Shown: one piece after another, positions 1 through 64,000 of the stretch
Layout: every line of letters begins with the position of its first letter
Position numbering within the stretch: position 1 is the stretch's first letter
Assembly (NCBI GenBank): GCA_023431185.1
Contig: JAEYXS010000065.1
Coordinates: 77,386-141,385, forward strand
Length of the DNA stretch: 64,000 nucleotides
DNA from: Verrucomicrobiota bacterium
GTDB taxonomy: Bacteria > Verrucomicrobiota > Verrucomicrobiia > Limisphaerales > JAEYXS01
Reading direction: 5' to 3'
Program-made: the position numbers and the translations under genes
Notes under the pieces: generated by a model
Databases searched by the model: none
Told to the model about the DNA's origin: nothing
What the model saw: only the letters and a program-made list of their open reading frames with translations

Positions 1-1403
1 TCACGGGCGTGCGACAACGCTGGGATTACTCGGCAGAGGATCCGCATCTGGACATGCGCGGCTTTCGTGTGCTGGAGCTGCGGCAGGATTACGACGAGGC
101 GAACTACACCCGGCAGGATGAGGAACGCGAACTGAGTTTCGAGGAGATCAAGAGTGACCTTGTGTTGCCGAATGGCGCGCGCTTCTACAACGACCACGCG
201 CATCCTGAATACTGCACACCGGAATGCCGCTCCTTTGCTGATATCGTGTTACAAGACCGGGCAGGTGAGCGCATCGTGGAGGCCTGTGCACAAAAGCTTT
301 CTGAGCGGCGTGAGGCAAAGGTGCGGGTGTATAAGAACAATACGGATTTCTGGGGGCATAGTTACGGTTGCCATGAGAATTACCTGCTGCCGCGTTCCTT
401 GGCTTGGGCGACGTTGGCGGAAGGCATGGAGGCGTTTCTCGTCACTCGCCAGATATTTGCCGGTGCGGGGAAGTTCGGCATTGAAGCGGAAGATTCTTTT
501 GAAGGGCCCGGATTTCAGATCGCGCAGCGCAGTGATTTCTTCAGCGAGTTGCAGAGCGTGGACACGATGCAACGGAGGCCTATCATCAATACACGTGATG
601 AACCGCACGCAAATGCACGCTTATATCGCCGTTTCCACGTCATCATCGGTGATGCAAACATGTCGCCCTTTGCCACACGCTTGAAGGTGGGGACAACGGC
701 GTTGGTGTTGGAAGCGCTGGTGCTGGACCCGAAGAAGCGTCATCCCCGGTTGGATGATCCGCTGCTGGCCTTGCCGGTGATCTCGCAGGACTTGAGCTAC
801 AAGTGGGAAGTGAAGTTGCGCGGGAATGAGCCCAGTACGGCTCTGGAAATTCAACGGCATTATCTGGAATGCGTGAAAGCGGTATGCGATCTGAGTTCGC
901 CTGAACGCGTTGAATTGGTAACGGATTGGGAAGCGGCGCTGAACGATCTGGAACAGGATTACCGAAAGTGCCGTGATCGATTGGACTGGGTGGCGAAGCT
1001 GATGCTGGTCCGAGAATTTCAAGCAGCGGAGAATGTGTCTGATGATGATCCGTGGTTGCGGAGCTTGGACTTGGCGTATCACCTGGTGGATGAGGCAGAA
1101 AGCTTGCATGCAGGATTGGAACATGCGGGTGTGATGCGCGGGATGCCGGAGGAGAAGGCGGTGATGGAAGCGGTGAACCTGCCGCCTAAAGACACGCGAG
1201 CATGGATAAGGGGGCGTTGCGTGGCGAAGTTCTCGGAATCCATCATCTCGGCCCAGTGGGATCATGTGACCTTGCAAGGCAGTAAAGGGCGCTTGCGGAT
1301 TTGCCTGCTGGATTTATTCGCGCCGGAGGACATTTTGCGCTATGCTCAATGCATAGAGCGGGCGGTGACGCCTGATGACCTGCAAGCCATTGCGGAAACC
1401 TAG
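1..1403 (+). CDS. dop: Dop-type Pup/UBact deamidase-depupylase, 5' end cut by window edge
   Basis: The frame of ORF 9..1403 stays open to base 1. Pup-ligase/deamidase family motifs are present: HPEYCTPEC, GCHENYL, RRPIINTRDEP, VIIGDANM, KVGTTALVLE. It is paralogous to 3103..4515 but has a longer insert before the PEYCTPEC motif (Dop-loop-like). It lies directly upstream of the Pup-like ORF. Confidence 0.8.
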   Translation, partial: TGVRQRWDYSAEDPHLDMRGFRVLELRQDYDEANYTRQDEERELSFEEIKSDLVLPNGARFYNDHAHPEYCTPECRSFADIVLQDRAGERIVEACAQKLSERREAKVRVYKNNTDFWGHSYGCHENYLLPRSLAWATLAEGMEAFLVTRQIFAGAGKFGIEAEDSFEGPGFQIAQRSDFFSELQSVDTMQRRPIINTRDEPHANARLYRRFHVIIGDANMSPFATRLKVGTTALVLEALVLDPKKRHPRLDDPLLALPVISQDLSYKWEVKLRGNEPSTALEIQRHYLECVKAVCDLSSPERVELVTDWEAALNDLEQDYRKCRDRLDWVAKLMLVREFQAAENVSDDDPWLRSLDLAYHLVDEAESLHAGLEHAGVMRGMPEEKAVMEAVNLPPKDTRAWIRGRCVAKFSESIISAQWDHVTLQGSKGRLRICLLDLFAPEDILRYAQCIERAVTPDDLQAIAET

Positions 1404-1411
1404 CTATCGAT

Positions 1412-1585
1412 ATGCCTGATCAAACCCAGAAACAACGTCCGGCCCCGCCTTCACCCGGCGGTGGTGGTGGCGAGGGACCACGGGAACCCCAGGTGGAGAA
1501 ACCGAACACGGAGGAACTCCTGAAGCGGATGCGCAAGGTCGATCCTGACCAAGCGCGACGCTATCGGCAACGTACCGGCCAATAA
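1412..1585 (+). CDS. UBact/Pup-like prokaryotic ubiquitin-like modifier (57 aa, below ORF-track cutoff)
   Basis: ATG at 1412, TAA at 1583-1585. Translation: MPDQTQKQRPAPPSPGGGGGEGPREPQVEKPNTEELLKRMRKVDPDQARRYRQRTGQ. It occupies the dop-X-prcB slot and has a P/G/Q-rich N-half. The C-terminal RTGQ fits the UBact R-[TS]-G-[EQ] ending. Confidence 0.8.
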   Translation: MPDQTQKQRPAPPSPGGGGGEGPREPQVEKPNTEELLKRMRKVDPDQARRYRQRTGQ

Positions 1586-1589
1586 TAGC

Positions 1590-2363
1590 ATGAACACCGG
1601 GATAGCAGGGGATTTCCTTGGATTGCTCGCGCAGAACAATCTGCGGCCCTTGGCGGCAGAATCTTCCACGCGCGCACCGGAGCAGACGCACGCCACGACG
1701 GTCTTTGCATTCCGCTATCGTGATGGCGTCTTGGTGGCGGGTGACCGGCGGGCGACGGCGGGCAATGTCATCGTGGCGGATGATGTGAACAAGATCATCG
1801 AGATCGACCGCTATTCCTTGCTGGCGATCGCCGGTGTTCCCGCAATGGCGTTCGAGATGGCGCGAGTGATGCAGGTTTCGTTTGCTTACTATCGCCGCAG
1901 CCAGCTTCAGCCCTTGAGCCTCAAGGCCAAAGTGCGGGCCTTGGCGCGATTGCTGCGAGATAACTTGCCGCTGACCTTGCAAGGCGTGGGCGTGGTTGCG
2001 CCGGTCTTTGCGACGGTTGAAGCGCAAGGGGACAAGATGGTGCCGCGCATCTATTTCTACGATCCCTTGGGCGCGCAGTTTGAAGCGGTGGCTTTTGCAG
2101 CATCTGGTTCTGGTTCGGGCACGGTGCGGAGTGTGCTGAGTTATCAGGAAAGGTTTGGTGACGTGAAACCTTCCTCCATGACGCTGAGTCAAGCCATCCG
2201 GTTCGCGCATAATGTGCTAACGGTGGCCTCGGAGTTTGATGCGGCGACGGGTGGTGTGGACCCGCAGCGCACCGTCTGGCCGGTGATCAAGGTGCTGGAT
2301 GCGAATGGAGCGCGGGATGTACAGCCTGCGGAACATGTGGACGCGCGAAAGGAGGAGGTATGA
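1590..2363 (+). CDS. prcB: 20S proteasome beta subunit
   Basis: 257-aa ORF. A propeptide is followed by the ...THA|TTVFAFRYRDGVLVAGDRRATAGN Ntn-hydrolase signature, with the predicted catalytic Thr at residue 36. GSGS motif present. Its stop overlaps the prcA start (ATGA). Confidence 0.9.
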   Translation: MNTGIAGDFLGLLAQNNLRPLAAESSTRAPEQTHATTVFAFRYRDGVLVAGDRRATAGNVIVADDVNKIIEIDRYSLLAIAGVPAMAFEMARVMQVSFAYYRRSQLQPLSLKAKVRALARLLRDNLPLTLQGVGVVAPVFATVEAQGDKMVPRIYFYDPLGAQFEAVAFAASGSGSGTVRSVLSYQERFGDVKPSSMTLSQAIRFAHNVLTVASEFDAATGGVDPQRTVWPVIKVLDANGARDVQPAEHVDARKEEV

Positions 2364-3097
2364 CCGAGGAACCATTTCGCTGGTTGGAGGCGATTGCGAA
2401 TCGCCGGGATTACGTGCAGCAGCAGATCGCGGCAGGTTCACCGGTGTTCGCGGTGAGTCTGGAGTCGGGCATCCTGTTGCTGGGCGTCGGCAGCGGGCAA
2501 TCAAAGGTCTTCGAGATATTTGATCGCCAGGCGATGGCGGCACTCGGGCATCCAGCAGATATTGAACGCGTGCGGCAGATACTCATTGATGCCGCCCATC
2601 TGGAGGCGTTCACGCGCGCGGGTGCGGATGTGAATGTGCGCCGCTTAGTGAGCTTCGGGCTCAGCCCGCAATTGAAGCAGAGCTTCGAGCAGATATTTCA
2701 GGCACCTTTCATGATCAACCTGTTGCTGACGGAAGTGGCCGAGAAGCAAGCTCAAGACGTGCTGGTGCAGGTGCAGTTTGATGGCGGCTTCCAGATCCAG
2801 CATGCGGGCGTGATGGTGGCTTTGCCGAAACCGGAACTGGTGCCAGCCACTGTGGAGTGGTTGCGCAAACACATCGATCCCAAGCTGACACCGGATAAGG
2901 CTACCTTCGTCCTGTTGCAAGCGTGGGATGCTTTGATGCGTAACGAAGCGTTGCCGGAAGCACCGGACTTTTCCGGCGCTTTACCCGCTACCTGCCGTGA
3001 ACGGCTCACCGGCAAAGTTGTGGAAGCGGCGTTGCTGGAGCGGCAGAGCGGCAGCGCGGCGCGGTATGTGCCGTTGATACCTTTTGCGAGCGGCTAA
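2360..3097 (+). CDS. prcA: 20S proteasome alpha subunit
   Basis: 245-aa ORF translationally coupled to prcB. Resembles bacterial PrcA (SKVFEIFDRQAMAALGHPADIERVR region) and has no Thr1 processing motif. Confidence 0.85.
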   Translation: MTEEPFRWLEAIANRRDYVQQQIAAGSPVFAVSLESGILLLGVGSGQSKVFEIFDRQAMAALGHPADIERVRQILIDAAHLEAFTRAGADVNVRRLVSFGLSPQLKQSFEQIFQAPFMINLLLTEVAEKQAQDVLVQVQFDGGFQIQHAGVMVALPKPELVPATVEWLRKHIDPKLTPDKATFVLLQAWDALMRNEALPEAPDFSGALPATCRERLTGKVVEAALLERQSGSAARYVPLIPFASG

Positions 3098-3102
3098 AGT
3101 TT

Positions 3103-4515
3103 ATGAATCGCATCGTCGGCCTGGAGACCGAGTATGGCTGCCTGCTGGATGAAGCGGGCGCGCCAGCGGGATTGATTGGCCGGGTGCGCAACTGGCTCTT
3201 CGAGGGCAACCGTTTCGGCCTGCCGGATCTGCATCAACGCGATTGGGATGAGCCGGCGGGCAATGGCGGGTTTCTCTTCAATGGTGGCCGTGCCTATGTG
3301 GACATGGGGCACTTGGAGTACTGCACCCCCGAGTGTCTGACCGTGCGTGATGTCATCAAATATGATCGCGCAGGTGATGCGATGATCAACCTGGCCTTGC
3401 AGGAGCTGGGTTTCAGTGAGGCGGCCGGGTTTGTGCGGAACAATGTGGACCATTACTCCGGCGCCACCTTCGGCTGCCACGAGAACTATCTGGTCCGGCG
3501 GCATGCACCCCTGACCGAGAAGAACGTCCTGTCGCTGCTGGCATTTCTGACTGTGCGGCTGGTGATGGTGGGCGCGGGCAAGGTCGGTGCTTCGCCCGGA
3601 GTGGAGCAGGGGAATGCGCCGTTCCCCACAGGCAAGGTACCAAAGTTTCAACTCAGCCAGCGCGCGGACTACATCAATAACGATTTGTTCGAGTGGGTGC
3701 AGTTCAACCGAGCCATCATCAATACCCGCGATGAACCACTGGCCGATGGGCGTAAATACCGCCGTTTGCACCTATTGCATGGGGACACCTCTGTGTTGCC
3801 TGCGACCTTGGCGTTGAAGGTAGGCACGACGGCGCTGGTCCTTGATCTTTTGGAAATCGATCATTTGCCGGAGATCGCCTTGGCTGACGCGGTAATGACG
3901 TTTCATCTGCTTTCTCACGACGTTGAGGGACCTTGGCTGGTACAGTTGGCGGATGGGCGGCAGATGGATGCGCTGGAGTTGCTGGATGTTTTCCGCCGCA
4001 AGGCGCAGAGCGAGTTCGGCGGTCGTGATGAGGAGACAGATGGGGTTTTGAAGCTCTGGCAAGGGACCATTGAGCGCCTGTGCAAAAAAAGAGAAGAGTT
4101 GGTGGGCGTGGTGGATTGGGTGACGAAGCGCTGGCTGTTCGAGCAGTTCATGGCAGAGCAGAAACTGGATTGGGATGATCCGTGGCTGAAGTCCTTAGAC
4201 CTTGAGTTTCACCATGTTTCACCGGGCCGCAGCCTGGCTTTGCCTTTGGACAAGACGGAGGCCGGCTGGTCACCTGCTGCCGAAGAAGTGATCGAGGCCA
4301 TGCAAACTGCACCAGACAATACCCGGGCAGGATTGCGGTCCCGGCTGATGCGGGAGCTAAGTCAAAGGAACTTGCGCTACTATGTTGATTGGGAGGTGCT
4401 GGATGCGGCGGGAGCGAAGACTTTGGAGCTTTCGAGTCCATTTGAGGTGAATTCCGAGGCTTCAGCGTTGTGGCTGAAATCGTTGGAAGAGCCGGGGGAC
4501 GCCTTTTCGCCTTAG
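3103..4515 (+). CDS. pafA: PafA-type Pup/UBact-protein ligase
   Basis: 470 aa. N-terminal MNRIVGLETEYG, then HLEYCTPEC, GCHENYL, NRAIINTRDEP, HLLHGDTS. It lacks the extra insert seen in the upstream paralog. Starts 5 nt after prcA. Confidence 0.85.
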   Translation: MNRIVGLETEYGCLLDEAGAPAGLIGRVRNWLFEGNRFGLPDLHQRDWDEPAGNGGFLFNGGRAYVDMGHLEYCTPECLTVRDVIKYDRAGDAMINLALQELGFSEAAGFVRNNVDHYSGATFGCHENYLVRRHAPLTEKNVLSLLAFLTVRLVMVGAGKVGASPGVEQGNAPFPTGKVPKFQLSQRADYINNDLFEWVQFNRAIINTRDEPLADGRKYRRLHLLHGDTSVLPATLALKVGTTALVLDLLEIDHLPEIALADAVMTFHLLSHDVEGPWLVQLADGRQMDALELLDVFRRKAQSEFGGRDEETDGVLKLWQGTIERLCKKREELVGVVDWVTKRWLFEQFMAEQKLDWDDPWLKSLDLEFHHVSPGRSLALPLDKTEAGWSPAAEEVIEAMQTAPDNTRAGLRSRLMRELSQRNLRYYVDWEVLDAAGAKTLELSSPFEVNSEASALWLKSLEEPGDAFSP

Positions 4516-4707
4516 CGGGCTTGGTTCCGGGCGGGCAGACAAGAAAGCCAAAAGATTTGGTTATTTGGCCGGAGATGGTTGACCAAGGCAATTTTTCCCA
4601 AGTAATCCTGCTGCAATTTACTTGCCGCTTTGTGCGTGGGTTCCCTAATCTGCGCGGAAATGGGTTGGGAGTGGATAGCCACTGCAGCCCTATTACTGTC
4701 AGTCAGC

Positions 4708-4784
4708 GCGCGAGTAGCTCAACTGGATAGAGTGACGGTCTCCGAAGCCGTAGGTTGTGGGTTCAAATCCCGCCTCGCGCACCA
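4708..4784 (+). tRNA. tRNA-Arg (anticodon CCG)
   Basis: Manual cloverleaf fold. Acceptor GCGCGAG/CTCGCGC, D-arm GCTC..GAGT, anticodon stem ACGGT/GCCGT with loop CT-CCG-AA, T-arm GTGGG-TTCAAAT-CCCGC, discriminator A and an encoded CCA. Confidence 0.9.
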
Positions 4785-4827
4785 CTGACACGAATAATCC
4801 GAATCAGCCGCAGCTTGCGGCCCAAGC

Positions 4828-5274
4828 ATGAGCATAAAACGCTTCTTTATCCCCGGTCAGGAGAAAACCCACGAGGTGCCCGAGGATGAACTGCCGCCGG
4901 ACAAGCGCAAAATCCTGGTTTTGGACGATGACAAGGATTTCATTTTCCTCCTCCGCGAGTTTTTGCTGGGACAACATTTTGAGGTGGTAGCGGTGGAGAA
5001 CGGGGTGGAGGGTGTGAAGCATGTGATGGCCACGGATTTTGATGTCATCCTATGTGACATGGCCATGCCCAAGCTGCCCGGTGACATGTTCTATCTCGCC
5101 GTGGAGCGGACCAAGCCGCATCTCTGCAAGCGTTTCATCTTCATGACGGGCCACCGTGGCGATGCGAAGATCGATGAGTTCATCCGCCGGGTCAAGGGGC
5201 TGATGCTCTGGAAACCCTTCGAGATGTACATGCTCACCGAGGCCATCCAGACGGTCTTGAAGAAGAACAAGTGA
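4828..5274 (+). CDS. single-domain response regulator (CheY-like receiver)
   Basis: 148 aa. KILVLDDD acidic pocket, phospho-acceptor context DVILCDMAMPKLPG, and a conserved ...WKPF near the C-terminus. No output domain. Confidence 0.8.
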   Translation: MSIKRFFIPGQEKTHEVPEDELPPDKRKILVLDDDKDFIFLLREFLLGQHFEVVAVENGVEGVKHVMATDFDVILCDMAMPKLPGDMFYLAVERTKPHLCKRFIFMTGHRGDAKIDEFIRRVKGLMLWKPFEMYMLTEAIQTVLKKNK

Positions 5275-5454
5275 CATGGGGAAATCCCCAATCCCAAGCT
5301 CCGAACACCAGAGAAGCCAATGGCATCGAGGCCCAAAGTCGAGGGGTTTCCCTTGGTGATTTTGAATGTGGGAACATTGCTTGGGGCAGGAGCTTTGCTT
5401 TTCGTCTTTTTTCCTGCTTGTTTCAGCCGTTTCCTCCGCTAGAAATGACGCCTC

Positions 5455-6078
5455 GTGTCGTTGAAACCGAAAGTCAAACTGGGTGTTTTAGGGTCTGGTA
5501 AGGGCTCCAATATGGTGGCCATCGCCGAGGCGTGCGCGGCCGGGAAGCTTAATGCCGAGATCGTCATGGTGGTGAGTGACGTGGAGACGGCGGGCATCTT
5601 GGACCGGGCGAAAGAGCGCGGTTTGCCGGCGAAATTTGTCGCGCCGGGCAAATTCCGCACCAAATTGGACGAGGTGGCAGAGAAGGAATACATCGCGGCG
5701 ATGCAGGCGGCCGGGGTGGAATGGATCGTTTTGGCAGGGTTCATGCGCATCTTGAAGGGTGATTTTCTCCGTGCATTTGAGGGCAAAGTCATCAATATTC
5801 ACCCCTCTTTGTTGCCGTCCTTTCCGGGATTGGAAGCGTGGAAGCAGGCGTTGGACTACGGCGTGAAGTACACGGGCTGCACGGTTCATTTCGTGGATTC
5901 AGGCATTGATACGGGTGCGATCATCGCGCAACGCACGGTACCGGTATTGGATAATGACACGGCGGCGACGTTGCATGAGCGGGTGCAGGTGGCGGAGCGG
6001 GAGCTGTATCCCGAAGCGTTGGGGAGGCTGGTGAATGGGGGCGTCAAGGTGATTGGGCGGAAGACGGTGAGGCTGTGA
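5455..6078 (+). CDS. purN: phosphoribosylglycinamide formyltransferase
   Basis: 207 aa with a GTG start. [29 protein letters not shown] and [15 protein letters not shown] motifs typical of PurN. Confidence 0.9.
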
Positions 6079-6182
6079 TTTGTGGATGGTTTATGGTGGA
6101 TAGTGGATGGGAAGACGGGCAGGCGGGGACGCCTGCGGTACGGCCCGTGAGACGCGTGCGCTACGAATAAGAATTTTTTGAA

Positions 6183-7061
6183 ATGAGCAAACAGGTATTA
6201 AAGTTCGGATTGCCGAAGGGCAGTTTGCAGGACGCCACCATCGAGAAGATGGCGAAGGCGGGTTTTAACATCCAAGTGAGCAGCCGCTCGTACATCCCGT
6301 ATGTGGATGATGTGGAGCTGGACATCCGGTTGATCCGCGCGCAGGAGATCAGCCGTTACGTGGAGCATGGCTATCTGGATTGCGGCATCACGGGGCATGA
6401 CTGGATCAAGGAGAACAACTCTGACGTGCATGAGGTCGGCGAGTTCATTTTCAGCAAGATTTCCCGACAGCCGACGCGCTGGGTGCTCTGCGTGCCGGAG
6501 CAATCGCCGGTGAAGACGGTGAAAGATTTACAGGGCAAACGGATCGCAACGGAAGTGGTGAATCTGACTAAGTCCTATCTCCGCAAGCACAAGGTGAAGG
6601 CGGAAGTGGAGTTTTCTTGGGGTGCCACAGAGGTGAAGGCGCACGAGTTGGTGGACGCGATCGTGGAAGTGACGGAGACGGGGTCTTCGTTGCGCGCCAA
6701 CAAGTTACGCATTGTGGATACGCTTTTGACCTCGACCCCGCGGCTCATCGCGAATCATGATTCGTGGAAGAATAAGTGGAAGAAGCAGAAGATAGAGACG
6801 ATCTCATTGCTGCTCCGGGCGGCCATGGAAGCCGAGACGAAGGTGGGAATGAAGCTCAATATTGCCGAGAAGAACCTCGCAAAATTGTTGCAAAGTTTGC
6901 CCGCTTTGCGTAATCCAACAATTTCCAAGCTGAGTCAGGATGGCTGGGTTGCGGTGGAAACGATCATTGACGAGCACGTTGTTCGCGAATTGATCCCGCA
7001 GTTGAAGGCGGCCGGCGCAGAAGGAATCATAGAGTATCCGCTGAACAAAGTGGTGTACTAA
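6183..7061 (+). CDS. hisG: ATP phosphoribosyltransferase (long form)
   Basis: 292 aa. [11 protein letters not shown]-terminus, DCGITGHDW and [11 protein letters not shown] motifs, plus a C-terminal regulatory domain. Confidence 0.88.
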
Positions 7062-7075
7062 ACGAAGCAAAAAAT

Positions 7076-7177
7076 ATGGGTTCATTGAAGAAACGTCGTA
7101 AGTCGAAGATCAACAAGCATAAGCGCCGCAAGCAGCTCCGCGCCAACCGCCATAAGAAGCGTACCTGGCAGAAGTAA
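7076..7177 (+). CDS. 33-aa highly basic micro-protein, ribosomal protein bS22-like (AURKAIP1/COX24-type)
   Basis: ATG at 7076, TAA at 7175-7177. Translation: [33 protein letters not shown]. Same length and MGS-x-KKRRK...KH(R)K pattern as actinobacterial bS22. Followed by a strong terminator. Not in the ORF track. Confidence 0.6.
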
Positions 7178-7220
7178 GCCTCCCCGGCTTGCTTCTTTGG
7201 AAAAAGAAATGCCTTTCACC

Positions 7221-7250
7221 GCCGTCCCGCACTTGCGGGACGGCGTTTTT
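7221..7250 (+). terminator. rho-independent terminator after hisG and the micro-ORF
   Basis: GCCGTCCCGCA-CTT-GCGGGACGGC stem-loop followed by GTTTTT. Confidence 0.75.
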
Positions 7251-7270
7251 ATGGCACAGAATAGGCAGAG

Positions 7271-8974
7271 ATGCGTTTCTGTGTGCCATATCTGTGCCTG
7301 AGTGTAGCCGTCAGCCTGCTGCTGACGGGTTGTCAGACCCCTGCTGACAAGGGCACGGCTGCCAAATCCAAACAAGAGAAGGAAGACAAACCGCCCATTC
7401 CGGCGGAGCAGTGGACTTTTGCCTTCTCCAAGGAAGATGAGTTGAGGATCGAGGCCTTTGCGCGGTTTGCCGCCGGGGTGAGCAATGAGCTGCAGGAAAA
7501 GGGGCCCGAAGCCATGGAAGAGTTCTTCCGTGCGGCCTTGGCGGATTCCACGAATGAGAAGCTGGTGCTGGATGTGGCCCGACGGCTGGTCCAAGGGAGG
7601 CAGTTGGAGAAGGCGGCCATCTTGCTGGGAAAATCGGGCGAGAACCCGGACGCTTCGGCAAGTCTCCTGACTTTGCTGGGGCTGGTTTATGCCGATCAGG
7701 ACCGGGTGGAGGAGGCGATAGCGGTGCAGCGTCGGGCGATCAAGAAGGCACCCAAGTCAATGGCGCCTTATCGAGGTCTGGTGCAACTCTACCTCAAGAA
7801 GGACAACGGACCGGCGGCGTTGCTGGTGCTGGGCGAGGCGGCCCGGATGGAAGGTGTCAGTCCCGAGTTCCAGATGGATCTGGCCGAGCTGTATGGCTAT
7901 TACCTGCGTCTGAAGCCGGATCAGTCCGAATTAGTCAAGCCGGGCATGAAGGCGGCGCTGGACAAGGTGATGGAGACGAAACCGGAGAAACCGGAGATGT
8001 TGGTAAAACTGGCGGAGGGGTATCAGTTCATCAAAGATCTGCCCAGCGCTACCCATGTGTATCTGGAGTTGCTGAAACGCTTTCCCGATGCGCCGGGAGT
8101 GCGGGAGCGGCTGACCAATCTGTTCTTGCAGGGCGGGGAGAAGGGGAAGGCGGTGGAGCTTTTGCAAGCATTGATCCGTGAGAATCCCACGCGACATCCG
8201 GAGGCCTATTTCATTTTGGCAAACCTGTTGCGTGAGGAAAAGAAATATGCCGAGGCGGCGGAGCAGTTGGAGCGCATGTTGATCGTGAAGGATGACGTGG
8301 AGCCAGTCTATTATGAACTGGCGGAGGCCCATAACCTGAACGAGAAGCCGGAGCAGGCACTGAGTGTGCTGGACAAGGCCAAGGGGAAGTTCGGTGACAG
8401 TTTCGTGAACCGGTTCTACCGGGCAATCACCTATAACCGGCTGAAGAAGTATGACAAGGCGGTGGCGGAGCTTACGGCGGCGGAGGTCATGGCCCGGGCG
8501 ACCGCGCCGGAGAGATTGACGCCCCAGTTCTATTTCCAGATGGGCGCGGCGTATGAGCGGAACAAAGACTATGCCGAGGCGGCCAAGTATTTCGAGAAGT
8601 GCCTGGAGATGGAGCCGGACTTCGCAGAGGCACTGAATTATCTCGGCTACATGTGGGCGGAGCGCGGGGAGAATCTGGAGCGCGCGAAGATCCTGATCGA
8701 GAAGGCGGTGAAGCAGGAACCGGAAAACGCGGCCTTCCTGGACAGCATGGCGTGGGTGCTCTTCAAGCTGAACCAGCCCAAGCCTGCGCTGGACTGGATG
8801 CTCAAGGCGATGAAGCATGTGGAGGAGGAGGACGCGACGCTCTACGATCATCTCGGCGATATCTATGCATCGTTGAAGGATTATCTCAAGGCGCGCGAGG
8901 CATGGGAGAAATCACTCAAGATCGAGGTGAGCGAAGAGGTGAAGAAGAAGCTGGAGTCGGCACCAAAGGAATGA
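7271..8974 (+). CDS. TPR-repeat lipoprotein
   Basis: 567 aa. Signal peptide with lipobox LLLTGC. Repeated 34-aa TPR-like helical units along the whole protein (e.g. AEAAKYFEKCLEMEPDFAEALNYLGY). Confidence 0.75.
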   Translation: MRFCVPYLCLSVAVSLLLTGCQTPADKGTAAKSKQEKEDKPPIPAEQWTFAFSKEDELRIEAFARFAAGVSNELQEKGPEAMEEFFRAALADSTNEKLVLDVARRLVQGRQLEKAAILLGKSGENPDASASLLTLLGLVYADQDRVEEAIAVQRRAIKKAPKSMAPYRGLVQLYLKKDNGPAALLVLGEAARMEGVSPEFQMDLAELYGYYLRLKPDQSELVKPGMKAALDKVMETKPEKPEMLVKLAEGYQFIKDLPSATHVYLELLKRFPDAPGVRERLTNLFLQGGEKGKAVELLQALIRENPTRHPEAYFILANLLREEKKYAEAAEQLERMLIVKDDVEPVYYELAEAHNLNEKPEQALSVLDKAKGKFGDSFVNRFYRAITYNRLKKYDKAVAELTAAEVMARATAPERLTPQFYFQMGAAYERNKDYAEAAKYFEKCLEMEPDFAEALNYLGYMWAERGENLERAKILIEKAVKQEPENAAFLDSMAWVLFKLNQPKPALDWMLKAMKHVEEEDATLYDHLGDIYASLKDYLKAREAWEKSLKIEVSEEVKKKLESAPKE

Positions 8975-9009
8975 GTCTGGTGAGGGTAAAGGCGGACTGA
9001 GAGGGGCGG

Positions 9010-9744
9010 TTGCTTTCTGTGAATGGGGCGCAGACATTGATGTTTCCTGATGCCCGGCCGTTGGTTGAACGGTTGGGGATAAATTTTTTCCGGCAACTGC
9101 CAAGGCGGCCCGGCGTGTACCTGATGCGGGATGGGGCGGAGGCGATCGTGTATGTGGGCAAGGCGAAGGATCTGCGGCAGCGGTTGGGGAATTATCGCGT
9201 GGCGAATCCGGACCGGGTGCCGAAGCGGCTGCTGCGATTGCTGAAATGTGTGGTGCGGATCGAGTATCAGGAATGTGCGGATGAAGCGGCGGCACTGGCG
9301 CGGGAGGCGGAGTTGTTGCGGGAATTGAAACCGCGCTTCAACCGGGCGGGGGTGTGGCCGGCGCCACCGAGGTTTTTGCTGTGGCGATTGCGGGAGGAAC
9401 GGTTGGAGCTAAGGCTGGTCGCCGAGGTGGAAGCGGGCTGGGAGGTGCAGGGACCATTGAAGGGCGGAGCGGCGGTGATGTTCGCGACGCTGGTGCGGGT
9501 GCTGTGGGTGATGGCGTGGCCGGGGAGGGCGCTGCAGGAGATGCCGACGGGGTGGTTTCATGGGCGAGTGCCAGAGGTGGTGGAGTTGCCGGGGGAGACG
9601 GAGGTTTTCCTGAACGGGTTATTGTGCGGAGAGTTTTCCAGTCAGGAAAGTGCGGAGCGACTGAGCATGTCCTGGCAGCGGGAGGTGTTTCAGGAGGATG
9701 CCGAGGCGGTAGTGAAGTATTTCCGGCGCAAGGCGGGCACTTGA
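9010..9744 (+). CDS. GIY-YIG nuclease domain protein (UvrC N-terminal-like); start uncertain
   Basis: PGVYLMRD...IVYVGKAKDLRQRLGNY...E..L...KPRFNR matches GIY-YIG. TTG start at 9010; an in-frame ATG at 9040 is an alternative. Confidence 0.65.
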   Translation: MLSVNGAQTLMFPDARPLVERLGINFFRQLPRRPGVYLMRDGAEAIVYVGKAKDLRQRLGNYRVANPDRVPKRLLRLLKCVVRIEYQECADEAAALAREAELLRELKPRFNRAGVWPAPPRFLLWRLREERLELRLVAEVEAGWEVQGPLKGGAAVMFATLVRVLWVMAWPGRALQEMPTGWFHGRVPEVVELPGETEVFLNGLLCGEFSSQESAERLSMSWQREVFQEDAEAVVKYFRRKAGT

Positions 9745-9866
9745 CTTGGTGTGGTGGCTCTTCGCATCCTTTCAGCCATGTCCATCACCAATCTCTGGCG
9801 GGAGCTGGTATTGTTTCGCGGCTGGCGAGATCATATCTAATACTGTGGGGCAAACTTGAAATTTTT

Positions 9867-11042
9867 ATGAACACGACACGGCGGAATCTCATCACATGGC
9901 TCGGGGTGGCGGTTTATGCTTTGGCGTTTTCTGCCAGTGCGCAGAAGCTGCCGATGGATTCACCGCAGGGCATCGCAAAGAGTTTGCTGCCGTTCGTGGA
10001 GCAGAACGCCTTGGCGGGGGCGGTCACCGTGGTGGTGAGCAAGGACAAGATACTAAGTGTGGAGACGGTGGGGTATGCGGATATCGCGAAGCAGAAGCCG
10101 ATGAAGGCGGACAGCATCTTTTGGATCGCCTCGATGACGAAAGCGATCACGGGCACGGCGGTGATGCTGCTAGTGGATGAGGGGAAGATCGATCTGGATG
10201 CGCCGGTGGAGAAGTATCTGCCGGAGTTCAAGGGGCAGATGGTCATCGCGGAGAAAGATGACAACCATGTGCTGTTGAAAAAGCCGACGCGACCGGTGAC
10301 GGTGCGCAACATGCTTTCGCATACGAGCGGGATGGCGTTCAAATCAGGCATCGAGGAGCCGACGCTGGACATGCTGCCGCTGGCGACGGTGGTGCGGAGC
10401 TATGCGATGTCGCCCTTGTTGCATGAGCCGGACAGCAAGTATCTCTACAGCAATGAGGGGATCAATACGGCGGGAAGGATCATCGAGGTGGTGAGCGGGA
10501 TGTCTTATGAGGAGTTCATGAACGCGCGGCTGTTCTATCCGCTGGGGATGAAGGACACGGGGTTCTGGCTGACAAAGAAGCAGGTGGAGCGGCTGGCGAA
10601 GACGTACAAGCCGAATGCGGCGAAGAACGGATTGGAGGAGACGCGGACGCAGTATCTTTTTTATCCGCTGGATGAGCCGCGGCGGCAGCCGATGCCGGGT
10701 GGCGGGTTGTTCTCCACAGGACATGATGTGGCGCGGTTCTGCCAGATGATCTTGAACGGGGGCGAACTGGACGGGAGACGTTATCTCTCGGAGAAGGCCG
10801 TCGCGGAGATGTCGAAGCGGCAGACACCGGCGAATCTGAAGGAGAGTTACGGGCTGGGCTGGGCAGTGCAGGGGAATGGGGAGTTCGGACATGGTGGTGC
10901 GCTTTCTACAAACATGACGATCCATAAGGATAAAGGGCTGGCGACGATCTATCTGGTGCAGCATCAGGGTTATGCTGGGCCGGATGGGGGGAAGATCCAG
11001 CCGGCGTTCCGGAAGGCGGCGCTGGAGAAGTTCGGGAAATAG
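9867..11042 (+). CDS. secreted serine hydrolase, beta-lactamase/PBP4*-family
   Basis: Internal ATG of ORF 9354..11042 gives MNTTRRNLITWLGVAVYALAFSASAQ (signal peptide). S-x-x-K (ASMTK), Y-x-N (YSN) and HGG motifs are present. Confidence 0.8.
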   Translation: MNTTRRNLITWLGVAVYALAFSASAQKLPMDSPQGIAKSLLPFVEQNALAGAVTVVVSKDKILSVETVGYADIAKQKPMKADSIFWIASMTKAITGTAVMLLVDEGKIDLDAPVEKYLPEFKGQMVIAEKDDNHVLLKKPTRPVTVRNMLSHTSGMAFKSGIEEPTLDMLPLATVVRSYAMSPLLHEPDSKYLYSNEGINTAGRIIEVVSGMSYEEFMNARLFYPLGMKDTGFWLTKKQVERLAKTYKPNAAKNGLEETRTQYLFYPLDEPRRQPMPGGGLFSTGHDVARFCQMILNGGELDGRRYLSEKAVAEMSKRQTPANLKESYGLGWAVQGNGEFGHGGALSTNMTIHKDKGLATIYLVQHQGYAGPDGGKIQPAFRKAALEKFGK

Positions 11043-11141
11043 CCGACGCAATGGGGAGAAAGATGGCGTTTCTTTGGAATTGCCCGCTGACGCTCCAGCA
11101 GGTTTTCTTAGCGGTGACAAACCTGAGGTTGAGGGAACGCC

Positions 11142-13088
11142 ATGTTATTGCGCCAGGTCGCCACTGATTATTCGAAGCACCCATTGCTGCCGGGGGCGGT
11201 GTTGGTCTGCATTTCGGGTGACGGTCAGACACGGCGCTTGAGCCAGTTCACGGCGGATGACCTGGCGGATTACAACAAGTTGACGGTCAAGGAGATCGTC
11301 GCGCACTTGCGCCAGTCCGGAGTGCTGGGGGAAGAGCAGGGGAATGACCTGCTCCAGCTCGATGCGGATTATCGTCAGTGGCACAAGTATGTGCAGGAGC
11401 ATATACCGGAGGTCTGCCGCATCACGGAGTGTCATCAGGAATCGGTGTTGCGGCTGCAACGGGCCCTGTTCAGTGCCAAGCTGCTCGCGGAGTTCTTGGA
11501 AATCCTGACCCCGCCGCAAGTCTCCTTTGAGAAAACATCGCAAGGGACGACTGATCTGCTGGCGAGCCTGAATGAATCCTTTCGCAAGATCGTGGGCGGT
11601 ATCTGGTCGGTGATGGTGGCGGAGGATGACCGTTCGCTGGTGGCGGATGCTTCGGCGCAGTTTTGGGTGGCATGCCTTTATAGCAACGGCCCGCAGAAGA
11701 TGGCCGGTGGTTTCATCGGACTTTTCCAACGGCATAATCGGGAAAGATTCGAAGCGTTGACGGGCCGCATCAATGGTACGGGACCGTTGCGGGTGAAGGA
11801 TGAGGTGTCGGACTTCATGCACCAGACGGCGGAGCGATTGCAGCATTTGCGTGAAGCAGTCAAAGAGACGGTGAAGGCCGGGCTGGATCAACCATTCCGC
11901 GAGATCGCGCGGGTCATCACCAAGCTCGAACTGCCGCCGTTGGTCATCTTGTTCTACGATTCGCTGCTGCGTGAGGTATGTGATGCATTGGCGGGCATTG
12001 ATGGCGATTTTTCGGCGAAGGAGAACCGTTTCGTGCAATACCTGCTGGAGCAGACTTCGGCCATTTGCCACGAAGTGCAACGTCAGGCGGCGGAATCGGC
12101 ACAGGTGGTGGGGCATGACCGGCTGGATGAGATTCTCAAGGAGTTGGATGACTTGGTGGGGCTGGACGTGGTGAAGCAAAAGGTGCGGGAGGTGGCGAAC
12201 TTCGCGCGGCTCCAACAGATGCGCATCGGGCAGGGGATGCCCGCCATCCCGGCCACGTATCACACCGTCTATACCGGCAATCCGGGCACGGGCAAGACCA
12301 CGATGGCACGATTGATGGGCCGCATTTTCCGAGTGCTGGGCGTCTTGAAGAAAAGGCATGTGGTGGAGTGCGATCGCGCAGCGCTGGTGGCAGAGTATGT
12401 GGGGCAGACGGCGCCGCGCACGAATGCCGTGGTGGATTCCGCACTGGATGGCATCCTGTTCATCGATGAGGCGTATACGCTGGCGAAGGAGGGCGAGGAT
12501 TTCGGGCGCGAAGCCATCGATACGCTACTGAAGCGCATGGAGGATAATCGGGACCGGCTCATTGTGATCGTGGCGGGCTATCCGGAAAACATGCGGACGT
12601 TCATTGATTCCAATCCGGGCCTGAGTTCCCGTTTCACCCGCTACATCGAGTTCCCCGATTACACGGTGCCGGAGCTGTGCCGCATCTTCGCCAGTATCTG
12701 TCGCAAGAATGCGCTGCACCTCACGCCGGGCTTGCGGGAGAAGCTGGTGCATCATTTCACCTATCTGCGTGAGCGGGCGGATGAGCAATTCGGCAATGCA
12801 CGGCTGGTGCGAAATTGTTTCGAGGCGGCGATCAATGCCCAGGCGATGCGCCTGGCAGCGAGCGGTGATTTCAGTCCATCGGCTCTGAGTAATCTGTCGG
12901 AAGAAGACCTGAGTTCACCCGCGCAGGAACAGTTGCAGGCGTATCGGGCGGCGGGGAAGTATTACGAGGTGAAGTGTCCGAGTTGTGGCACGGTGTATAC
13001 GTGGTCGCCGGATCTGAAACTGAAGGAGGGCGTCTGCACGAATTGTGGGAAGCAGTACAGTTGTGAGTTTGGCGAGATAGTTAAGTAG
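11142..13088 (+). CDS. AAA+ ATPase of the CbxX/SpoVK type with a ~340-aa uncharacterised N-domain and a C-terminal zinc ribbon
   Basis: 648 aa. Walker A GNPGTGKTT, Walker B ILFIDEAY, RLIVIVAGY and SRF sensor region. C-terminal CPSCG...CTNCG pair. Confidence 0.8.
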   Translation: MLLRQVATDYSKHPLLPGAVLVCISGDGQTRRLSQFTADDLADYNKLTVKEIVAHLRQSGVLGEEQGNDLLQLDADYRQWHKYVQEHIPEVCRITECHQESVLRLQRALFSAKLLAEFLEILTPPQVSFEKTSQGTTDLLASLNESFRKIVGGIWSVMVAEDDRSLVADASAQFWVACLYSNGPQKMAGGFIGLFQRHNRERFEALTGRINGTGPLRVKDEVSDFMHQTAERLQHLREAVKETVKAGLDQPFREIARVITKLELPPLVILFYDSLLREVCDALAGIDGDFSAKENRFVQYLLEQTSAICHEVQRQAAESAQVVGHDRLDEILKELDDLVGLDVVKQKVREVANFARLQQMRIGQGMPAIPATYHTVYTGNPGTGKTTMARLMGRIFRVLGVLKKRHVVECDRAALVAEYVGQTAPRTNAVVDSALDGILFIDEAYTLAKEGEDFGREAIDTLLKRMEDNRDRLIVIVAGYPENMRTFIDSNPGLSSRFTRYIEFPDYTVPELCRIFASICRKNALHLTPGLREKLVHHFTYLRERADEQFGNARLVRNCFEAAINAQAMRLAASGDFSPSALSNLSEEDLSSPAQEQLQAYRAAGKYYEVKCPSCGTVYTWSPDLKLKEGVCTNCGKQYSCEFGEIVK

Positions 13089-13148
13089 CAGTTTCCTGCT
13101 ATCATTTCAGTAGGTTTGGGGTATGCTAGGCTCACTGAATTTTTGGCG

Positions 13149-13787
13149 ATGCGTGTAAGAATCAAAATTTGCGGGATCACGTCGGTTGGTGATGCCCAGG
13201 CGGTGGCGGAGGCCGGAGCGGATGCCATCGGGCTGATGCTTTGGGGGCCGAGCAAGCGGTTTGTGACCAATGCGAAAGCGGCGGAGATCGTGCGGTCATT
13301 GCCGCCGTTCGTGAGCAAGGTGGGTGTGTTTGTGGACCCGACGGCGGAAGAAGTATTTCGTGCCGTAAAGGAGATCGGGCTGGATACCATCCAATTGCAC
13401 GGGGAGGAGACGCCGGAGTTTTGCCGGCAATTCGCGCCGCTGAAGGTGATGAAGGCGTTTCGGGTGAAGGATGCGTCTTCGCTCGTCACGTTGACGGATT
13501 ACAATACGGACGCGTGGTTGCTGGACAGCTATGTGGCGGGTCAGCAGGGTGGCACGGGCGCGGTTTTTAACTGGGACTTGGCGGTGCAGGCGAAAGATTC
13601 CGGGAAACCCATCGTGCTGGCGGGCGGGCTTACGCCGGAGAATATCGCGGAGGCGGTGCATGAGGTGTGGCCGTATGGGGTGGATGTCTCGAGCGGTGTG
13701 GAATCGGCTCCGGGGAAGAAGGATGCGGAGTTGATCCGGCGGTTGGTGGCGGGAGTGAGGAGCGTCGAGGTGAGTGAGGGGGGATAA
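13149..13787 (+). CDS. trpF: phosphoribosylanthranilate isomerase
   Basis: MRVRIKICGIT..., IQLHGEE, LLDS...GGTG and LAGGL motifs. The ATG at 13149 is preferred over the TTG at 13116. Confidence 0.85.
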   Translation: MRVRIKICGITSVGDAQAVAEAGADAIGLMLWGPSKRFVTNAKAAEIVRSLPPFVSKVGVFVDPTAEEVFRAVKEIGLDTIQLHGEETPEFCRQFAPLKVMKAFRVKDASSLVTLTDYNTDAWLLDSYVAGQQGGTGAVFNWDLAVQAKDSGKPIVLAGGLTPENIAEAVHEVWPYGVDVSSGVESAPGKKDAELIRRLVAGVRSVEVSEGG

Positions 13788-14124
13788 AGAAGGCTTACTT
13801 CCGCGCACTGAGGAACCAGCCTGGTCATTGGGCAGACACTGAATCGGAACTCCCAATCGTAGGGAGGGAGGAAACGGCACTGCACTCGGGGAAACAATTT
13901 AGAATTAAGAAAGGAGAATGAAGTAACAGTGGATTCGATTAAAGGCTTTGGTGGTTCCAAGTTCCTGCTGGTGGTTGGCGTTAGCGTAAAGGTGAAGTTT
14001 GGGACGGCGTGGAAGCCATCCTTACCTGGTTTAGTTTTAGCCTGCTAACGTCGGTTGCGGTTGTGAGGGATAACATCTCATTGAATTTGTCCATTTGGTC
14101 ACCATAATCGGGTGCATTCAATCT

Positions 14125-15870
14125 ATGCGCCTGACATCTGTTTTTGTTCTCGCTTCGTCATTGCTCATCGCGGCCAGCGTGTTTGCGGCGGATGAGTATC
14201 CGGTCCACCCTGATTCCAAGAAGCAAGAGGGGGTGCCGCAGGGGGAGTTGATCAAGTTCAGCTTCGAGAAGAGCAAGGTGTTCCCGGGGACGATACGCGA
14301 TGTGACGGTGTATGTGCCGAAGCAGTATGACGGCAAGACGCCCGCGTGCGTGTATGTGAACCAGGACGGGGTACAATGGGGCGCGCCGACGGTGTTCGAC
14401 AATCTCATCCACAAGAAGGACATGCCGGTGACGATCGGGGTCTTCGTGGTGCATGGCCGGGTGAAGGAGGCGAACACGAATGCCTTGCCGCGGTTCAATC
14501 GCAGTTACGAATACGATGGTCTCGGTGGGGATTACGCCAAGTTCGTGCTTGAAGAGTTGCTCCCGGAAGTGGAGACGAAGAAGACGGCGGATGGAAGGGT
14601 AATCGTGCTCTCCAAGAACGGCAATGACCGGGCGATCGGTGGCTCGAGCAGCGGCGCGGTGTGTGCCTTCACGGCGGCTTGGGAGCGGTCGGATGGGTTC
14701 AGCCGGGTGTTCAGCACGATCGGCACGTATGTGGGTCTGCGCGGGGCGGATGAGTATCCGATCCTCGTGCGCAAATTTGAGCCGAAGCCGTTGCGGGTGT
14801 TCCTGCAGGATGGCAGCAATGACTTAAACATCTACGCTGGCGATTGGTGGATCGTGAATCAGGCGATGCAGCGGTCGTTTGCGTTCGCGGGTTATGAGCA
14901 TTCGTTCGTGTGGGGCGAGGGTGGACACAATGGCAAGCACGGCACGGCGGTGTTCCCGGATGCGATGCGTTATCTGTGGAAGGGCTGGCCGGAGCCGGTG
15001 AAGAAGGGGCAGGGCTCGCCGCAGTTGAAGGACATTCTCATCCCGGGTGAAGAGTGGCAGGTCGCGGCGGAAGGCTACAAGGGCACGGAAGGTGTGGCGG
15101 TGAATGCGAAGGGTGAGGTGTTCTTCAACACGGGCGGGATGAAGAAAACGATGAAGCTGGTGGAGGGCAAGGCGGTGACGTTCGTGGAGGATAATAACTT
15201 GGGTGATGGCCAGCGTTTCGGACCGGATGGGCGGCTCTACACGGTTTGCGCGGCGACGAGCAACATCGTGGCGTATGCGACAGATGGTAAGGCGACGGTG
15301 ATCGCATCGGGCTTCAAAGGCAACGACCTGACGGTGGCGAACAATGGGAACATCTACGTGACCGAATCGAGCTGGGATCGCGTGAGTCCGAGCAAGGTCT
15401 GGCTGGTGAAGCCGGATGGCACGAAGAAGGTGGTGGATTCGGGATTGATCTTCGCGAATGGCATCACGCTGTCGCCGGACCAGACGCTGCTCTATGTCTC
15501 GGACATGAAGACGCGCTGGGTATATAGCTATCAGGTGAAGGCGGATGGCACGTTGCAGCACAAGCAGAAGTATTACTGGCTGCACGAGCCGGACAATCGC
15601 CAGGATGCGGGCTCCGATGGCATGCGCGTGGATCGTGATGGCCGTCTTTGGGTGGCTACGGCGATGGGACTTCAGGTGTGTGATCAGGCGGGTCGCGTGA
15701 ACTGCATCATCCCGACACCGAATGGACGGGTGTCGAATCTGGATTTCGGTGGTGAGAACTTCGATACGCTCTATGCCGCGTGCGGGCCGGTGATCTACAA
15801 GCGCAAGATCAAGGTGAAGGGGGCGCCGAATTTCCTGGCACCGCATAAGCCAGCGGCGCCGAGACTCTAA
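14125..15870 (+). CDS. secreted esterase (putative-esterase/CE1-like alpha/beta hydrolase) fused to an SMP-30/gluconolactonase (SGL) beta-propeller
   Basis: Signal peptide MRLTSVFVLASSLLIAASVFA. Nucleophile elbow GGSSSG and GGHNGKHG. The C-terminal half carries SGL-type repeats (ANGITLSPD, GSDGMRVDRDGRLWVA). The N-half is paralogous to 17050..18033. Confidence 0.7.
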   Translation: MRLTSVFVLASSLLIAASVFAADEYPVHPDSKKQEGVPQGELIKFSFEKSKVFPGTIRDVTVYVPKQYDGKTPACVYVNQDGVQWGAPTVFDNLIHKKDMPVTIGVFVVHGRVKEANTNALPRFNRSYEYDGLGGDYAKFVLEELLPEVETKKTADGRVIVLSKNGNDRAIGGSSSGAVCAFTAAWERSDGFSRVFSTIGTYVGLRGADEYPILVRKFEPKPLRVFLQDGSNDLNIYAGDWWIVNQAMQRSFAFAGYEHSFVWGEGGHNGKHGTAVFPDAMRYLWKGWPEPVKKGQGSPQLKDILIPGEEWQVAAEGYKGTEGVAVNAKGEVFFNTGGMKKTMKLVEGKAVTFVEDNNLGDGQRFGPDGRLYTVCAATSNIVAYATDGKATVIASGFKGNDLTVANNGNIYVTESSWDRVSPSKVWLVKPDGTKKVVDSGLIFANGITLSPDQTLLYVSDMKTRWVYSYQVKADGTLQHKQKYYWLHEPDNRQDAGSDGMRVDRDGRLWVATAMGLQVCDQAGRVNCIIPTPNGRVSNLDFGGENFDTLYAACGPVIYKRKIKVKGAPNFLAPHKPAAPRL

Positions 15871-15881
15871 TCAATCCGAAT

Positions 15882-17036
15882 ATGAAGACCATTTCACGCA
15901 GAGCTGTCCTTAAAGGCAGTGTGGCATTTGCAGCGTTGGCGTTTGCCCAGCGGCCATTGTCGGTGTTCGGTTTTGGTGAGCCCGAAGAGGGGGCAGTGCT
16001 GGTGCCGTTCACCACGCCGCAGCCGAAGAATCCCAACCGGCCGATGGTGCAGTGGGAAGAATTGAAGACGTGGACCACACCGAACGAGAACGTTTATGTG
16101 GTGAGCCATTACAACACGCCGGTCATTGAGGCGGACCAGTGGAAGCTGGAGATCGGCGGGTTCGTCGAGAAGCCGATCACGTTGACGCTGACGGACCTGA
16201 AGAAGCGGCCGCAGAAGGAAATCATGGCCACGCTGGAATGCGGTGGCAACGGGGCAAGCCCAAATTTCATGGGAGCGGTGGCGAACGTGAAATGGAAGGG
16301 CACTCCGCTGGCCCCGATCCTGAAGCAGTGCGGGATCAAGAAGCGGGGTGTCGAGGTGGTGTTCATCGGCACGGACGAGAAGCGGGAGAAGATCCGGGAA
16401 GCGGAGTTTGACATGCGGTTCTCGCGGAGCCTGTCCCTGACAGATGCGATGCAGGACAAGATCATGCTGTGCTGGGAGATGAATGGGCAGCCGTTGGCGA
16501 AGGAACATGGGTATCCGTTGCGGCTGATCGTGCCGGGCTGGTATGGTGTGGCGTGGGTGAAGTGGTTATCGCGCATCGAAGTGCAGGACCGGCGGTTCAT
16601 GAGCAAGTACATGGCGCGTGAATATGTGACCATTCGCGGTGAGGAACAGGCGGATGGGGATGTGCTGTATCGTGAGACCTCGGTAAGTTTCATGAATGTG
16701 AAGAGCATCGTGGCGCGGGTGTTGAAGCTGAAGGACGGAACCTTGCGTGTGCAGGGGGCGGCGTGGAGCGATGGCACGCCGATCAAATCGGTGGAACTCA
16801 AGCTGGATGATGGGACGTGGCAGAAGGCGACTTTGGACAAGACGAACCATTCGGAGTATTCGTGGACGTTCTGGAGCTATGACTGGAAGGGTGCGGGGGA
16901 AGGGGAGCATACGCTGATTTCTAGAGCGACGGATGAAGATGGACGCGAGCAACCGGCGGCGGATGATCCGACGATCAAGTTGAAGAAGACGTATTGGGAG
17001 GCGAACCAGCAGGTGGTGCGGAAGATCAAAATCTGA
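15882..17036 (+). CDS. TAT-exported sulfite-oxidase-family molybdopterin oxidoreductase
   Basis: Twin-arginine leader [13 protein letters not shown]. Mo-binding region ATLECGGNG and [20 protein letters not shown]-terminal Ig-like dimerisation domain. No adjacent cytochrome partner gene. Confidence 0.75.
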
Positions 17037-17049
17037 AGGGCGAGGTAAG

Positions 17050-18033
17050 ATGCCGCAGAACATTGACAGCGGGGCCAACTCGCGCAGTATTCAGGGCATG
17101 CAATTTCTCCGTATGCGTGCTGCTTTGGTGGCGTTTATGTGTCTCTCGTTCACGGCTGTCGTGCTGGCGGCGGATGATTACAAGTTAGGGCCGGATTCGC
17201 AGGTGAAGGCAGGAGTGCCGCAAGGGAAGGTGGAGAAGTTCACGCTCAAGGACAGCAAGGTGTTCCCCGGTACGACGCGCGATTACTGGACCTACGTGCC
17301 GGCGCAGTATGACGCCGCCAAACCCGCGAGTCTCATGGTTTTCCAGGATGGCGGAGGCATGGTGAGTGCGACCGGTTCCTATCGGGTGCCGGTGGTGTTT
17401 GATAACCTGATCGCCTCGAAGGAAATGCCGGTGACCATCGCACTTTTCATCAATCCAGGGACTTATCCGGCGGCGGAGAAGGGGCAGCAGGCGCGCTCGA
17501 ATCGCAGTTATGAGTATGATTCAGTGACGAACCTGTACGCTCGGTTCCTCATTGAGGAGATGCTGCCCGATTTGGAGAAGAAGTATAACCTCAGCAAGAG
17601 TCCGGCGGATCGGGCGATCTGCGGGAACAGCTCGGGAGCGATCTGTGCTTTCACGGTGGCATGGGAGCGGCCGGATGTGTTCGGCAAGGTGGTGAGCCAC
17701 ATCGGCAGCTTCACGAATATTCGCGGTGGCCATGTCTATCCGTCATTGATTCGCAAGACGAAGCCGGAGAATGCGAAGAACTATTATCTGCCTTCCACGA
17801 TGAATTTGCTCGAGGGCCGCCGGAAAATCCGGGTCTTCCTGCAAGACGGTTCAACGGATCTCGACAATATGCACGGTAACTGGCCGCTGGCGAACCAGGA
17901 CATGGCGGCAGCGCTGAAGTACGCGGGGTGGGATTACAAGTTTGTGTTCGGCGATGGCGGGCACAACGGCAAACACGGCGGCAGCATCTTCCCGGATACG
18001 ATGCGGTGGTTGTGGCGGGATTCGCCGAAGTAG
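17050..18033 (+). CDS. secreted esterase (putative-esterase/CE1-like), paralog of the 14125..15870 N-domain
   Basis: GNSSG nucleophile elbow, [18 protein letters not shown] and [10 protein letters not shown] all align with the upstream paralog. Signal peptide after the internal Met at 17098 (possible true start). Confidence 0.7.
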
Positions 18034-18090
18034 GGTTCAACCACAGAATATACAAAATACACGGAAAGGGCAAAGGGAGAGAGCTGCAGT

Positions 18091-18272
18091 TTAGAGCGGT
18101 TTAAAAAATACTGTAGCCGATTGTACAGGGAGCGAAGCGAGCGGTCTTTTTGGGTGGTGGCGTCGTTTCGGCTCAGTCACAGGGTCTTTGGAACCTGCCC
18201 CTTCGCCAAAGCCTCGTCACCACCCAAAAATCCTCGCTCCAATCGGCCGCATTATTTTTTAAAACGCTCTAA
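18091..18272. repeat. 182-bp imperfect palindromic (MITE-like) element between convergent genes
   Basis: The 33-nt outer arms TTAGAGCGGTTTAAAAAATACTGTAGCCGATTG (18091-18123) and 18240-18272 match in 29 of 33 positions as an inverted repeat. Nested inner arms share TTTTTGGGTGGTG / CACCACCCAAAAA. The right arm overlaps the stop codon of the minus-strand gene. Confidence 0.7.
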
Positions 18273-18805
18273 TCTTCGGTGATGAACTGCCACTGGTTGT
18301 CCAGGCTGATCATGGACCAGAGGTTGAAGGGGATGTGATCAGGCGTGGTCTGAACGAAGCCGGTGTTGCCGCCGGGACGGGGAACTGTCCAGAGGCAGAC
18401 GATACCGTGAGAGGAGAGTTCGGCTTTGGTCACCCGGAAGAATCCAGCTTGCACGGGAGTGGTGATTTTTTCGCCTGATTGGATGCGTTGCGCCAAGGCG
18501 TGAAGCGAAGCATGCGAGAGAGCGTAGGTGAGGCGCATGGGCCAGAGCGTGAAGCAAGAGGAGATAATCAGGGTCAGACTGGACAGGCCCACCAACAGAT
18601 GGGTGAAGCGGCGACTGGTGGAGATCGTTTGACCCAAGAGAGTCAATGCGGCGGTGACTATAAGCAAAGAGGAGCAGAGCAGATAGGCGGGGAGCAGCAC
18701 ATCCCCAAAACCGATAGCGGTCAACACTACAATTGTGCATGCGGAAAGGAGGCAGTAAACGAGGCAGATGTACTCCCAGCGGGGTTTATAGCCGCATGGT
18801 TTCAT
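18269..18805 (-). CDS. hypothetical membrane protein (3 predicted TM helices plus a C-terminal soluble domain)
   Basis: 178-aa ORF with hydrophobic stretches (ICLVYCLLSACTIVVLTAIGF, LLPAYLLCSSLLIVTAALTLL, LLVGLSSLTLIISSCFTL). No recognisable family. Flanked on both sides by repeat DNA. Confidence 0.45.
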   Translation of the reverse strand: MKPCGYKPRWEYICLVYCLLSACTIVVLTAIGFGDVLLPAYLLCSSLLIVTAALTLLGQTISTSRRFTHLLVGLSSLTLIISSCFTLWPMRLTYALSHASLHALAQRIQSGEKITTPVQAGFFRVTKAELSSHGIVCLWTVPRPGGNTGFVQTTPDHIPFNLWSMISLDNQWQFITED

Positions 18806-19016
18806 GAGGGCATTTGTGGTTCATGGCGTGAGAACTTGTGCCATACTATGTGCTGGCTGGAAGGGAATGGCAAGAGAGGGAGTTATCCTAGAAGATGCAC
18901 CACTAAGGGTGCTGAGGGTGAAGATTTCTTAGCCACGGATTAAACACGGAAACACACACGGATTGGGGAAATATGCTTGTGAGTGATTCTGTCTCCATGG
19001 AGCTCACCGGGTTCAC

Positions 19017-19481
19017 CGAAGGCTAGCGGTGACGGGAAAATCGATGGCACGATGGCGGCAGGAAAGAGAAGGCGGATCGAGGCGGTCCGGGCGGGAATGA
19101 TGAATTTTATGTGAACGGATTGGAACGTAGTGGAACACAAGGTTAGCGGTCAGACCGAAAAACAGGCATGGTGAAGGCGTGATAGATGAATTTTGTGTGG
19201 ATGCAGTGGGATGTAGTGAGATGCATGGTTAGCGGTGGCCGGGATAAAGGGACAGGATGAGGGGCATGAAAACGAAATTTTGTGCAGTTGTACGTGTTAT
19301 AGCGAGCGTAGTGATACCGGAGGGCTGGAAGCTGTGATTGGATGGGGGCGTGATGAAAGGAACATTTTGTGACGATACAGCCGATGTAGCCGATGGAAGG
19401 TTAACGGAGGCGAGGATTTGGTGGCAGGATGAGGGCGTATGAGAAACGGAAGTGGATGGAAGATGGTGGATTGTAGATGGG
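19017..19481. repeat. degenerate tandem array, about five units of ~80-120 bp
   Basis: Recurrent landmarks are GGTTAGCGGT / GGCTAGCGGT / GGTTAACGG at 19020, 19141, 19227 and 19399, and GATGAA(TT)TTGTG at 19098, 19185, ~19275 and ~19351. The units are unequal in length and diverged. Confidence 0.6.
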
Positions 19482-19619
19482 GGGGAAGAGAAAGCCCTTC
19501 CAAACATGATGTCGATGACGACGACGAGGACGAGAACGAATGGATACGGCAGGATTTTACAATGAGAGGGACCGTTTCATCCATTGCGATGAGGGCAAAC
19601 TAAAGGTATCTAAGTAACG

Positions 19620-22600
19620 ATGCACACGATGGGAAAAGGAATGACCGCGATCTGGGCTGCTTTTATCAGCCTGTGCGTGGGCTCTTGGGCGGTGCTGGGG
19701 GCAAGCCCGGCGGGGAAGGTGGACTTTGCGAAAGATGTCTTACCCATCTTGTCGGACAAGTGTTTCCATTGCCACGGGCCGGATGATGAGGGGCGAAAGG
19801 CGAAGCTGCGGTTGGATACGGAGGAGGGGGCATTTCGCGTCAACAAGGGCGTGGCGAACATCGTGAAGGGCAAGCCGGAGCAGAGCGAGATGATCGTGCG
19901 CATCCTGAGCAAGGATGAGGATGACGTGATGCCGCCGCCGTCGTCCCATCGCACACTGACGGAGGAGCAGAAGCAGACCTTGAAGCGGTGGGTGGAGCAG
20001 GGCGCGCCGTGGGGCAAGCATTGGGCCTACACGGAAATCGCGAAGGTCACGCCGCCCAAGGTGAAGAACACGCGGGCGGTGAAGAACCCGATTGACCAGT
20101 TCATCCTGGCGCGGCTAGAGCAGGAAAAGCTGAAGCCCTCGGGGGAGGCGACGAAGGAGCAATTACTGCGGCGGGTGACATTTGACCTGACGGGGTTGCC
20201 GCCGACGTTGGCGGAGATGGATGCGTTCCTGGCGGATAAATCGCCAAAGGCATACGAAAAGGTGATCGACCGCTTGCTGCAATCACCCGCATACGGCGAG
20301 CAGATGGCGCGGGAGTGGCTGGACCTGGCGCGGTATGCGGACACGTTCGGCTATCAGGCGGACGTGGACATGAACATGTATCCGTGGCGCGACTGGGTGA
20401 TCAAGGCGTTCAACGAGAATCTGCCCTACGACAAGTTCGTCACGTGGCAACTCGCGGGGGATCTGCTGCCGAAGCCGACGCGGGACCAGTATCTGGCCAC
20501 GGCGTTCAATCGTCTGCACCGCCAGACGAATGAGGGCGGAAGCATCGATGAGGAATTCCGCGTGGAATATGTGTCGGATCGCGTGCACACGATGGGCACG
20601 GCGTTCCTGAGCCTGACGCTGGAGTGTGCCCGGTGCCACGATCACAAATATGATCCGATCAGCCAGAAGGATTATTATTCGCTCAGCGCGTTCTTCGATA
20701 ATATCGATGAATCGGGGCTGTATTCGCATTTCACGAAGGCGACACCGACACCGGCATTGAGCCTGTATAAGGATGATCAGGAATCGAAGCACTTGTTGCT
20801 CAAGACGCAGATCGCTGAGGCGGGGGCGAAATTGAAGCGGGTGGAAAAAGAGGCGCAGGGACGGTTTCAGCAATGGAAGAATCCGGGTGCGGCGATGCCG
20901 GAGGTGAAGCCCGTGGCACGGTTCTCTCTGGATGAAGTGAAGGATAACAAGACGCCGAATGCGTTGGGAACGAATGTGGCGGTGCTGATGGATGCACCGA
21001 AAGTGGTGGCGGGCAAGGCGGGGCAGGCGTTGCAGTTCAGCGGGGACAATGAGCTGGAATGCAAGGGCGTGGGCGAATTCAAGCGCACGGATGCGTTCTC
21101 CTTCGCGCTTTGGGTGAAGCCGACGGAGAAGTTGCCGCGGGCGGTGGTGTTCCATCGTTCCCGGGCGTGGAGCGATTCGGGAAGTCGTGGATATGAGCTG
21201 GTGCTGGAGGATGGCAAGCCGTTCTTCGGACTGATCCATTTCTGGCCGGGCAATGCGATCGGCGTGCGGGCAAAGGAAGCGTTGCCGTTGAATGAGTGGT
21301 CCCATATCACGGTGACATATGATGGATCCAGCAAGGCGGCTGGCGTGGCGCTGTATGTTAATGGCAAGAGACAGGCGATGGATACTGTGCGGGATGGTTT
21401 GACGCGAGATATCATCCACCGTGCTGAGTGGGGTGATGCGGAAGCCGGAAACATCCCGCTGACTTTGGCGGGGCGGTTCCGTGACAATGGGTTCAAGAAC
21501 GGAATGATCGACGAGTTCACGGTGTATGACGTCGCACTGACGGGGTTGGAGGTGGAGAATCTGGTGGCGGTGGCTGGCCAAGCCAAAGTGGAATCGGATG
21601 AGCGATTGTTCGTATACTATCTGAACCGTCACGATGAGTTGTATAGGAAAGCGCAAGAGGAGCTGAAACAGTTGCGTGTGGCGGAAAACACGCTGGTTTA
21701 TGGCGTGCAAGAGATCATGGTGATGAAGGAACTGCCGAAGCAGCGCCCGACGTATCTGCTGAAACGCGGCGCGTATGATGCGCCAGCAGATGAAGTGTTT
21801 CCCGGGACGCCAGAGCGCATTTTTGCGATGCCGAAAGAGTATCCGAAGAATCGTTTGGGTTTGGCGCAGTGGATGACTGATGCGCGGAATCCGCTCACGG
21901 CGCGCGTGGCGGTGAACCGCATCTGGAAACTACACTTTGGACGCGGTCTGGTATCTACGGTGGAGGACTTCGGCGCGCAGAGCCAACGGCCGACACATCC
22001 AGAGTTATTGGATTGGCTGGCACGGCATTACATGGAGTCGGGTTGGAATCGGAAGGCGTTGCACAAGCTCATCCTCATGTCGGCGACTTATCGACAATCC
22101 TCGGTGCCGACGAAGGAGCAGATGGCGAAAGACCCGGAGAATCTGTTACTGGCACGCGGTGCGCGGCATCGCCTGGCAGCGGAGCAGATAAGGGATGCGG
22201 CACTGGCGGTGAGTGGGTTGTTGAATCCAACCATCGGCGGGCAAAGCGTGAAGCCGTATCAACCGGCGGGGCTGTGGGAAGAAGCGGGCACGGGCAAGAC
22301 GTATGTGCAGGACAAAGGCGAGAAGCTGTATCGGCGCAGCCTCTACACGTTCTGGCGTCGCACCTCGCCGCCACCATCCATGGTAAGCTTTGATGCGACC
22401 TCGCGCGAGATCTGCACAGCGAAGCGGGAGACGACCTCGACGCCGTTGCAGGCGTTGGTGCTGCTGAACGATCCGCAGTTTGTAGAGGCGTCACGGGTGC
22501 TGGCGGAGAAATTGGTGAAGGCGGAGCCGCAAGCGGTGGATAAACGAGTGGTCAACAGCTTCCGTTTGTTGGCGGGACGTGTGCCGGACAAGGAAGAGGT

Positions 22601-22787
22601 GAAGATTCTTGAGGGATTGTTCACGGAGCAGAAAGAGCGTTTTGCGAAAAATAAAGAAGCGGCGCAGAAGCTCTTGAAGACAGGCGAAGCGAAGGCAGGC
22701 ACGACGTTGGATGCTGCCGATGTGGCGGCGACGACGATGCTGGTGAGCACGTTGATGAACTTTGACGAATTTGTGATGAAGCGATGA
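19620..22787 (+). CDS. PSCyt1 + DUF1549 (PSCyt2) + LamG-like + DUF1553 (PSD1) multidomain secreted protein
   Basis: 1055 aa. N-terminal CFHCHGPD heme-c-like motif, DUF1549-type [14 protein letters not shown] and [18 protein letters not shown], a central concanavalin/LamG-like segment, and a C-terminal DUF1553-like region. Start could be one of three early Met codons. Confidence 0.8.
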
Positions 22788-24259
22788 ATACGAACCATCA
22801 ACCACTTTGCACGGGATCGTTGGATGCGCTGGGCTTGAGCCGGCGCCAGTTCTTGAACCGTTTCGGTCTTGGGCTGGGCGGAATCGCGCTCGCGAACTTG
22901 GTCAATCCGGTGAGTTCATTTGGTGCGGCGACACAAGCGGCGGACAAGGGCATCTTGAACGGGCAGACGCATTTTCCGGCGAAGGCGAAGCGGGTGATCT
23001 ACCTCTTCATGAGCGGCGGTCCGTCGCAGTTGGAAACGTTCGATTACAAGCCGTTGCTCAATGAAAGGAATGGCGAGCAGTTGCCGGACTCGGTGCGCAA
23101 GGGGCAACGGCTGACAGGCATGTCGGGTAATCAGGCGTCGCTGCCGCTGGCAGGGTCCATCTACAAGTTCGGTCAGCATGGAAAGAACGGTGCGTGGGTG
23201 AGTGAGTTGCTGCCGCATACGGCGAAGGTGGTGGATGACATTTGCATCGTGCGCTCGATGTTCACGGAGGCGATCAATCACGATCCAGCGATCACGTTTT
23301 TGCAGACGGGTTCGCAGCTTTCCGGCAGGCCGAGCATCGGCGCGTGGCTGCATTATGGCTTGGGCAGTGATAATGAGAATTTGCCGTCGTTCGTGGTGCT
23401 GATCACGAAGGGCAAAACGGATCAGCCACTTTACTCGCGCTTGTGGGGCAGCGGGTTTCTGCCGTCGCGGCATCAAGGCGTGCAGTTCCGCTCGGGCAAA
23501 GATCCGGTGCTATATCTGAACAACCCGGAAGGCATCGATGGCGAGGGGCGTCGCATGATGCTGGATCGCTTGCGTGAACTGCACGAGCACAGTGCGGCGA
23601 AGGTGCAAGATGCGGAGATCGATACACGTATCGCGCAGTACGAGATGGCGTATCGTATGCAGACGAGCGTGCCGGATGTGATGGATCTCTCGAAGGAGTC
23701 GCAAGCAACACTGGATATGTATGGGCCGGATGCGAAGAAGCCCGGAACCTTTGCGGCGAATTGCCTGCAGGCGCGGCGTTTGGCCGAGCGCGGGGTGAAG
23801 TTCATCCAACTCTATCACCAAGGTTGGGATCAGCACGGCGGTTTGCCGGGTGGCATCAAACGGCAATGCCAGGAGACGGATCAACCGGCGGCAGCGTTGC
23901 TCCAGGATTTGAAGCAGCGCGGGATGCTCGATGATACGCTGGTGGTGTGGGGTGGTGAGTTCGGGCGCACGAATTATTCGCAGGGCAAGTTGACGCCGAC
24001 GAATTACGGGCGTGATCATCATCCGCGCTGTTTCAGCATCTGGATGGCGGGCGGCGGTATTAAGCCGGGTGTGGTGTATGGCGAGACGGACGAATTTGGC
24101 TACAATGTGACGAGCAAGGGCGTGCACGTGCATGATTTCCACGCGACGATGCTGCATCTACTGGGCATCGATCACGAGCGGTTGACGTTCAAGTATCAAG
24201 GGCGTTACTTCCGGCTCACGGATGTGCACGGGCATGTGGTGAAGGATATTTTGATGTGA
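22784..24259 (+). CDS. DUF1501 (sulfatase-fold) protein with TAT-like leader
   Basis: 491 aa. [16 protein letters not shown] leader, then [24 protein letters not shown] and FRLTDVHG motifs typical of DUF1501. ATGA overlap with the upstream gene. Confidence 0.85.
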
Positions 24260-24320
24260 GTTAGGAGAGTTTTTATCGAGGTGGCGTTCCGGGGCGAATG
24301 CTGCTTAGGTAGGAGGCGAT

Positions 24321-25109
24321 ATGGGTTCGCGTTTAAAGAATAGAGTCATCGTCATCATCGGCGGCACGAGTGGCATCGGGCTGGCGGCTGCTGAGGCGAT
24401 TGTAGCTGAGGGAGCGAAGGTGGTGTCGGTGGGATTGGACCGGGTGACGTCGCTAAAGGCACAGAAGCTTTTGGGCAAAGCGGCGAAGGTCCTCACGGCG
24501 GATGCTTCGCGACCGGATACGGCAGGGAAGGCAATCAAAACTGCACTTAAAAATTTCAAAGGATTTCACGGGCTCTATCACGTGGCGGGTGGCAGTGGCC
24601 GGAAGATGGGCGATGGGCCCTTGCACGAATGCACGGATACGGGCTGGTCTTATACGCTGGGGGTGAATCTGGATTCCCTGTTCTACTCGAATCGCGCGGC
24701 GGTGCAGCAGCTTCTCAAGCAAGGGTCGGGCGGTGTAGTGCTGAATCTCGCCTCGGTGCTGGCGTGGTCGCCGTCACCGAAATTCTTCAGCACGCATGCG
24801 TATGCTACGGCGAAGGCGGGAATTGTCGGGCTGACGCGAGCTTCGGCGGCTTATTACGCGACGCAGAACATCCGCTTCAACGTGCTTGCACCGGGATTGG
24901 TGGCGACGCCGATGTCCGAACGCGCGCAGACGAATGAGGCGATCATGAAGTTCATTCGGACAAAGCAGCCTTTGGATGGCGGACGTATCGGGCAGCCAGA
25001 AGACTTGAGTGCGGCGGCGGTTTTCTTGCTGTCGGACGAGGCGAAGTTCATCACCGGCCAGGTGCTGGCGGTGGATGGCGGCTGGGAAGTGACGGAAGGA
25101 GGCGCATAA
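24321..25109 (+). CDS. short-chain dehydrogenase/reductase
   Basis: GGTSGIGLA Rossmann motif, Y-x-x-x-K (YATAKAG) and a C-terminal ITGQVLAVDGG. Confidence 0.85.
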   Translation: MGSRLKNRVIVIIGGTSGIGLAAAEAIVAEGAKVVSVGLDRVTSLKAQKLLGKAAKVLTADASRPDTAGKAIKTALKNFKGFHGLYHVAGGSGRKMGDGPLHECTDTGWSYTLGVNLDSLFYSNRAAVQQLLKQGSGGVVLNLASVLAWSPSPKFFSTHAYATAKAGIVGLTRASAAYYATQNIRFNVLAPGLVATPMSERAQTNEAIMKFIRTKQPLDGGRIGQPEDLSAAAVFLLSDEAKFITGQVLAVDGGWEVTEGGA

Positions 25110-25155
25110 TTTCGCGGTTGTAGTCCGGCGGAATGGCGGCAGATTGGAGGTGTTG

Positions 25156-26118
25156 ATGAAAATTGAACCTTACGCGTTAGGTATCGATCTGGGCGGTTCG
25201 AGCGTGAAGGCTGTCGTGGTGACGGCCCGGGGAGAAGTGCTGGTCAAGCGGCAGGAAGATTTTGATGCTAGTGCAAGCATGGACTGGGCGAAACGCATCT
25301 CGGGGATCGTGCGGGGATTTACGGCAGAGCAGGGTAAGGATCCGATTGCCATTGGGCTTTCTGCACCAGGACTAGCCGCGGCGGATGGGAAATCCATCGC
25401 GAATATGCCGGGGCGTCTGGCGGGATTGGTCGGGCTGGACTGGACAAAACATTTGCAGATGGAGAAGACCGTGCCGGTGCTGAATGACGGGCATGCGGCC
25501 TTGCTCGGTGAAGTGTGGATGGGCGCGGGCAAAGGCTGCCAGAATGTCATCATGCTGACACTAGGCACAGGCGTGGGCGGAGCGGCGATCGTGGATGGGC
25601 AACTTTTGCGCGGGCGCCTAGGGCGGGCAGGGCATTTGGGGCATACGAGTCTGGATCCCGATGGAGTAACGGATATCTGCGGCACGCCGGGCAGCTTGGA
25701 AGTGGCCATCGGGAATTGCACCATCAGCGAACGCTCAGGCGGACGGTTTGCCACTACGCACGATCTTATCGCGGCGTATAAATCCGACGATGCGAAGGCG
25801 AAAGAGATTTGGTTGAAATCGGTGAAAGCACTCGCAGCGGGTGTGTGTTCCTTTATCAACATCCTGGACCCGGAGGTGGTCATCATCGGCGGGGGTATCG
25901 CCCGGGCGGGAGAAGCTTTGTTCAAGCCGTTGGAAGAATTTCTGGAATCGATGGAATGGCAACCCACAGGCACTCGCGCGAAGATTGTGCCGGCACAGGT
26001 GGGTGAGTATGCAGGGGCGTTGGGAGCGGCGTATCATGCGCTGTGTTTCAATAATAAGCCGCAACGTCAGGGCAAGTGGCGCATCGACCTCGTGCCGTAC
26101 GTGCACAAGGCGGGATAA
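25156..26118 (+). CDS. ROK-family sugar kinase (glucokinase-like)
   Basis: GIDLGGSSVK phosphate-1 motif, LNDGHAA, GTGVGGA and a GHLGH...C region. ATG at 25156 is preferred over TTG at 25144. Confidence 0.75.
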   Translation: MKIEPYALGIDLGGSSVKAVVVTARGEVLVKRQEDFDASASMDWAKRISGIVRGFTAEQGKDPIAIGLSAPGLAAADGKSIANMPGRLAGLVGLDWTKHLQMEKTVPVLNDGHAALLGEVWMGAGKGCQNVIMLTLGTGVGGAAIVDGQLLRGRLGRAGHLGHTSLDPDGVTDICGTPGSLEVAIGNCTISERSGGRFATTHDLIAAYKSDDAKAKEIWLKSVKALAAGVCSFINILDPEVVIIGGGIARAGEALFKPLEEFLESMEWQPTGTRAKIVPAQVGEYAGALGAAYHALCFNNKPQRQGKWRIDLVPYVHKAG

Positions 26119-26120
26119 AC

Positions 26121-26546
26121 GTGCGCAACTGGATTTTAATTCTGGAGGACAATCAGGAACGCAGGGATGGTTTCATCGAAGTTCTCAAGGAGTTGGCTCA
26201 CGGATCCGAAATCATTTTCTGGAATAATGCACGAGTAATGATCAGGGAGTTGCCCGCTCACCTCGGAAATGCCCGGTTGATCTCACTGGATCATGATCTC
26301 AATGAAGTGCCTGCTTCAGAGGATGCGGCTGACGGATTGCTGGTAGCTGAGTTTCTTGCCAGACAAACACCTGTTTGCCCCTTGGTTGTGCATTCATCCA
26401 ACTACGAACGCTCTCTGTCCATGGTGAATGAGCTTAACTATTCCGGCTGGCAAGTGGAACGCGTGGGACCAGTCTGCGCAGACTGGATCACCAGTCTCTG
26501 GAGGCCGGTCATCGCCCAATTACTGATCAGGAGCAAAGGAGCTTAA
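26121..26546 (+). CDS. stand-alone receiver-like domain, cyclic-phosphate-processing receiver (cREC) type
   Basis: GTG start 2 nt after the ROK stop. WILILEDNQER...ISLDHDL...PLVVHSSN pattern: a receiver fold with a DHDL signature and no output domain. Confidence 0.5.
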   Translation: MRNWILILEDNQERRDGFIEVLKELAHGSEIIFWNNARVMIRELPAHLGNARLISLDHDLNEVPASEDAADGLLVAEFLARQTPVCPLVVHSSNYERSLSMVNELNYSGWQVERVGPVCADWITSLWRPVIAQLLIRSKGA

Positions 26547-27817
26547 GGCAGCTCTTTCAGCCGTATCCGCCGGTATTCCATGATGCCGCGGTCGCCCTCC
26601 AGGCCGATGGGGCCGGTCGCCGGCACCTTCATCGCGGCGTTTAGCACCTCGCCATTGCTGGTGCAGTGGGCAACGCCATTGGTCACCGTGACCACCACCT
26701 CATTCCAGTCCTGCGCTTTGTAGTTCTTCAGGTCCTTGTAAGGGCCGGCGATAGGGTAGTCTCGGCATTGCAATTGTGGTTGGCGGATGAAGATACCGCT
26801 GTCCGCATTCACTCCGGCACGGAACTCGAGCTTGAGGATAAAATCCTTGGGGAACTGTTGCGTGGTCCAGATCTGTTGAATTTTCCGATAATCGGGCGGA
26901 TAGTTCACGATGAGCACTCCGTTCTTGGCCGTGTAACGTCCGTCGATGCTCGCAGCTTTGCCATCAAAGTTATTGGTTTTATAACCCCAGCCCGTGAGGT
27001 CTTTTCCGTTGAATAGACGCTTGAAACCTTCCTCTGGCTTGAACGTGTCGGTGGGAGATTCCAGCAATCCCAGCACAGAGAGGGCAGGGCGCAAAGCACT
27101 GGCCCACTTCGCATAACCCTCCTTGTTCGGGTGCAGAAGATCCGGGAACTCCTCTTTCTTCGCATCACCTTCGGCATTGGCGAAGAGCAGCCAGGTCTCC
27201 ACCAGCGTCACTTGCGGATTGCCCTTGATCGCCGCCTGATACAGCTCGTTGATCTTCTTGATCTTGTCCGCCGGACGTTTCTTCGTATCGGAACTCGGGA
27301 ACACCTGGTTCAAGATGACCGGCATCTTGGGATTGTGTTTTTGAAATTCGGCCAGCAGCAGCCTGAGATTCGCAGTGATCGTTTCGGGATCGGCTTGCTC
27401 TTCGAGATCGTTGGTGCCGATGAGCAGGACGATCGCCTTGGGTTTGAGCGAGAGCACATCCTCTTCCAGACGGATGAGCACGCCACGCGTCGTATCCCCG
27501 CTGATACCGCGGTTGGCGACTTTCATGCCTGGAAAACTGTTGCCCAGATTATCGCCCCAGCCTTGCGTGATAGAATCGCCCAGGAACACCACGGCGTTCT
27601 GATCCTGCTGCACACGTTGTGCCCACCCCGTGCGCTTTTGCACCCAGAGTTTCTTGAACCAATCGTATCGCCGGATCGGTCCAGCACCGGGCAGTCCATC
27701 ATCCTTCTCGGGAATCTGGTAATGAGCCGGGTCTTTCGTGGCTGCTGGCTGCGCGGGCAGGGTGGTGATCGAGCCAGCCAAAGCGAGAACGAGCGCGAGT
27801 GAACGCAAAGTTTTCAT
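26543..27817 (-). CDS. secreted SGNH/GDSL hydrolase fused to a DUF1080 (LamG-like) domain
   Basis: Signal peptide MKTLRSLALVLALAGS. GDSL block VVFLGDSITQGWG, GTND and DLLHPN blocks. C-terminal FNGKDLTGWGY...EYRRIRLKEL is typical of DUF1080. Confidence 0.75.
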   Translation of the reverse strand: MKTLRSLALVLALAGSITTLPAQPAATKDPAHYQIPEKDDGLPGAGPIRRYDWFKKLWVQKRTGWAQRVQQDQNAVVFLGDSITQGWGDNLGNSFPGMKVANRGISGDTTRGVLIRLEEDVLSLKPKAIVLLIGTNDLEEQADPETITANLRLLLAEFQKHNPKMPVILNQVFPSSDTKKRPADKIKKINELYQAAIKGNPQVTLVETWLLFANAEGDAKKEEFPDLLHPNKEGYAKWASALRPALSVLGLLESPTDTFKPEEGFKRLFNGKDLTGWGYKTNNFDGKAASIDGRYTAKNGVLIVNYPPDYRKIQQIWTTQQFPKDFILKLEFRAGVNADSGIFIRQPQLQCRDYPIAGPYKDLKNYKAQDWNEVVVTVTNGVAHCTSNGEVLNAAMKVPATGPIGLEGDRGIMEYRRIRLKELP

Positions 27818-27900
27818 GTGTATGCCCGGAATGGTTTGCTGATTTCGTCCTACGAGGCAATAACGATGTCACCACCATCGAGTTGAAGCCGTCGGACTGA

Positions 27901-29040
27901 TCAATCCAGCGTCTGCCTGTAACGCTTGATGCCGATCGTCATCACGATGACGAGGAATACGGCGATGGGCCAGATATGGGTATAGGCTTCGGTCAGCGTG
28001 TTGCCCTTCAGCAGGATTCCGCGGACCAGTCGCAGGAAGTGGGTCAGCGGCAGGGCGGAGCCGATATGCTGGGCCCACTCCGGCATGCCGCGAAACGGGA
28101 ACATAAAACCGGACAGCAGGATGGATGGCAGGAAGAAGAAAAAGGACATCTGCATGGCCTGGAGCTGGTTCTTCGCGATGGTCGAGAAGGTGATGCCGAC
28201 GGCCAGATTGGCCGCGATGAAGACGAGCATCAAAGCGAGGAGCAGGGGAATGCTGCCCAGCATGGGCACATTGAACAGGAACTTGGCGGCTACAAGTATG
28301 AGTCCAGTCTGGATATACCCGACCATGATGTAGGGGATGATTTTTCCGAACATCACTTCGGCTGGCCGGGCCGGGGTGGCGAGGAGATTTTCCATGGTGC
28401 CTCGTTCGCGCTCGCGGGTAATGGCGAGTGCCGTGATGACGATCATGGTCATGGTGAGCACCACGCCCATGAGTCCGGGAACGATGTTGTATTGCGTCTT
28501 GCCCTCTTGATTGTAGTGGCGGTGAATCTGCATCTCCACCGGGCCGGGTTTGTTGCGCAGCTTCTGCAAGGGGCCTTTCAAGTCACGGTCGAAAACGCCA
28601 GTTACCAGCGTGTTGATGGCCGCGATGGCATTGCCGGTGGCCGCAGGATCCGTGGCGTCCGCCTGCAAGAGCAGCTTGGGACGTTCGCCCCGCATGAGCT
28701 TGCGCGAAAAGTCTTCCGGGATGTGGATGACGAACTGCACATCGCCTTCATCCAGCAGGAACTGAACTTCGCGCTCGGATTCCGCCACCGTCACGAGATC
28801 GAAGTAACGGCTGTTCTTCAAGCTCCAGATGAACGTGCGTGTGAAAGGACTGTGATCCTGCGCTATGACCGCCGTGGGCAGATGCTTCGGATCGGAATTG
28901 ATGGCGAAACCGAAGAGCATGAGCTGGATCATTGGGATGCCCACCATCATGCCGAAGGTGAGCCGGTCACGGCGCATCTGGATGAATTCCTTCACCACCA
29001 CCGCCCACAGACGCTTGAATGAGAAACGAGTGCCGCTCAT
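27901..29040 (-). CDS. ABC-2 type transporter permease (YbhS/YbhR-like)
   Basis: 379 aa. N-terminal TM helix, large periplasmic loop, then 5 C-terminal TM helices. ATGA-type overlap with the upstream ATPase gene. Confidence 0.8.
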   Translation of the reverse strand: MSGTRFSFKRLWAVVVKEFIQMRRDRLTFGMMVGIPMIQLMLFGFAINSDPKHLPTAVIAQDHSPFTRTFIWSLKNSRYFDLVTVAESEREVQFLLDEGDVQFVIHIPEDFSRKLMRGERPKLLLQADATDPAATGNAIAAINTLVTGVFDRDLKGPLQKLRNKPGPVEMQIHRHYNQEGKTQYNIVPGLMGVVLTMTMIVITALAITRERERGTMENLLATPARPAEVMFGKIIPYIMVGYIQTGLILVAAKFLFNVPMLGSIPLLLALMLVFIAANLAVGITFSTIAKNQLQAMQMSFFFFLPSILLSGFMFPFRGMPEWAQHIGSALPLTHFLRLVRGILLKGNTLTEAYTHIWPIAVFLVIVMTIGIKRYRQTLD

Positions 29041-29978
29041 TTGAAATTATCCTGTGCGCGCTCCATCAGGCTGATGAAGACATGTTCCAGGCTGGACTCG
29101 ACCTGATGCCAGCGGTAAGGCGGTTTCATCCAAGGCTGGATGGCCGCCCGCAGGGCCTCACCCTGATGGCTGCTGACATGCAGCGTATTCCCGAAAGCGA
29201 CGACTTGCTCGATGCCGGGCAGCTTGCGCAATTCATTCGCGAGCTTGGCGAGATCGGGCCCGGCGACTTCCCAAGTGGTGAGCTTCGCGCCGGAGACAAC
29301 GTCATCGACTGTGCCGCTCGTCAGCAGGTTTCCATAAGCAATGTAGGCGAGGCGATGGCAGCGCTCGGCTTCATCCATATAATGCGTGGTGATTAGCACC
29401 GTGAGCCCCTCGGCGGCGAGTTGGTGGATCTCTTCCCAGAAATCACGGCGAGCCTTCGGGTCCACACCTGCTGTGGGTTCGTCCAGCAGGAGCAGTTGCG
29501 GGGTATGAATCAGCGATGCGGCGAGGGCAAGCCGTTGCTTCCAGCCGCCCGAGAGTTGTCCGGCCAATTGCTTGCGGCGCGCATGAAGACCGAGTTTGTG
29601 CAAGCTGTCGCTAACGGCTTGTTGACGATTCGGCACTTGATAAATGCGAGCGATGAAATCGAGATTCTCTTCCAGATTCAGATCCTCATAGTAACTGAAC
29701 TTCTGCGTCATGTAGCCGACGTGTTTCTTGATTTCATCGGATTGCTGGAGGATGTCATAGCCTAGGCAAGTGCCTTGACCCGCATCAGGTTTGAGCAAAC
29801 CACAGAGCATGCGGAGGAAGGTAGTTTTGCCGCTGCCGTTGGGCCCGAGGAAGCCGTAGATCTCACCGCGCCGCACCTGCATGGCGATACTGTTCACCAC
29901 CGTCTGCGCACCAAACCGCTTCGTGATGCCCGAGACATCGATCACGAGTTCAGTGTTGCTCTGTACGGTTTCCGTCAT
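29037..29978 (-). CDS. ABC transporter ATP-binding protein
   Basis: Walker A GPNGSGKTT, signature LSGGWKQR, Walker B LLLLDEP, H-loop TTHYMDE. Confidence 0.9.
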   Translation of the reverse strand: MTETVQSNTELVIDVSGITKRFGAQTVVNSIAMQVRRGEIYGFLGPNGSGKTTFLRMLCGLLKPDAGQGTCLGYDILQQSDEIKKHVGYMTQKFSYYEDLNLEENLDFIARIYQVPNRQQAVSDSLHKLGLHARRKQLAGQLSGGWKQRLALAASLIHTPQLLLLDEPTAGVDPKARRDFWEEIHQLAAEGLTVLITTHYMDEAERCHRLAYIAYGNLLTSGTVDDVVSGAKLTTWEVAGPDLAKLANELRKLPGIEQVVAFGNTLHVSSHQGEALRAAIQPWMKPPYRWHQVESSLEHVFISLMERAQDNFK

Positions 29979-29996
29979 GGCGCGATGCGTGTGATT

Positions 29997-30995
29997 CTAG
30001 GAACCAGGACGGACATCCACGGGCTGGCCGGGATGCAGGGTGGTGCTGTCAGCCGGGTTGAATTGCGCCTCGATCATGAAGACCAGCTTGGAGCGCGTCT
30101 GCTGGCTGTAGATGACTGGGGGAGTGAACTCCGCTTGGGTGGCGATGTAACTCACGGTAGCCGCATAGACTATATCGGTTCCATCCAAGGTGACTTGGAC
30201 GGGAGTGCCGGTCTTGAGCGAGGGCAGCTTGTCCTGCGGCACAAAGAAACGGACCTTGATGTTCTGCGGCGGGAGCAGGGATACGATGGGGTTCCCGGCG
30301 CTGACGAATTCTCCGGGACGATAGAGTGTGTCATTCACGGCGCCTTCGACCGGCGAAACTTGCTGTTTCTGATCTACGGACCATCGGACTTTTGCCAGCG
30401 TCGCTTGCAGCATGGTGATCTCCAGCTCAGCCGCTTTGATCTCATCCTCACGGGCGCCGAGCTTGGCGGTGGCGATGTCCGCTTGGATGAGCCTGGCTTC
30501 GGCCTGATAGTTCTCGAATTTCGAACGGGCCTGATCTAGCTGCTCTTGGGAGATGGCGCCGCTGTTGCTCTTCTGCAGTGTGGTCAGGCGTCCCAACTCG
30601 CGTTCGGCGAGAGCGGAGGAGACTTTGTTCTGCGCCAGCCGGGCTTCGAGGGCGGCGATTTCGGTAGGGCGACGGCCTTTGAGCAAGTTGTCACGTTTGG
30701 CCTTCGCTTGCGCTAGCTTGTGTTCGGCTTCCTGCAGGGCTGCCGTTTCTGCGGCGCTCTCCAGGGTGAACAACGGTTGATTGCTCTTCACTGTGTCCCC
30801 GCGTTTCACATTCAGTGTCGTGAGCGTGCCGCCAAGCGGAGCGGAGATGTAAACGTATTCGCCCTCGATGTAGCCTTGCCACGAACCGTTGGGCTTTGGC
30901 TTGCAGCCGGCCAAAAGCAGGACGGCAAGGCAACTCAAGGCGAGGGTAGAGAGGTGGTTAAATCGTTTCATGGCAGCCTCAATCCTTTTGTTCAC
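29997..30995 (-). CDS. HlyD-family membrane fusion (periplasmic adaptor) lipoprotein
   Basis: Lipobox LLLAGC, barrel-sandwich and coiled-coil hairpin pattern, C-terminal beta-domain. First transporter gene of the MarR-led operon. Confidence 0.8.
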   Translation of the reverse strand: MNKRIEAAMKRFNHLSTLALSCLAVLLLAGCKPKPNGSWQGYIEGEYVYISAPLGGTLTTLNVKRGDTVKSNQPLFTLESAAETAALQEAEHKLAQAKAKRDNLLKGRRPTEIAALEARLAQNKVSSALAERELGRLTTLQKSNSGAISQEQLDQARSKFENYQAEARLIQADIATAKLGAREDEIKAAELEITMLQATLAKVRWSVDQKQQVSPVEGAVNDTLYRPGEFVSAGNPIVSLLPPQNIKVRFFVPQDKLPSLKTGTPVQVTLDGTDIVYAATVSYIATQAEFTPPVIYSQQTRSKLVFMIEAQFNPADSTTLHPGQPVDVRPGS

Positions 30996-31497
30996 CGAGG
31001 TTCAGGTTCAGCAAATTGGTCTGGATATGCGTCAGCGTCCGCATGGTGGTTTCGACATCCTTGGGGGACAGGCCATCGGTGGCGTGCTTGGCCATCTGCA
31101 TGGCTATGGGCAACAGGCGGTCGCGCAGTTGCAGACCTTTCTTGGTGAGCCAGGTGCAGACCTTGCGCCGGTCATCAGGATGCCCACGCCGCTCCACAAA
31201 GCCCTTGCGCACGAGCCCGTCCAGCAGACGGGTGGTGGTGGTGCGCTCGCGGATAGCGGCGCTGGCGAGCTGGCTCTGCGTCTGGCCGTCCTGCTGCCAG
31301 AGATGGTGAATGATGGCCATTTCCTCCGGCGTGAGTGAATGGCCCTCAAGCTTAAGCCTCTCGCGCATGCGCACGCGGATCAGATAGGCCGTCCGGTTGA
31401 CGATGAAGCCCAGCGGATGATTCAGGTTGTTGATGGCGATAGCCTCAGCCGTTCTTTGCACAATACAATATGTGTAATATGCACATAATTTTGTCAA
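30979..31497 (-). CDS. MarR-family transcriptional regulator (start probably downstream of the TTG at 31497)
   Basis: Winged-helix region SQLASAAIRERTTTTRLLDGLVRKGFVERRGHPDDRR. The TTG at 31497 is part of a TTGACA hexamer. An in-frame GTG at 31461 is an alternative start. Confidence 0.8.
   Translation of the reverse strand: MTKLCAYYTYCIVQRTAEAIAINNLNHPLGFIVNRTAYLIRVRMRERLKLEGHSLTPEEMAIIHHLWQQDGQTQSQLASAAIRERTTTTRLLDGLVRKGFVERRGHPDDRRKVCTWLTKKGLQLRDRLLPIAMQMAKHATDGLSPKDVETTMRTLTHIQTNLLNLNLGEQKD
31469..31487. promoter_or_regulatory. candidate MarR operator palindrome within a putative promoter
   Basis: TATGTG-N7-CACATA inverted repeat, immediately downstream (on the minus strand) of TTGACA at 31492-31497. 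Confidence 0.35.
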
Positions 31498-31815
31498 GAC
31501 CTAGTGATGTGGTCGTTTTTCACCTTCTTGCTAAGCAGAGGTTGAAGGGGTAAGAAGTGAACAGTGCGCGATGCCAGTTGGGTGAAATCACGGATTGCCG
31601 CCCGTATCTTATTGCGAGGTGAGCGTGGAACTATCTCTGCCCGTGATCGGCGCTTTGCTCGTATTTTGGCCAACGATGCAGCCGTTACGGACCGATTATT
31701 GGGGCAAGCTTTATCCTGCATTTTCGCCGAAAAGAAGATAGGACTCAAAGAACAAGACGACATACGCAAGCGTATCCTTGCTCCACCTCCTGATAAGATT
31801 AAATTTTTAAAAACT

Positions 31816-32241
31816 ATGAGCGACATCATTTATCCTCGCAGTCCGCGGGAAACCATGAGCGGCTGGATGCATCTGCCGCGTTATATCGACAAGGTGCGCC
31901 TGCATCTTGCGGGCAAACTTCATGCTGATTATCAGCCGAACTTCGGCAAAGGCTTCGACGGCACGTGGCTGAAGGCCGCTGGTCTTGTTCACGAGCAATT
32001 CATCGAAGTGGTGAAAGGGACGATCACAGACGGGGAGGTGGCTGATTGGGTGGCCAAGAACGTGAAGAAAACGGATGCGGAAAAGAAAGTTCACGCCGAT
32101 GGCATGATGAACTATCCCAAAGCCGATGATGCCGCGATGCAAGACCGTCTGAAGCAGCGTAAGGAAGCCGCTGGCCTAGCTCATCGCGATGATATCAAGA
32201 CGTTCGTTGATTTCATCGATGCGGATGAGAAGCGGAAGTGA
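31816..32241 (+). CDS. DUF5069-like protein
   Basis: Internal ATG of ORF 31564..32241 gives MSDIIYPRSPRETMSGWMHLPRYIDKVRLHLAGKL...YQPNFGKGFDG, the pattern I associate with DUF5069. The upstream part of the ORF looks non-coding. Confidence 0.5.
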   Translation: MSDIIYPRSPRETMSGWMHLPRYIDKVRLHLAGKLHADYQPNFGKGFDGTWLKAAGLVHEQFIEVVKGTITDGEVADWVAKNVKKTDAEKKVHADGMMNYPKADDAAMQDRLKQRKEAAGLAHRDDIKTFVDFIDADEKRK

Positions 32242-32250
32242 TTGGTTTCC

Positions 32251-32362
32251 CGCTAAACACGCGAAAAGGCGCTAAAATTTAAGACAAGAAAAAACCGGCT
32301 GGTGATGAACCTGCCGGGTCTTTATTTTCCCAAATATTTGGCGTCTTTTCGCGTGTTTAGCG
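32251..32362. repeat. nested inverted repeat with bidirectional terminator between convergent genes
   Basis: 22-nt arms CGCTAAACACGCGAAAAGGCGC (32251-32272) and GCGTCTTTTCGCGTGTTTAGCG (32341-32362) differ by 1 mismatch. They enclose an inner hairpin CCGGC...GCCGG flanked by an A-run and a T-run. Confidence 0.65.
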
Positions 32363-32371
32363 CGAAAAGAC

Positions 32372-33844
32372 CTACTGCTTCGGTTTCAACTGCGGGAACA
32401 GGATCACGTCGCGGATGCTTTCCTGGCCGAGCAGCATCATGCACAAGCGGTCGATGCCGATGCCGATACCGCCAGCGGGCGGCATGCCGTGTTCCAGCGC
32501 CACGAGGAAGTCCTCGTCCAGCTTCTGCTGTTCGCCACCGGCCTGATGCTCCAGCGTCTCGCGTTGCTGGATCGGGTCATTCTGCTCGGTATAGCCGGGC
32601 GAAATCTCCTGACCGTTGATGCAGCACTCGAAGACTTCAACCGTGGTCGGATCGTCCGGCGTCCGCTTGGCGAGGGGAACGAGTTCCTTCGGCAAGTGAG
32701 TTACGAAGGTCGGGTTGATGAGCTTTGGCTCGATCAATTTCTCGAACACAGCGCCTGTCACTTCGAAATCCTCGTAACCAGCGGCGATATCACCCGCCAG
32801 CTTCAAGTCTTCAATCGCTCGACGACGGCGCTCTGCCGGTGTTACGTCGAACCAATCGTTACCAGCGACTTCGCGCACGAGGTCCTTGTACTTGGCCCGG
32901 CGCCAGTTGGTCAGGTCGATGGTCTTGGTGACTTTGCCTTCGGCGTCCTTGTGTTCGATCACCAGTGTGCCCAAGACTTTCTCAGCGATACCCTTAATAA
33001 GGGATTCCACCGTTTCCATCATCGTCTCGTAATCACCGAAGGCGCAGTAGGCCTCCAGCATCGTGAACTCGGGATTGTGACGGCGGGAGAGACCTTCATT
33101 GCGGAAGTTCTTGCCGATCTCGAACAGACGGTCGATGCCGCCGACGAGCAGGCGCTTGTGATACAGCTCCAAGGCGATGCGCAGGTAGAACTCGCAGCCC
33201 AACGCATTGTGGAAGGTCTTGAACGGTTGTGCGGCGGCACCGCCGGGGATCGGCTGCATCGCGGGCGTTTCCACTTCCACATAACCACGGGAGTGGAAGA
33301 AATTTCGGATCTCATGGACGATGGCGCTGCGTTGCAGGAAGACCTTCTTCACATCGTCATTGGCGATGAGGTCGAGGTAGCGCTGGCGGTAGCGCACTTC
33401 CATGTCTTCCAGGCCGTGCCACTTGGCCGGAGGAGGGCGGAGTGACTTGGCGAGGATGGTGAAGGCCTCGAGCTTCACGGAAATCTCACCGGTCTTGGTG
33501 GTGAAGAGGGTGCCCTTCACGCCGATGAAGTCGGCGAGATCGAGATGGCGGAAGATGTCGAACTGTTCTTCGCCGATGACGTTCTTCTGGGCGTAAACCT
33601 GGATGCGACCGCTTTGGTCTTTGATGTCGATGAACATGGACTTGCCCATGTCGCGATGCGCGGTGATGCGGCCGGCGAGTTCCACCGGGCGGCCTTCCGT
33701 GTAGTTCGCGCGGGCTACAGCGCATTTCTCCGTCGGCGTAAACTTGTTACGGAACGGGTCGATGTTCTTGCTGCGGAGCGAGGCCAGCTTGGCCTTGCGC
33801 TGTTCAATCAACGAATTTGTCTCGTCCATACTCAATCCAGTCAA
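32372..33844 (-). CDS. lysS: lysine--tRNA ligase (class II)
   Basis: 490 aa. OB-fold N-domain, class II motifs (FRNEG, GGIGIGIDRL) and a QRYLDLI signature. An ATG at 33829 is an alternative to the TTG at 33844. Confidence 0.92.
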   Translation of the reverse strand: MTGLSMDETNSLIEQRKAKLASLRSKNIDPFRNKFTPTEKCAVARANYTEGRPVELAGRITAHRDMGKSMFIDIKDQSGRIQVYAQKNVIGEEQFDIFRHLDLADFIGVKGTLFTTKTGEISVKLEAFTILAKSLRPPPAKWHGLEDMEVRYRQRYLDLIANDDVKKVFLQRSAIVHEIRNFFHSRGYVEVETPAMQPIPGGAAAQPFKTFHNALGCEFYLRIALELYHKRLLVGGIDRLFEIGKNFRNEGLSRRHNPEFTMLEAYCAFGDYETMMETVESLIKGIAEKVLGTLVIEHKDAEGKVTKTIDLTNWRRAKYKDLVREVAGNDWFDVTPAERRRRAIEDLKLAGDIAAGYEDFEVTGAVFEKLIEPKLINPTFVTHLPKELVPLAKRTPDDPTTVEVFECCINGQEISPGYTEQNDPIQQRETLEHQAGGEQQKLDEDFLVALEHGMPPAGGIGIGIDRLCMMLLGQESIRDVILFPQLKPKQ

Positions 33845-33884
33845 TCAATAGAGCCTCGTATAGAACACGGAAGCGCCGGGGATG

Positions 33885-33917
33885 TCCAAGGTTTTTGGCA
33901 GGACCAAAAACCTTGGA
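33885..33917. other. perfect 14-bp-stem hairpin upstream of lysS
   Basis: TCCAAGGTTTTTGG-CAGGA-CCAAAAACCTTGGA. No flanking U-run on either strand. Confidence 0.6.
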
Positions 33918-34114
33918 AATGACGAATGACCACGCCCGGATGACGATGAATGCCTAAATGATGCGAAGCTATGCTCCATTGCTCATTTCCGCTCCGTACA
34001 CTTCCTGATTTCCCGTTCTATTGAACAAAATGGGGCCTTATCCTGTCCATTGATACAGAGCAAAAAGGCTGTCAGGATGGTCCGACAGCCAGAAATCCGG
34101 GAACTAGCCGGACC

Positions 34115-35650
34115 ATGAATAGAGATCAATTTATGAAATACTTGCGCATGTCGTTGGCGGGCCTGACGGGAGCCATAGTCGGGGGGATTTTGGTGTTTTC
34201 TGCCTATGAAGGGGTCACCCAGGAAAAGGCCGTCGCCAAGAAGAATGAGGCCCCCAAGTTCAATATTCAAGAGAAGGCCGTTCAACGGACTGGCCCGAAT
34301 GCCCTGACCTTCGCCCCGGTGGTCAAGAAAGTGGCCCCCAGCGTGGTCAGCATTTATTCCACCAAGACCGTAAAAGTGAATGCCCGGCGTAATCCGCTGT
34401 TCGATCACCCCATGTTTCGTGATTTCTTTGGCGAAGATGGCGAGCCTCAGCAGCCCAATAGCCGCCCCCGCAAATTTGAAGAGACCGGCTTGGGCTCAGG
34501 CGTGATCGTCTCGGAGAACGGTTACATCCTTACCAATAATCACGTGGTGGATGGCGCGGATGAGATCAAAGTCAGCCTGGCCGGGCGCAAGGAAGAATAC
34601 GTCGCCCAAGTCATCGGCAAGGATGAGAAGACGGACATCGCCATCTTGAAGATTGAAGCCAAAGGTCTGCCGGCCATCACGATGACCAGCAGCGACAATC
34701 TCGAAGTGGGTGATGTGGTGCTTGCCGTGGGCAATCCGTTCGGCGTCGGCCAAACGGTGACCATGGGTATTGTCAGCGCGACGCAGCGCCGCGGCTTGGG
34801 CATCGTCGGCTATGAAGATTTCATCCAGACGGATGCTTCCATCAATCCGGGCAATTCTGGTGGCGCACTTGTGGATGCCGAAGGTCGCCTGGTGGGTGTT
34901 CCCACCGCGATTTTTAGCCGCAGCGGTGGCAATCAAGGCATCGGTTTCGCCGTGCCGGTGAACATGGCCCGTTTCGTGATGGAGCGGCTGATCGATGGTG
35001 GCAAAGTGGTGCGCGGCTATATGGGCTTGTTGCCGCAGCCGATCACGCCGGAGCTGGCCAAGCTTTTCAAGCTCAAGTCGCAGAACGGCGCCTTGGTCGG
35101 TGAAGTGGTGCCTAACAGTCCGGCGGCAAAGGCCGGTCTGAAAGACGGCGATGTGATCATCGAGTTCAACAACCGTAAGGTGGGTGATGATAACGAACTC
35201 CGGTTGATGTCTTCGCAGACAGCTCCTGGCACCAAGGTGCCGGTGAAATTGATCCGCGATGAAAAAGAGAAAACCATTGATGTGGTTCTGGCCGAATTGC
35301 CGACCAATACCCGGGCGTCCATTTTGCCGAATGGCAAGGAGGCTCCGGCGCCGCGTGAAGACGCACTGGAAGGTGTGGAAGTCAGTGACTTGGACGCGGC
35401 CGCCCGCCGTCAGTATGGCATCCCGAACAGTGTCCAGGGTGCCTTGGTCACGAATGTGGATCCGGATTCTCCGGCGTTCCGCGATGGCCTCCGGGCTGGT
35501 GCCGTCATCCTCAGCATCGACCGCAAGCCGGTGAAGAATGCGGACGATGCAGTGAAATTGAGCGAGGGAATCTCCTCCAAGCTGGTCCTGCTGCAGGTCT
35601 GGTTCAACGGCGGCAGCCGGTTCATCACGGTGGATGAAAGCAAGAAGTGA
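34115..35650 (+). CDS. HtrA/DegP-family periplasmic serine protease with two PDZ domains
   Basis: Catalytic His/Asp/Ser context (TNNHVV, DIAILK, GNSGGALVD). Two PDZ-like segments. N-terminal TM anchor. Confidence 0.88.
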   Translation: MNRDQFMKYLRMSLAGLTGAIVGGILVFSAYEGVTQEKAVAKKNEAPKFNIQEKAVQRTGPNALTFAPVVKKVAPSVVSIYSTKTVKVNARRNPLFDHPMFRDFFGEDGEPQQPNSRPRKFEETGLGSGVIVSENGYILTNNHVVDGADEIKVSLAGRKEEYVAQVIGKDEKTDIAILKIEAKGLPAITMTSSDNLEVGDVVLAVGNPFGVGQTVTMGIVSATQRRGLGIVGYEDFIQTDASINPGNSGGALVDAEGRLVGVPTAIFSRSGGNQGIGFAVPVNMARFVMERLIDGGKVVRGYMGLLPQPITPELAKLFKLKSQNGALVGEVVPNSPAAKAGLKDGDVIIEFNNRKVGDDNELRLMSSQTAPGTKVPVKLIRDEKEKTIDVVLAELPTNTRASILPNGKEAPAPREDALEGVEVSDLDAAARRQYGIPNSVQGALVTNVDPDSPAFRDGLRAGAVILSIDRKPVKNADDAVKLSEGISSKLVLLQVWFNGGSRFITVDESKK

Positions 35651-35675
35651 TAGTGTGCATGGTTGGTTGTGAGTG

Positions 35676-35714
35676 CGGCGGTGCTGTCGGAGGATGGCAC
35701 CGCCGTTTTCTTTT
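35676..35714 (+). terminator. rho-independent terminator after the htrA-like gene
   Basis: CGGCGGTGC-N12-GCACCGCCG followed by TTTTCTTTT. Confidence 0.7.
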
Positions 35715-35830
35715 GATTCATTTGCGGCAAGATTGGAGTAGTGATAATTGTGGAGACAGCGTAGGAATAGTCATGGATTGGAGACGGCAACACGTCGATC
35801 CATGACGGGGAAATTTGGGAAATAGCAGCT

Positions 35831-36889
35831 ATGTCAGTGCAGTATAAGGACTATTATCAAGTGCTGGGGGTGGCGCGCACGGCGTCAGAGGACGATATTC
35901 GCAAGGCGTTCCGCAAGCTCGCCCGCGAGTATCATCCGGATGTGGCCAAGGATAAAAAATCGGCCGAGGACAAGTTCAAGGAGATCAACGAGGCCTACGA
36001 GGTTTTAAGCGACCCGGAGAAGCGCAAGAAGTACGACGAACTGGGTGCCGACTGGAAGCAGGGGGCGGAGTTCCGTCCGCCGCCTGGCTGGGGCGGGCAA
36101 GGCCAGCGCCGCCGTCGTCGCGGCAATGGCGGCGGTGGGACCAGCGCGCAGGATTTTGAAACACATTTCGGAGGCACCGGCTTCAGTGATTTTTTCGAGC
36201 AGTTTTTCAGTTCCGGCGGGCAGGGACGCAGTTACGGATTCCGCAATGCGGAGGATTTTGTTGATGAGCAGACCTCCCAGCGTGGCAATGATCTCGAAGC
36301 TGATATCATGGTCACCCTGGAAGAGGCGGTGCGCGGTTCCGTGCGGACAGTGAATTTACGGCGCAACGTGCCGTGCGGCCAGTGCCAAGGCACCGGCGTG
36401 CTGAATGAGTATGCCTGTCCGCAATGCCGGGGTGAAGGCTATGTCACCAAGCTGGACAATTATCAGGTGAAGGTGCCAGCCGGTGTGCGTGCGGGCCAGA
36501 AACTGCGTTTGGCCGGCAAGGGTGAGGTAGGACATGGACGCGGCCAGGCTGGCGATCTGTATCTGAATGTGCGTTTTGCCCGGCACCCGGACTTCACGGT
36601 GGACGGTTCCGATCTGACCTATGATGTGGATTTGGCTCCGTGGGAAGCAGTCCTGGGTACGAATGTGGATGTCCCGACCTTGCATGGGAAGGTCGCCATC
36701 AAGATTCCCGCTGGGACGAATAACGGCCAGAAACTGCGTGTCCGCGGCAAAGGTCTGCCAGTGAAGGATGGCGGCCATGGTGACCTCTACGTGGTGGTGC
36801 AGATCAAGATCCCGGCCAAGGTGACTGAGGTAGAGAAGGAATTGTGGGAGAAACTGGCGAAGGCGTCCGACTTTAAGCCGCGCGAGTGA
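35831..36889 (+). CDS. J-domain co-chaperone (DnaJ/CbpA family) with a reduced zinc-finger
   Basis: J-domain with HPD (YHPDV) and a G/F-rich linker. Only two CxxCxG motifs (CGQCQGTG, CPQCRGEG). DnaJ C-terminal domains present. Confidence 0.85.
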   Translation: MSVQYKDYYQVLGVARTASEDDIRKAFRKLAREYHPDVAKDKKSAEDKFKEINEAYEVLSDPEKRKKYDELGADWKQGAEFRPPPGWGGQGQRRRRRGNGGGGTSAQDFETHFGGTGFSDFFEQFFSSGGQGRSYGFRNAEDFVDEQTSQRGNDLEADIMVTLEEAVRGSVRTVNLRRNVPCGQCQGTGVLNEYACPQCRGEGYVTKLDNYQVKVPAGVRAGQKLRLAGKGEVGHGRGQAGDLYLNVRFARHPDFTVDGSDLTYDVDLAPWEAVLGTNVDVPTLHGKVAIKIPAGTNNGQKLRVRGKGLPVKDGGHGDLYVVVQIKIPAKVTEVEKELWEKLAKASDFKPRE

Positions 36890-36913
36890 ACTGATTTCGG
36901 CATAAGGTTCTGC

Positions 36914-37735
36914 TCATAACAGAACTTTGATTGCGTCTCCACATTGCAGCTTCAACTGCTTTGCTGCTGAGCCGCCATTCACCGCGATTTCCAGAAAACC
37001 CGCTGAACTCAGGATAGCCAGCAGTTTGCCTGGTTTCGTCGCTGCATAGCTACTGTTGGGCGCGCCCAGTTCACGACTTTTGACCACGACGATTGCTTTG
37101 CTCCATTCGTCTTCACGCAACAGGTCATGCGCCAGATTGGTGATGGCATTGCCGAACCGGTCGATATGGATGATTTCGCCCGTCAGACTTTTTCCTGAGT
37201 GCTGAGGATTGGGCCAGGGCAGTTTTACCCAGCTGTTTATCTTCGGACCAACTTGGCTGAACTTCTTCCCGGCGCTCAGGTGAGCAGCCGAGGGGGTAAA
37301 GATATCGCGGCCATGGAACGTACGGCTTACTGGACGTTGGAAGAACTTCTCATTCGTGATCTGCCGCACCTCCAGGATGCTTTCTTTGCGCAGAGCCCAA
37401 GTGAGAACGCCGTTATCAGGTCCGATGAATATCGCGCGCTTGGTTTGCACGGCAATGGCCTTTCGCTCGCTGCCGACACCGGGATCGACTACGGCGACAT
37501 GGATGGTGCCTTTTGGAAAATAGGGAGCTGCTGCCATCAGGGCAAAGGCACCCGCGCGGATATCTCCGGGGGCGATCTCATGAGTGATATCGACTGGCTT
37601 TGCCTTTGGCTGGATGCCGAGGATGACACCTTTCATGGTGCCGACAAACCAGTCTTGCGTGCCGAAATCTGTGGTCAGGGTGATCACGCTCACGGAATGG
37701 ATTCTATTTGCGGAAAGCGAAATTGAAACGAACAT
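36914..37735 (-). CDS. SAM hydrolase / SAM-dependent halogenase family protein (DUF62)
   Basis: ITLTTDFGTQDWFVGTMKGV N-terminal signature and VVDPGVGS. The true start may be a GTG at about 37693 or 37687, giving the usual short N-terminus. Confidence 0.7.
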   Translation of the reverse strand: MFVSISLSANRIHSVSVITLTTDFGTQDWFVGTMKGVILGIQPKAKPVDITHEIAPGDIRAGAFALMAAAPYFPKGTIHVAVVDPGVGSERKAIAVQTKRAIFIGPDNGVLTWALRKESILEVRQITNEKFFQRPVSRTFHGRDIFTPSAAHLSAGKKFSQVGPKINSWVKLPWPNPQHSGKSLTGEIIHIDRFGNAITNLAHDLLREDEWSKAIVVVKSRELGAPNSSYAATKPGKLLAILSSAGFLEIAVNGGSAAKQLKLQCGDAIKVLL

Positions 37736-37747
37736 TATCGCTCAAGT

Positions 37748-38452
37748 ATGGCTAAAGCTGAACGCAAGGTAGTGGTGATCACGGGCGCAACGCGCGGGCT
37801 GGGGCGCGCGATGGTGGATGAGTTCATCTGGCAGGGGCATACAGTAATGGGCTGCGGCCGGTCAGTCGAACAGGTAGAGGCGCTGACCAATGCTTACGGC
37901 CCGCCGCATCTATTTGACGTGGTGGATGTCACGGATGACTTGGCCGTGAAGCGTTGGGTGGCCCGTTGTGTGGATCATGCCGGTGCGCCGGATCTGCTGT
38001 TGAATAATGCGGCGGTCATCAATCGTTCCGCTCCGCTCTGGGGTGTCACTGCGGCAGAATTCTCCGAGGTCATCGACATCAACATCAAGGGCGTCACGAA
38101 TGTCATCCGTCATTTCGTGCCGGACATGATGGAGCGGGGGCGGGGGGTGATCGTGAACTGGAGTTCGGGCTGGGGACGATCCACTTCGCCGGAGGTCGCA
38201 CCGTATTGCGCCACTAAATGGGCCATTGAGGGACTGACCCAGGCGCTCGCACAAGAGCTGCCGGAAGGATTGACGGCCGTGGCTCTGAATCCGGGCATCA
38301 TCAATACCGAGATGCTGCGCAGTTGCTTGGGCGGTTCGGCGGCATCCTATCCCTCCCCTGATGAATGGGCGAAGCAGGCGGTGCCTTATCTGCTTTCGAT
38401 CGGCTCACGGCACAGCGGCCAGCAGTTGACGGTGCCGGGGACGCACACCTGA
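37748..38452 (+). CDS. short-chain dehydrogenase/reductase
   Basis: ITGATRGLGRA, NNAA and YCATKWA (YxxxK). Confidence 0.85.
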   Translation: MAKAERKVVVITGATRGLGRAMVDEFIWQGHTVMGCGRSVEQVEALTNAYGPPHLFDVVDVTDDLAVKRWVARCVDHAGAPDLLLNNAAVINRSAPLWGVTAAEFSEVIDINIKGVTNVIRHFVPDMMERGRGVIVNWSSGWGRSTSPEVAPYCATKWAIEGLTQALAQELPEGLTAVALNPGIINTEMLRSCLGGSAASYPSPDEWAKQAVPYLLSIGSRHSGQQLTVPGTHT

Positions 38453-38460
38453 TTCACTCG

Positions 38461-39066
38461 ATGAGCGTTGTCGCTTCAGAAGTGCACGAGATATTGCCCG
38501 GCGTCTTTCGCTGGGAATGCTTCTCGCGGGAGCACAAGGTGGAACTGACTTCGTATGCCGTGCTGGCAGAAGGGCAACTCTACCTCTTCGACCCGATTGA
38601 GCTGATCGGTGAGGCAAGGCTGCGTTTGCTGTCAAATCACACCGTCGCGGCCATCGTGCTGACGAATGAGAATCATGAGCGGGCGACGGCGGTTTGGCGT
38701 GAGCTTACCCAGGCACCGGTCTGGTTGGGGAATGGAGCCAATGTTGAACTATCTCTTGTGCATCGTTTCGCGAATGAACCAACCCAATGGGGGCCATGGA
38801 CGGTCACGCCGCTGGCAGGTGGTCCGGGCGGTGAAGTGGCTTTGCGCTGGCCGGAACGTTCTTTGGTCGTGTTAGGTGATGCCGCCTTCAATCTGCCGAA
38901 GTACGGTTTCGGACTCTTGCCGGAGAAGTATTGCGAGGATCAGCGCAGGCTGGGGGAATCTTTGCGGCGATTGACGGAGGAGCCGTTTGAGACGGCTTTA
39001 TTGGCGCATGGGGCACCGATCTTGACGGGGGCTTCGGCAAGTATTTCCGAGCTGGTGAAGAAGTAG
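38461..39066 (+). CDS. hypothetical protein, possibly degenerate MBL-fold
   Basis: ATG at 38461, in frame within ORF 38365..39066. Beta-lactamase-fold-like layout, but the HxHxDH motif is not intact (LTNENHERA). Low certainty on function. Confidence 0.4.
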   Translation: MSVVASEVHEILPGVFRWECFSREHKVELTSYAVLAEGQLYLFDPIELIGEARLRLLSNHTVAAIVLTNENHERATAVWRELTQAPVWLGNGANVELSLVHRFANEPTQWGPWTVTPLAGGPGGEVALRWPERSLVVLGDAAFNLPKYGFGLLPEKYCEDQRRLGESLRRLTEEPFETALLAHGAPILTGASASISELVKK

Positions 39067-39084
39067 AGCGAATGGTGAGGCGAG

Positions 39085-39120
39085 TTAACCACAGATGGAC
39101 ACAGATTCACACAGATGGGA
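39085..39120 (+). repeat. short intergenic element: TTAACC anchor plus 3 exact-phase 10-bp direct repeats
   Basis: GTTAACC then CACAGATGGA / CACAGATTCA / CACAGATGGG, starting at 39090, 39100 and 39110. Begins 19 nt after the stop of the upstream gene. Confidence 0.75.
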
Positions 39121-39281
39121 TTGAGGTTCCCCTGAAGTGGTGGATAGAGGAGGGATAGCCATGCGTGTGTGACCCCTTCAAAGCGAAGGGACAATCGCAG
39201 ACTGGCTGCAACGGATAGCGGTGAAAGGGATTTACCTAGGTGGAAACAGGAGGGAAAGGATCATGAGTGGCAACTTTTCAG

Positions 39282-40184
39282 TTAAGAGGGAGCATCCCCA
39301 TGCGAAACCAACTGAGCGGTTTGCAGAAGCGCCTCGACGGTCGGGCCAACCTTCTCCTTGCGATGAGCGATGGCGACGACGGCGGGTGGAGGCGCAGGGT
39401 GTAGCGGCACGAAGACCAAACGGTGCCCAGCGGTCGCAACAAAGACGGAGGCACAAATGCAAATTCCTTTGCCCGACTCAACAGCCGCCCTGAGGCTGGT
39501 CCCGCTGTCGCATTCCTCGACGATGTTAAGTTTTTTCGCCTTCGGACCGATGCTGAGGGAGATAAAATTGTAATAGTCAGGGTATTCCTTCCGAGAATAG
39601 GCAATGACCGGCTGGGTGCAGGCATCCGCCAGCGTCACCCGGCGACGGCGGGCGAAAGGATGATTTGCAGCCACGGCGACACCGACCGGATAGCTCTGTA
39701 ATTCCATGAAGGCGAGACCTCGCCCTGCCTGATGTGAGGGTTGCATCATGAGCGCGGCGTGCAACCGGCCTTCGCGTAGGCCGGCCAGCATCTCGGGAGA
39801 GGAGTGGTCGTGCAGAATGACGCGGACAGCGGGGAAGCTCCGGCGGAAAGATTGCAGCAATTTCGGCAGGATCTCCATCGTGGGCGTCGGCGCATAGCCG
39901 AGGTGCAACTCGCCTTGAGAGCCGGTGGCGACAGCACGAACCTTCTGGACGGCTTGCTCCACGCGCTTAAGCGAAGCCCTCGCCTCATCGAGAAAGACGC
40001 GTCCGGCGTCCGTAAGCCGGATCGACTTCCCGCTCCGGGCGAACAAGGCGACGCCCAGTTCCGCTTCGAGGTCGTGGATCTGCCGCGTCAGCGGCGGCTG
40101 CGAGACGTGCAAGCGCGCGGCTGCCCGCGTGACATTCTGTTCTTCGGCCACGGCGACAAAGTAGCGGAGATGGCGCAATTCCAT
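39282..40184 (-). CDS. LysR-family transcriptional regulator
   Basis: N-terminal HTH MELRHLRYFVAVAEEQNVTRAAARLHVSQPPLTRQI and a LysR substrate-binding C-domain. Confidence 0.9.
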   Translation of the reverse strand: MELRHLRYFVAVAEEQNVTRAAARLHVSQPPLTRQIHDLEAELGVALFARSGKSIRLTDAGRVFLDEARASLKRVEQAVQKVRAVATGSQGELHLGYAPTPTMEILPKLLQSFRRSFPAVRVILHDHSSPEMLAGLREGRLHAALMMQPSHQAGRGLAFMELQSYPVGVAVAANHPFARRRRVTLADACTQPVIAYSRKEYPDYYNFISLSIGPKAKKLNIVEECDSGTSLRAAVESGKGICICASVFVATAGHRLVFVPLHPAPPPAVVAIAHRKEKVGPTVEALLQTAQLVSHGDAPS

Positions 40185-40197
40185 TTCAGCCCCAACG

Positions 40198-40212
40198 ATA
40201 CCCGAAAGGTAT
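40198..40212. promoter_or_regulatory. LysR-type T-N11-A box in the divergent intergenic region
   Basis: ATACC-CGAAA-GGTAT perfect dyad (T-N11-A core), 14 nt upstream of the LysR start and about 85 nt upstream of the cyclase gene. Confidence 0.5.
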
Positions 40213-40297
40213 TACGACTCAAGGAACATGATATTTCCGGACCGCAGCAGGGCGGGTTTATCGTCGATCTGAAGTTCGAAACGATGAAACCAAAAAT

Positions 40298-41314
40298 ATG
40301 AAAGACATGAAAACAACAACGGCAAACAAAACGATAATGACTGCTACATCTCTCCTGCTCGCGGGACTGCTCGCCCTGCAAAGCTCCTTTGCAGAGCAAC
40401 CGGAACGGGTCGGCAAAAGCCCGTGGGGTGCGGATGATCAAATCGGGGCGCTCAACCTGATGACGCCGGAGTCGCGACTCGCCATACTGTCGCGCATCGC
40501 CTCCGGCGAGACCTACGATCTGAGTGTGGAGTATTTTGTGGGGATGCCGAGTTTTCACCATCTGGGCGACCCCGGCTACCAGTACTGGCTCACGCACACG
40601 CCGCGCGGCACGGTGGTGGACAATCCCAATGGGCTGGGCGAGCGCATGAACTCCAAGGTGAGTTACACCGGTGACGCCATCTCGATGTACACCCATATGG
40701 GCACGCACATCGATGCGTTGAATCATTTCGGTCTGGACGGGAAGATCTGGAACGGTTTCACGCCAGACAAGCATTTGGGGGACAAGGGATGGAAGAAAAC
40801 CGGCGCGGAGACCATTCCACCCATCATTGCGCGCGGCGTGATGATCGATGTGGCGGCCTACAAGGGTGTGGCTGCATTGACCAACAACTATCGCGTCAGC
40901 GCGGATGATCTGAAGGGCGCACTGCGCAAGCAGGGTGTCCGGCTGGCGAAAGGCGACGTGGTGCTTATCCGCACCGGTCAGGCCCGTCATTACCATGAGG
41001 CTGCCAAGTACCTGCATGACTACCCGGGTGTGAGCTTGGAGGCCGTGAAATGGCTCGTGGAGCAGCAGGGCGCGATGCTGCTCGGGGCGGATAATCTCAG
41101 TCTGGAAGCCTTCCCGCCCGAGCGAACGGACAATTGGGTGCCCGTGCACACGTATCTTCTGGCCGAGCGTGGTGTGATGTTCATCGAGCAAATGTTTCTG
41201 GAAGATCTCTCGCGTGACCGGGTCTATGAATTTGCCTTCATCGCGGCATCCTTGAAGTTGAGGGGGGCGAGCGGCTCACCGATGCGGCCGATCGCGCTAC
41301 CGGTCGTGAAGTGA
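40298..41314 (+). CDS. secreted cyclase-family protein (kynurenine formamidase-like fold)
   Basis: Signal peptide. HMGTHIDALNHF (HxGTHxDxxxH) metal-binding motif. Confidence 0.75.
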   Translation: MKDMKTTTANKTIMTATSLLLAGLLALQSSFAEQPERVGKSPWGADDQIGALNLMTPESRLAILSRIASGETYDLSVEYFVGMPSFHHLGDPGYQYWLTHTPRGTVVDNPNGLGERMNSKVSYTGDAISMYTHMGTHIDALNHFGLDGKIWNGFTPDKHLGDKGWKKTGAETIPPIIARGVMIDVAAYKGVAALTNNYRVSADDLKGALRKQGVRLAKGDVVLIRTGQARHYHEAAKYLHDYPGVSLEAVKWLVEQQGAMLLGADNLSLEAFPPERTDNWVPVHTYLLAERGVMFIEQMFLEDLSRDRVYEFAFIAASLKLRGASGSPMRPIALPVVK

Positions 41315-41436
41315 GCGCAGACCGTAGTGCCCACGCCAGCCAGACAAGTGGAAACTTTGCTGCACAACGTGAAGGTGCATGGGAACATCCGCTGGCTGCC
41401 GCAGGGCGGTGATTGAGAGAATACTGAAGCAAACCT

Positions 41437-41931
41437 ATGAAAGACTCATCTATGAATGTTGAAGCGCGTCTCCAGGAGATGGGCCTGAAATTGCCCGCAC
41501 CACCCAAGCCCGCCGGAAATTACCAACCATGGCGGCGGGCGGGCCAGTTACTGTATCTCTCTGCGCAGTTTCCCATCGAGGACGGCCAATTGCGTTACAC
41601 GGGTCAGGTCGGCGCGGACTTGACGGAAGCCGAGGGTTACGCCGCTGCACGACTGGCCGCTCTGAATGTGCTCGCGCAAATCCAATCAGCGCTGGGCGGA
41701 TTCGATCAACTCGAAACGCTTGCGCGGGTGGAAGGTCATGTGGCCAGCGCCAACGGCTGGCTCAATGCGCCGCGCGTTTTGGATGGCGCTTCCGACCTGT
41801 TTGTCGCCGTATTGGCGGAACGCGGGCAGCACACACGTGCGGCCTTCACGCCCGCGCGACTGCCGCTAGACCTTACGGTCGAGCTCGTCGTCACCGCAGT
41901 CATCCGGCAAACAGCAACCTTGCCTCACTGA
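41437..41931 (+). CDS. RidA/YjgF-family protein
   Basis: 164 aa. LPAPPKPAGNYQPW...G.LLYLSAQ...G pattern and a C-terminal ARAAF...LP..L.VE motif. Confidence 0.7.
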   Translation: MKDSSMNVEARLQEMGLKLPAPPKPAGNYQPWRRAGQLLYLSAQFPIEDGQLRYTGQVGADLTEAEGYAAARLAALNVLAQIQSALGGFDQLETLARVEGHVASANGWLNAPRVLDGASDLFVAVLAERGQHTRAAFTPARLPLDLTVELVVTAVIRQTATLPH

Positions 41932-41932
41932 T

Positions 41933-42343
41933 ATGCTCCGGCCAACGCACATCGCCGAGACCGCCCTGTATGTGGACGACCTCGATCGCGCCATCCAGTT
42001 TTACAGCGATCTGTTGGAATGCCCAATTATCCGCCGCGATGAACGCTTCGGCGTGCTCCGCCTCGCGGACGGGCAAGTCCTGCTGCTGTTCAGGCGGGGG
42101 CATTCCCGGCAACCCATCCGACTGAACGATGACGCGATAATTCCTGGCCACGATGGTTCTGGCCCCCTGCACGTCTGTTTTGGAATCCAAGCCAGCGAGC
42201 TATCCTCTTGGGAACGCAAGCTGGAGCAACTTGGCATCGCGATCGAGAGCCGCGTCCGTTGGCCCGGGAGCGCCACGAGCCTTTATTTACGGGACCCAGA
42301 CAATCATGTGGTGGAATTGGCCACGCCGGGTTTATGGGGCTGA
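41933..42343 (+). CDS. VOC/glyoxalase-family protein
   Basis: 136 aa. HIAETALYVDDLDRAIQFY paired beta-alpha-beta-beta-beta module and a C-terminal SLYLRDPDNHVVEL. Confidence 0.75.
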   Translation: MLRPTHIAETALYVDDLDRAIQFYSDLLECPIIRRDERFGVLRLADGQVLLLFRRGHSRQPIRLNDDAIIPGHDGSGPLHVCFGIQASELSSWERKLEQLGIAIESRVRWPGSATSLYLRDPDNHVVELATPGLWG

Positions 42344-43140
42344 CTGGAGAACTGAAAGGCGGTTAGGAGTTGAAAATAGAACCGTCTAAGCATGAAAGGA
42401 AACAGCACTGATATAATTGCCTCACACTGGAAGTGAAAATATTTTCGGGTGCAAGTTTTTGAGAGGGAGGGGATTAGGGATTTTGGTTTTTTGGATGTGG
42501 AAAATTTATTGTGGTGACGGGTTTTTGTGATAGTATTTAGGGGCTGGCAGCTCGCTGCTGGTAAAGGACGGGGTAAAGCCCAGTTTCAGGTTTCTGGTCT
42601 CAAGTTTCAGGTCAGGAACACGAAGAAGAGGGCGGTAATCCCAGGTCACTAAGCATGATGATGCATGGCATTGTTGTGTCCTGCGTTGGCGGGGAGGTGA
42701 CGAGTCCTTATGGGGCCATCATCAGGGATGTGCGAGGTGAGAGGGGCGAAGTGCGACTCTCGCTTCGGAGTCTCTGTTGAAGTTCGGTAGGGCAGTTGCG
42801 GAAAGAGTTTGGGCGGCGGAGCACCTCCGCCCTACCGGACTAGAATAGGATCTGTGGGTGTGTCGGGTGTTTGGGTCGGGGCTCGTAAGCTGGAGGGGGA
42901 ACGGGACGTCGGGCGGCGTAGGATGTTATGACCGACCGGGAAATCTCTAGGTCGAAGTTCGACTGCCGTACCCACTGCGGAACCAGCCGGGCTTTGGACA
43001 AATGCGAGGTGTGAAGTTCGAGGTGCGAAGTATGCACTGCGAGGTTCGGCGTCGAATTGACTTCTTGAATGAGGAGGGTTGGACGGGATGCACGCACAGG
43101 GGTCGGGTGGTTTCATTGCTCTTTGAAATAAGTTCTCTGT

Positions 43141-43175
43141 TTAACCGCAGATGGACGCAGATAAACGCAGATGAG
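43141..43175 (+). repeat. second clear copy of the TTAACC + 3x10-bp element
   Basis: TTAACC then CGCAGATGGA / CGCAGATAAA / CGCAGATGAG, starting at 43146, 43156 and 43166. Confidence 0.75.
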
Positions 43176-43209
43176 GGAGAGGGGGTGTTAAAGCTCCTCC
43201 TCTCCCTGG

Positions 43210-43241
43210 CCCTCTCCTCCATTTATCAATGGAGGAGAGGG
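43210..43241. repeat. perfect 13-bp-stem hairpin
   Basis: CCCTCTCCTCCAT-TTATCA-ATGGAGGAGAGGG, inside the ORF-free region. Confidence 0.6.
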
Positions 43242-43576
43242 GAATGGAACTGTGCGTATGTGAGTCTTAGGTGGTTAATGGAGTGGCTGGCGAGGGTTTG
43301 GTTTCGGGAGGTGTGGACTAGTGGCTAGAGTGCCGCAGGACAGGATGCTATCGCGGAGTGTCACATCAAACAAACTGGATGGTAGGCTGCTTCGAGGGAA
43401 CGTGAAATTGGAGAATGGGATTGGGAGCTTGGTTCTGGGGAGTTCGAAGGTGAAGTTGCTGGTTGGCCGGGGTCACTCCGTGCGTTACAAGCGCGGAGTG
43501 ATACCGGCAGGCCGGGGGAATTGAGTGATGTTGATTGTGCCTTGCACTTTGACTGGTCGCATTTACCTTTGGCGTC

Positions 43577-43849
43577 ATGGCGAATGCGCCCAAGAAAAAA
43601 AGCAAAGCCAAAGCCATGATGCTTGGCGTGGGTCTGGATACGGATGGTCACAAGCGGGTGACCAAAGGGGATAACTTTACCCTCGTGGGCGGCAGCAAGG
43701 ATACCCACGAGGAGATGACCGAGAAGGCCATCAAGATCAATGAGAAGCTCAAAGCCCGTGGCAAGACGTTGGAATCCGTGAGCCATGAGGAGTTTGATGA
43801 CATCGCGCACGCGGTCGGGTTAAGGCGGAACAACAATCAGGCGAACTGA
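43577..43849 (+). CDS. hypothetical small protein (90 aa, Lys-rich N-terminus)
   Basis: ATG start and a clean ORF with coding-like composition (MANAPKKKSKAKAMMLGVGLDTDGHKRVTKGDNFTLVGGSKDTHEEMTEKA...). No family recognised by eye. Confidence 0.5.
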   Translation: MANAPKKKSKAKAMMLGVGLDTDGHKRVTKGDNFTLVGGSKDTHEEMTEKAIKINEKLKARGKTLESVSHEEFDDIAHAVGLRRNNNQAN

Positions 43850-43877
43850 ACGGGCGAGTGATTTTGCCGCCAGTTTC

Positions 43878-43906
43878 TTGACGTGTGGCCGGTGCATGGT
43901 TAGTTT
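43878..43906 (+). promoter_or_regulatory. candidate sigma70-type promoter of the nuo operon
   Basis: TTGACG (43878-43883), a 17-nt spacer, then TAGTTT (43901-43906), about 30 nt upstream of the nuoA ATG. Confidence 0.35.
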
Positions 43907-43937
43907 GCACCCAAGATTCCACTCGAGGCGTAAACTG

Positions 43938-44318
43938 ATGTTGGCGGTCGCATACCATCCTTATCTGTTTCTGGCCGTTTTACTTGGGATAGCCGTCATC
44001 TTCCCGCTCATACCGCTGGCGCTCGCGAAGCTCTGGTCCAAGAAGTTTTCCCCGCCCAAGCCCGGTCCGGATAAGAATGCGACTTACGAATGCGGCTTGG
44101 AGTCGAAAGGTGATGCCTGGGTGCAGTTCAAGTCGGAGTATTATCTCTACGGCATCCTGTTCCTGATCTTTGATGTGGAGACGGTTTTCCTGCTGCCCTT
44201 CGCGGTGGCGTTCACGAATCTGTCGGCTGGTGCTTTCATCGCCATCATGTTTTTCCTGCTCTTGCTGGCGGAAGGTTTGCTGTGGGCGTGGAAGAAGGGT
44301 GTCTTGAACTGGAAGTAA
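43938..44318 (+). CDS. nuoA: complex I subunit A
   Basis: The ATG at 43938 gives a 126-aa protein with 3 TM helices, YECG and FDVE motifs. The TTG-extended N-terminus in the track looks non-coding. Confidence 0.85.
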   Translation: MLAVAYHPYLFLAVLLGIAVIFPLIPLALAKLWSKKFSPPKPGPDKNATYECGLESKGDAWVQFKSEYYLYGILFLIFDVETVFLLPFAVAFTNLSAGAFIAIMFFLLLLAEGLLWAWKKGVLNWK

Positions 44319-44321
44319 CTC

Positions 44322-44936
44322 ATGGATGAAGGGCTGCGTAACGAGTTGAGCAAACAGGGCGTGTTCACCACGACCTTGAGCGATATCTATAACTGGGGTC
44401 GTCGCAGTTCGGTGTGGCCGCTCCAGTTCGGGCTCGCGTGTTGCGCCATCGAGATGATCGCGGCGTCCATGGCGCGATATGACCTGGCGCGTTTCGGTGC
44501 GGAAGTGTTCCGGCCCTCACCACGGCAGGCGGATCTCATGATCGTGGCCGGCACGGTGACCAAGAAGATGGCACCGCAAGTGGTGCGGCTCTACAATCAG
44601 ATGCCGGAGCCGAAGTATGTCATCGCGATGGGTGCGTGTGCGATCTCTGGCGGACCGTTCAAGCAAGGTTACAATGTGCTCAAGGGCATTGACCGTTATA
44701 TCCCGGTGGATGTGCACATCCCAGGCTGTCCACCGCGACCAGAAGCGCTCTTGCATGCGTTCATGACCTTGCAACGCAAGATCGATGAGCAGGCGATGAG
44801 CGGTAAGGCGCGGCCCCGTCATCTCGATCCGGATGCACCCAGTGAATTTCCCGTCCCACAATTCGGTGAGCATGACTTGGTGCCGCCGAAGAATGAGAAG
44901 GTGTGGGAACCGGCAACGGTGATTCGGAATGGCTGA
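44322..44936 (+). CDS. nuoB: complex I subunit B (N2 cluster subunit)
   Basis: [16 protein letters not shown] and GCPPRPEAL cysteine motifs. Confidence 0.92.
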
Positions 44937-44942
44937 AGAACC

Positions 44943-45566
44943 ATGAAAGATATCGAGTCCATCAGGCAACAGATCGTCGCGAGCGTGCCCGGCGCGCTGG
45001 TGACGCTGGTGCCGAACGACTCGCCGGCGAACCAGCCTTCGTTGCTGGTTGATGCATCTCATGCCATCGCTGTGGCGACTTATTTGCGGGATGGTTCGGA
45101 GTTGCACTTTGATTATTGCTCCAACGCCACTGGCGTGGATTGGCTTGATACGGAGCAGAAGGTGAAGATCAAACAGATGGTGGATGGCGTGGAGAAAGAG
45201 GTCGAGCAGGTCACCAAGAAGCCGGGCTATCTGGAGGCGGTTTATCATCTCTACTCCATCGAGAAGCGGCATGGCCCCTTGGTGATAAGGCTGCGCACGG
45301 TCAATCGTACGGATCAGACGGAGTTGCCTTCGCTCACGCCGGTCTGGCGCAGTTGTGAATTTCAGGAGCGGGAGATCTACGATCTTTACGGCATCATTTT
45401 CACCGGGCATCCAGATCTGCGACGCATCCTCATGTGGGATGGCTTCAAGGATTTTCCGATGCGCAAGGATTACGTTGAGCCGGATGACTACGAGTATGAG
45501 CCGACGCCGCACGATGAGGTGCTGGAGAAGGCGAAGGCGCACTATCAAACGGGGGTGAAACCATGA
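44943..45566 (+). CDS. nuoC: complex I subunit C
   Basis: 207 aa. [27 protein letters not shown] signature. Confidence 0.9.
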
Positions 45567-46741
45567 ACACGGAGATCATGGCCGAGCCGCCGAAGAATTA
45601 TGAAGTGCATCCGAAGGAGCCGGGGCACTTCGATGGAGATGTGGGCGATCTGCTCGAGGTCTCCATGGGGCCGCATCACCCGTCCACGCATGGTGTCTTC
45701 CGCATGGATGTGGTGCTGGATGGCGAGCGCGTGGTGAAGCTCAAGCCGGTCTTCGGTTACCTGCATCGGAATCATGAGAAGATCGGGGAAGGGGCCAGCT
45801 ACCTCGCCTCGATGCCTTACACGGACCGGCTCGATTACTTTTGCTCGATGACGAACAACTGGGCTTACGCCTTGTCCGTCGAGAAGCTGGCCGGTTTGCA
45901 AGTGCCAGAGCGGGCGGAATATATCCGTGTCATCACGGCCGAATTGACGCGCCTGGTGAATCACACCTGTCTCATGGGGTTCCTCGTGCAGGACATGGGT
46001 GCACTGGGGACGCCGCTCATGTATGCCTTCCGTGAGCGGGAGAAGATCCTGGATCTGTTCGAATCACTGAGTGGTGCGCGCATGATGTGCAATTACATGC
46101 GCTTCGGTGGCTGCCGTTGCGATTTGCCTGCTGGCTGGCTGGAGCAAGCGCAGCAAGTGGTGGATGAGTATCCGCGTTTTCTGGATGAATACGAACATCT
46201 GCTCATGGGTAATGAAATCCTCATGGCGCGCAGCCAGAACGTGGGTGTGTTACCGAAGGCGTTGGCCATCAGTGCAGGCATCACTGGCCCGATGTTGCGT
46301 GCGAGCGGAGTGAACTATGACATCCGCAAAGTGGATAAATACGGTATCTATGACCGTTTCACGTTCCGCGTGCCATTGGGTGAGCATGGCGATGTCTATG
46401 ACCGCTTGATGGTGCGTTTGCTAGAGATGCGTGAATCGGTCGGCATTTTGCAACAAGCGTTGAAGGCGATCCCCGAGGGGCCGATCGTGGATCCGAAGGC
46501 CAAATTGCGCGGGTTCAAGCCCAAGGCGGGCGAGGCGTATGGCCGCATCGAAGCGCCAAAAGGGGAGTTGGGTTTCTATCTCATCAGTGATGGCACGCCG
46601 AATCCGTATCGTTATCGGGTGCGTCCACCGAGCTTCGTGAATTTGACGGTGCTGGAAGACATGTGTCTCGGTCATTCCGTGGCGGATGTGGTGATCATCT
46701 TGGGCAGTGTGGATATTGTGCTTGGCGAGGTGGATCGATAA
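45563..46741 (+). CDS. nuoD: complex I subunit D
   Basis: 392 aa. [19 protein letters not shown], and a C-terminal DIVLGEVDR. Confidence 0.92.
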
Positions 46742-46744
46742 GTT

Positions 46745-47269
46745 ATGCACTGGAGACTGAAACAGACCAATTTGCTCGATGAACCAGCAGACGTCCTCGT
46801 CTGTTCGGCGAACGTCAGTCTTAATCTGTCTGGCGGGGTAGGGGCGGAATTGCTGGGGCGTTATGGTGACCGGATGCAGAAAAGTTTGCATGCGATCTTG
46901 CACCAACGCAGCCCACGGGCGGCGAAGTGCGGTGAAGTGTTCGCTTATTCAGGTAAGGAGATGCCTTATAAAGCGGTGCTTCATGCCATGGCGATCGACG
47001 GCTGGTATCAGAGCAGTCCGCAGATCATCACCGACATCACCCGCAAAGCGCTGAAGATGGCGGCGGAATTTGAGGCAAGGAAAGTGGCTTTCACGGTCTT
47101 GGCCACAGGTTTTGGCAACCTTTCCCTGGCTGATTTTGCGCAAGGTGTGCGACCGATCTTGAATGATGAATTTCCTCCTGTTGAGGAAGTGATTTTTGGC
47201 TTGCTGCTGGATTTTCAAGTGGCGGAACTGGCTAAACATTTTCCAGAATTAGAAACTTGTAGCGTTTAA
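46745..47269 (+). CDS. macro domain (ADP-ribose-binding/processing) protein embedded in the nuo operon
   Basis: 174 aa. N-x6-GGV motif (NVSLNLSGGVG) and G-x-[YF]-G motif (TGFG). Lies 3 nt after the nuoD stop and 7 nt before the nuoI ATG. Confidence 0.7.
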   Translation: MHWRLKQTNLLDEPADVLVCSANVSLNLSGGVGAELLGRYGDRMQKSLHAILHQRSPRAAKCGEVFAYSGKEMPYKAVLHAMAIDGWYQSSPQIITDITRKALKMAAEFEARKVAFTVLATGFGNLSLADFAQGVRPILNDEFPPVEEVIFGLLLDFQVAELAKHFPELETCSV

Positions 47270-47276
47270 AGAACAA

Positions 47277-47912
47277 ATGCTCGGCGAAGGCATACTGAAA
47301 GGCATGGTGGAAACGGCGAGAAATTTCGCCGGGAGCTACGTGTCCAAAGATCGCCTGACGACGGTCGAGTATCCCGAGCAACGCATCGCCCCGAAAGAGA
47401 ATGCGCGGCAGTTCCCGTTTCTGGTGTTCGACGGTAATGATCCACAAGCGGGCTTGCGTTGTGTGGCGTGCCAGATCTGCGAGAAGGAGTGCCCGCCCAA
47501 GTGCATCTACATCGAGAAGAGCAAAGACAAGAAGCCGGACTTCGTGGGCAAGCCGCAGATTTATCCGGCTACGTTTGATATCGATATCTCCGTCTGCATG
47601 AGCTGCCAGATCTGCGTGGAGGTCTGTCCGTTTGATGCCATCAAGATGGACCAGGCGTATGAACTCTCGAATGATGACCGGTTCGGAGGGTTGCTCTTGC
47701 GCAAGATCGATTTGGCGAAACCAAACGACTATTTTCGCAAGCTGCATCCGAAGGATGCAGCCGAGATCGATGCAGCCAGGGTGACGGCCAAGGAACAGGC
47801 CGAAGCCAAGGCGAAGGCAGATGCGGAGGCGAAGGCCAAAGCAGCGGCGGAAGCAAAAGCGAAAGCGGCAGCACCACCAGTGCCACCAGCGGCTCCGCCC
47901 ACGGGCGCATAA
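47277..47912 (+). CDS. nuoI: complex I subunit I (2x[4Fe-4S]) with an Ala/Lys/Glu- and Pro-rich C-terminal tail
   Basis: CVACQICEKECP and CMSCQICVEVCP ferredoxin motifs. Tail sequence AKEQAEAKAKADAEAKAKAAAEAKAKAAAPPVPPAAPPTGA. Confidence 0.9.
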   Translation: MLGEGILKGMVETARNFAGSYVSKDRLTTVEYPEQRIAPKENARQFPFLVFDGNDPQAGLRCVACQICEKECPPKCIYIEKSKDKKPDFVGKPQIYPATFDIDISVCMSCQICVEVCPFDAIKMDQAYELSNDDRFGGLLLRKIDLAKPNDYFRKLHPKDAAEIDAARVTAKEQAEAKAKADAEAKAKAAAEAKAKAAAPPVPPAAPPTGA

Positions 47913-47924
47913 GGGATCACGGGC

Positions 47925-49130
47925 ATGGATATTGGCGAACTGATAAACCTCATCTTAAAAGACCCCGACCAGGTCTTCGTGCTGACGAAGGCCTTCGTCG
48001 TCGGCAAGTTCCCGGAAGGTGCGCAGCCCCTCGTCTCCATTTTGCTCTCCATCATGCCCATTCTCAGTGTGTTTCCGGGCTTGTTCGCGCTGACGACCAT
48101 CTTGGAACGGAAAGGGCTCGGACGCATTCAGAACCGTCTCGGGCCAAACCGTGTCGGCCCGTTTGGCATCCTGCAACCCGTCGCGGATGGCATCAAGGCG
48201 CTCATCAAGGAGGATGTGGTGCCGCGCGCGGCGGATAAGGTGGTGCATTTCTTGGCCCCAGTGGTGATCGTGATTCCAGTCATCCTTTCCTACGCGGTCT
48301 TGCCGGTAGGCCGAAACATGGTGGCTATCGATCTGGATGCCGGGCTGCTCTTCTTCTTCGCCGTTGGTGCTTCAACGGAACTCGCGGTGTTCATGGCGGG
48401 ATGGTCGAGCCGGAACAAATACTCGCTGCTCGGGGCCATGCGTGCCATCGGGCAGATGATCAGCTATGAGATTCCGCTCATCCTTTCGGCCATCGTCGTG
48501 GTCATGGCTGTCGGATCGCTTTCCACGACTTCCATCGTGGATGCGCAGGCGGGCTATTACGGATGGTTGCCGAATTGGTATGTGTTCACGCCTTGGGGTT
48601 TCGCCGGTTTTCTGCTCTTCGTGACGGCGGCGACGGCAGAATCAAATCGCTCGCCGTTTGATATCCCGGAAGGGGAATCGGAGATCATCGCGGGTTATTT
48701 CGTGGAGTATTCAGGTTTCAAGTTCGCGCTCTTTTTCCTGGGGGAATACCTCGGTCTGTTCGCCGTGAGCGGACTGGCCATCACGCTGTTCCTTGGCGGC
48801 TGGCATGCGCCGTTGCCGTTCTTGGAGTGGATACCCTCGTGGTGCTGGTTCTTTGCCAAGCTGATGTGCTTCATCGTGCTGTTCATCTGGGTACGCGGTA
48901 CGTTGCCGCGCTTGCGGCAGGATCAACTCATGAACTTTGCTTGGAAATTCATGCTGCCGCTCACCCTTATCAATATCTTCGTGGCGGGTATCTGGCGCTT
49001 TTTGGAGCCGGGCATGATGCGCTGGCTCGTTTGCGCAGGTATCTTGGCGGCGGCTTACTTGGTGTTGGGCCGGGGTTTGACGGCTGCCCGGAATGTGGCA
49101 CCCCGGGAATATCGTTACGCGGAAAATTGA
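47925..49130 (+). CDS. nuoH: complex I subunit H
   Basis: ERKGLGRIQNRLGPNRVGPFGILQPVADGIKA signature, 8 or more TM helices, and a ~50-aa N-terminal extension. Confidence 0.9.
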   Translation: MDIGELINLILKDPDQVFVLTKAFVVGKFPEGAQPLVSILLSIMPILSVFPGLFALTTILERKGLGRIQNRLGPNRVGPFGILQPVADGIKALIKEDVVPRAADKVVHFLAPVVIVIPVILSYAVLPVGRNMVAIDLDAGLLFFFAVGASTELAVFMAGWSSRNKYSLLGAMRAIGQMISYEIPLILSAIVVVMAVGSLSTTSIVDAQAGYYGWLPNWYVFTPWGFAGFLLFVTAATAESNRSPFDIPEGESEIIAGYFVEYSGFKFALFFLGEYLGLFAVSGLAITLFLGGWHAPLPFLEWIPSWCWFFAKLMCFIVLFIWVRGTLPRLRQDQLMNFAWKFMLPLTLINIFVAGIWRFLEPGMMRWLVCAGILAAAYLVLGRGLTAARNVAPREYRYAEN

Positions 49131-49136
49131 ACTGAG

Positions 49137-49688
49137 ATGGAACTGGCCTTTGTAATCATAGCGACGATCACGCTCGGGGGAGCGGTGGCGGTGATGTCTT
49201 TGCGTCACTTGGTGCATTGCGCGCTGGCGCTGGTGGTGACGTTCGCAGGTTTGGGGGCGATGTATCTGTTGCTCAGTGCGGAGTTCGTCGCCTTTGTGCA
49301 ATTGCTCGTCTATGTGGGCGCAGTGGCGATCCTGATTGTGTTCGCCTTGTTACTGACGCGGAGTGCAGCAGTGGAGCCACATCAAAGTCTGTTGCAAAGC
49401 AAAGTGGCCGGTATCGGTGTGGCGCTGCTGGCATTCGGCACCATCGTGAGCGCACTGGTTTCCAGTGGCCGCTTTGACAAGACCCAGCTTGCGGCACCAG
49501 CGCTGACGGTGCGACGCATCGGTGAAGAACTGATGACGCGTTACGTGCTGCCCTTGGAGGCCATCGGTCTGTTGCTCACGGCAGCAACGATAGGAGCGGT
49601 GGTGATCGCCATGGAAGAGCGCAAAAGAGCGGACCGGTCGAAGTCCGGAGAGGAGACGGCGCACAACCTGGAGGACAAGCACGGATGA
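49137..49688 (+). CDS. nuoJ: complex I subunit J
   Basis: 183 aa and 5 TM helices. Typical FVAFVQLLVYVGAVAILIVF segment. Confidence 0.85.
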   Translation: MELAFVIIATITLGGAVAVMSLRHLVHCALALVVTFAGLGAMYLLLSAEFVAFVQLLVYVGAVAILIVFALLLTRSAAVEPHQSLLQSKVAGIGVALLAFGTIVSALVSSGRFDKTQLAAPALTVRRIGEELMTRYVLPLEAIGLLLTAATIGAVVIAMEERKRADRSKSGEETAHNLEDKHG

Positions 49689-49990
49689 TCCCGCTGCATT
49701 ACTACCTCATCGTGGCCGCGATGCTCTTTTGCATAGGGCTTGCAGGCGCGTTGATCCGACGCAATGCCATCATGGTGCTGGTGGGCATCGAGTTGATGTT
49801 GAACGCAGCGAATCTGAACTTCATCGCGTTCTGGCGTTACTCGCCGAATCCGGATGGTAATCAGGGTGTGATGTTCGCGATCTTCTCCATCGCCATCGCG
49901 GCAGCGGAGGCGGCGGTGGGGTTGGCACTGATCATCGCGCTTTATCGGCACTATCGCAGCACGGATGTGGCGAAGGAGGATAAGAAGTGA
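49685..49990 (+). CDS. nuoK: complex I subunit K
   Basis: 101 aa, 3 TM helices, GIELMLNAANLNF motif. 4-nt overlaps with both neighbouring genes. Confidence 0.9.
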   Translation: MIPLHYYLIVAAMLFCIGLAGALIRRNAIMVLVGIELMLNAANLNFIAFWRYSPNPDGNQGVMFAIFSIAIAAAEAAVGLALIIALYRHYRSTDVAKEDKK

Positions 49991-52026
49991 TGGATAATGC
50001 CGCCTCTATGCTTTGGTTAATCCCCACGCTGCCGCTGCTGGCAGCGGTGGTGACGACCTTTTTGGGCAAGGAGCAACGTAGCTTGGCATCGGGAGTAGCA
50101 ATTGGCGGCATGGTGGGGGCTTTCTTGCTGTCCGTGAAAGCATTCATGGCGGTATTGGGGCAGCATGGTGTGCCAGTGGTGCATAATTTTCTCTGGCTGG
50201 AGTTCGGTGAAACGCAGATGCAGCTTGGCTGGGTATTAGACCCGTTGAGCGCGATGATGCTGGTGATGGTCACTTTCGTCGGCACGCTGATCTTCATCTT
50301 CAGCATCGGTTACATGGCGCATGATGAGCGGTTCACGCGGTTCTTCTGTTTCCTTTCGTTGTTCGCGGCGGCGATGCTGGGCCTGGTCATCGCGAACAAT
50401 CTGTTGCTGCTCTTCATGTGCTGGGAGCTGGTGGGGCTCGCGTCTTATCTGCTCATCGGCTTTTGGTATCAGAAACCTTCGGCAGCGGCGGCGGCGAAGA
50501 AGGCGTTCATCACAACGCGCATCGGTGATATCGGATTGTTCCTTGGCTTGCTCTGGCTGTATCGCGAAACGGGAACATTGCTCTGCTATGACAATGGTGC
50601 CGGGTGCCTGGAGCAATCGGCACTGACGAAGTTGGTGGGGCAGATCGCTTTCGGCGGCATGGCGGTGAGCACGGCTATTTCACTGCTGCTCTTCTGCGGG
50701 GCAGTGGGCAAGAGCGGTCAGGTGCCGTTGCATGTGTGGTTGCCGGATGCGATGGAAGGCCCGACACCGGTGAGCGCGCTCATCCATGCTGCGACTATGG
50801 TGGCGGCGGGTGTGTTTTTGATGGCACGCGTGTATCCGCTGCTGGCGATGACACCGGATGGACCGGCGAATGATACTACGGCTTTGCAGGTGATTACTTG
50901 GGTGGGAGCGATCACTGCCGTGTTCGCGGCGTTCATCGCCATGGCGCAGACGGACATCAAACGCATCCTGGCTTACTCTACCGTGTCCCAGCTTGGATTG
51001 ATGTTTGTGGGCTTAGGTGTGGGCGGTGTGGCGGTGGGGATGTTTCATCTCATCACGCACGCATTCTTCAAGGCGCTGCTGTTCCTTGGTTCTGGCTCAG
51101 TGATCCATGGCTGCCATGAGGAACAGGACATCCGCAAGATGGGCGGTTTGCGGAAATTCATGCCGGTGACGTTTTACGCTTATGGGGTTGGTATGATCTC
51201 GCTGGCGGGCGTGATTCCGTTCGCTGGTTTCTGGAGCAAGGACGAGATCATGCACAAGGCGCATCAATGGCCTGCTTCGGAGATTCCGTATTACCTCGTT
51301 TTGGTAGGTGCGTTTCTCACGGCGTTCTACATGACGCGGCAGATGGCGTATGTATTCTTTGGGACGAACAGAGCGGCCTCGGATCATGGGCATCATGAAC
51401 CGCATGAAAGCCCGGCGGTGATGACGGTGCCGCTTATTGTTTTGGCTGCGTGCGCGACCTTTATCGGGTTTCTCGGGACACCAGCGTGGCCTTGGTTCGA
51501 ATCATTTGTGCATGGGCATGAAGCGAAGTTTGATTGGGATAAATTGATCCATGCTTTGCCGACGATGTTGACGTCTATCGTTATTGCTGGTGTGGGTATC
51601 GCCGCAGGATGGGGCTACTACGGACGGAAGGCAATCGATACGAGCAAAGCAGATCCATTGCAGGGCTTGTTGCCGAATGTGTATCCGGCGTTGGAGAAAC
51701 GCTTGCTGGTGGATGAGCTTTATGAAGCGACGTTCATCGCGTGGCAGAAGGCTTGGGCCAATGGGTGTGATTGGTTGGAGAAACAAGTTTGGCAGGGTGT
51801 GATGTGGGTGGTGAGTATCGTATCGCAAGTCTTTGGCTGGGTGAATCGCATCATCGACGAGATCGTGATCAATGGCGGCTTCAATGCGAGCTGTGCCAAG
51901 CTGCAAGAATCGGGTGACAAAGTGGAACTGGCGCACCGGGGCGATATTCAACGGGCATTACGTGGGTTGGGCATCGCACTGACGATTCTGGTGCTCTTAC
52001 TGTCATGGGGGTGCAGTAAATCATGA
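49987..52026 (+). CDS. nuoL: complex I subunit L (long, 679 aa)
   Basis: Antiporter-like core (FMCWELVGLASYLLIGFW, GKSGQVPLHVWLPDAMEGPTPVSALIHAATMV) plus an extended C-terminal region. Confidence 0.9.
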   Translation: MMDNAASMLWLIPTLPLLAAVVTTFLGKEQRSLASGVAIGGMVGAFLLSVKAFMAVLGQHGVPVVHNFLWLEFGETQMQLGWVLDPLSAMMLVMVTFVGTLIFIFSIGYMAHDERFTRFFCFLSLFAAAMLGLVIANNLLLLFMCWELVGLASYLLIGFWYQKPSAAAAAKKAFITTRIGDIGLFLGLLWLYRETGTLLCYDNGAGCLEQSALTKLVGQIAFGGMAVSTAISLLLFCGAVGKSGQVPLHVWLPDAMEGPTPVSALIHAATMVAAGVFLMARVYPLLAMTPDGPANDTTALQVITWVGAITAVFAAFIAMAQTDIKRILAYSTVSQLGLMFVGLGVGGVAVGMFHLITHAFFKALLFLGSGSVIHGCHEEQDIRKMGGLRKFMPVTFYAYGVGMISLAGVIPFAGFWSKDEIMHKAHQWPASEIPYYLVLVGAFLTAFYMTRQMAYVFFGTNRAASDHGHHEPHESPAVMTVPLIVLAACATFIGFLGTPAWPWFESFVHGHEAKFDWDKLIHALPTMLTSIVIAGVGIAAGWGYYGRKAIDTSKADPLQGLLPNVYPALEKRLLVDELYEATFIAWQKAWANGCDWLEKQVWQGVMWVVSIVSQVFGWVNRIIDEIVINGGFNASCAKLQESGDKVELAHRGDIQRALRGLGIALTILVLLLSWGCSKS

Positions 52027-53579
52027 ACGGCTTCTCTCCATTGACTTTGCTGATGTTGCTGCCGTTGCTCGGTGGGTGCGTGCTTTTGGGCCTGGAAAAG
52101 CAGCAGCGGGCATTCGCCCGGCATCTGGCGTTCGGGGTGAGCCTGCTCACGCTGGCGCTGACGTTATTCATCGGCAGCCAGTTTGATTCCACGAGCGGGG
52201 AGTTGCAGATGGTGGAGCGGCATGCCTGGATGCCGTCTCTAAACGTAGAGTACTTCGTAGGCGTGGATGGGTTGAGTTTGGTGCTGCTCCTGCTCACGGC
52301 GTTGCTGGTGCCGATGAGCATGCTGGCGGCATGGAAGCAAGAGGAGCGGACATCGCTTTTCTTTGCCCTCATTCTATTCTTACAGGCGGGATTGTTCGGA
52401 ACATTTACGGCGCTGAATTTTATCCATTGGTTTTTGTTCTGGGAGCTGAGTCTCGTGCCGGCGTTCTTCCTCGTGAAGCTCTGGGGTGGGCCGGAGCGGG
52501 GGAAAGCGGCGATCCAATTCTTCGTCTATACGATGGTCGGCAGTGTGGCACTGTTGCTGGCGTTTCTGGGAATGTATCTGGCGGTGGGGACGTTTGATTT
52601 TATCCGGCTGGCTGAGTTGGCAAAGAGCGGCGAATTGATGGCGCGGATGAGTTTGAATCTGGGCTGGTATGATCTGAGCAAGGAGCAACTGGCATTGGTC
52701 ATCGCCTTCGGCGTGTTTCTCGGACTGGCGGTGAAGGTGCCGCTGATGCCCTTCCATGGCTGGTTGCCCAAGACCTATTCCACGGCGCCGGCCGCAGTGA
52801 CGATGCTGCTCACCGGGGCGATGTCCAAGATGGGTGTGTATGGTTTTCTGCGTATTCTTTTGCCGATTTTCCCCGAGCAAATCCTCGCCGTGCAAAACTG
52901 GCTGCTTTGGCTGGCCATCGCGACGATCGTGATGTCCGCACTGGCGGCCTCAGCGCAGACAGATTTGAAGAAGCTGCTGGCGTATTCTTCCATCAATCAC
53001 TTGGGCTATTGTCTGCTGGGTGTTTTTGCCACCGTGTCCAGTGGGACCGGCAACCAAGGATGGTCGGTGGAGGCATCGGCGGTGCTGGGTGGGACGGTTT
53101 TGCAGATGTTCAATCACGGCATCACGGCGGCTTTGCTATTCTGCTTCGTGAGTTATCTGGAGGAGCGGGGAGCCGGGGAAACGAATCTGGCGCGGTTTGG
53201 CGGATTACGTGCGGCGATGCCGGTGTTCTGCGGTTTGATGGGTGTGGCTACGTTTGCTTCGCTAGGTTTGCCGGGCTTGAGCGGTTTCGTGGGCGAGTTC
53301 CTGATCTTCAAAGGTACATTCGGACTGGTCGCGTGGGCGGCGGTACTAGCGACGCCTGGGTTGCTGATCACCGCCATCTTCCTGCTGCGCATGTATCAGC
53401 AGGTGTTTTATGGGCCGCTGCCAGCAACGCATGCAAAGTGGCAAGACCTCGATTTGCGTGAGCGGTTCACAGTATTGCCCGCATTGCTGCTGGTGCTGAT
53501 CTTGGGTGTGTATCCACAACTGTTGATGGGGCTGATCAATCCAACGGTGACACGTTTGGTAGAAGGGCTGGCGAGGTGA
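52023..53579 (+). CDS. nuoM: complex I subunit M, copy 1
   Basis: 518 aa. NuoM/ND4-type antiporter-like subunit (FFLVKLWGG, VKVPLMPFHGWLPKTYSTAPAAVTMLL). Confidence 0.88.
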   Translation: MNGFSPLTLLMLLPLLGGCVLLGLEKQQRAFARHLAFGVSLLTLALTLFIGSQFDSTSGELQMVERHAWMPSLNVEYFVGVDGLSLVLLLLTALLVPMSMLAAWKQEERTSLFFALILFLQAGLFGTFTALNFIHWFLFWELSLVPAFFLVKLWGGPERGKAAIQFFVYTMVGSVALLLAFLGMYLAVGTFDFIRLAELAKSGELMARMSLNLGWYDLSKEQLALVIAFGVFLGLAVKVPLMPFHGWLPKTYSTAPAAVTMLLTGAMSKMGVYGFLRILLPIFPEQILAVQNWLLWLAIATIVMSALAASAQTDLKKLLAYSSINHLGYCLLGVFATVSSGTGNQGWSVEASAVLGGTVLQMFNHGITAALLFCFVSYLEERGAGETNLARFGGLRAAMPVFCGLMGVATFASLGLPGLSGFVGEFLIFKGTFGLVAWAAVLATPGLLITAIFLLRMYQQVFYGPLPATHAKWQDLDLRERFTVLPALLLVLILGVYPQLLMGLINPTVTRLVEGLAR

Positions 53580-53580
53580 T

Positions 53581-55071
53581 ATGAGCGCGCTGCCTTGGAC
53601 CATCTACGCGACGTTTCTGGGAGCCTTGCTGGTGACTTTATTGCCAGCGGGTAATCTGCGGCACATCCGTTTTGCCGCATTAGGAACTGCGCTGGTGGGG
53701 TTGTTCATCGGATTGTATGCGGCGGCAAATTTCGATGCCGCTGAAGGCTTGGTGACACTGAGCAAGCATAAGTGGATTCCGGCCTTTGGTGCCGAATACC
53801 ATCTGGCGGCGGATGGCATCAGTGTGGTGATGGTGCTGCTGACGGGCATCGCAGCGGTGACGGGTGTGCTGTTCTCCTGGAATGTGACACATCGGTTAAA
53901 GGAGTTTTTCGCGTTCTTTTTGCTGCTCATAGGAGCGGTTTATGGGGTGTTTCTGAGTTTCGACCTGTTCCTGTTTTTCGTGTTCTACGAACTGGCGATC
54001 GTGCCGAAGTATTTCCTCGTGGCGATCTGGGGCGGGCAGAATCGCGAGTATGCGGCGATGAAGCTGGTGCTGTATTCCTTTGTAGGCAGTGCGTTGGTGC
54101 TGGTGGGGATTGTGGCGACGCTGGTGGTATCTGGGGGGCAGACAGCGAGCTTGGAAGCATTGGGGCAGATTCAGTTTACGGCATCATTCCAGCACTGGGT
54201 ATTTCCGCTGATGTTCGTGGGATTCGCCATTTTGGCGGGCTTATGGCCGTTTCACACTTGGGCCCCAACAGGCCACGTGGCGGCACCGACGGCGGCGTCC
54301 ATGCTGCTGGCCGGTGTAATCATGAAGTTAGGCGCGTATGGGGCATTGCGCGCAGGAGTCTGCCTGTTCCCGGAGGGATTGCTTGCTTGGCAAAATGTGC
54401 TGGGGTGGCTGGCGGTGATCGGGATCGTTTATGGCGCTTCCGTGGCTTTGGTGCAGAAGGATTTTAAGTTTGTCATCGGCTACTCGAGCGTGAGTCACAT
54501 GGGATTTGTGATCCTGGGACTGGTGAGCATGAACAGCATCGGACTTTCCGGCGCGATCTTGCAGATGTTCTCGCATGGTATCATCGCGGGGCTGCTGTTC
54601 GGTGTGGTCGGGCGCATGGTATATGAGCGAGCGCATACGAGGGACTTGAATGCGCTGCAGGTGATGAACCTCAGCAAAGCATTGCCCTTCGCGGCCGTGA
54701 CGTTTGTGCTGGCGAGCTTGGCCTCGATGGGCTTGCCGGGCTTTAGCGGGTTCGTGGCGGAATTCTCGGTCTTGATCGGGGCATGGGCTTTGGACCCGAC
54801 GAAGGCAGTGGTTGCTGGTGTGGGAATTGTGATCGGTGTGGCGTTCACGCTACGTGCGTTGCAGACGGCGTTCTTCTCGGATGCAGGGCCGGCTGGTGAC
54901 AAACCTCACGAGGAGATGGAGCCGATCACCGTCCCGGAGCGGGCAGGGGCAGTCATCCTGCTGGCGACGACTTTGCTCGTGGGTTTGTATCCGAAAATAC
55001 TCTTGGATCTCATCCAACCGGCTTTGGCTTCGCCGCTTTTTGAGGCGCTCCGGAAAGGAGGTCTGCAATGA
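53581..55071 (+). CDS. nuoM: complex I subunit M, copy 2
   Basis: 496 aa. Also NuoM/ND4-type (YELAIVPKYFLVAIWGG, PFHTWAPTGHVAAPTAASMLLAGV). Distinct from the NuoN that follows. Confidence 0.85.
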   Translation: MSALPWTIYATFLGALLVTLLPAGNLRHIRFAALGTALVGLFIGLYAAANFDAAEGLVTLSKHKWIPAFGAEYHLAADGISVVMVLLTGIAAVTGVLFSWNVTHRLKEFFAFFLLLIGAVYGVFLSFDLFLFFVFYELAIVPKYFLVAIWGGQNREYAAMKLVLYSFVGSALVLVGIVATLVVSGGQTASLEALGQIQFTASFQHWVFPLMFVGFAILAGLWPFHTWAPTGHVAAPTAASMLLAGVIMKLGAYGALRAGVCLFPEGLLAWQNVLGWLAVIGIVYGASVALVQKDFKFVIGYSSVSHMGFVILGLVSMNSIGLSGAILQMFSHGIIAGLLFGVVGRMVYERAHTRDLNALQVMNLSKALPFAAVTFVLASLASMGLPGFSGFVAEFSVLIGAWALDPTKAVVAGVGIVIGVAFTLRALQTAFFSDAGPAGDKPHEEMEPITVPERAGAVILLATTLLVGLYPKILLDLIQPALASPLFEALRKGGLQ

Positions 55072-56561
55072 TCCCGTTGAATTATGGCCAGCTGGTGATG
55101 GGGTTGATCCCGGAGCTGTTGCTGGTGGCGGCGGCCTTGGCGGTGTTGGGTGTGGACCTGATGGTGCTGCGGGAGGAATCCAAGCGGACACGGTTTGGTT
55201 TCGCTGCCGGTTTCACAGGTTTTGCATCGCTCGCAGCGGTCTTCTGGATCACGACCAGCACGGAACCGATGACGTTGCTCGAAGGCTCCTTCATCGTCAG
55301 TCATCTGACGCAATGGGTGAAGGTCGGCCTTTTGCTGCTGACGGCGCTGACGGTGGCCATGTTCGTGGATGGAGAATTCACGGAGCATATCGGTGAATGT
55401 GTGGCGCTTATTTTGTTCGCTACAGTGGGCATGATGTTGCTGGTGAGTGCGGGCGATCTGCTGCTGCTGTTTGTGGCGTTGGAACTGGTGAGTCTATCGC
55501 TGTATGCGCTGGTGGCTTTCGACAAACGAAGCAAGGAAGGCACGCATGCGGCGCTGCAATACTTCCTCTACGGCGGCATGGCGGCAGCGTTCATGCTCTT
55601 CGGATTCAGTCTGCTCTACGGCTTGACCGGCAGCACGTTGATCGCCGAAGTGGGCAAGGGGGTGGCGGACAAGACGGGTGATCCGGTTCTCCTGGTGGCG
55701 ATGGTCATGGTGATGATGGGGCTGGGTTTCAAGGTGGCTGCAGTGCCGTTTCACCTGTGGGCACCGGCGGTGTATCAAGGGGCACCGGGACCAGCGGCTG
55801 CGTTGGTCGCATCGGGGTCCAAGCTCGCGAGCTTCGTGGTGGTGGCGCGGCTAATGTTCGCAGGATTTGCCGGAGTGGAAGGCGATGCGGCTTGGCGCAG
55901 TTATGTGCAGGGCTGGATGCCGTTGCTGGCGGGCATCGCAGCGTTCTCCATGGTGCTGGGAAATCTGGCGGCACTGGCGCAAAGCAGTCTGCGACGGTTG
56001 CTGGCGTTCTCGGCCGTGGCGCATGCTGGCTATATGCTGCTGGGGATATTGGCGGTGAAGGAAACGGGGTTGCAGGCGGTGTTCTATTACGCCTTCACGT
56101 ATGGTGTGGCGACGATCGGGGCTTTCGGGGTTGCGGTGCTGGTGGAACGGAAACGGGGTGGGGATTCGCTCGTCAATCTTGCGGGTATGGCGAAGCAGTC
56201 GCCGTTAATGGCGGTTTGTTTAATGGTGTTTATTCTGTCACTCGCCGGGATTCCTCCGCTGGCCGGTTTTGTCGGCAAGTTCCATGTGTTTCTCTCGGCG
56301 ACAGCGGTGAAATCGCCTGACCTAGGTCTGCTATGGCTGGTGGCCTTGGCCATCGCGACGAGCGCGATTTCGCTCTATTACTATCTGCAAGTGCTCAAAC
56401 AGGCGTGGGTGGTGAAGGGTGATGAGGCCGCGACTGATCTGAAGCCCGGCGTGGTGACGTTGGTAGTGCTGTGCTTGCTGGCAGTGATTACCATCGTGCT
56501 GGGGTGTGTGCCGGAAGTGATTCTGGGTCCATTGGGAGAGGCGCTTGAGCAAAGTTGGTAG
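55068..56561 (+). CDS. nuoN: complex I subunit N
   Basis: 497 aa. NuoN/ND2-type (LFVALELVSLSLYALVAF, FKVAAVPFHLWAPAVYQGAP). Confidence 0.88.
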   Translation: MIPLNYGQLVMGLIPELLLVAAALAVLGVDLMVLREESKRTRFGFAAGFTGFASLAAVFWITTSTEPMTLLEGSFIVSHLTQWVKVGLLLLTALTVAMFVDGEFTEHIGECVALILFATVGMMLLVSAGDLLLLFVALELVSLSLYALVAFDKRSKEGTHAALQYFLYGGMAAAFMLFGFSLLYGLTGSTLIAEVGKGVADKTGDPVLLVAMVMVMMGLGFKVAAVPFHLWAPAVYQGAPGPAAALVASGSKLASFVVVARLMFAGFAGVEGDAAWRSYVQGWMPLLAGIAAFSMVLGNLAALAQSSLRRLLAFSAVAHAGYMLLGILAVKETGLQAVFYYAFTYGVATIGAFGVAVLVERKRGGDSLVNLAGMAKQSPLMAVCLMVFILSLAGIPPLAGFVGKFHVFLSATAVKSPDLGLLWLVALAIATSAISLYYYLQVLKQAWVVKGDEAATDLKPGVVTLVVLCLLAVITIVLGCVPEVILGPLGEALEQSW

Positions 56562-56572
56562 AAAAGAAAAAC

Positions 56573-56589
56573 GGCAGCCGTAGGCTGCC
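56573..56589. terminator. bidirectional hairpin between nuoN and the convergent gene
   Basis: GGCAGCC-GTA-GGCTGCC, with an A-rich run upstream and a T-containing run downstream. Confidence 0.5.
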
Positions 56590-56617
56590 ATTGAATCTTT
56601 GATTCTAAATCGAGGTC

Positions 56618-58912
56618 TTAAAGCTTTGCTGTTTGAGCCGAAGGTTGCGGCTTGAGCTTCTTGTATTCGGCCACCATCGCTTCAACTTTCAGTTTCTCCG
56701 CAGCGAGCTCATTTTTGGATTTCTCCACGCGGCTCTCTGCGGTGGCGACTTCAGTCTGGGCTTTCTTGGACTGGACAATCAGTGTCTTTATTTTTTTCTC
56801 TGCTTCGAGGGATTCTTTCTCGATGGCCACGAGCTTGGTCTTGGTAGCCTCAATCTCTTCATTGCACTTGGTCAGAGCAGCCTGGGCTTCGGTGACTTTC
56901 TTTTGCAACGGCTCGAGTTCTTTGCGCAGCGCTTCGATTTCCTGTTTCAAAGCTTCCAGAGCTTCGGGCTTGGCCTTCGCGAGGGTGGCTTCGGCCTTCT
57001 TCAGCTTGGCCTCAATCTTGCCAGCGGCCTTCAGGGCATCCTTTAGAGCGTCAGCGGCCTCATCGGCAAAACGTTTGTCGAACTTGGCGACATTCTTCAG
57101 GCCATCCCAGCGGTCAGTGACAATGTTGGCCTGTTTCTTGGCCCGGGCGATATCCTTATCGGCGGTGGACACGATCTCTTTGGCGTCTTCGATTGAGCCA
57201 AGCAATTTCTGATGCTCGGCTTCCTTGGTTGCATAAGCATCCTTGGCCGCATAGACCTTTACATTGAATTGAGCGGCTTGAATCTCAATCAGTTTGCCCT
57301 TTTTGTGATCAATCTGGGCCAATGCCACCTGAATAGCGGCTTCCGTGTCGCTGATTTTTTTCTTGGCGGCATCCAGCTTCACTTTGTCGGATTGCTGGCC
57401 TTCGACAGCGGCCAGTTCTTCTTTGGCCGTGGCCAGATCGGCGGATAGTTTTTCGACGGTCACTTGAGCGACTTCGATCTCCTTCTGCACTGTCTCCAGG
57501 CGCTGTTCCAGCGTGGGCGGGTTGGCGCTCAGTTCACCCAAGAGTTTGCCGTCTTCCGCGTTCCAGACGAAAATGTTGCCGGCCCAATCACTGGCGATGG
57601 CACGCTTGCCATTGTGCGTGAGGGTGGCGCGGACGGGAATGTCATTGGTGACGGCAAATGAGCGTTTTTTGGCACCATTACCGTCCCAGATGGCGACCTG
57701 TTTGTCGCGACCAGCAGTGATGATATTGCCGGTCTGGTCGAAGCTGCCGGAGAGCACGCCACCATTGTGCGCATTGATGCTGCGGACCTGCTGTTCATCT
57801 TCCACCTTCCAGGTGCGGGCGGTGCCGTCTTCGCTGGCGGAAAGGAGCAGTCCCGAATCAGCGCGCCAGCTCAGTTGCGTGATGGAGCCGCGATGCCCGC
57901 GCATGGAGTAGAGTTGTGTGCCCGTGGAAGGTTCCCAGACGAGAATGCCGCCGACGCGATCACCCGTGGCGAGATACTTGCCGTTCGGGCTGAACTCCGC
58001 GGCAGTCACCCAATCAGTATGCTTCTTCAGGCTATATTTCTGCTGGCCATCCGCCGTGGAATAAATTTTAACCAGCTTGCTGGGGCCGCCTAGTACGATC
58101 CACTTTTGGTCAGCGCTAAGGTCGGAAGCTAGCACCGTGTCGAACTCTTCACCCACGGTGATGATTTTATCACCGGTCACCACATCCCATACGGTCGCCA
58201 GACCGATTTTGGCGCCCTCACCACCAGCGGCGAGGAGCATCTTGCCATTGCGACTGAAGCGGACTTGTGCCGGATGACCGCTGGGGAATTTGACGATGCC
58301 GGCCAGCTCCAGCGTGTCCGTGTTATAAACCAATACTTGATGCTGGCCAGTGAGCGCGACGACCGGTGCCCAAGGGCTGGAAGCAATGCCGAGGACGGCG
58401 GTAGTGCGGTCGGTGCGGACAGCGGGTTCCAACAACCAATCCTGAGGCAGAGCAGGGGGACCATCGGGCTTGCCGAGCTTCGAGAGATCCACCGTCATGT
58501 CCACCTTGGGGGCGGAGGAGGCGATGGCTTTGCTGCCGGAGTTTTCCAGCAAGCCGCCCGCGATCCACTTCTTGATCAGCTCGAGTTCTTTGTCGGAAAT
58601 CTTGCTGTTTGGCGGCATTTTGGGCTCTTCCGAATGAGCAGCCACCTTGAAGAGCTTGCTGCCATCCGGATCACCGCTCATCAAGCCGGGACCGGAACTG
58701 CCGCCGCGCAACGCAGCCCCAAAGGTGCTGAGGTCCAAGTCACCCTTGGAGGAATCCTGGCTGTGGCACTTGAAGCAGTTGTTTCGGAAGATGGGAACGA
58801 TGTGGTCCTGGTAATTGACCTTCTCCTGGGCACTGGCTTCCGTAACGAATCCAACTTGCAATGCGGCGATGCCTATTCCACCCAAAACGATTCTTTTCCA
58901 ATGTTTCACCAT
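56618..58912 (-). CDS. PSCyt1 (CxxCH) + WD40 beta-propeller + ~300-aa C-terminal coiled-coil protein
   Basis: 764 aa. Signal/anchor sequence, then NNCFKCHSQDSSKGDLDL. WD40-like repeats follow (GHRGSITQLSWRADSGLLLSASEDGTARTW etc.), then a long heptad-rich K/E/A tail. Confidence 0.75.
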   Translation of the reverse strand: MVKHWKRIVLGGIGIAALQVGFVTEASAQEKVNYQDHIVPIFRNNCFKCHSQDSSKGDLDLSTFGAALRGGSSGPGLMSGDPDGSKLFKVAAHSEEPKMPPNSKISDKELELIKKWIAGGLLENSGSKAIASSAPKVDMTVDLSKLGKPDGPPALPQDWLLEPAVRTDRTTAVLGIASSPWAPVVALTGQHQVLVYNTDTLELAGIVKFPSGHPAQVRFSRNGKMLLAAGGEGAKIGLATVWDVVTGDKIITVGEEFDTVLASDLSADQKWIVLGGPSKLVKIYSTADGQQKYSLKKHTDWVTAAEFSPNGKYLATGDRVGGILVWEPSTGTQLYSMRGHRGSITQLSWRADSGLLLSASEDGTARTWKVEDEQQVRSINAHNGGVLSGSFDQTGNIITAGRDKQVAIWDGNGAKKRSFAVTNDIPVRATLTHNGKRAIASDWAGNIFVWNAEDGKLLGELSANPPTLEQRLETVQKEIEVAQVTVEKLSADLATAKEELAAVEGQQSDKVKLDAAKKKISDTEAAIQVALAQIDHKKGKLIEIQAAQFNVKVYAAKDAYATKEAEHQKLLGSIEDAKEIVSTADKDIARAKKQANIVTDRWDGLKNVAKFDKRFADEAADALKDALKAAGKIEAKLKKAEATLAKAKPEALEALKQEIEALRKELEPLQKKVTEAQAALTKCNEEIEATKTKLVAIEKESLEAEKKIKTLIVQSKKAQTEVATAESRVEKSKNELAAEKLKVEAMVAEYKKLKPQPSAQTAKL

Positions 58913-58928
58913 ACCTCAACAGCTTAAA

Positions 58929-61364
58929 TCAATGGTTGAACATGAACTCTTTCGAATTCAGCAATGACCAGAAGAGATCGTTCAGGGATTCTTCCTGCTT
59001 CTCCTTCTGCACGAGGAAGGGTTCCAGTTTCTCCAGTTCCATCGGAGTGGGTTTGCGTGCGAGCGTGCGGAGATAGAGATCCTCCACGATTTCGTTCGGC
59101 TGTTTGCCCGCGGTGATCAGTTTCTTCACGACACCGCCGCTTTGTACCTTGGTGTTCACGGTGTCACCGTTCAGAAGGTGCAACGCTTGTGACAGATTCG
59201 GCTCCATCTTGACTTCACAGGAGCAAACGGTCTCGCGCGTGGCGCGACCGAAGGTGGTCAGGAAGTAGCTGGTCACATTACCATCCGCGATTTGCACGGC
59301 GCTCATGCCTTTCGGCGTCTTGTTGAAGCGATCCTGTGATTCGGTGACTTGATTGATGGCGTCCAGCAGGATCTCCGCGCGCATGCGACGGATGCTGCCT
59401 TTGGCGAAGTTAACCGTATCTGCGGCATTGCTCTCATTCGCCTGTGTGGCAAGTTGGTAGGTGCGGGAGTTCGTGATGTCGCGCACCAGCGCCTTGAAGT
59501 CATAGTTCGATGCGGTGAAACGCTTGGCCAGTTCATCAAGCAGTTCCGGGTTCGAAGCCGGGTTGCTGATGCGGACATCGTCCACCGGGTCAATGATGCC
59601 GCGACCGTAGAAATGTGCCCAGACAATGTTCACCAGATTGCGGGCGAAGTAAGGATTCTCTGGTGAGGCAAGCCATTCAGCCAGCACGGCACGCCGGTCT
59701 TTTCCTTTGACATCCGCCGGGCCGCCACCAAGGAAGGTGGGCGGTACCGGGCGCCTGGTGACCGGGTGATTGATCTCACCACCGCCACGGTTGTAAACGA
59801 TGGTGTCACGCGGGTCTTCGCCACGTTTGCGTCCGACCTGCGAGAAGAAGGAGGCGAAGCCGTAGTAATCGTTCATGGTCCAGCGGTCAAACGGATGGTT
59901 GTGGCACTGGGCGCACTGGATGCGCATGCCCATGAACACCTGGGCGACATCCTCCGACATCTTCATCACATCCGTCTCCAGCTTGTAATAATTGGCCGGC
60001 GGATTGTTGAAGGTCGAACCGTTGGCGGAGACAATCGCCTTCACCATGTCATCCACGGGCACATTGCTGAGGATCTGTTCACGCAACCAGTTGTAGTAGG
60101 TCATCGTGTTCTTCTCGGAGAAGTAATCGCCATTGTCCTGCACGCTGCGGACACGCAGGAGTTCGCCCCACTTCATCACCCACATGTCGGCGAATTCAGG
60201 TTTGGCGAGGAGTTCATCGATGATGCGCTCACGCTTGCCGGTGCTGATATCGGATTCAAAATCCTTCAGCTCTTGTGTGGTGGGCAGCCGGCCGATTACG
60301 TCGAGGTAAACGCGGCGGAGGAATTTGTTGTCAGCCACCAAAGCGGAGGGCTCCACGCGGATTTTCTTCAGCTTGTTATAAACCAGTTCATCAATGTAGT
60401 TCTTCGCTTCGATCTCGGGGAATTTAAAGTCCTGGCCTTTCGGAACGACAATCACCTGCGAGCCGACGGTGAAGGTCTCAAAACGGGCCATCACGAAAGC
60501 TTCACCACGTTCACCCGCAGTCAGTTGTCCCTGCGGAGTCACTTTCACAGAAACGTCATTGTTGCTGGAGAAAGCGGCCAAGGATGTGACATCGCGGTCC
60601 GTGCCATCGGAATACTTCGCGCGGACGACCAGACGTTGCGAAGTGTTGGAGCCTTCCAGCACAGCTTGCGTCGGATAAATCTCCACGCTGACTGGGGAGG
60701 GGATGTCTTTAGGGTCTTTGGGGGCGCCCGCCTGGATCCAGCGGAGCACGGTCTGGTACAATTCACTGTCAGTTTCGAAGAGTTTACCGCCGGTGTGCTG
60801 GACTTGGCCTGCGCCTTTGGTCAGCAGGAGACTGTCCTCGGGGATGGCGAGGTTGATACGACGGCCGATGATCTCGCGAGTGAGATATTCGTAGTCACCG
60901 TCCGCGTCGTAGCCGAAGAGGGAAAGGCGGAAACCGTCTTTGCCGCGGGCAGCCCCATGGCAACCGCCAGCATTACAACCGGCCTTCATGAATACCGGCA
61001 TCACATCCAGCACGAAGCTGATAGGACGCTCGTCCTGGGCCTTCGAAATTTTGACTGGTACTGTGAGCTTCTGACCTTCGAAGCTGACTTTGAGTTCCGT
61101 CTCACCATCGGCCACCGGATGCACGGCGAAGTTCTCGATCTTGCCTAGTGCGGCGTTGGCGAGACTGATTTTGGCCTTGGCCGTGACGTCACGCGTCGTG
61201 CCGTTATCATAGCTGGCATGCACCACGAACGACTGGCGGTCGCGCTTGGTGGTCAGGTTGATGTCCGGCGGATAAATCTTGATGTCCACCAATTTACCTT
61301 CCTTGGCGGTGAGGGAGCCCACGGCCAGGAGGGTGGCGGTCAGGAATGTCAGGCAACGCTTCAT
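58929..61364 (-). CDS. Ig-like (Big) + DUF1549 (PSCyt2) + DUF1553 (PSD1) protein
   Basis: 811 aa. Signal peptide, GCNAGGCHGAARGKDGFRLSLFGYD, CAQCHNHPFDRWTMNDYYGFASFF, and a C-terminal DUF1553-like FWSLLNSKEFMFNH. Confidence 0.8.
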   Translation of the reverse strand: MKRCLTFLTATLLAVGSLTAKEGKLVDIKIYPPDINLTTKRDRQSFVVHASYDNGTTRDVTAKAKISLANAALGKIENFAVHPVADGETELKVSFEGQKLTVPVKISKAQDERPISFVLDVMPVFMKAGCNAGGCHGAARGKDGFRLSLFGYDADGDYEYLTREIIGRRINLAIPEDSLLLTKGAGQVQHTGGKLFETDSELYQTVLRWIQAGAPKDPKDIPSPVSVEIYPTQAVLEGSNTSQRLVVRAKYSDGTDRDVTSLAAFSSNNDVSVKVTPQGQLTAGERGEAFVMARFETFTVGSQVIVVPKGQDFKFPEIEAKNYIDELVYNKLKKIRVEPSALVADNKFLRRVYLDVIGRLPTTQELKDFESDISTGKRERIIDELLAKPEFADMWVMKWGELLRVRSVQDNGDYFSEKNTMTYYNWLREQILSNVPVDDMVKAIVSANGSTFNNPPANYYKLETDVMKMSEDVAQVFMGMRIQCAQCHNHPFDRWTMNDYYGFASFFSQVGRKRGEDPRDTIVYNRGGGEINHPVTRRPVPPTFLGGGPADVKGKDRRAVLAEWLASPENPYFARNLVNIVWAHFYGRGIIDPVDDVRISNPASNPELLDELAKRFTASNYDFKALVRDITNSRTYQLATQANESNAADTVNFAKGSIRRMRAEILLDAINQVTESQDRFNKTPKGMSAVQIADGNVTSYFLTTFGRATRETVCSCEVKMEPNLSQALHLLNGDTVNTKVQSGGVVKKLITAGKQPNEIVEDLYLRTLARKPTPMELEKLEPFLVQKEKQEESLNDLFWSLLNSKEFMFNH

Positions 61365-61479
61365 GATCCGGATTACTGCTTACTGATACACTTTAAAGGC
61401 ATCGTCCTGCGGGAGGACTTGGGAAAAAGCTGGCTTGACGCACGCGCCAAGCCAGCCCTGTAAAGAGCAAACAACATCA

Positions 61480-62814
61480 TCATGCGATCAAGTCGTGCAG
61501 CACCTCGCCGCCGTCCACGATCTCGATCGGACGGGCGCCGGGGGCGACCAGTTCCTTCTCGGCATCGATGCCGATCTGGTGATACACTGTCTTGGCATAG
61601 CTCTCGACGGACACCGGGTTTTCTTCCGGTTCCGCACCGGTCGGATCAGAGGAGCCGTAAACCATGCCGCGCTTGATGCCGCCACCGGCCATCGCGATGC
61701 TGAACACTTTCGGCCAGTGATCGCGACCGGCGGTCTTGTTGATCATCGGCGTGCGGCCGAATTCCGAGGTGACCATCACCAGCGTGGAGTCGAGCATGCC
61801 GCGTTCATCGAGATCGCGGATCAACCGGGCGAAAGCCTGGTCAAATTGCGGCATCGTGCGGTCCATCGCACCCTTGATGTTGTCATGGTGGTCCCAGCCA
61901 CCGTAGGTGAGGGATACAAAACGGACACCCGACTCGACGAGGCGGCGGGCGAGGATCATGCGCTGACCGGCCGTGTTGCGGCCGTACTCATCACGCAGTT
62001 TCGCATTTTCCTTTTCGATGGCGAAGGCGTCGCGGGCCTTATCGGAGGAGATCATCGCATACGCGCGCTGATAGAAGGAATCCATGCCAGAAAGGGCATC
62101 GGATTTCTCCAGCGAGCTGAAGTGTGCATCCACCGCCTCGCGCATCGTGCGGCGCTGAGCGAAGCGTTCATCTGTGACCCCCTTCGGCAGGGTGAGGTCG
62201 CGAACGGCGAAGTTGCCATTGGCCGGATCGCTGCCCAGGCTGAACGGACCGTAAGCCGAGCCGAGGTAGCCGGTGCCGGCATAGGGATTCGGCACGCTGG
62301 GCACCGCCACATACGGCGGTAAATTCTCGCGGGAACCCAACTCATGCGACACCACGGAGCCGAAGCTCGGGAATTGCAGGGCGGGGCTGGGACGGTAGCC
62401 CGTGAACATGTTGTGCGTGCCGCGTTCGTGGGCGGCTTCGCCATGGGTCATGGAGCGGATTACCGTCAGCTTGTCGGCGATGGCCGCAGTATTCTTCAGG
62501 TGCTCGCTGAAATACTCGCCCTCGATCTTCGTCTTCACCGTGCCCAAGGGGCCGCGGTACTCGATCGGAGAACCAATCTTGGGGTCCCAAGATTCCTGGT
62601 GGGCCATGCCACCGGGGAGGTAAATTTGGATGACGGACTTGGCCTGGCCAGCTTTGCCGCCGAGTTTTTGGCCTTGCTTGGCCGCCGCTTTCACGGCGTT
62701 GGGCAGGGTCAGACCAAAGGTGCCCAATAGGCCGACGAAGAGGAATTCGCGACGGTTGGGACGCCAGATATGGTCACGGCTGTTGCACCAGCCGCCTAGG
62801 TTTTGGTTGCTCAT
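61480..62814 (-). CDS. DUF1501 (sulfatase-fold) protein
   Basis: 444 aa. RREFLFVGLLG leader, then IQIYLPGGMAHQESWDPK, GRDHWP and SSDPTGAEP motifs. Confidence 0.85.
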   Translation of the reverse strand: MSNQNLGGWCNSRDHIWRPNRREFLFVGLLGTFGLTLPNAVKAAAKQGQKLGGKAGQAKSVIQIYLPGGMAHQESWDPKIGSPIEYRGPLGTVKTKIEGEYFSEHLKNTAAIADKLTVIRSMTHGEAAHERGTHNMFTGYRPSPALQFPSFGSVVSHELGSRENLPPYVAVPSVPNPYAGTGYLGSAYGPFSLGSDPANGNFAVRDLTLPKGVTDERFAQRRTMREAVDAHFSSLEKSDALSGMDSFYQRAYAMISSDKARDAFAIEKENAKLRDEYGRNTAGQRMILARRLVESGVRFVSLTYGGWDHHDNIKGAMDRTMPQFDQAFARLIRDLDERGMLDSTLVMVTSEFGRTPMINKTAGRDHWPKVFSIAMAGGGIKRGMVYGSSDPTGAEPEENPVSVESYAKTVYHQIGIDAEKELVAPGARPIEIVDGGEVLHDLIA

Positions 62815-63131
62815 ATTTACCTATGGTTGTGTTGATTAGGGCTTGGGACAGTATAAAACTTTATTTTCGGCCTATTGCAACTCGCAACTCAGCTTCTTTT
62901 TCAATTTTTCGCTGTGTGCTGCTACGTTCATCCGCACACGAGCTCCTTAGATTCGACGGGCCGTGACCCCAATAGGTTACGACCATTATTTGCCCTGTTC
63001 CAGACAGGGTGGTGTCAACATAGTCTGACGCACTTCAACCGGGCTTATTCATTCAGTCGTAAAAATTATTCTAAAAATTTCAGAAAACTTTTTGCGACTT
63101 GGATTGTTCCCCCAGACTTGTCGCTTAAGAC

Positions 63132-64000
63132 CTACTTAACCAGTTCTACAGCAAAGAGTTTCGCGCCATCGCGCACGTACAGCCTGCCGTCCGAGTAGGC
63201 CGGATAGCTCCAAGTCTTGCCGCAGGCTTGGAGGCGTCCCAATTCGTCATATTTGGTCGGATCGATCTTTAAAAGGCGTAATTCCCCGGCATCGCTCATC
63301 ACCAGTAGTTTATCTTGGAAGGCCATGACCGAGGCGTAATCGCCAAAGCCCGGCTGATTCCACTTCACCTCCCCCGTCTTGAAATCAATGCACAGAAACT
63401 CGGTCTTGCTGCCCGGTCCCAATCCATACAGATGGCCATTCACCAGCACCGGGGTGGCAATATTGATTTTCAAGGCTGGGTTCTTCCACTCCTCAATAGC
63501 TTGCAACCCATTGGGGCCCTTGGAGATGCGGAATTTTATCAGCCCAATCGAATGAGAAGCTACGGTCACGGTGTCGCCATCAATGATGGGGGTGACGATA
63601 TGGCGCTTGGCCCCGCTTTTGAGTGGTACACGCCAAAGAATCTTGCCCGTGGCCACCTCCGCGCCGAGCAACGCATCCGCGCTGAACCAAACCACCTGTT
63701 TTACCCCTGACAGTGTCGCCACTACGAGCGAAGCATAGGCGGCGTTATCCTGACCGGCCTTCCAGAGCACTTTGCCCGTGTTTTTGTCGAAGCAGACGAG
63801 CGCACCGCCTTCTGGACTGCCCACCGGGAGGAACAGGCGGTTGCCATCGATGACCCCGGAGCCATTGTTCCCATGCCGCCGCGCGGCGGTTTCCTTCGCC
63901 GCCGGATCGTTCTGGTTCAGGAAGAAGGTCGCCCCGAAATCCTTCGCAAAACTGGTCTTCCACACCGTTTTGCCGTCCTTGAGGGACAGGCAACTGAACT
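63132..64000 (-). CDS. PQQ-like (BamB-type) beta-propeller repeat protein, 5' end beyond window
   Basis: The frame of ORF 63132..63965 stays open to base 64000 (...SLKDGKTVWKTSF). Recurrent tGk.lW. blade motifs and a C-terminal LYVRDGAKLFAVEL. Confidence 0.7.
   Translation of the reverse strand, partial: FSCLSLKDGKTVWKTSFAKDFGATFFLNQNDPAAKETAARRHGNNGSGVIDGNRLFLPVGSPEGGALVCFDKNTGKVLWKAGQDNAAYASLVVATLSGVKQVVWFSADALLGAEVATGKILWRVPLKSGAKRHIVTPIIDGDTVTVASHSIGLIKFRISKGPNGLQAIEEWKNPALKINIATPVLVNGHLYGLGPGSKTEFLCIDFKTGEVKWNQPGFGDYASVMAFQDKLLVMSDAGELRLLKIDPTKYDELGRLQACGKTWSYPAYSDGRLYVRDGAKLFAVELVK

Follow-up and report, generated by a model that had tools for sequence, protein, structure and literature searches.

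Two described systems are closest to the locus analysed here, the Pup-proteasome system of actinobacteria and the UBact clusters of Gram-negative phyla. In actinobacteria, the arc/mpa-dop-pup-prcB-prcA-pafA order is rigidly conserved, and pafA is located downstream of prcBA, only sometimes parted from it by unrelated ORFs (PMC3511204). Actinobacterial Dop and PafA have separate roles (PMC7947786). The GQYL motif of Mpa has a 20S-docking role (PMC8755798, PMC8142254); its penultimate tyrosine is the main 20S-binding determinant (PMC8755798) and is treated as key also in PMC6466877. For Verrucomicrobia, this neighbourhood with its ATPase was already described in 2008 by Iyer, Burroughs and Aravind, whose listing covers Methylacidiphilum and Nitrospirae neighbourhoods (PMC2588565). 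The name UBact dates from 2017 (Lehmann, Udasin, Livneh and Ciechanover, BBRC 483:946, as cited in PMC12751074). No experiment on any UBact system was found in the literature searched.

The DNA analysed here is a 64-kb stretch, referred to below as the window. With a probability that we put at about 0.88, positions 1-4515 of the window hold the 3' five-sixths of a UBact-proteasome locus of the canonical type (mpa-dop-UBact-prcB-prcA-pafA) from an uncultured member of Limisphaerales (Verrucomicrobiota). The cluster is a known, ordinary kind of system.

Gene content and order of the locus

The following features, all on the forward strand, were identified in the first part of the window:

1..1403 (+): dop-like gene (deamidase/depupylase homologue), 3' 466 codons, open at the window edge; Pup_ligase E 1.6e-141
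1412..1585 (+): UBact, 57-aa Pup-like modifier; PF20513 E 4.9e-23, NF033388 82.1 bits
1590..2363 (+): prcB, 20S proteasome beta subunit; PF00227 E 9e-26, TIGR03690 169 bits
2360..3097 (+): prcA, divergent 20S proteasome alpha subunit; TIGR03691 E 3.5e-14
3103..4515 (+): pafA-like gene, putative UBact ligase; Pup_ligase E 7.8e-110
4708..4784 (+): tRNA-Arg(CCG); ARAGORN, Rfam RF00005 67.5 bits

The five protein-coding genes and the tRNA gene are thus those named in the original prediction, and their identities, based on the ORF list and family matches, are statistically secure. The tRNA gene, 192 nt 3' of pafA, is a downstream neighbour outside the proteasome system. Reading frames of all cluster genes are intact and the junctions are tight or overlapping; the 4-nt overlap (ATGA) of prcA with prcB and the 5-nt gap between prcA and pafA, both described earlier, were recovered in the ORF list. 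Antisense and alternate-frame ORFs within 1-4600 had no family match. The genes are probably co-transcribed; a scan of the cluster for promoter and terminator consensus elements was at chance level and neither supports nor refutes this.

The source contig (L001) is a 358-kb metagenome scaffold, of which 12,363 nt match the window with 0 mismatches. The full dop gene has 505 codons, and its start lies 114 nt upstream of window base 1. Directly upstream of it, on the same strand, lies a gene for an Mpa/ARC-type ATPase (573 aa), which precedes the dop start codon by 89 nt and stops 204 nt short of window base 1. In contig coordinates, the genes are mpa (6486-8207), dop (8297-9814), UBact (9823-9996), prcB (10001-10774), prcA (10771-11508), and pafA (11514-12926), so the unit, originally counted as five genes, comprises six. 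The reported absence of Mpa/ARC holds within the 64-kb window, where a tblastn search with the contig's own Mpa found no Mpa (best E 0.12), but fails for the contig; of the two alternatives that had been offered, an unfoldase upstream of base 1 or its replacement by something else, the former is true. The AAA+ protein encoded at 11142-13088 is, as had been stated, not Mpa/ARC, and is an ATPase of the SpoVK/CbbX/EccA type. We conclude that the "missing unfoldase" is an artefact, because the window starts just downstream of mpa, and that the cluster is real but ordinary, since the supposedly absent gene sits immediately before base 1.

The six-gene order mpa-dop-UBact-prcB-prcA-pafA, which is matched by the locus, was reportedly described by Lehmann et al. 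in 2017, and it recurs in dozens of related Limisphaerales genomes. In a synteny survey of 80 related species genomes, UBact, prcB and prcA were located upstream of pafA in 39 of the 55 loci with room, dop was upstream of UBact in 33 of 39 loci, and mpa was upstream of dop in 26 of the 32 loci with room upstream of dop. The accompanying statement that pafA is usually a separate locus in actinobacteria is contradicted by the rigid order cited above (PMC3511204).

Components of the UBact-proteasome system

The 573-aa upstream protein contains the Pfam domains Prot_ATP_ID_OB_N, OB_C, and AAA (82, 43, and 104 bits, respectively). Its score on TIGR03689 (pup_AAA), 428.1 bits, is below the equivalog cut-off of 504.75. 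Among solved structures, M. tuberculosis Mpa comes closest (5kwa, 7px9; 321 bits). The alignment (query 72-554, 7px9 chain 68-581) extends from the coiled-coil into the beta-grasp region, and an N-terminal coiled coil is predicted from it. The translation carries Walker A (GPPGCGKT) and Walker B (FMDEAE) motifs and a pore loop (WVG). More than 7,900 Mpa homologues were found at E<=1e-30.

Full-length Dop scored 446.2 bits with the Dop model TIGR03688 (equivalog cut-off 492.3, not reached) versus 337 bits with the PafA model TIGR03686, and among solved structures it matched Dop (4b0r, 330 bits) better than PafA (4b0t, 215 bits). Residues RQRWDYSAEDPHLDMRGF align with the Dop-loop of the Acidothermus enzyme, and the catalytic segment YNDHAHPEY aligns with its YVDHAHPEY (pattern YxDHAHPEY). 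At the Dop-loop position, this protein has ca. 34 extra residues relative to the downstream, PafA-like paralogue, in which the Dop-loop is absent. The PafA-like protein has more than 6,300 homologues at E<=1e-20, and its catalytic Asp67 and the motifs GLETEYG, GCHENYL, INTRDEP and YRRLH are invariant among relatives. As a whole, the PafA-like protein is very divergent.

The modifier passes both PF20513 (81.1 bits versus a cut-off of 27.8) and NF033388 (cut-off 35; profile positions 2-54 of 54). The protein ends in ...DPDQARRYRQRTGQ; its tail, RYRQRTGQ, fits the family C-terminus R-x-x-R-T/S-G-[E/Q], and the pattern DPDQA[KR]RYRQRTG[QE] hardly varies among 46 related loci. Since the C-terminal residue is Gln, deamidation would be needed before ligation.

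PrcB scored 91 bits on PF00227 (threshold 22.4) and was below the TIGR03690 cut-off of 192. Its propeptide is predicted to span codons 1-35, with cleavage at THA|TTVFAF and Thr1 encoded at 1695-1697. The autoprocessing site originally proposed, which exposes Thr36, is borne out by the alignment of this residue with the first residue of the mature beta chains from Rhodococcus and M. tuberculosis (1q5q_H, 2fhg_H, 6ocw_H). A lost catalytic triad had been suggested as a sign of decay; Thr1, Asp17 and Lys33 are all present, and the latter two are kept in 47/47 sequences. Position -1, where Gly is important for beta-subunit autolysis (PMC4792962), is occupied by Ala here and in 46 of the 47 sequences, and by Gly in one.

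The alpha subunit, PrcA, is very divergent. Its PF00227 score (20.8 bits) does not reach the gathering score of 22.4, its TIGR03691 score is 52.8 bits versus a cut-off of 139, and solved alpha subunits (1q5q_A and M. tuberculosis PrcA) were matched at E 7e-5 to 6e-4. At E<=1e-5, 1,716 homologues were found, and none of the 120 listed carried a precomputed Pfam domain. In an AlphaFold2 model of moderate confidence (pLDDT 67.4, pTM 0.69), residues 4-24 form an N-terminal helix; the top 50 Foldseek matches of this model in the PDB are all 20S alpha subunits (E ca. 1e-5, TM 0.4-0.56), including those of T. acidophilum, M. tuberculosis, Rhodococcus and A. fulgidus. PrcA is thus modelled as an Ntn fold of the alpha type, which has an H0 helix at its N-terminus and lacks Thr1.

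Judging from the homologous Pup-proteasome system of actinobacteria, the Dop homologue would deamidate UBact at its C-terminal Gln, yielding Glu, and could later remove the tag, while the PafA-like enzyme would ligate the Glu side-chain carboxylate of UBact to substrate lysines in an ATP-dependent reaction. A hexamer of Mpa, with its coiled-coil, double-OB and AAA parts, would bind the tag, unfold the substrate and thread it via the W-V-G pore loops into a PrcA7-PrcB7-PrcB7-PrcA7 core, in which PrcB would have activated itself by cleaving off the 35-residue propeptide and exposing Thr1.

Mpa docking, paralogue roles and integrity of the cluster

Tagging and unfolding could operate as outlined while Mpa docks to the 20S core in a non-canonical way, through another interface, or acts as a stand-alone unfoldase with the core fed by another activator. 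We regard this as unlikely. The Mpa C-terminus, ...GYAGQIV, has no Tyr in the penultimate position, unlike the GQYL docking motif; tails of the 120 nearest Mpa clusters listed end in [VIM][VI], none with a penultimate Tyr, and the same is true of all full-length Mpa tails in related loci. Among Mpa representatives at 50% identity, GQYL occurs only in a more distant, actinobacterial-like branch. Moreover, the subunit expected to form the docking pockets is the divergent PrcA, and Cpa, which is without the penultimate Tyr, has no demonstrated degradation activity (PMC8755798, PMC6466877). However, mpa shows close and recurrent linkage to dop-UBact-prcBA (26/32 loci), the locus revealed no other activator, and the tail keeps two conserved hydrophobic end residues after a flexible linker, as a docking peptide should. 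HslU, too, docks via a hydrophobic C-terminus without a penultimate Tyr. In the canonical system outlined above, Mpa would dock to the core.

The two paralogues might also divide their work differently from the actinobacterial enzymes, for example as a heterodimeric ligase, as proposed by Iyer et al. for loci where two Pup-ligase-family paralogues exist (PMC2588565), or with the downstream paralogue not being the ligase. The latter protein is only marginally nearer to solved PafA (219 bits) than to solved Dop (206 bits), and its scores with the PafA and Dop models are 263.8 (cut-off 551.3) and 270.5 bits, respectively. Of the residues specific to PafA, namely LVGS beside the catalytic Asp, A-T-A, and alpha-helix residues (PMC7947786), the LVGS and A-T-A signatures are absent: the segment around the catalytic Asp is VDMGHLEYCTPEC rather than LDVGSHPEYATAEC, and the alpha-loop, DYINNDLFEWVQFNRA versus DHVWEGVSSATTRSRP in Corynebacterium PafA, has residues that match neither PafA nor Dop. 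Nevertheless, altered roles appear improbable: the upstream paralogue clearly prefers Dop models and has a well-aligned Dop-loop and DHAHPEY, its loop-less partner occupies the pafA position of the conserved order, a UBact ending in Gln requires a deamidase, and the actinobacterial Dop and PafA enzymes are monomeric. Scores of all five enzymes (Dop, PafA, Mpa, PrcB and PrcA) below the NCBI curated equivalog cut-offs, together with the sub-threshold Pfam score of PrcA, could suggest a decaying or recently transferred, non-functional remnant. This is highly improbable and already largely refuted by the intact, closely joined reading frames, by thousands of homologues, and by 422 species genomes that encode a relative. 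The checked catalytic residues (the PrcB triad, the aspartates of Dop and PafA, and the Walker motifs and pore loop of Mpa) are intact, and therefore the system is not decayed. The cluster and its flanks have a uniform G+C content, and the flanks, with rho upstream and purN and hisG downstream, are common to close relatives, which argues for a resident system, not a recent import.

Host, neighbouring genes and known systems

The PVC host deduced earlier was confirmed as Verrucomicrobiota, order Limisphaerales, and so were the PVC-type flanking genes (PSCyt1/PSCyt2/PSD1(DUF1553) at 19620-22787, DUF1501 at 22784-24259). An M90 peptidase gene is present upstream of mpa. Just upstream of mpa (L001 5134-6150), a putative PafBC-like regulator of 338 aa with WYL and WCX domains is encoded. 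The solved structures nearest to it are those of Arthrobacter PafBC (6sj9, E 3e-11) and M. smegmatis PafB/PafC (7p5x, E 4e-8 and 9e-7). The WYL gene was detected in 13 of the 23 related loci with room. Like mycobacterial PafBC (HTH-WYL-WCX, encoded with pafA), it lies in physical linkage with the proteasome genes; unlike the pafB-pafC pair downstream of pafA, it is a single gene upstream of mpa. In the UBact literature searched, no discussion was found of a PafBC-like WYL gene, an M90 peptidase gene, a Tyr-less Mpa tail or Ala at PrcB position -1.

The locus has the same gene order as the Pup-proteasome system of M. tuberculosis, and its components agree with that system in domain architecture throughout. 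Also shared are the Dop-loop, beta-subunit Thr1/Asp17/Lys33, and a small modifier ending in G-[QE]; the best PDB relatives of each component are proteins of M. tuberculosis, Rhodococcus, Acidothermus and Corynebacterium. The locus differs in that the modifier belongs to the UBact family and ends in RTGQ (Pup family, GGQ, in actinobacteria), the Mpa tail is GQIV instead of GQYL, Ala replaces Gly at position -1 of PrcB, the signature residues of actinobacterial PafA are missing from the PafA-like protein, and all enzymes are below curated equivalog cut-offs. The genes are tightly packed (4-89 nt gaps or overlap), whereas in some actinobacteria unrelated ORFs set pafA apart. With the UBact clusters of Gram-negative phyla, among which Verrucomicrobiota has been reported, the locus shares the modifier family, a pair of Pup-ligase paralogues on either side of the modifier and prcBA, and a proteasomal ATPase in the same neighbourhood. 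There is no essential difference from these clusters, and the locus is a further instance of them, from an uncultured Limisphaerales MAG.

Gene content and the apparent absence of the unfoldase

A six-frame ORF list of positions 1-6000 resolved the cluster into the frames given below; the tRNA gene that follows was located by ARAGORN and Rfam.

Genes of the cluster and the following tRNA gene
Open at the window edge, ending at 1403, + strand: dop-like frame
1412-1585, + strand: gene of UBact, a Pup-like modifier (57 codons)
1590-2363, + strand: prcB
2360-3097, + strand: prcA
3103-4515, + strand: pafA-like gene
4708-4784: tRNA-Arg(CCG)

Gaps of 8 nt (dop to UBact), 4 nt (UBact to prcB) and 5 nt (prcA to pafA) separate the genes, prcB and prcA overlap by ATGA, and 192 nt lie between pafA and the tRNA-Arg gene; these ORF coordinates match the junctions described in the original prediction. 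Its gene calls were confirmed by profile searches. The dop-like and pafA-like proteins both fell into Pup_ligase (E 1.6e-141 and 7.8e-110, respectively), the small ORF matched UBact (PF20513, E 4.9e-23; NCBIfam NF033388, 82 bits versus a cut-off of 35), the 257-aa protein was a proteasome beta subunit (PF00227, E 9e-26; TIGR03690, 169 bits), and the 245-aa protein matched the bacterial alpha-subunit model TIGR03691 (E 3.5e-14). All five enzymes (Mpa, Dop, PrcB, PrcA and the PafA-like protein) scored below the NCBI equivalog cut-offs, in agreement with the generic protein names in source databases. Long antisense and alternate-frame ORFs across the cluster had no family match and were treated as shadows, while an Rfam search for hidden RNA genes found the tRNA alone. 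A scan for promoter and terminator consensus elements revealed 4 promoter-like and 10 terminator-like sites (versus 4.1 and 8.5, respectively, expected by chance) and was uninformative on the transcription unit; we infer that the cluster is co-transcribed.

The absence of Mpa/ARC had been the headline of the original prediction, with a position of the unfoldase gene upstream of base 1 named as an alternative. A 358-kb metagenome scaffold (L001; ENA ERZ28594742, scaffold_21), recovered by an exact PrcB protein match, was identical to the window across the shared 12,363 nt, window base 1 corresponding to L001 8412. On this scaffold, the full-length dop gene (505 aa) starts 114 nt ahead of window base 1, and 89 nt separate dop from an mpa gene of 573 aa (L001 6486-8207) that precedes it in the same orientation. 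The Mpa protein contains the domains Prot_ATP_ID_OB_N, Prot_ATP_ID_OB_C and AAA, and scored 428 bits on the proteasome-ATPase model TIGR03689. Its closest solved relative is M. tuberculosis Mpa (5kwa, 7px9; 321 bits), with an alignment that spans the coiled-coil to beta-grasp region, and its translation carries both Walker motifs (A, GPPGCGKT; B, FMDEAE) as well as a pore loop of the aromatic-hydrophobic-Gly type (WVG). The alternative thus proved correct: the absence was an effect of the window edge, and there is no substitute unfoldase to seek here. A replacement unfoldase in the window was ruled out, since tblastn found no Mpa relative within the 64 kb (best E 0.12) and the sole AAA protein is of the SpoVK/CbbX type, encoded 6.6 kb downstream behind unrelated genes. 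The assignment of this ATPase (11142-13088) to the SpoVK/CbbX/EccA type agrees with the earlier single-module CbxX/SpoVK call. It is a 648-aa protein with a C-terminal AAA module (residues about 326-592), and its ca. 325 N-terminal residues have no family match.

Directly ahead of mpa are two genes, for a Peptidase_M90 (MtfA-like) protein and for a 338-aa HTH-WYL-WCX protein (L001 4341-6150), with rho further upstream. The WYL-WCX protein is encoded by a single gene, its closest solved relatives being PafBC and mycobacterial PafB/PafC, and of 23 related loci with enough upstream sequence to show it, 13 have a homologue ahead of mpa. Linkage of pafABC is known in mycobacteria (PMC6466877); the WYL gene is likewise linked here, though at the opposite end. 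The WYL-mpa spacer (L001 6151-6485) is 335 nt long, versus ca. 65-175 nt in the closest relatives, as judged from tblastn hit coordinates. Both this spacer and that between mpa and dop (L001 8208-8296) are dense in short perfect palindromes (7-9-nt arms, 1-4-nt loops), and the former also contains a long hairpin (L001 6267-6329) with 22-nt arms and a T-run 3' of the second arm. The hairpin-rich spacer was rejected as a repeated element: a search of the window turned up neither a further copy nor direct-repeat families of note. Low-threshold Rfam matches in the mpa leader and at 42.3-43.6 kb were hairpins on miRNA models, far under gathering scores.

Elsewhere in the window, ca. 1.2 kb (42390-43570) is devoid of a convincing ORF, and Rfam returned nothing credible on this stretch (a single match, E 0.093, far under the family gathering score). 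It is followed by a 90-aa ORF (43577-43849) and then, judged by translations, by the apparent beginning of an NADH-dehydrogenase operon, with a nuoA-like ORF at 43878, the ORF after it at 44322 and a Proton_antipo protein at 49987.

The Pup_ligase paralogues and the proteasome core

The paralogue encoded upstream of UBact is clearly Dop-like in sequence. It scored 446 bits on the Dop model versus 337 on the PafA model. Among solved structures, Acidothermus Dop gave 330 bits and Corynebacterium PafA 215; the alignment with the former covers both the conserved Dop-loop and the catalytic YxDHAHPEY segment. The downstream paralogue was nearly equidistant from the two families on NCBI models (PafA 264 versus Dop 270 bits) and scored 219 (PafA) and 206 bits (Dop) against solved structures. 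It lacks the PafA-specific residues by which Hecht et al. made a ligase of Dop (PMC7947786), and among relatives its catalytic Asp67 and nucleotide-binding motifs do not vary. Its place in the pafA position, the lack of the roughly 34-residue Dop-loop and the need for a ligase together suggest that this paralogue is the UBact ligase.

In PrcB, Thr36 corresponds by alignment to the first residue of the mature beta chains of Rhodococcus and M. tuberculosis, bearing out the processing site proposed earlier. Asp17 and Lys33 are found at the correct spacing after Thr1; loss of this triad, initially raised as a possible sign of decay, has not occurred. The predicted cleavage site lies between THA and TT (window 1686-1700, codons 33-37), with Ala at position -1 in 46 of 47 sequences (the locus and its relatives), whereas autolysis of proteasomes, according to PMC4792962, takes place at the bond between Gly(-1) and Thr1, the positioning of which was called "decisive". 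PrcA is very divergent: it scored below the Pfam gathering score, and no precomputed Pfam domain was present among the 120 PrcA homologues listed. Its identity as a 20S alpha subunit is secure, because the top 50 PDB matches of its AlphaFold2 model (moderate confidence, pLDDT 67) were exclusively 20S alpha subunits.

Distribution and origin of the cluster

More than 6,300 database relatives of the PafA-like protein were found at E<=1e-20, the named ones being "proteasome accessory factor PafA2 family protein" from Verrucomicrobiota or Pedosphaera. In a scan of one genome per species, 422 genomes encoded a relative. The best 80 of the 422 were mostly labelled as Verrucomicrobiota or Limisphaerales MAGs, the closest being 95% identical, and the host originally proposed, a PVC bacterium, was the right one. 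Cluster components were mapped onto the best 80 loci by tblastn, loci with enough sequence serving as denominators.

Gene order at related loci (tblastn)
UBact, prcB and prcA upstream of pafA: 39 of 55 loci
dop upstream of UBact: 33 of 39 loci
mpa upstream of dop: 26 of 32 loci

Two other accounts of the cluster were considered. Intact frames, catalytic residues and wide conservation rule out a decayed system. A recent horizontal island is not supported either: G+C is flat over the cluster and its surroundings, and the flanks (rho upstream; a response regulator, purN and hisG downstream) are common to close relatives. We therefore conclude that the order harbours this cluster widely as a resident system, and not as a recent acquisition.

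No clean pattern linked the Gln or Glu ending of UBact to the presence of dop among related loci; where an adjacent dop was lacking, UBact mostly still ended in Gln, and some Glu-ended loci retained dop. Split loci were also seen (L059, L010, L062, L063, L078 and L080; L072, L053, L055, L061, L070 and L081, from other Limisphaerales). Some consist of dop-UBact-prcBA-pafA, with unrelated metabolic genes in the expected place of mpa; others consist of UBact-prcBA-pafA, with neither dop nor mpa inside about 8 kb and UBact mostly Gln-ended. At locus L042 (8781-11419; similar at L047, L050, L040 and L077), genes for PrcA-like, 4Fe-4S ferredoxin and PafA-like proteins occur together, with prcB and UBact not nearby; the PafA-like protein of L042 is about 63% identical to that of the window. 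In the MAG Baikal-deep-G225, a PafA-like gene stands alone (L035) in addition to a full cluster (L016), and some genomes thus have a second PafA-like locus. The MAGs of L003, L019, L036, L042, L045, L050 and L058 bear the titles Chitinophaga pinensis, Akkermansia muciniphila, Klebsiella sp. or Klebsiella pneumoniae; these records are probably mislabelled, because the locus sequences are >60% identical to Limisphaerales proteins.

Predicted mechanism and docking, and relation to known systems

Gene content, gene order and residues are what is seen here; the enzymatic activities and the docking of Mpa are those that homology with the mycobacterial pathway would predict. The Dop homologue would convert UBact-Gln to Glu by deamidation, and the PafA-like enzyme would activate the Glu gamma-carboxylate with ATP and ligate it to substrate lysines. 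The coiled coils of Mpa would bind the tag, and the substrate would be threaded via the WVG pore loops into the PrcA/PrcB core, itself activated by autolysis before Thr36. The Dop homologue might also take the tag off.

The Mpa tail (...GYAGQIV; C-terminus at L001 8151-8207, window about -260 to -204) differs from the GQYL/HbYX docking motif in lacking the penultimate Tyr, which structural papers describe as the main determinant of 20S binding (PMC8755798, PMC8142254). An [VIM][VI] ending without this Tyr was present in all of the nearest 120 Mpa clusters and in the full-length Mpa tails of related loci, GQYL being restricted to a more distant, actinobacterial-like branch of the 50%-identity Mpa representatives. 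The Mpa tail, Ala(-1), alpha-subunit divergence and the scores below the curated cut-offs are features of the clade, and not of this locus alone. It is possible, though doubtful, that the verrucomicrobial UBact-proteasome has an activator-core interface and a maturation chemistry unlike the actinobacterial paradigm; the case for Tyr-independent docking on a divergent alpha ring draws on these four features. Should the Tyr-less tail, the divergent alpha subunit and Ala(-1) be coupled, the clade would serve as a natural experiment on how a 20S proteasome is docked, and its gate opened, without the Tyr.

No experimental study of any UBact system was found in the literature searched. Because no Gram-negative UBact system appears to have been characterised experimentally, the departures (the Tyr-less Mpa tail, Ala(-1), the divergent alpha subunit and a PafA-like enzyme without PafA signature residues) offer cheap leads for choosing one to reconstitute. 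The UBact modifier family was reportedly named by Lehmann et al. (2017), who are also said to have given the six-gene order mpa-dop-UBact-prcB-prcA-pafA.

Already in 2008, Iyer, Burroughs and Aravind described Pup-like genes of Verrucomicrobia and Nitrospirae that lie between two PafA paralogues and are linked to all three proteasomal genes, the ATPase gene among them (PMC2588565). Barandun et al. (2012) call the order arc/mpa-dop-pup-prcB-prcA-pafA rigidly conserved: pafA follows prcBA, from which unrelated ORFs separate it only sometimes (PMC3511204). The original statement on pafA as usually a separate locus was therefore too strong. The modifier is already covered by an NCBI curated model, and public metagenomes contain thousands of homologues. 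The departures leave the verdict unchanged: the cluster is a further instance of an already known system.

Follow-up and report, generated by a model that had tools for sequence, protein, structure and literature searches.

The closest described relatives of the locus considered here are the Pup system of Actinobacteria, which reportedly goes back to Pearce and colleagues in 2008, and the UBact family, said to have been named by Lehmann, Udasin, Livneh and Ciechanover in 2017 (BBRC 483:946). In mycobacteria, the ATPase Mpa docks on the 20S core through a GQYL motif with a penultimate tyrosine. Verrucomicrobial peptides ending in G[EQ] had already been counted as Pup orthologues (Iyer, Burroughs and Aravind, 2008; PMC2588565), and the Pup mechanism, as set out in earlier work (PMC7947786, PMC2588565, PMC3511204), serves here as the model for UBact. 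In Pup systems, a terminal Gln is deamidated by Dop (PMC7947786, PMC3511204). The positions that discriminate Dop from its paralogue PafA were taken from Hecht et al. (2020, Table 1; PMC7947786): in a Dop, a Dop-loop of about 40 residues is present and the catalytic Asp is followed by D-H-A without any inserted residue, whereas a PafA has no Dop-loop, shows L-D-V-G-S with a one-residue insertion, together with A-T-A, a PafA-type alpha-helix region and Asp439 (C. glutamicum numbering).

The stretch of DNA that we analysed, hereafter the window, is 64 kb long and opens inside a proteasome gene cluster (Table 1). A short open reading frame in this cluster is very probably one cistron of a dop-UBact-prcB-prcA-pafA operon, the gene of UBact, a Pup-like protein modifier known from Verrucomicrobiota and further Gram-negative phyla. 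It lies in the 186-bp gap (1404-1589) that separates the TAG stop of the Dop-like gene (1401-1403) from the prcB start codon, runs from an ATG at 1412 to a TAA at 1583-1585, and translates as MPDQTQKQRPAPPSPGGGGGEGPREPQVEKPNTEELLKRMRKVDPDQARRYRQRTGQ. The coordinates, the 57 codons, the translation and the size of the gap given in a preliminary description of this DNA all agree with the sequence, and so does the gene order proposed there, dop-X-prcB-prcA, with a Dop-like upstream paralogue, to which pafA can now be added as the next gene. That description had also called the frame unlisted. This holds for the ORF track, since the default minimum of the ORF lister is 60 amino acids and the product has 57, but it does not hold for public records, where a gene for the identical peptide has been called and entered in GenBank (MCD6050587.1) as 'hypothetical protein K0Q55_1990 [Verrucomicrobia bacterium]'. 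An ORF minimum of about 60 amino acids thus hides a functionally central gene of a bacterial proteasome operon, which can be recovered from the raw sequence.

Table 1. Genes of the proteasome cluster at the left end of the window.
Feature	Coordinates	Strand	Description	Evidence
dop	1..1403	+	Dop-type deamidase/depupylase homologue (5' end beyond window edge, frame from base 3)	
UBact	1412..1585	+	57-aa ubiquitin-like modifier, tail ...YRQRTGQ	PF20513 and NF033388 matches
prcB	1590..2363	+	20S proteasome beta subunit, 35-residue propeptide	
prcA	2360..3097	+	divergent 20S proteasome alpha subunit (4-nt overlap with prcB stop)	
pafA-like	3103..4515	+	presumed UBact ligase	

The five genes are separated by 8, 4, -4 and 5 nt, and internal promoter or terminator motifs did not exceed shuffled expectation within the cluster; this tight spacing and the absence of a motif excess therefore indicate a single operon.

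The family to which the peptide belongs was clearly identified by curated models. It scored 81.1 bits with the Pfam UBact model PF20513 (cutoff 27.8) and 82.1 bits with NF033388, the 'ubiquitin-like protein UBact' equivalog of NCBIfam (cutoff 35), and in each case the alignment extended to the final profile position and the last residue of the peptide. By contrast, the Pfam and NCBIfam models of Pup gave no match at E<=1, and the comparison of a UBact alignment with M. tuberculosis Pup by hhalign was not significant (E 0.012, probability 3.7%), so that Pup proper was rejected as the family, in agreement with the earlier assignment to UBact and not to Pup. The same hhalign comparison nevertheless placed the two tails in register, RRYRQRTGQ of UBact facing RAYVQKGGQ of Pup.

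A word-indexed search returned 986 homologues, and the best 120 of these 986 all end in YRQRTG[QE], with Gln as last residue in 103 and Glu in 17. When 1.84 billion cluster representatives (50% identity) were searched exhaustively with a profile, 170 matched at E<=0.001, and an R-x-G-[QE] C-terminus was found in 122 of the best 150 of these 170 representatives. All but two of these 122 termini, which are singletons, read R-[T/S]-G-[Q/E] (RTGQ 65, RTGE 30, RSGE 15 and RSGQ 10), while the last residue is Gln in 75 and Glu in 47. The other 28 of the 150 have the appearance of faulty gene calls, whether frameshifted, read through or fragmentary. Across 80 species loci, 67 peptides end in Gln and 13 in Glu, and the Gln of the window copy is thus the majority state of the family. 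The preliminary description had read the YRQRTGQ ending as the R-[T/S]-G-[E/Q] terminus of UBact, distinct from the GGQ/GGE of Pup, and this reading is borne out by 120 of the best 150 representatives; the conservation that it anticipated for the frame and for the terminal G-[QE] was likewise observed in orthologous dop-prcB gaps.

In a scan restricted to one genome per species, relatives were found in 440 genomes, nearly all of them labelled Verrucomicrobiota; the labels include metagenome-assembled genomes of Pedosphaera/Limisphaerales and Methylacidiphilales. The host of the window fits this distribution: the identical peptide and its close relatives are labelled Verrucomicrobia or Verrucomicrobiota, and the window carries PSCyt, PSD1 and DUF1501 genes, which are typical of the PVC group. 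NCBI already labels members of the same 90% cluster 'ubiquitin-like protein UBact'. The window peptide is therefore an ordinary member of a named family with curated models, already known, and shares with that family the end-to-end profile match, the length of 57 amino acids, the R-T-G-Q end, a Gly/Pro-rich and predicted disordered N-terminal half, the Dop-UBact-PrcB-PrcA-PafA neighbourhood and the verrucomicrobial host, with no difference of substance. Some records of metagenome-assembled genomes with verrucomicrobial UBact operons (L008, L014, L017, L028 and L086) are titled Chitinophaga pinensis, Klebsiella sp., Klebsiella pneumoniae or Akkermansia muciniphila; these titles are probably taxonomic mislabels of the submitted assemblies.

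Coding status was evaluated independently of the profiles, by comparing codon positions among seven DNA copies, namely the window ORF and six orthologues that encode the same peptide, from genomes whose operon region shares 77-88% DNA identity with the window. Variable sites were 44 in number and were distributed 0/1/43 over the three codon positions, the lone change outside the third position falling at the second base of the stop codon (TAA/TGA); no amino-acid change was seen. In the same genomes, protein identity was 100% for UBact, 86-94% for Dop, 91-97% for PrcB, 79-95% for PrcA and 84-96% for PafA; UBact surpassed every other gene of the operon in conservation at each level of divergence compared, larger distances included. 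Peptides identical to MPDQTQKQRPAPPSPGGGGGEGPREPQVEKPNTEELLKRMRKVDPDQARRYRQRTGQ are encoded on 14 public contigs. The ORF is thus a genuine coding gene on which purifying selection acts very strongly, and its start codon is correct, since M1 and P2 are conserved family-wide.

These data leave very little room for readings that deny the gene. A frame of only 57 codons, with no obvious Shine-Dalgarno sequence ahead of its ATG, in a 57% GC window where shadow ORFs of like size are numerous, could in principle have opened by chance if the dop-prcB spacer were non-coding, the genome being moderately GC-rich. The codon-position pattern, with 43 of 44 variable sites silent at third positions despite the divergence of the genomes, and profile scores two to three times the curated cutoffs, with relatives in several hundred species genomes, rule this reading out, and we regard it as having practically no chance of being right. 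A 268-aa antisense frame (1404-2210, -), with which the UBact ORF and prcB both overlap, is hardly more credible; it would be taken as the real gene if length were the guide, being the longest mechanical ORF of the interval. It has no Pfam match, while UBact and a protein of the Proteasome family (91 bits) are encoded on the plus strand, and the substitutions fit the plus frame; it is accordingly treated as a shadow frame.

The UBact peptide was modelled with AlphaFold2 on an alignment of 26 sequences. Confidence was low for residues 1-32 (pLDDT about 46-55 over residues 1-30) and high for two helices, 33-43 and 45-55 (pLDDT 81-92), which are followed by the terminal Gly-Gln. The model thus predicts a disordered, Pro/Gly-rich N-terminal half, as the preliminary description had presumed, together with a helical C-terminal half made of two helices and an exposed Thr-Gly-Gln end. 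This matches the two-helix-plus-tail architecture predicted for Pup (PMC2588565). With Pup (PF05639) the peptide indeed shares its small size, the disorder of its N-half, the two helices of its C-half and the G-[Q/E] end, as well as the presence nearby of Dop/PafA paralogues, of an Mpa/ARC ATPase and of PrcAB, and the position of the tag between dop and prcB. The differences concern sequence and charge. The window peptide ends in T-G-Q where Pup has G-G-Q, Thr or Ser occupying position -3 throughout the UBact family, and significant profile similarity links it to UBact and not to Pup. Moreover, UBact is basic, with a pI of 10.1 and 8 Lys+Arg versus 4 Asp+Glu in its C-terminal helices, whereas M. 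tuberculosis Pup is strongly acidic, with a pI of about 4.05. This inversion of net charge implies opposite electrostatics in the recognition of UBact by the ATPase and by the ligase, compared with Pup; recognition by Mpa and PafA therefore cannot be identical in the two systems.

The two carboxylate-amine-ligase paralogues, between which UBact lies, differ in how closely they resemble their actinobacterial counterparts. The dop product scored 472.7 bits with the Pfam Pup_ligase model and was closer to Dop than to PafA among NCBIfam models (TIGR03688, 423.5 bits; TIGR03686, 332.9 bits), remaining under the TIGR03688 equivalog cutoff of 492.3, a shortfall due in part to the missing 5' end of the window copy. 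Comparison with PDB structures gave the same order, with 318-337 bits for Dop (318.5 for 4b0r/5lrt) and 214-221 bits for PafA (214.5 for 4b0t). Its Dop-loop aligns with that of A. cellulolyticus Dop, the RWDY...RGF motif being conserved, the segment NDHAHPEYCTPE is present, and N-D-H-A-H-P-E-Y-C-T-P occurs with no insertion, the pattern of a Dop; the motifs NDHAHPEY, GCHENY and NTRDEP were all found. By these features the upstream paralogue is Dop-like, its Dop-loop and DHA signature being intact.

The downstream paralogue is less easily classified. It matched Pup_ligase over its full length (368.3 bits), and its best full-length PDB match was a PafA (4b0t, 218.8 bits), ahead of Dop structures (194-206 bits), but the NCBIfam scores were nearly equal (Dop 270.5, PafA 263.8), with an equivalog cutoff of 551.3 for PafA (TIGR03686). 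As in PafA, there is no Dop-loop and the PafA-specific Asp is present (VDW at 428), along with LETEYG, GCHENY and NTRDEP. As in Dop, the active-site segment DMGHLEY lacks the one-residue (Val) insertion that PafA shows after the catalytic Asp and is thus of Dop length, and C-T-P is found in place of A-T-A; the alpha-loop is unlike that of either enzyme. The ExE, HENY and NTRDEP motifs are kept in both paralogues. The PafA-like protein is a mosaic at the positions that discriminate Dop from PafA, and departs from actinobacterial PafA at several of them.

As regards the proteolytic core, PrcB scored 91.1 bits with the Pfam Proteasome model and 169 bits with TIGR03690 (20S_bact_beta), below the equivalog cutoff of the latter. 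Its Thr1 is residue 36, Asp17 and Lys33 are in register, and the catalytic triad is intact. PrcA matched weakly, staying under the cutoffs of both models (20.8 bits for Pfam Proteasome, cutoff 22.4; 52.8 bits for TIGR03691 20S_bact_alpha, cutoff 139), and the position of prcA is conserved in at least 31 loci.

The gene order was then considered in orthologous loci. Those that encode the identical peptide read WYL-Mpa-Dop-UBact-PrcB-PrcA-PafA, and an Mpa/ARC-type AAA ATPase gene was present upstream of dop in six of them. This ATPase, of 571 amino acids with proteasomal-ATPase OB domains, is encoded directly upstream of dop; in the window it falls beyond the left edge and is known from these orthologous loci. 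The orthologous Mpa at 6572-8287 of L004 ends in ...RQAMGYAGKII, with no GQYL ending. A WYL/WCX regulator with PafBC-like domains lies directly 5' of the Mpa gene wherever the flank suffices (L001-L004, about 5400-6500). Between Mpa and Dop, L001 and L002 also have an ORF of 98 amino acids that matches no Pfam family.

On a wider scale, the full Dop-UBact-PrcB-PrcA-PafA order was found in 31 of the 80 species loci, and a shortened version, with the later genes undetected, in another 24. In about 20 of the 80, UBact-prcB-prcA-pafA stands without a dop in the 6 kb upstream, and the peptide ends in Gln in nearly all of these (for example L018, L035, L037, L039, L043-L049, L051, L052, L057, L073 and L079, with UBact at about 6001); in L039, part of a complete chromosome of 6.0 Mb (OY969763.1), the genes upstream of UBact run in the opposite direction. 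Some 13 further loci read dop-UBact-prcB and so on and lack pafA within 6 kb. A neighbouring Dop is thus not universal among UBact loci. No correlation appeared between the terminal Gln or Glu and an adjoining Dop in the 80 species loci: loci whose UBact ends in Glu mostly keep an adjoining Dop (11 of 13), and some 20 Gln-type loci have none, so that adjacency of Dop neither proves nor disproves deamidation.

From a mechanistic standpoint, the analogy with pupylation suggests the following sequence of events. Dop would deamidate the C-terminal Gln57 of UBact to Glu, a requirement that the preliminary description had drawn from the terminal Gln. The PafA-like enzyme would then phosphorylate the gamma-carboxylate of Glu57 with ATP, giving a gamma-glutamyl phosphate, and would join UBact to lysines of target proteins by an isopeptide bond. 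The tag would be recognised by the Mpa/ARC-type AAA ATPase, which would unfold the substrate and feed it to the PrcAB proteasome, and Dop may also remove the tag. The restriction of the last position of UBact to Gln or Glu fits Gln as a masked Glu. A full-text literature search found no experimental study of UBact conjugation, the term occurring only in reviews and reference lists, and the proposed tagging chemistry therefore rests on enzyme homology. The departures of the PafA-like protein from actinobacterial PafA, the basic character of UBact, an Mpa without GQYL and the dop-less loci all speak against a strictly Pup-like model.

As an alternative, UBact could be a real and conserved protein that acts non-covalently, for example as an adaptor or regulator of Mpa or of the proteasome, or as an assembly factor. 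The outcome of the literature search, the charge opposite to that of Pup and the genomes that lack dop or pafA in the 6 kb around UBact would all be compatible with such a role. We nevertheless consider it improbable, given that Gln or Glu follows an invariant Gly in 122 of 150 representatives, most exceptions looking like faulty calls: ligation through a gamma-carboxylate requires this constraint, whereas nothing would oblige a non-covalent binder to maintain it, and most loci pair UBact with Dop-type and PafA-type enzymes that retain their catalytic motifs. A different departure from the Pup scheme would keep conjugation and shift the first step, the PafA-like enzyme deamidating or activating UBact-Gln itself and Dop only removing the tag. 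The mosaic protein, with its Dop-length DMGHLEY and Dop-like CTP, lends itself to this idea, and an engineered Dop/PafA hybrid was interpreted as using Pup-Gln directly and ligating Pup (PMC7947786); direct activation would also explain why about 20 related species have UBact(Q)-prcB-prcA-pafA loci with no dop within 6 kb. Against it, the Dop that adjoins UBact in the window keeps both its Dop-loop and its DHA signature intact, UBacts ending in Glu mostly keep their adjoining Dop, as in Pup systems, and the Dop of dop-less loci may be encoded elsewhere in the genome. Such direct use of UBact-Gln by the PafA-like enzyme is, in our estimation, quite unlikely, and there is an equally slim chance that the verrucomicrobial PafA-like protein is a natural Dop/PafA intermediate that might activate UBact-Gln directly, making Dop dispensable for tagging. 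Deamidation by Dop followed by ligation by the PafA-like enzyme remains the preferred reading.

Beyond the correct annotation of a UBact gene, the significance of these results is small. The locus, with its intact Dop, PafA-like protein and PrcAB and a tag identical across several species, is a reasonable source of proteins for reconstitution in vitro, an opportunity that is general to the UBact family and not peculiar to the window.

Several other features of the window were recorded. A tRNA-Arg(CCG) gene at 4708-4784 (+), directly 3' of pafA, is the sole Rfam/ARAGORN match in the 64 kb. An ATPase of 648 amino acids with AAA and AAA_lid_6 domains is encoded at 11142-13088 (+), 6.6 kb downstream of the proteasome operon. 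Between 38.5 and 43.8 kb lie unremarkable genes of LysR, cyclase, RidA-like and glyoxalase type. A Macro-domain ORF of 174 amino acids (46745-47269, +; 51 bits) sits inside a complex I operon, with nuoD (45563-46741) on one side and the gene of a NuoI-like 4Fe-4S subunit (47277-47912) on the other.

Follow-up and report, generated by a model that had tools for sequence, protein, structure and literature searches.

The two forward-strand "TTAACC plus three 10-base repeats" stretches that we examined, at 39085-39119 and 43141-43175, are copies of a 30-base intergenic module that recurs almost letter for letter at gene ends in bacteria of many phyla, in their plasmids and in phage-like contigs. 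These copies lie within a 64,000-nucleotide stretch of a Verrucomicrobiota bacterium contig (GenBank assembly GCA_023431185.1, contig JAEYXS010000065.1, positions 77,386 to 141,385), which we refer to as the window. We found no previous description of the module, although our literature check was limited to exact strings and keywords in open-access text and returned only primers, so a prior description may exist. The module, which we call an arm, consists of (T)TAAC followed by three 10-nt units, each made of an invariant core C-R-C-R-G-A-T and a purine-rich spacer (RRA), and then an A-rich tail.

The observation behind the original prediction, that of short intergenic elements made of a TTAACC-type anchor and three phased repeats of about 10 bp, is confirmed. 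GTTAACC is present at 39084-39090 and is followed at 39090-39119 by CACAGATGGA, CACAGATTCA and CACAGATGGG, TTTAACC is present at 43140-43146 and is followed at 43146-43175 by CGCAGATGGA, CGCAGATAAA and CGCAGATGAG, and the minus-strand readings proposed for 19098-19147, 19185-19233 and 19351-19405 are also correct. A blind scan for three in-phase repeats (period 9-11, at least 6 invariant columns) gave 8 clusters in the window, whereas 200 dinucleotide shuffles gave a mean of 1.8 and a maximum of 6; when at least 7 invariant columns were required there were 2 clusters against 0.12 expected. Five of the 8 clusters are elements named in the original prediction, and all five lie next to TTA[AG]C. 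Since the anchor alone is not enriched (19 sites against 22 expected), the association of anchor and repeat is far beyond chance.

Only the two forward copies match a profile built from the widespread family. The arm at 39085-39119 (nhmmer E 1e-10) is a canonical solo arm of A-type, with the anchor at 39085-39090 and CACAGAT cores with spacers GGA and TCA. It starts 19 nt after the stop codon (39064-39066) of a metallo-beta-lactamase-fold gene and lies 162 nt from the stop of a convergent LysR gene (39282-40184, minus strand). The region 39070-39200 folds no better than shuffled sequence (z -0.27), and only a relic heptamer with one mismatch lies downstream, at 39161. When orthologous loci were sought for comparison, only one close relative was found (locus L144), and it has the same element with a single change, in a spacer. 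The arm at 43141-43175 (nhmmer E 3e-12) is of G-type, with the anchor at 43141-43146 and CGCAGAT cores with spacers GGA and AAA, and lies in a 1.2-kb non-coding stretch upstream of the small ORF 43577-43849 and the nuo operon. Immediately inside it, on the forward strand at 43174-43248, are two GC-rich hairpins (43174-43185/43196-43207 and 43203-43223/43228-43248), matching the layout of arm, inner GC hairpin(s) and arm seen in other arm-carrying loci such as L125 and L208; the region 43130-43295 has a folding energy of -83.7 kcal/mol (z -6.5). On the minus strand at 43249-43278, ending in GGTTAA (43273-43278), there may be a decayed partner arm, which the minimum-energy fold pairs with the 43141 arm. 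This is an inference only, since the arm profile does not detect it and just one heptamer matches, with one mismatch.

The other proposed copies fared differently. The three reverse-oriented copies near 19 kb share the layout but not the sequence family, and give no match to the arm profile. They are the repeat-plus-anchor parts of units 1, 2 and 4 of a tandem array of five ~86-nt units at 18985-19445 (minus strand), which share flanks at 60-80% identity. Each unit is ATGAATTTTGTG, then three phased 9-10-nt repeats with a unit-specific core (GAAC; GATG; degenerate; GAT[GA]), then GGYTARCGG, then ~25 nt, then GGATGAGGG. A search of viral contigs for this flank pattern gave 34 hits, at or below the rough chance expectation, none of them with triple repeats. 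At 18929-18970 on the forward strand there is a degenerate arm of the CACGGAT sub-family (TTAGCC, then ACGGAT, ACGGAA and ACGGAT separated by TAAAC and ACACAC), with a weak partial profile hit at 18925-18943 (E 1.8); the CACGGAT core is abundant elsewhere. At 18036-18075 (forward strand) a degenerate period-9 arm, TTCAACC followed by ACAGAATAT, ACAAAATAC and ACGGAAAGG, begins 3 nt after the stop of the esterase gene 17050-18033 and gives a weak partial hit at 18035-18047 (E 2.2). Period-9 relatives, with CACGAAA and CACGAAT cores, occur in other loci. The sequence at 6079-6114, in contrast, which had been listed as a looser relative, is a GTGGAT repeat of period 7/14 that has no anchor and is followed by a GC hairpin, and is not a member.

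The exact arm pattern was observed in more than 117 genome contigs (Cyanobacteria, Acidobacteria, PVC, Chloroflexi, Bacteroidota, Spirochaetes, Proteobacteria), including contigs of several hundred kb to Mb and isolate genomes, in 35 and 57 viral contigs for the CAGAT and CGGAT cores, respectively, and in two plasmids. Carriers include Tolypothrix PCC 7101, Scytonema NIES-4073, Cylindrospermum NIES-4074, Anabaena cylindrica PCC 7122, Thiodictyon syntrophicum Cad16 and Chloracidobacterium. No match was found in E. coli genomes or in INPHARED phages. A search against Rfam at gathering thresholds returned only tRNA, both in the window and in 18 carrier loci, and a permissive search gave only sub-threshold generic miRNA-precursor hairpins. 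A control pattern with a scrambled core mostly found plain tandem repeats of a different kind.

Arms occur as inverted pairs, as solo arms, and in tandem arrays together with modules of the same layout but other cores, as in the 19-kb array. Out of 127 arms, 51 had an inverted partner (at most 9 of 30 mismatches) on the inner side, which places AACC outermost and gives a hairpin of 30-40 bp around a variable centre that often holds small GC hairpins, one had a partner on the outer side, and 75 had none. Gaps between partners are 1-149 nt and are not conserved. Partner arms, whose sequence the search did not constrain, still show AAC-CRCAGAT-RRA x3 at about 90-98% per core position. Both arms keep purine-purine spacers on their own AACC strand even though this breaks pairing (only about 50% of these positions are Watson-Crick), and the constraint is therefore per arm and oriented rather than only on stem formation. 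Arms with three units number 335, against 13 with 4-5, although longer arms would also have matched the search.

In pairs with homologous flanks, divergence is 2.5% in cores, 5.8% at R sites, 14% in spacers and 19% in flanks, so that cores are conserved about 7-fold better than flanks, and cores are conserved even between species whose flanks differ by 30-40%. These estimates are inflated by ascertainment, since both members of each pair had to be recognisable, and gene conversion among copies could mimic selection. Related phages differ in the presence or absence of arms, in tandem duplication, in module order and in unit number. The phages L198 and L234 carry modules X and Y, which have the same layout but different cores, and three versus four units are seen in the locus pairs L220/L223 and L132/L134.

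Arms are found at gene boundaries, with the AACC end typically 0-15 nt after, or overlapping, the stop codon of a co-directional gene. A stop codon lies within 30 nt of the AACC side in 56 cases, against 19 at the inner side, and in 16 cases the TAA of T-AACC is itself the stop; these figures, and those on divergent regions below, rest on crude longest-ORF gene calls. In phage L236, seven co-oriented arms lie in intergenic or inter-ORF positions, several of them directly between a stop codon and the next SD-ATG. Divergent, promoter-only regions are under-used about 2-fold but not excluded (14% against 24-32%), and some copies lie inside operons, such as the fmd genes of Thiodictyon and in phage L236. 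No recurrent transposase-like family, RAYT or integrase was observed within 1.2-1.5 kb of arms in about 230 loci, and no other recurrent neighbouring gene was found; a GxxExxY-like gene, so recognised from its sequence alone, recurs in only 4-5 loci, which is not significant. Facing arms 0.3-5 kb apart, examined in loci of 4-14 kb, enclose ordinary genes such as DnaK, a deacetylase and phage structural genes.

The interpretation offered in the original prediction is thus partly supported. There is indeed a family defined by an AACC-type anchor and three phased 9-10-nt repeats, it is intergenic and preferentially next to gene ends, it is explained by no annotated or curated family, modules with the same layout but different cores do co-occur, and a mobile or recombinational process is consistent with the differences between close relatives. 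However, the repeat sequence is not freely variable, since the dominant core is conserved across phyla, and the inverted partners with their long hairpins were missed. Of the explanations suggested, namely iteron-like binding sites, footprints of a mobile or recombination process and 3'-UTR structure, none is shown by these data.

We tentatively read the arms as an undescribed REP/BIME-like class of non-autonomous gene-boundary element, gained, lost, duplicated and reshuffled by a trans-acting or recombinational process. In this view they would be retained under purifying selection because the arm sequence itself, read in its own orientation, is recognised by conserved host machinery acting on transcription or transcripts at gene ends. 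What our analysis demonstrates is the anatomy of the arms, their distribution, the exact three-unit length, the constraint on their sequence, their polarity to stop codons, their dynamics between relatives and the lack of a cis-encoded enzyme in the neighbourhoods examined, whereas we only infer that the constraint is functional rather than due to gene conversion, what the recognising factor is, and the mode of spread. Several findings sit uneasily with this reading. Neither a recognising factor nor a mobilising enzyme was identified, no clean empty-versus-filled site was seen, and the identity across phyla is unexplained unless universal machinery reads the sequence, as MITE and REP families are normally genus-specific. 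Most of the hairpins also lack a U-tract and about 14% of elements lie in divergent regions, so they are not ordinary terminators.

One may also consider alternative explanations. The arms might be terminal inverted repeats, made of three transposase-binding sites, of a miniature transposable element mobilised in trans by an unidentified transposase, in which case solo arms would be half-elements and any function incidental. In favour of this are the inverted pairs with a fixed outer end, the high copy number, the occurrence in chromosomes, plasmids and phage-like contigs, the nesting inside other hairpins (in locus L110 and in cyanobacterial loci), the presence/absence and reshuffling between relatives, the oriented per-arm constraint with R (A/G) degeneracy typical of protein-dsDNA reading, and TTAA at both ends in about 35% of pairs. 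Nevertheless we consider it unlikely, since no transposase was found near or between arms in about 230 loci, internal sequence is not conserved and gaps can be as short as 1-14 nt, no target-site duplication was seen (AACC is better conserved than the preceding TT, so TTAA is not a clean duplicated target), the cores are conserved between species with diverged flanks, and MITEs are almost always genus-specific (PMC11602168) whereas this arm is identical across phyla.

A somewhat less likely possibility, though to us the most intriguing, is that the antisense arm is a phased array of consensus RNA-polymerase pause sites. Read towards the AACC end, each antisense unit (A-T-C-Y-G-Y-G-T-Y-Y) presents G-10, t-3, g-2, Y-1 and G+1 of the consensus elemental pause (g-11 G-10 t-3 g-2 Y-1 G+1), although -11 is Y rather than G, and because the period is 10 the G+1 of one unit is the G-10 of the next. 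In inverted pairs the proximal arm would pair with the already transcribed units, placing a pause hairpin at about -11, whereas solo arms placed sense-wise after a gene would stall RNA polymerase entering the gene from downstream in the antisense direction. The consensus, and the requirement that a pause hairpin reach -11 to -13, are taken from PMC11077087; that paper and PMC6336406 state that the consensus acts on diverse RNA polymerases, which would explain the cross-phylum identity. In the window TGYG-N6-TGYG-N6-TGYG occurs only at the two arms (2 against 0.21 expected), the variable core positions R2 and R4 are exactly Y-1 and t-3, and most related cores (CRCAGAT, CRCGGAT, CACGAAT, CGCAAAG, CRCAGAG) share GYG at the antisense 3' end. 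Solo arms are sense-oriented relative to adjacent genes, and the 39085 arm faces the convergent LysR gene. On the other hand, any 10-periodic repeat containing YG satisfies G-10/Y-1/G+1, and we estimate the chance that a conserved heptamer contains TGYG at about 6%. The model, which rests on sequence alone without transcription data, also does not explain the invariant A-T-C, the AACC anchor, the exactly three units or why R states are the same in all units, and period-9 relatives give g-11 rather than G-10.

In a still more speculative and doubtful extension, the arm would be a universal, orientation-specific punctuation mark read directly by the transcription and translation machinery. Read outward-in it would offer stop codons, namely the TAA of TTAACC and T+RR at a 10-nt (= 1 mod 3) period, so that three units cover three frames; read inward-out it would be three in-phase consensus elemental pause sites, to which inverted pairs would add a ratcheting pause hairpin at -11. 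Such an element would be a sequence-conserved, U-tract-independent, bidirectional gene-end or antisense-transcription barrier shared by many bacterial phyla and their phages. Selection for stop codons is, however, not supported as the main driver of the purine spacers: T+RR spacers make stops in 52-61% of cases, but TGG (from GG spacers) is not avoided (observed/expected 25/21.6 and 16/10.4), and period-9 relatives cannot shift frame.

It is also unlikely that the arms are iteron-like sites for a conserved nucleoid, partition or regulatory DNA-binding protein, with three sites on one face of the helix. The exact 10-bp phase, the three units, the oriented constraint and the purine degeneracy would fit, and there are precedents in the lambda Int P'1-P'3 arm sites and in MraZ boxes (three direct repeats at a 10-bp period). 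However, 8 of 10 positions per turn are invariant, which is unusual for one-face dsDNA reading, the spacing between paired arms is variable, multiple copies per locus show no regulon-like gene association, several different cores lie side by side in one intergenic region, and no candidate protein was found. Replication-strand orientation, as in IS200/IS605-like ssDNA targeting, was likewise rejected, since solo arms follow the G-rich strand 101:36 but mainly because of viral contigs (60:9, against 41:27 in genomes), and orientation tracks the coding strand instead. CsrA/RsmA sites were rejected because, while the CACGGAUGA units fit the consensus WCANGGANGW, the commoner CAGAT core lacks GGA and carriers include phyla in which CsrA is not known. 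DnaA boxes, CIRCE, hix, BoxA and mimicry of 16S helix 45 (8 of 10 with the G-type stem base) offer only partial resemblances. Ordinary slippage minisatellites that happen to lie next to TTAACC, or fragments of an ordinary repeat without meaningful triplication, can be all but dismissed, since, although unit number can change by slippage and there is a slight excess of identical neighbouring spacers (60 against 45 expected), three units strongly predominate, spacers usually differ while cores are identical, the same 30-mer recurs across phyla and the repeats are associated with the anchor.

Apart from rRNA and tRNA, a 30-nt non-coding sequence conserved nearly letter for letter across bacterial phyla, plasmids and phage-like contigs is rare, known examples being parS, DnaA boxes and CIRCE. 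Such conservation implies either that very conserved host machinery reads the sequence or that an unusually promiscuous spreading mechanism carries it. If the machinery is RNA polymerase, the element would be a natural, portable gene-boundary insulator, and would offer a handle on termination and antisense control in phyla where these are poorly understood, including cyanobacteria, in which Rho is not known. If it is a mobile element, it breaks the rule that MITE and REP families are genus-specific. In practical terms, these repeats break metagenome assemblies (the contig of a relative ends next to the 43-kb copy), and could serve as markers linking phages to hosts.

Among known systems, the arms most resemble REP/BIME/REPIN elements with their RAYT transposases, which are also short, high-copy, non-autonomous and extragenic, preferentially at gene 3' ends, and occur as singletons, head-to-head dimers that form hairpins, and tandem clusters with flanking DNA (PMC3733652), with a conserved terminal tag next to a more variable body. 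Yet each REP unit is itself an imperfect palindrome of 20-40 nt tagged with GTAG or CGTC (PMC3733652), whereas one arm is three direct decamers without self-complementarity, a hairpin arises only from two inverted arms, and the tag is (T)TAACC; no Y1/RAYT gene, which in REP systems is often flanked by the repeats, was seen in the neighbourhoods examined, and the body sequence is conserved across phyla rather than species-specific. Prokaryotic MITEs, for example Correia and Nezha, share the inverted terminal arms around a short non-coding centre, are intergenic and multi-copy, also occur in viral contigs and sometimes supply stop codons. In the arms, however, no target-site duplication, conserved centre or (in the loci examined) cognate IS was found, the arms are built of three phased repeats, many are solo, and they are identical across phyla, while MITE clusters are about 97% genus-specific (PMC11602168).

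Intrinsic (bidirectional) terminators and hairpin-stabilised pause signals also place a long hairpin just after stop codons with A-rich and T-rich flanks, and the antisense arm matches the consensus elemental pause in phase. However, only 18% of hairpin arms have T4+ within 14 nt beyond GGTT (the flank is AA, then only 35-48% T), about 60% of arms are solo and without a hairpin, some lie inside operons, and the stem sequence is conserved, whereas that of terminators is not. Iterons and arm-type recombinase sites (lambda Int P'1-P'3; MraZ boxes) similarly have three direct repeats at about one helical turn, but are single-locus regulatory or recombination sites with a known protein (for plasmid or phage iterons and arm-type sites, a cognate Rep or integrase gene and an origin or att site in cis), while the arms are dispersed gene-boundary copies with no associated gene. 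Finally, integron attC sites are imperfect inverted repeats at the 3' end of ORFs with outer AAC/GTT boxes and a variable centre. Only these outer triplets of the R''(RYYYAAC) and R'(GTTRRRY) boxes coincide with the arms, which lack the R''/L''-L'/R' organisation with extrahelical bases, are accompanied by no integrase or cassette array in the loci examined, and contain triple direct repeats in which sequence, and not only structure, is conserved.

We first verified that all of the strings put forward in the original prediction, each an anchor followed by three phased direct repeats, are present in the sequence where claimed: GTTAACC at 39084-39090 is followed by CACAGATGGA, CACAGATTCA and CACAGATGGG (39090-39119), TTTAACC at 43140-43146 is followed by CGCAGATGGA, CGCAGATAAA and CGCAGATGAG (43146-43175), and the three minus-strand readings in the 19-kb region are also correct. 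We then scanned the whole window blindly for three in-phase repeats (period 9-11, at least 6 columns identical in all three units) and obtained 8 clusters, whereas 200 dinucleotide-preserving shuffles gave a mean of 1.8 and a maximum of 6. When 7 or more identical columns were required, 2 clusters were observed against 0.12 expected. Five of the 8 clusters are the predicted elements, and all five abut TTA[AG]C, although the anchor heptamer alone is not enriched (19 against 22 expected). Tandem Repeats Finder independently lists 39090-39118, 43146-43174, 19113-19136 and 19199-19225 with period 10. The observation is confirmed, and it is not due to chance.

The window is part of a 358-kb metagenome scaffold, and a PSCyt1/PSCyt2/PSD1 + DUF1501 gene pair shows that the organism belongs to the PVC superphylum. 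GC skew is strongly positive throughout (positive in almost every 2-kb bin of 1-64000, up to +0.30) and most long ORFs are on the + strand, so that the whole window is probably one replichore arm with co-oriented genes. The 39085 copy starts 19 nt after the stop codon of a metallo-beta-lactamase-fold gene and lies 162 nt from the stop of a convergent LysR gene, whereas the 19-kb copies lie between divergent genes. The 43141 copy lies in an unusually long (1.2-kb) non-coding stretch (42344-43576) upstream of nuoA and the nuo operon and of a small ORF (43577-43849), which encodes a conserved 90-aa product with no Pfam hit, and two strong GC hairpins follow the copy directly. This stretch is full of inverted repeats and short tandem repeats (42586-42613, 42730-42756, 43005-43031), and a contig of a related assembly (L002) ends 240 nt upstream of the small ORF, probably an assembly break caused by the repeats. 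Within the nuo operon, a Macro-domain gene (PF01661, ~46745-47269) is embedded between the 49-kDa subunit gene and the ferredoxin-type subunit gene, and an imperfect 24-nt tandem repeat (AGGCGGAAGCAAAGGCGAAAGCAG, about 2.9 copies) at 47797-47866 lies in the 3' part of the 4Fe-4S subunit ORF 47277-47912, where it presumably encodes a low-complexity Lys/Ala-rich extension.

The two forward copies belong to a very widespread family. We searched one genome per GTDB species for TTAACC-N-CAGAT-NNN-C-N-CAGAT-NNN-C-N-CAGAT, a pattern with 23 specified bases for which we estimate about 0.02 chance matches, and observed matches in at least 117 contigs, many of them 100 kb to Mb in size. According to the record titles, from which MAG taxonomy was taken, these come from Cyanobacteria (including isolates such as Tolypothrix PCC 7101, Scytonema NIES-4073, Cylindrospermum NIES-4074 and Microcoleus), Acidobacteria, Verrucomicrobia, Planctomycetes, Chloroflexi, Abditibacteria, Bacteroidota, Treponema and Beta/Gammaproteobacteria. 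Three archaeal MAG hits are on short contigs (3-10 kb) and may be mis-binned. The free positions of the pattern are not free in these hits: the N inside the core is A or G, and the spacers are mostly GAA, GGA, AAA or GCA. The pattern also occurs in 18 viral contigs, or 35 without the leading TT, and the sister core CGGAT occurs in 57 viral contigs, some with 5-7 copies. In contrast, a scrambled core (GACAT) finds 9 contigs, mostly plain tandem repeats in which AACC is part of every unit, which is a different kind of object. BLAST finds copies on Thiodictyon syntrophicum plasmid pTs485, between two formylmethanofuran dehydrogenase genes of one operon, and on Anabaena cylindrica plasmid pANACY.02, neither of which is annotated. 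No match was observed in INPHARED phages or in 5,426 E. coli genomes. No Rfam family matches in the window or in carrier loci, and a permissive search gives only sub-threshold generic miRNA-precursor hairpins. Exact-string literature searches, which cover only open-access full text, return unrelated primers and no paper describing the sequence as an element, although a prior description under another name is possible, if less likely than not.

Of 127 arms (a single anchor with its three repeats), 51 have an inverted copy within 200 nt (at most 9 of 30 mismatches), with the partner on the inner side so that AACC is outermost; only one case has the opposite arrangement. The gap between arms is 1-149 nt, is not conserved between genomes, and often contains small GC hairpins and in one case a nested hairpin of another core. 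The partner arms, which were not constrained by the search, give the profile ttT-AAC-CRCAGAT-RRA-CRCAGAT-RRA-CRCAGAT, with core positions 90-98% conserved, and in the pooled CAGAT + CGGAT set the core is C-R-C-R-G-A-T. Beyond the AACC end, on the sense strand, the adjacent flank is T-rich and the more distant flank A-rich; read outward on the other strand this is GGTT, then A-rich, then mildly T-rich. Arms have three units, with 335 arms of three against 13 of four or five, although longer arms would equally have matched the search. About 60% of arms are solo, and since only about 7% more of these have a relic antisense heptamer downstream than upstream, most are genuinely solo. Both arms in the window are solo by this test, each having just one relic heptamer with one mismatch. 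The minimum-energy fold of 43130-43295 does pair the 43141 arm with a degenerate stretch ending in GGTTAA (43273-43278), around the two GC hairpins (dG -83.7 kcal/mol, z -6.5), but we regard that partner as possible rather than shown, and the 39085 region has no significant fold (z -0.27). The base of the G-type stem, at 43141-43150 and in G-type arms generally (UAACCGCAGA / UCUGCGGUUA), resembles 16S rRNA helix 45 (UAACCGUAGG / CCUGCGGUUG) at 8 of 10 positions on each strand, which is probably a coincidence, because the commoner A-type departs from it. Arms may also be combined with other repeats. In seven cyanobacterial loci (L039, L044, L045, L069, L071, L094 and L118) solo arms sit inside the loop of another conserved palindrome (TAGAC[CT]TCTTGCA...TGCAAGAGGTCTA), which shows nesting of two different repeat families, and on four separate contigs of an Abditibacteriia MAG (L031, L042, L043 and L101) a conserved ~25-nt segment (CTTCGTCGCAAGTTTTCGCGAT...) precedes the arm, so that genome-specific composite repeats incorporate the universal arm.

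To ask what kind of constraint acts on the arms, we compared 26 flank-homologous pairs, in which divergence is 2.5% at core positions, 5.8% at the two R positions, 14% at the two variable spacer bases and 19% in the 60 nt of outer flank. In one such pair (loci L095 and L109) the flanks are 32% diverged and the arms identical, and the only close relative of the window (locus L144, 92% protein identity) differs by one base, in a spacer. These numbers are biased upward, because loci were ascertained by the arm itself and both members of each pair had to be recognisable; even so, pairs with 30-40% flank divergence and 0-1 arm changes are hard to get neutrally. In 88 hairpins, core positions are about 95% Watson-Crick between arms, whereas the two variable spacer bases pair in only about 50% of cases, and instead both arms keep purine-purine on their own AACC strand. 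The constraint is therefore on each arm in its own orientation, not merely on stem formation. The R positions are the same within an arm far more often than not (AAA 155 and GGG 78 against 50 mixed) and also covary between arms (AA 149 and GG 67 against 37 discordant), but since between-arm discordance (15%) is no lower than the discordance between neighbouring units within an arm (12%), this looks like common descent or homogenisation rather than selection on base pairs. Slippage does occur, as related phages differ by 3 versus 4 units and there is a slight excess of identical neighbouring spacers (60 against 45 expected), yet it cannot explain the sharp preference for three units.

With gene calls that are crude longest-ORF calls, elements occur in tandem, convergent and divergent intergenic regions at 60/25/14%, whereas unoccupied regions of the same loci are 57/19/24% by number and 49/19/32% by length, a roughly 2-fold avoidance of promoter-only regions rather than an exclusion. 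Solo arms are polar: a stop codon of a co-directional gene lies within 30 nt of the AACC side 56 times, against 19 times at the inner side, and in 16 cases the TAA of T-AACC is itself the stop codon. In phage contig L236, seven co-oriented arms lie in intergenic or inter-ORF positions, several directly between a stop codon and the next Shine-Dalgarno/ATG. Solo arms lie sense-wise on the G-rich strand 101:36, but this is mainly a viral-contig effect (60:9, against 41:27 in genomes) and tracks the coding strand rather than replication. In the loci examined, no gene family recurs next to arms other than phage structural genes and, in 4-5 loci (L032, L064, L087, L088, L123), small genes that look GxxExxY / PD-(D/E)XK-like by eye and that in L064 lie between arms, which are too few cases to call an association. 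No transposase, RAYT or integrase was seen in these loci, and facing arms 0.3-5 kb apart enclose ordinary genes.

The related phage contigs L198 and L234, which are 80-84% identical, differ between conserved genes by an extra canonical arm, by a tandem duplication of an arm-containing segment of ~65-90 nt, and by swapped order of two adjacent modules of the same layout but different core (TTTTTT-[CTCTGTG+2]x3-GCTAAA and [ATCCGTG+3]x3-GTTAA). This is the same picture as in the 19-kb array of the window, which consists of five tandem ~86-nt units (18985-19445) that share ATGAATTTTGTG on one side and GGYTARCGG...GGATGAGGG on the other at 60-80% identity, with a triple 9-10-nt repeat between them whose core differs between units (GAAC in unit 1 and GATG/GATA in units 2 and 4). 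The central idea of the original prediction, that the layout is conserved while the repeat sequence varies between copies, therefore has real support, but as an interpretation it is only partly borne out. The array units are not detectable members of the canonical sequence family, and their flank pattern was not found with triple repeats in viral contigs. Of the looser relatives that had been proposed, 18929-18970 (TTAGCC + ACGGAT-type units) and 18036-18075 (TTCAACC + period-9 units, 3 nt after a stop) look like degenerate relatives, while 6079-6114 does not belong. Right after the degenerate arm at 18036, between the convergent esterase gene (17050-18033, +) and ORF 18269-18805 (-), sits a nested long palindrome (18088-18275) with outer arms 18088-18123 / 18240-18275 (36 nt, 86% complementary) and inner arms 18147-18186 / 18191-18230 (40 nt, 73%).

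What needs explaining is near-identity across phyla combined with per-arm, oriented constraint on 8 of every 10 bases and three units per arm. The reading that we tentatively adopt, at somewhat less than even confidence, is a dispersed gene-boundary module that is gained and lost by a trans-acting or recombinational process and retained because conserved host machinery reads the arm. While the near-identity, the sequence constraint and the unit number are shown, which machinery reads the arm, including any pausing of RNA polymerase upon it, is inferred from sequence alone.

Among the alternatives, one may consider a MITE whose arms are triple transposase-binding sites, which we find unlikely. 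Slightly less likely still, although it is the most specific candidate that we found for the machinery, is RNA polymerase. The consensus elemental pause is g-11 G-10 t-3 g-2 Y-1 G+1, and a pause hairpin stimulates pausing when its stem reaches -13 to -11 (PMC11077087); the consensus is reported to act on polymerases from bacteria to mammals (PMC6336406). The antisense arm reads ATC-(T/C)-G-Y-G-TYY with period 10, so that every unit supplies t-3 g-2 Y-1 G+1 and its G+1 is the G-10 of the next unit, and the two variable core positions are exactly t-3 and Y-1. In an inverted pair, the already transcribed antisense unit could pair with the proximal arm and put a stem edge at about -11. In the window, TGYG-N6-TGYG-N6-TGYG occurs only at the two arms (2 against 0.21 expected). 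In this view, sense-oriented solo arms after genes would stall polymerases entering a gene from downstream, and the 39085 arm faces the convergent LysR gene. However, any 10-periodic repeat containing YG fits part of the rule, -11 is Y rather than G, the invariant ATC, the AACC anchor and the number three are unexplained, and period-9 relatives fit less well. A fuller "punctuation" version, which adds stop codons in all three frames on the other reading, is a little more doubtful, its stop-codon component being weakened because TGG-forming GG spacers are not avoided. Iteron-like sites for a conserved DNA-binding protein appear improbable, and plain slippage repeats can be all but dismissed.

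When compared with known systems, the element is not an ordinary terminator, since most hairpins lack a U-tract, most arms are solo, and some copies lie inside operons. Neither is it a typical MITE, since there is no target duplication and no conserved centre, and no cognate IS was found in the loci examined, and since MITE families are almost always genus-specific (PMC11602168). It is also not a REP by definition, as the unit is not a palindrome, the tag is not GTAG or CGTC, and no RAYT was seen in those loci. Nevertheless, the facts fit a REP/BIME-like class best, that is, short, non-autonomous, high-copy gene-boundary repeats that occur as singletons, head-to-head dimers and clusters, which is how REP organisation is described (PMC3733652).

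What the first reader, a model, noticed from the sequence alone, without database searches (positions are those of the whole stretch)
43938..56561. Complex-I-like operon lacking the NADH module (no nuoEFG) but carrying two nuoM genes and a long nuoL
The gene order read from the sequence is A-B-C-D-(macro)-I-H-J-K-L-M-M-N, mostly with 4-nt overlaps or gaps under 15 nt. No NuoE, NuoF or NuoG homolog is present anywhere in the window, so the electron input is unlikely to be NADH via the canonical N-module. Two consecutive ND4/NuoM-type antiporter-like subunits (518 and 496 aa) precede NuoN. NuoL is 679 aa, compared with roughly 610 aa in E. coli. Complex I variants with a duplicated NuoM and a lengthened NuoL lateral helix ('2M' type, proposed extra proton channel) have been described in a few lineages, and this operon fits that architecture. 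nuoI preceding nuoH is also the reverse of the canonical order.
Basis: partly seen in the sequence, partly recalled or inferred. Interest (0 to 1): 0.6.

Follow-up and report, generated by a model that had tools for sequence, protein, structure and literature searches.

The report
Known-type complex I with four pump subunits
This is a well-preserved example, from an uncultured Verrucomicrobiota bacterium, of an already described complex I variant with an extra NuoM pump subunit, a longer NuoL helix and no NADH-binding module; only a small macro-domain gene inside the operon is unusual.

Summary
Window 43938-56561 (+) encodes nuoA-B-C-D-[macro]-I-H-J-K-L-M1-M2-N, tightly packed. No NuoE/F/G homolog occurs anywhere in the 64 kb.

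- **Pump subunits:** both M copies are true NuoM, not Mrp. They are only 34% identical and belong to two deep NuoM lineages, so this is not a recent duplication.
- **NuoL:** it carries one 29-residue block inside the lateral amphipathic helix (residues 593-621). In 40 of 40 related L-M-M-N operons the helix core is 73-76 residues. In 13 of 20 L-M-N operons it is 44-49.
- **Relatives:** the same A-B-C-D-I-H-J-K-L-M-M-N order without EFG is shared by Acidobacteriaceae, Verrucomicrobiota and Chloroflexus. It is already in the literature (Chloroflexus aurantiacus genome 2011; "2M complex I", Chadwick et al. 2018).
- **Function:** all catalytic and proton-channel residues checked are conserved, except one lysine in M2. 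The electron partner is not encoded here. Ferredoxin, or a NuoEFG module borrowed from a second operon, remain inferences.
- **Macro gene:** it sits in the operon only in close relatives, and its homologs lie elsewhere in other genomes. It is most likely a passenger.

Verdict: a new member of a known kind, of low to moderate interest.

The parts
43938..44318 (+). nuoA (126 aa)
   Evidence: PF00507 at 107 bits. Independent gene call of 126 aa on the source contig.
44322..44936 (+). nuoB (204 aa), carries the N2 cluster
   Evidence: PF01058. NF011394 at 367 bits, above its cut-off of 312. All four Cys ligands equivalent to E. coli C63, C64, C129 and C158 are present.
44943..45566 (+). nuoC (207 aa)
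   Evidence: PF00329 at 123 bits.
45563..46741 (+). nuoD (392 aa), quinone-site subunit
   Evidence: PF00346 at 319 bits. NF004739 at 441 bits, above its cut-off of 360. HPSTHG and PYTDR motifs present, as in E. coli NuoCD.
46745..47269 (+). Macro-domain protein (174 aa) inserted between nuoD and nuoI. Probably a lineage-specific passenger gene.
   Evidence: PF01661 at 51 bits, above its cut-off of 22. N23, G30-G31-V32-G33 and T121-G122-x-G124 are invariant in 35 homologs. It lies in the nuo operon only in relatives at 75% macro identity or more (L083, L084, L088). Homologs at 65% and 55% identity lie in unrelated contexts.
47277..47912 (+). nuoI (211 aa), with two 4Fe-4S motifs and an Ala/Lys/Glu/Pro-rich C-terminal tail
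   Evidence: Fer4_7. TIGR01971 NuoI is the best NCBIfam match at 75 bits, below its 113-bit cut-off. Best PDB matches are NuoI/TYKY subunits. CVACQICEKECP at residue 62 and CMSCQICVEVCP at residue 107.
47925..49130 (+). nuoH (401 aa)
   Evidence: PF00146 at 379 bits.
49137..49688 (+). nuoJ (183 aa)
   Evidence: PF00499 at 110 bits.
49685..49990 (+). nuoK (101 aa)
   Evidence: PF00420. Equivalents of E36 and E72 are present.
49987..52026 (+). nuoL (679 aa), long form
   Evidence: NF005141 at 648 bits, above its cut-off of 556. Equivalents of E144, D178, K229, H334, H338, K399 and D400 are present. AF2 model has pLDDT 77.8. Best fold and sequence matches are NuoL/NdhF chains.
51763..51849 (+). 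29-codon insertion in the NuoL lateral amphipathic helix (residues 593-621)
   Evidence: It is the single largest indel against E. coli NuoL, at E. coli position about 558. It lies within the predicted helix 572-646. Helix-core length is 73-76 in all 40 L-M-M-N operons and 44-49 in 13 of 20 L-M-N operons.
52023..53579 (+). nuoM1 (518 aa), the E. coli-like NuoM lineage
   Evidence: TIGR01972 at 470 bits. Keeps equivalents of E144, K234, K265 and E407. Its orthologs sit in first position in more than 40 loci.
53581..55071 (+). nuoM2 (496 aa), the second NuoM lineage
   Evidence: TIGR01972 at 454 bits. 34% identical to M1. Leu replaces the TM7 Lys (E. coli K234), as in the single NuoM of several canonical operons. 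The Verrucomicrobiota plus Acidobacteriaceae M2 clade has 100% bootstrap support.
55068..56561 (+). nuoN (497 aa)
   Evidence: TIGR01770 at 359 bits, above its cut-off of 333. Equivalents of E133, K217, K247 and K395 are present.
56570..56592 (.). GC-rich 10-bp hairpin between nuoN and the convergent downstream gene. Terminator-like.
   Evidence: Strongest hairpin in the scan of 43300-57000. The number of sites in that scan is not above the shuffled expectation, so this is only suggestive.

Best explanation
The locus encodes a '2M-type' complex I homolog that lacks the NADH-oxidising N-module.

Shown. It has a complete quinone-reducing module (NuoB, C, D, I). Its membrane arm has four antiporter-like subunits (NuoL, NuoM1, NuoM2, NuoN) instead of three, plus NuoA, H, J and K. 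NuoL's lateral amphipathic helix is 25-29 residues longer than in three-pump enzymes. The ligands and charged residues needed for electron transfer to quinone and for proton channels are conserved. The exception is M2, which has Leu in place of the TM7 Lys.

Inferred. At 1.5 A per helical residue the extra segment is about 40 A. That is roughly one subunit width, so the helix can still clamp the longer row of pumps. The fourth pump would add a fifth proton per two electrons, as proposed by Chadwick et al. 2018.

Inferred, electron partner. The partner at NuoI is not encoded in the operon. I consider a low-potential carrier of the ferredoxin type the most likely, either oxidised to reduce menaquinone or reduced by pmf-driven reverse flow. 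The hosts of this clade use menaquinone. NADH to menaquinone yields too little energy for five protons. The closest solved NuoL relative is NdhF1 of the ferredoxin-dependent cyanobacterial NDH-1L.

The macro-domain gene is most likely a passenger that entered the D/I junction in a recent ancestor. I put about 0.9 on the identity as a 2M, EFG-less complex I, and about 0.5 on ferredoxin as the partner.
For: Gene content and order.

Absence of NuoEFG in 64 kb.

Conservation of the same EFG-less I-H-J-K-L-M1-M2-N operon: it occurs in about 48 Acidobacteriaceae and Verrucomicrobiota loci and in Chloroflexus.

Lateral-helix insertion: it lies inside the helix and is strictly linked to the L-M-M-N architecture in 40 of 40 operons.

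M copies: both are NuoM and orthologous across phyla.

Catalytic and channel residues: conserved, apart from the TM7 Lys of M2.

[quoted passage not shown] Chloroflexus aurantiacus Caur_1976-1987 has the same order and is a menaquinone organism (PMC3150298). The 12-gene cluster is transcribed in C. aggregans (PMC8004040) and in Acidobacterium capsulatum (PMC11636273).

Closest structure: the best PDB relative of NuoL is NdhF1 of the ferredoxin-dependent NDH-1L, at 41% identity.
Against: - No ferredoxin, flavodoxin or other input-module gene is linked to the operon in the window or in the relatives inspected.
- Organisms with this operon usually also have a canonical operon whose NuoEFG could be shared.
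- Incorporation of both M subunits, the H+/2e- ratio and the donor have never been measured for this clade, as far as the held literature shows.
- M2 lacks the TM7 lysine. Its channel may work differently, although the single NuoM of several canonical operons shares the substitution.
- Seven L-M-N operons also carry the long helix, so helix length alone does not prove a fourth subunit.
- The rest of the genome was not available.
Confidence: 0.75

Rival explanations
1. The enzyme is NADH-dependent after all. It assembles with NuoE, F and G made from a second, canonical nuo operon elsewhere in the genome, so it is simply a high-stoichiometry NADH:quinone oxidoreductase.
For: Genomes with this operon commonly hold a complete 14-gene operon as well: A. 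capsulatum (PMC11636273), Chloroflexus aurantiacus and C. aggregans. One Opitutales locus (L048) has a second ...L-M-N gene set directly upstream of the 2M operon. Canonical EFG-containing operons exist in other Verrucomicrobiota (L054, L059, L070).
Against: The EFG-less state is conserved across three phyla together with the I-H rearrangement. That pattern argues for an autonomous module. With menaquinone as acceptor, NADH oxidation gives about 47 kJ per 2 e-. This is too little for five protons at a normal pmf (my own calculation from standard potentials). No experimental evidence of module sharing is known to me.
Confidence: 0.3
2. The extra NuoM does not add a pumped proton. It serves another purpose, such as a different ion, stability or regulation, and the stoichiometry stays at four or fewer.
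For: M2 has Leu in place of the TM7 Lys (E. coli K234), which is considered part of the conserved Glu-Lys pair. No stoichiometry measurement exists for any 2M complex in the held literature.
Against: The same Lys-to-Leu state occurs in the only NuoM of canonical 14-gene operons (L050, L054, L059, L070), which must pump. M2 keeps the equivalents of E144, K265, E407 and both His. M1 keeps all of them.
Confidence: 0.15
3. The macro-domain protein is a functional part of the complex. It could be a nucleotide (ADP-ribose or NAD-derived) binding accessory or regulatory subunit that replaces or controls the missing input module.
For: The gene is packed 3 nt after nuoD and 7 nt before nuoI. It is retained in that position in relatives whose macro protein has diverged to 75% identity and whose NuoL is 82-83% identical. 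Its ADP-ribose-binding loops are invariant.
Against: It is absent from all 80 more distant loci with the same operon and from L089 at 65% NuoL identity. Homologs at 55-65% identity are stand-alone genes in unrelated contexts. The same lineage tolerates other insertions: an AAA ATPase between nuoK and nuoL in L088 and a peptidase after nuoD in L093. The protein has no redox cofactor motif.
Confidence: 0.07
4. The duplicated M or the missing EFG is an assembly artefact or a decaying operon.
For: The source is a metagenome assembly.
Against: The same sequence was assembled independently in ENA and Logan contigs. M1 and M2 are only 34% identical. All genes are intact with conserved functional residues. 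The architecture recurs in dozens of genomes.
Confidence: 0.01

Closest known systems
2M-type complex I (Chadwick, Hemp, Fischer and Orphan, ISME J 2018), specifically the Chloroflexus / Acidobacteriaceae / Verrucomicrobiota form nuoABCDIHJKLMMN (e.g. Chloroflexus aurantiacus Caur_1976-1987; the second complex I of Acidobacterium capsulatum)
   Same: Identical gene order including I before H. Two non-identical NuoM genes between L and N. No nuoE, F or G. A 25-29 residue insertion in the NuoL lateral helix. M1 and M2 are orthologous to the first and second copies of those operons.
   Different: A macro-domain gene sits between nuoD and nuoI. It is found only in this organism's close relatives. 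The host is an uncultured Verrucomicrobiota lineage whose NuoL is at most 61% identical to any species representative in GTDB.
Nitrospira 'clade 3' 2M complex I (CI_1 of N. moscoviensis)
   Same: A second NuoM, a lengthened NuoL, and no nuoE or nuoF. It is proposed to couple quinol and ferredoxin (PMC6606698).
   Different: The Nitrospira cluster keeps an enlarged nuoG homolog. This operon has no nuoG at all. The one Nitrospiraceae locus retrieved here (L065) has a single M, which groups with the other single-M sequences in the NJ tree, not within the M1 or M2 clades.
Cyanobacterial/chloroplast NDH-1L (ferredoxin:plastoquinone oxidoreductase)
   Same: An 11-subunit core without NuoEFG. NdhF1 is the closest solved relative of this NuoL (41% identity, TM-score 0.78-0.85).
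   Different: NDH-1L has three antiporter-like subunits and specific Ndh subunits for ferredoxin binding. I did not search for those. The gene order and the host quinone also differ.
Canonical 14-subunit NADH:quinone oxidoreductase (E. coli Nuo, Thermus Nqo)
   Same: All 11 core Q- and P-module subunits are present with conserved catalytic residues.
   Different: No N-module (NuoE, F, G). An extra NuoM. NuoL is 66 residues longer. The I/H order is inverted.

Membership tests
2M-type complex I | Two NuoM-type genes between nuoL and nuoN | tested here: met
   M1 and M2 score 470 and 454 bits on TIGR01972 (cut-off 264). MrpD models score about 160 bits.
2M-type complex I | Insertion of about 26 residues in the NuoL lateral amphipathic helix | tested here: met
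   A 29-residue block against E. coli at residues 593-621. The helix core is 73 residues, against 44-49 in short-helix L-M-N operons. The predicted helix spans 572-646. The 26-aa figure comes from PMC9040806.
2M-type complex I | Otherwise complete complex I core (A, B, C, D, H, I, J, K, L, N) with functional residues | tested here: met
2M-type complex I | Both M subunits assembled into one complex, with five protons per two electrons | not testable with these tools
   This needs purification, structure determination and stoichiometry measurement. It remains a hypothesis in the literature too (PMC6606698).
Canonical 14-subunit NADH:quinone oxidoreductase | NADH-oxidising N-module (NuoE, NuoF, NuoG) encoded with the complex | tested here: not met
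   No tblastn hit better than E = 0.009 in 64 kb with five EFG query sets. The rest of the genome was not available.
Mrp/Mnh antiporter or membrane-bound hydrogenase type complexes | MrpA/MrpD-type subunits, or a NiFe-hydrogenase large subunit in place of NuoD | tested here: not met
   The L, M and N models of complex I score two to four times higher than the Mrp models. NuoD scores 441 bits on the NuoD equivalog and only 22 bits on a hydrogenase model, and it has the quinone-site HPxxHG and PYTDR motifs.
Ferredoxin-dependent NDH-1 (cyanobacterial type) | Ferredoxin-docking accessory subunits (NdhS, NdhV, NdhO) and demonstrated ferredoxin oxidation | not tested
   No reference sequences for these subunits were searched. 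Only the resemblance of NuoL to NdhF1 was seen. The likeness concerns how the enzyme may work, not membership.
MacroD-like macrodomain proteins | Macro fold signature with ADP-ribose-binding loops (N...GGVG and TGxG) | tested here: met
   PF01661 at 51 bits, above its cut-off of 22. Weak PDB matches to PARP14 macro domains, TTHA0132 and YmdB-type deacetylases. The loops are invariant in 35 homologs. Enzymatic activity was not testable.

The most novel reading that the evidence does not exclude
The macro-domain protein, fixed between nuoD and nuoI in this verrucomicrobial lineage, has been recruited as an accessory or regulatory subunit of an N-module-less complex I. It might, for example, sense or remove ADP-ribose-type modifications or bind an NAD-derived ligand at the site where NuoEFG would dock. 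That would be a link between ADP-ribose signalling and respiratory complex I in bacteria that I have not seen described.
Probability: 0.06. Interest if true: 0.6.

Novelty: new member of a known kind. Interest (0 to 1): 0.25.

Why it matters
The locus adds a clean, complete verrucomicrobial example to a complex I variant that was predicted from genomes in 2018. No solved structure of this variant appeared among the closest PDB matches to this NuoL.

The comparative data gathered here sharpen three points. First, the helix-core length is almost invariant at 73 residues in 37 of 40 four-pump operons, which fits a ruler-like role for the lateral helix. Second, the two NuoM genes come from two old NuoM lineages, not from a local duplication. 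Third, the EFG-less, I-before-H operon is shared, and apparently exchanged, between Acidobacteriaceae and Verrucomicrobiota, two dominant soil groups that use menaquinone.

If the enzyme really couples ferredoxin and menaquinone with five protons, it would matter for energy budgets of abundant soil heterotrophs. None of this is new in kind.

Tried and rejected
- **Chadwick et al. 2018.** I tried to read it by DOI and by PMC id, but it is not held. Its content is therefore cited only through papers that quote it. Which of its numbered clades this operon belongs to could not be confirmed.
- **The 90-aa ORF upstream of nuoA (43577-43849) as a possible new subunit.** Rejected. It belongs to a very large, highly conserved verrucomicrobial family (4275 hits) that sits after an HtrA-DnaJ-SDR block. 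It also occurs without any nuo genes next to it (L090).
- **Promoter and terminator scan of the operon.** Nothing above the shuffled expectation, and no internal signal around the macro gene.
- **Literature searches for a solved structure or measured stoichiometry of a four-pump complex I.** They found nothing relevant.
- **Rfam and tRNA scans of the window.** They found only one tRNA-Arg far from the operon.
- **Mrp and hydrogenase-type readings.** Rejected on family scores.
- **Assembly artefact.** Rejected.


Full report
**1. What is in the sequence**

Thirteen tightly packed ORFs lie on the + strand between 43938 and 56561. Pfam and NCBIfam identify them as nuoA, B, C, D, a macro-domain protein, nuoI, H, J, K, L, two nuoM and nuoN. 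Junctions are 4-nt overlaps or gaps of 1-12 nt.

Independent gene calls on the source contig give the same genes. That contig is ENA ERZ28594742, scaffold_21, 358 kb, and it was also assembled by Logan. Those calls put nuoA at 126 aa and nuoL at 678 aa. A GC-rich hairpin at 56570-56592 separates nuoN from a convergent gene. The promoter and terminator scan as a whole is not above chance.

**2. No N-module in the window**

I took NuoE, F and G from E. coli K-12, from a deltaproteobacterial locus and from three verrucomicrobial canonical operons fetched. I searched them by tblastn against all six frames of the window.
- The best hit was E = 0.009 at 30 bits over 71 residues.
- The same queries find one another at 1e-20 to 1e-143.
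- None of NuoC (207 aa), NuoD (392 aa) or NuoI (211 aa) has room for a fused domain.
- Genes called 10 kb upstream are DnaJ, a SAM hydrolase-like protein, an SDR, a LysR regulator, a cyclase, RidA, a glyoxalase and two small ORFs. Downstream are PSCyt/WD40, PSD and DUF1501 proteins.

**3. The two NuoM genes**

Both score far above the NuoM model cut-off: 470 and 454 bits against 264. Both score about 160 bits on MrpD models. They are 34% identical to each other and 33-34% identical to E. coli NuoM.

In about 48 related loci the first copy is clearly orthologous to M1 (410-550 bits against about 200), and the second is orthologous to M2.

A bootstrapped neighbour-joining tree gives these results:

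| Clade | Bootstrap support |
|---|---|
| M2 copies of Verrucomicrobiota plus Acidobacteriaceae | 100% |
| M1 copies, including Chloroflexus | 74-79% |

M1 sits on the side of the tree with E. coli NuoM. M2 sits with the single NuoM of Firmicutes, a deltaproteobacterium and canonical verrucomicrobial operons. Deep nodes are weakly supported. The pair is therefore an old combination of two NuoM lineages, not a recent tandem duplication.

M1 keeps the equivalents of E. coli E144, K234, K265 and E407. M2 keeps E144, K265 and E407 but has Leu at the K234 position. The only NuoM of several canonical 14-gene operons shares that substitution.

**4. NuoL**

Against E. coli NuoL (613 aa), the 66 extra residues are distributed as follows:
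- one block of 29 residues at window positions 593-621, inserted at E. coli position about 558;
- several loop insertions of 3-10 residues.

In E. coli, residues G532, D542, K551, P552, P564 and P572 all lie in the amphipathic helix between TM15 and TM16, and Y590 marks the start of TM16 (PMC3274701). The block therefore lies inside the lateral helix.

An AlphaFold2 model built on 71 homologs has mean pLDDT 77.8 and pTM 0.78. It predicts TM15 at 517-546, a continuous helix at 572-646 and TM16 at 655-673. Confidence falls below 50 around residues 640-660. Its closest solved relatives are NuoL/NdhF chains, best of all cyanobacterial NdhF1 at 41% identity. No 2M enzyme was evident among the closest PDB matches.

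I counted residues between the conserved DELY tyrosine and the glycine before TM16 in 60 operons:

| Operon type | Helix-core length |
|---|---|
| L-M-M-N, all 40 | 73-76 (37 are exactly 73) |
| L-M-N, 13 of 20 | 44-49 |
| L-M-N, other 7 | 73 or more |

The step of 25-26 residues agrees with the 26-aa insertion reported for 2M complexes (PMC9040806). At 1.5 A per residue it corresponds to about 39 A. That this equals about one subunit width is an inference.

**5. Functional residues**

| Subunit | Conserved features |
|---|---|
| NuoB | All four N2 cysteines |
| NuoD | HPSTHG and PYTDR quinone-site motifs |
| NuoI | Two CxxCxxCxxxCP motifs |
| NuoK | Both glutamates |
| NuoL | Equivalents of E144, D178, K229, H334, H338, K399, D400 |
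| NuoN | Equivalents of E133, K217, K247, K395 |

The enzyme looks fully functional.

**6. Relatives and taxonomy**

A scan of one genome per GTDB species found at most 61% identity to this NuoL. The top 48 loci are Acidobacteriaceae (Edaphobacter, Granulicella, Terracidiphilus) and Verrucomicrobiota (Limisphaerales, Chthoniobacterales, Opitutales), interleaved in the trees. This suggests exchange between the two phyla.

Nearly all have A-B-C-D-I-H-J-K-L-M1-M2-N without EFG. In Chthoniobacterales the A-B-C-D-I genes are divergent from H-to-N. Chloroflexus has the same order (L060). Canonical verrucomicrobial operons (L054, L059, L070) have EFG, H before I, one M and a NuoL of about 620 aa.

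The protein database holds at least 8000 NuoL relatives at E below 1e-30. Among the best 120, those named by their source are mostly Verrucomicrobia subdivision 3, Pedosphaera or Limisphaerales. The flanking genes fit this phylum: PSCyt/PSD/DUF1501 proteins and the p90 family. The host is an uncultured Verrucomicrobiota bacterium.

**7. What is already known**
- The Chloroflexus aurantiacus genome paper (2011) lists Caur_1987 to Caur_1976 as nuoA, B, C, D, I, H, J, K, L, M, M, N, with duplicated nuoM and no nuoG, beside a complete 14-gene operon (PMC3150298).
- C. aggregans transcribes both clusters (PMC8004040).
- Acidobacterium capsulatum expresses an 'unusual complex I' with duplicated nuoM (PMC11636273).
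- Chadwick et al. [quoted passage not shown] They proposed a higher proton stoichiometry and, for Nitrospira, reverse electron flow from quinol to ferredoxin (as quoted in PMC6606698).
- The Nitrospira form differs in keeping an enlarged nuoG.

This locus is therefore a new member of a described kind.

**8. Mechanism and electron partner**

That the complex is a quinone-reducing, proton-translocating enzyme with four pump subunits follows from sections 1-5. The donor is not shown. Two options remain.

(a) A ferredoxin-type carrier docking at NuoI, as in NDH-1L and Fpo-like enzymes.

(b) NuoEFG supplied by a second operon.

I favour (a) at roughly even odds, for two reasons. The EFG-less state is conserved across phyla. 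The energetics also point that way. The following figures are my own calculation from standard potentials and are not a tool result.
- The hosts use menaquinone. For Chloroflexus this is supported by a reference title in PMC3150298, seen; for the other hosts it is my own knowledge.
- NADH to menaquinone gives about 47 kJ per 2 e-.
- Five protons at about 17 kJ each need about 85 kJ.
- Ferredoxin to menaquinone gives about 65-80 kJ.
- In reverse, five protons would comfortably drive menaquinol-to-ferredoxin electron flow.

**9. The macro gene**

The 174-aa protein is a MacroD-like macrodomain (weak PDB matches). Its ADP-ribose-binding loops are invariant among 35 homologs.

It lies between nuoD and nuoI in relatives whose macro protein is 75-89% identical and whose NuoL is 82-83% identical (L083, L084, L088). 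It is absent from the operon in L089 (NuoL 65% identical) and in all 80 species-level loci. Homologs at 65% and 55% identity lie in unrelated neighbourhoods.

The same lineage shows other insertions: an AAA ATPase gene between nuoK and nuoL in L088, and a peptidase gene directly after nuoD in L093. The simplest reading is a passenger gene at a permissive junction. A recruited accessory role cannot be excluded but has no support.

**10. Verdict**

The finding is a new member of a known kind, and only the macro insertion is lineage-specific.

Noticed in passing
window 43577-43849 (+): A 90-aa hydrophilic, Lys-rich ORF lies just upstream of nuoA. It has no Pfam match but 4275 database homologs at 72-94% identity, mostly of about 89-91 aa. 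All those named by their source are Verrucomicrobia. It follows an HtrA-DnaJ-SDR block. It is next to nuoA in several genomes (L083, L088, L089, L093) and not in another (L090). It is a highly conserved small protein of unknown function.
   Followed up: partly
window 53581-55071 (NuoM2), aligned column of E. coli NuoM K234: M2 has Leu where the conserved TM7 lysine of antiporter-like subunits should be. The same replacement is found in the single NuoM of canonical operons from a deltaproteobacterium, Firmicutes and Verrucomicrobiota. Some of these have an extra Lys next to the TM8 lysine (LKK). This suggests two NuoM classes with different charge layouts.
   Followed up: partly
L049, L052, L056, L063, L064, L073, L074 (NuoL C-termini): Seven operons that appear to have only one NuoM between L and N still carry the long (73 residues or more) lateral-helix core. 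L056 has 96 residues. Either a second M is encoded elsewhere or was missed, or helix length and subunit number are not strictly coupled.
   Followed up: no
L088 8656-10011; L093 7265-8273: In close relatives the nuo operon is interrupted by other genes. L088 has a 451-aa AAA ATPase between nuoK and nuoL. L093 has a peptidase S9 gene directly after nuoD. The D/I junction seems permissive to insertion or splitting.
   Followed up: partly
L048 (Opitutales MAG JAJDZZ010000007.1): Two nuo gene sets lie in tandem. The end of one (...L-M-N) sits directly upstream of a complete A-B-C-D-I-H-J-K-L-M1-M2-N operon.
   Followed up: no
window 47769-47909 (NuoI residues about 165-211): NuoI ends in a low-complexity Ala/Lys/Glu-rich tail followed by a Pro/Ala-rich stretch. 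E. coli NuoI lacks this. NuoI length varies from 165 to more than 270 aa among relatives.
   Followed up: no
window 3-4515 (+), with tRNA-Arg(CCG) at 4708-4784: Two Pup-ligase family genes (473 and 368 bits) flank a weak proteasome-subunit-like gene (20.8 bits, below cut-off). This looks like a pupylation-like system in a verrucomicrobial genome.
   Followed up: partly
window 14095-18033 (+): A sulfite-oxidase-like molybdopterin oxidoreductase (15882-17036, twin-arginine-like signal) lies between two secreted proteins that share a similar N-terminal region. The upstream one matched esterase and SMP-30/gluconolactonase domains in Pfam. The downstream one (17050-18033) was not scanned.
   Followed up: no
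window 42344-43576: About 1.2 kb upstream of the 90-aa ORF has no convincing gene. The only ORFs there have odd composition, and there is no Rfam or tRNA hit.
   Followed up: no
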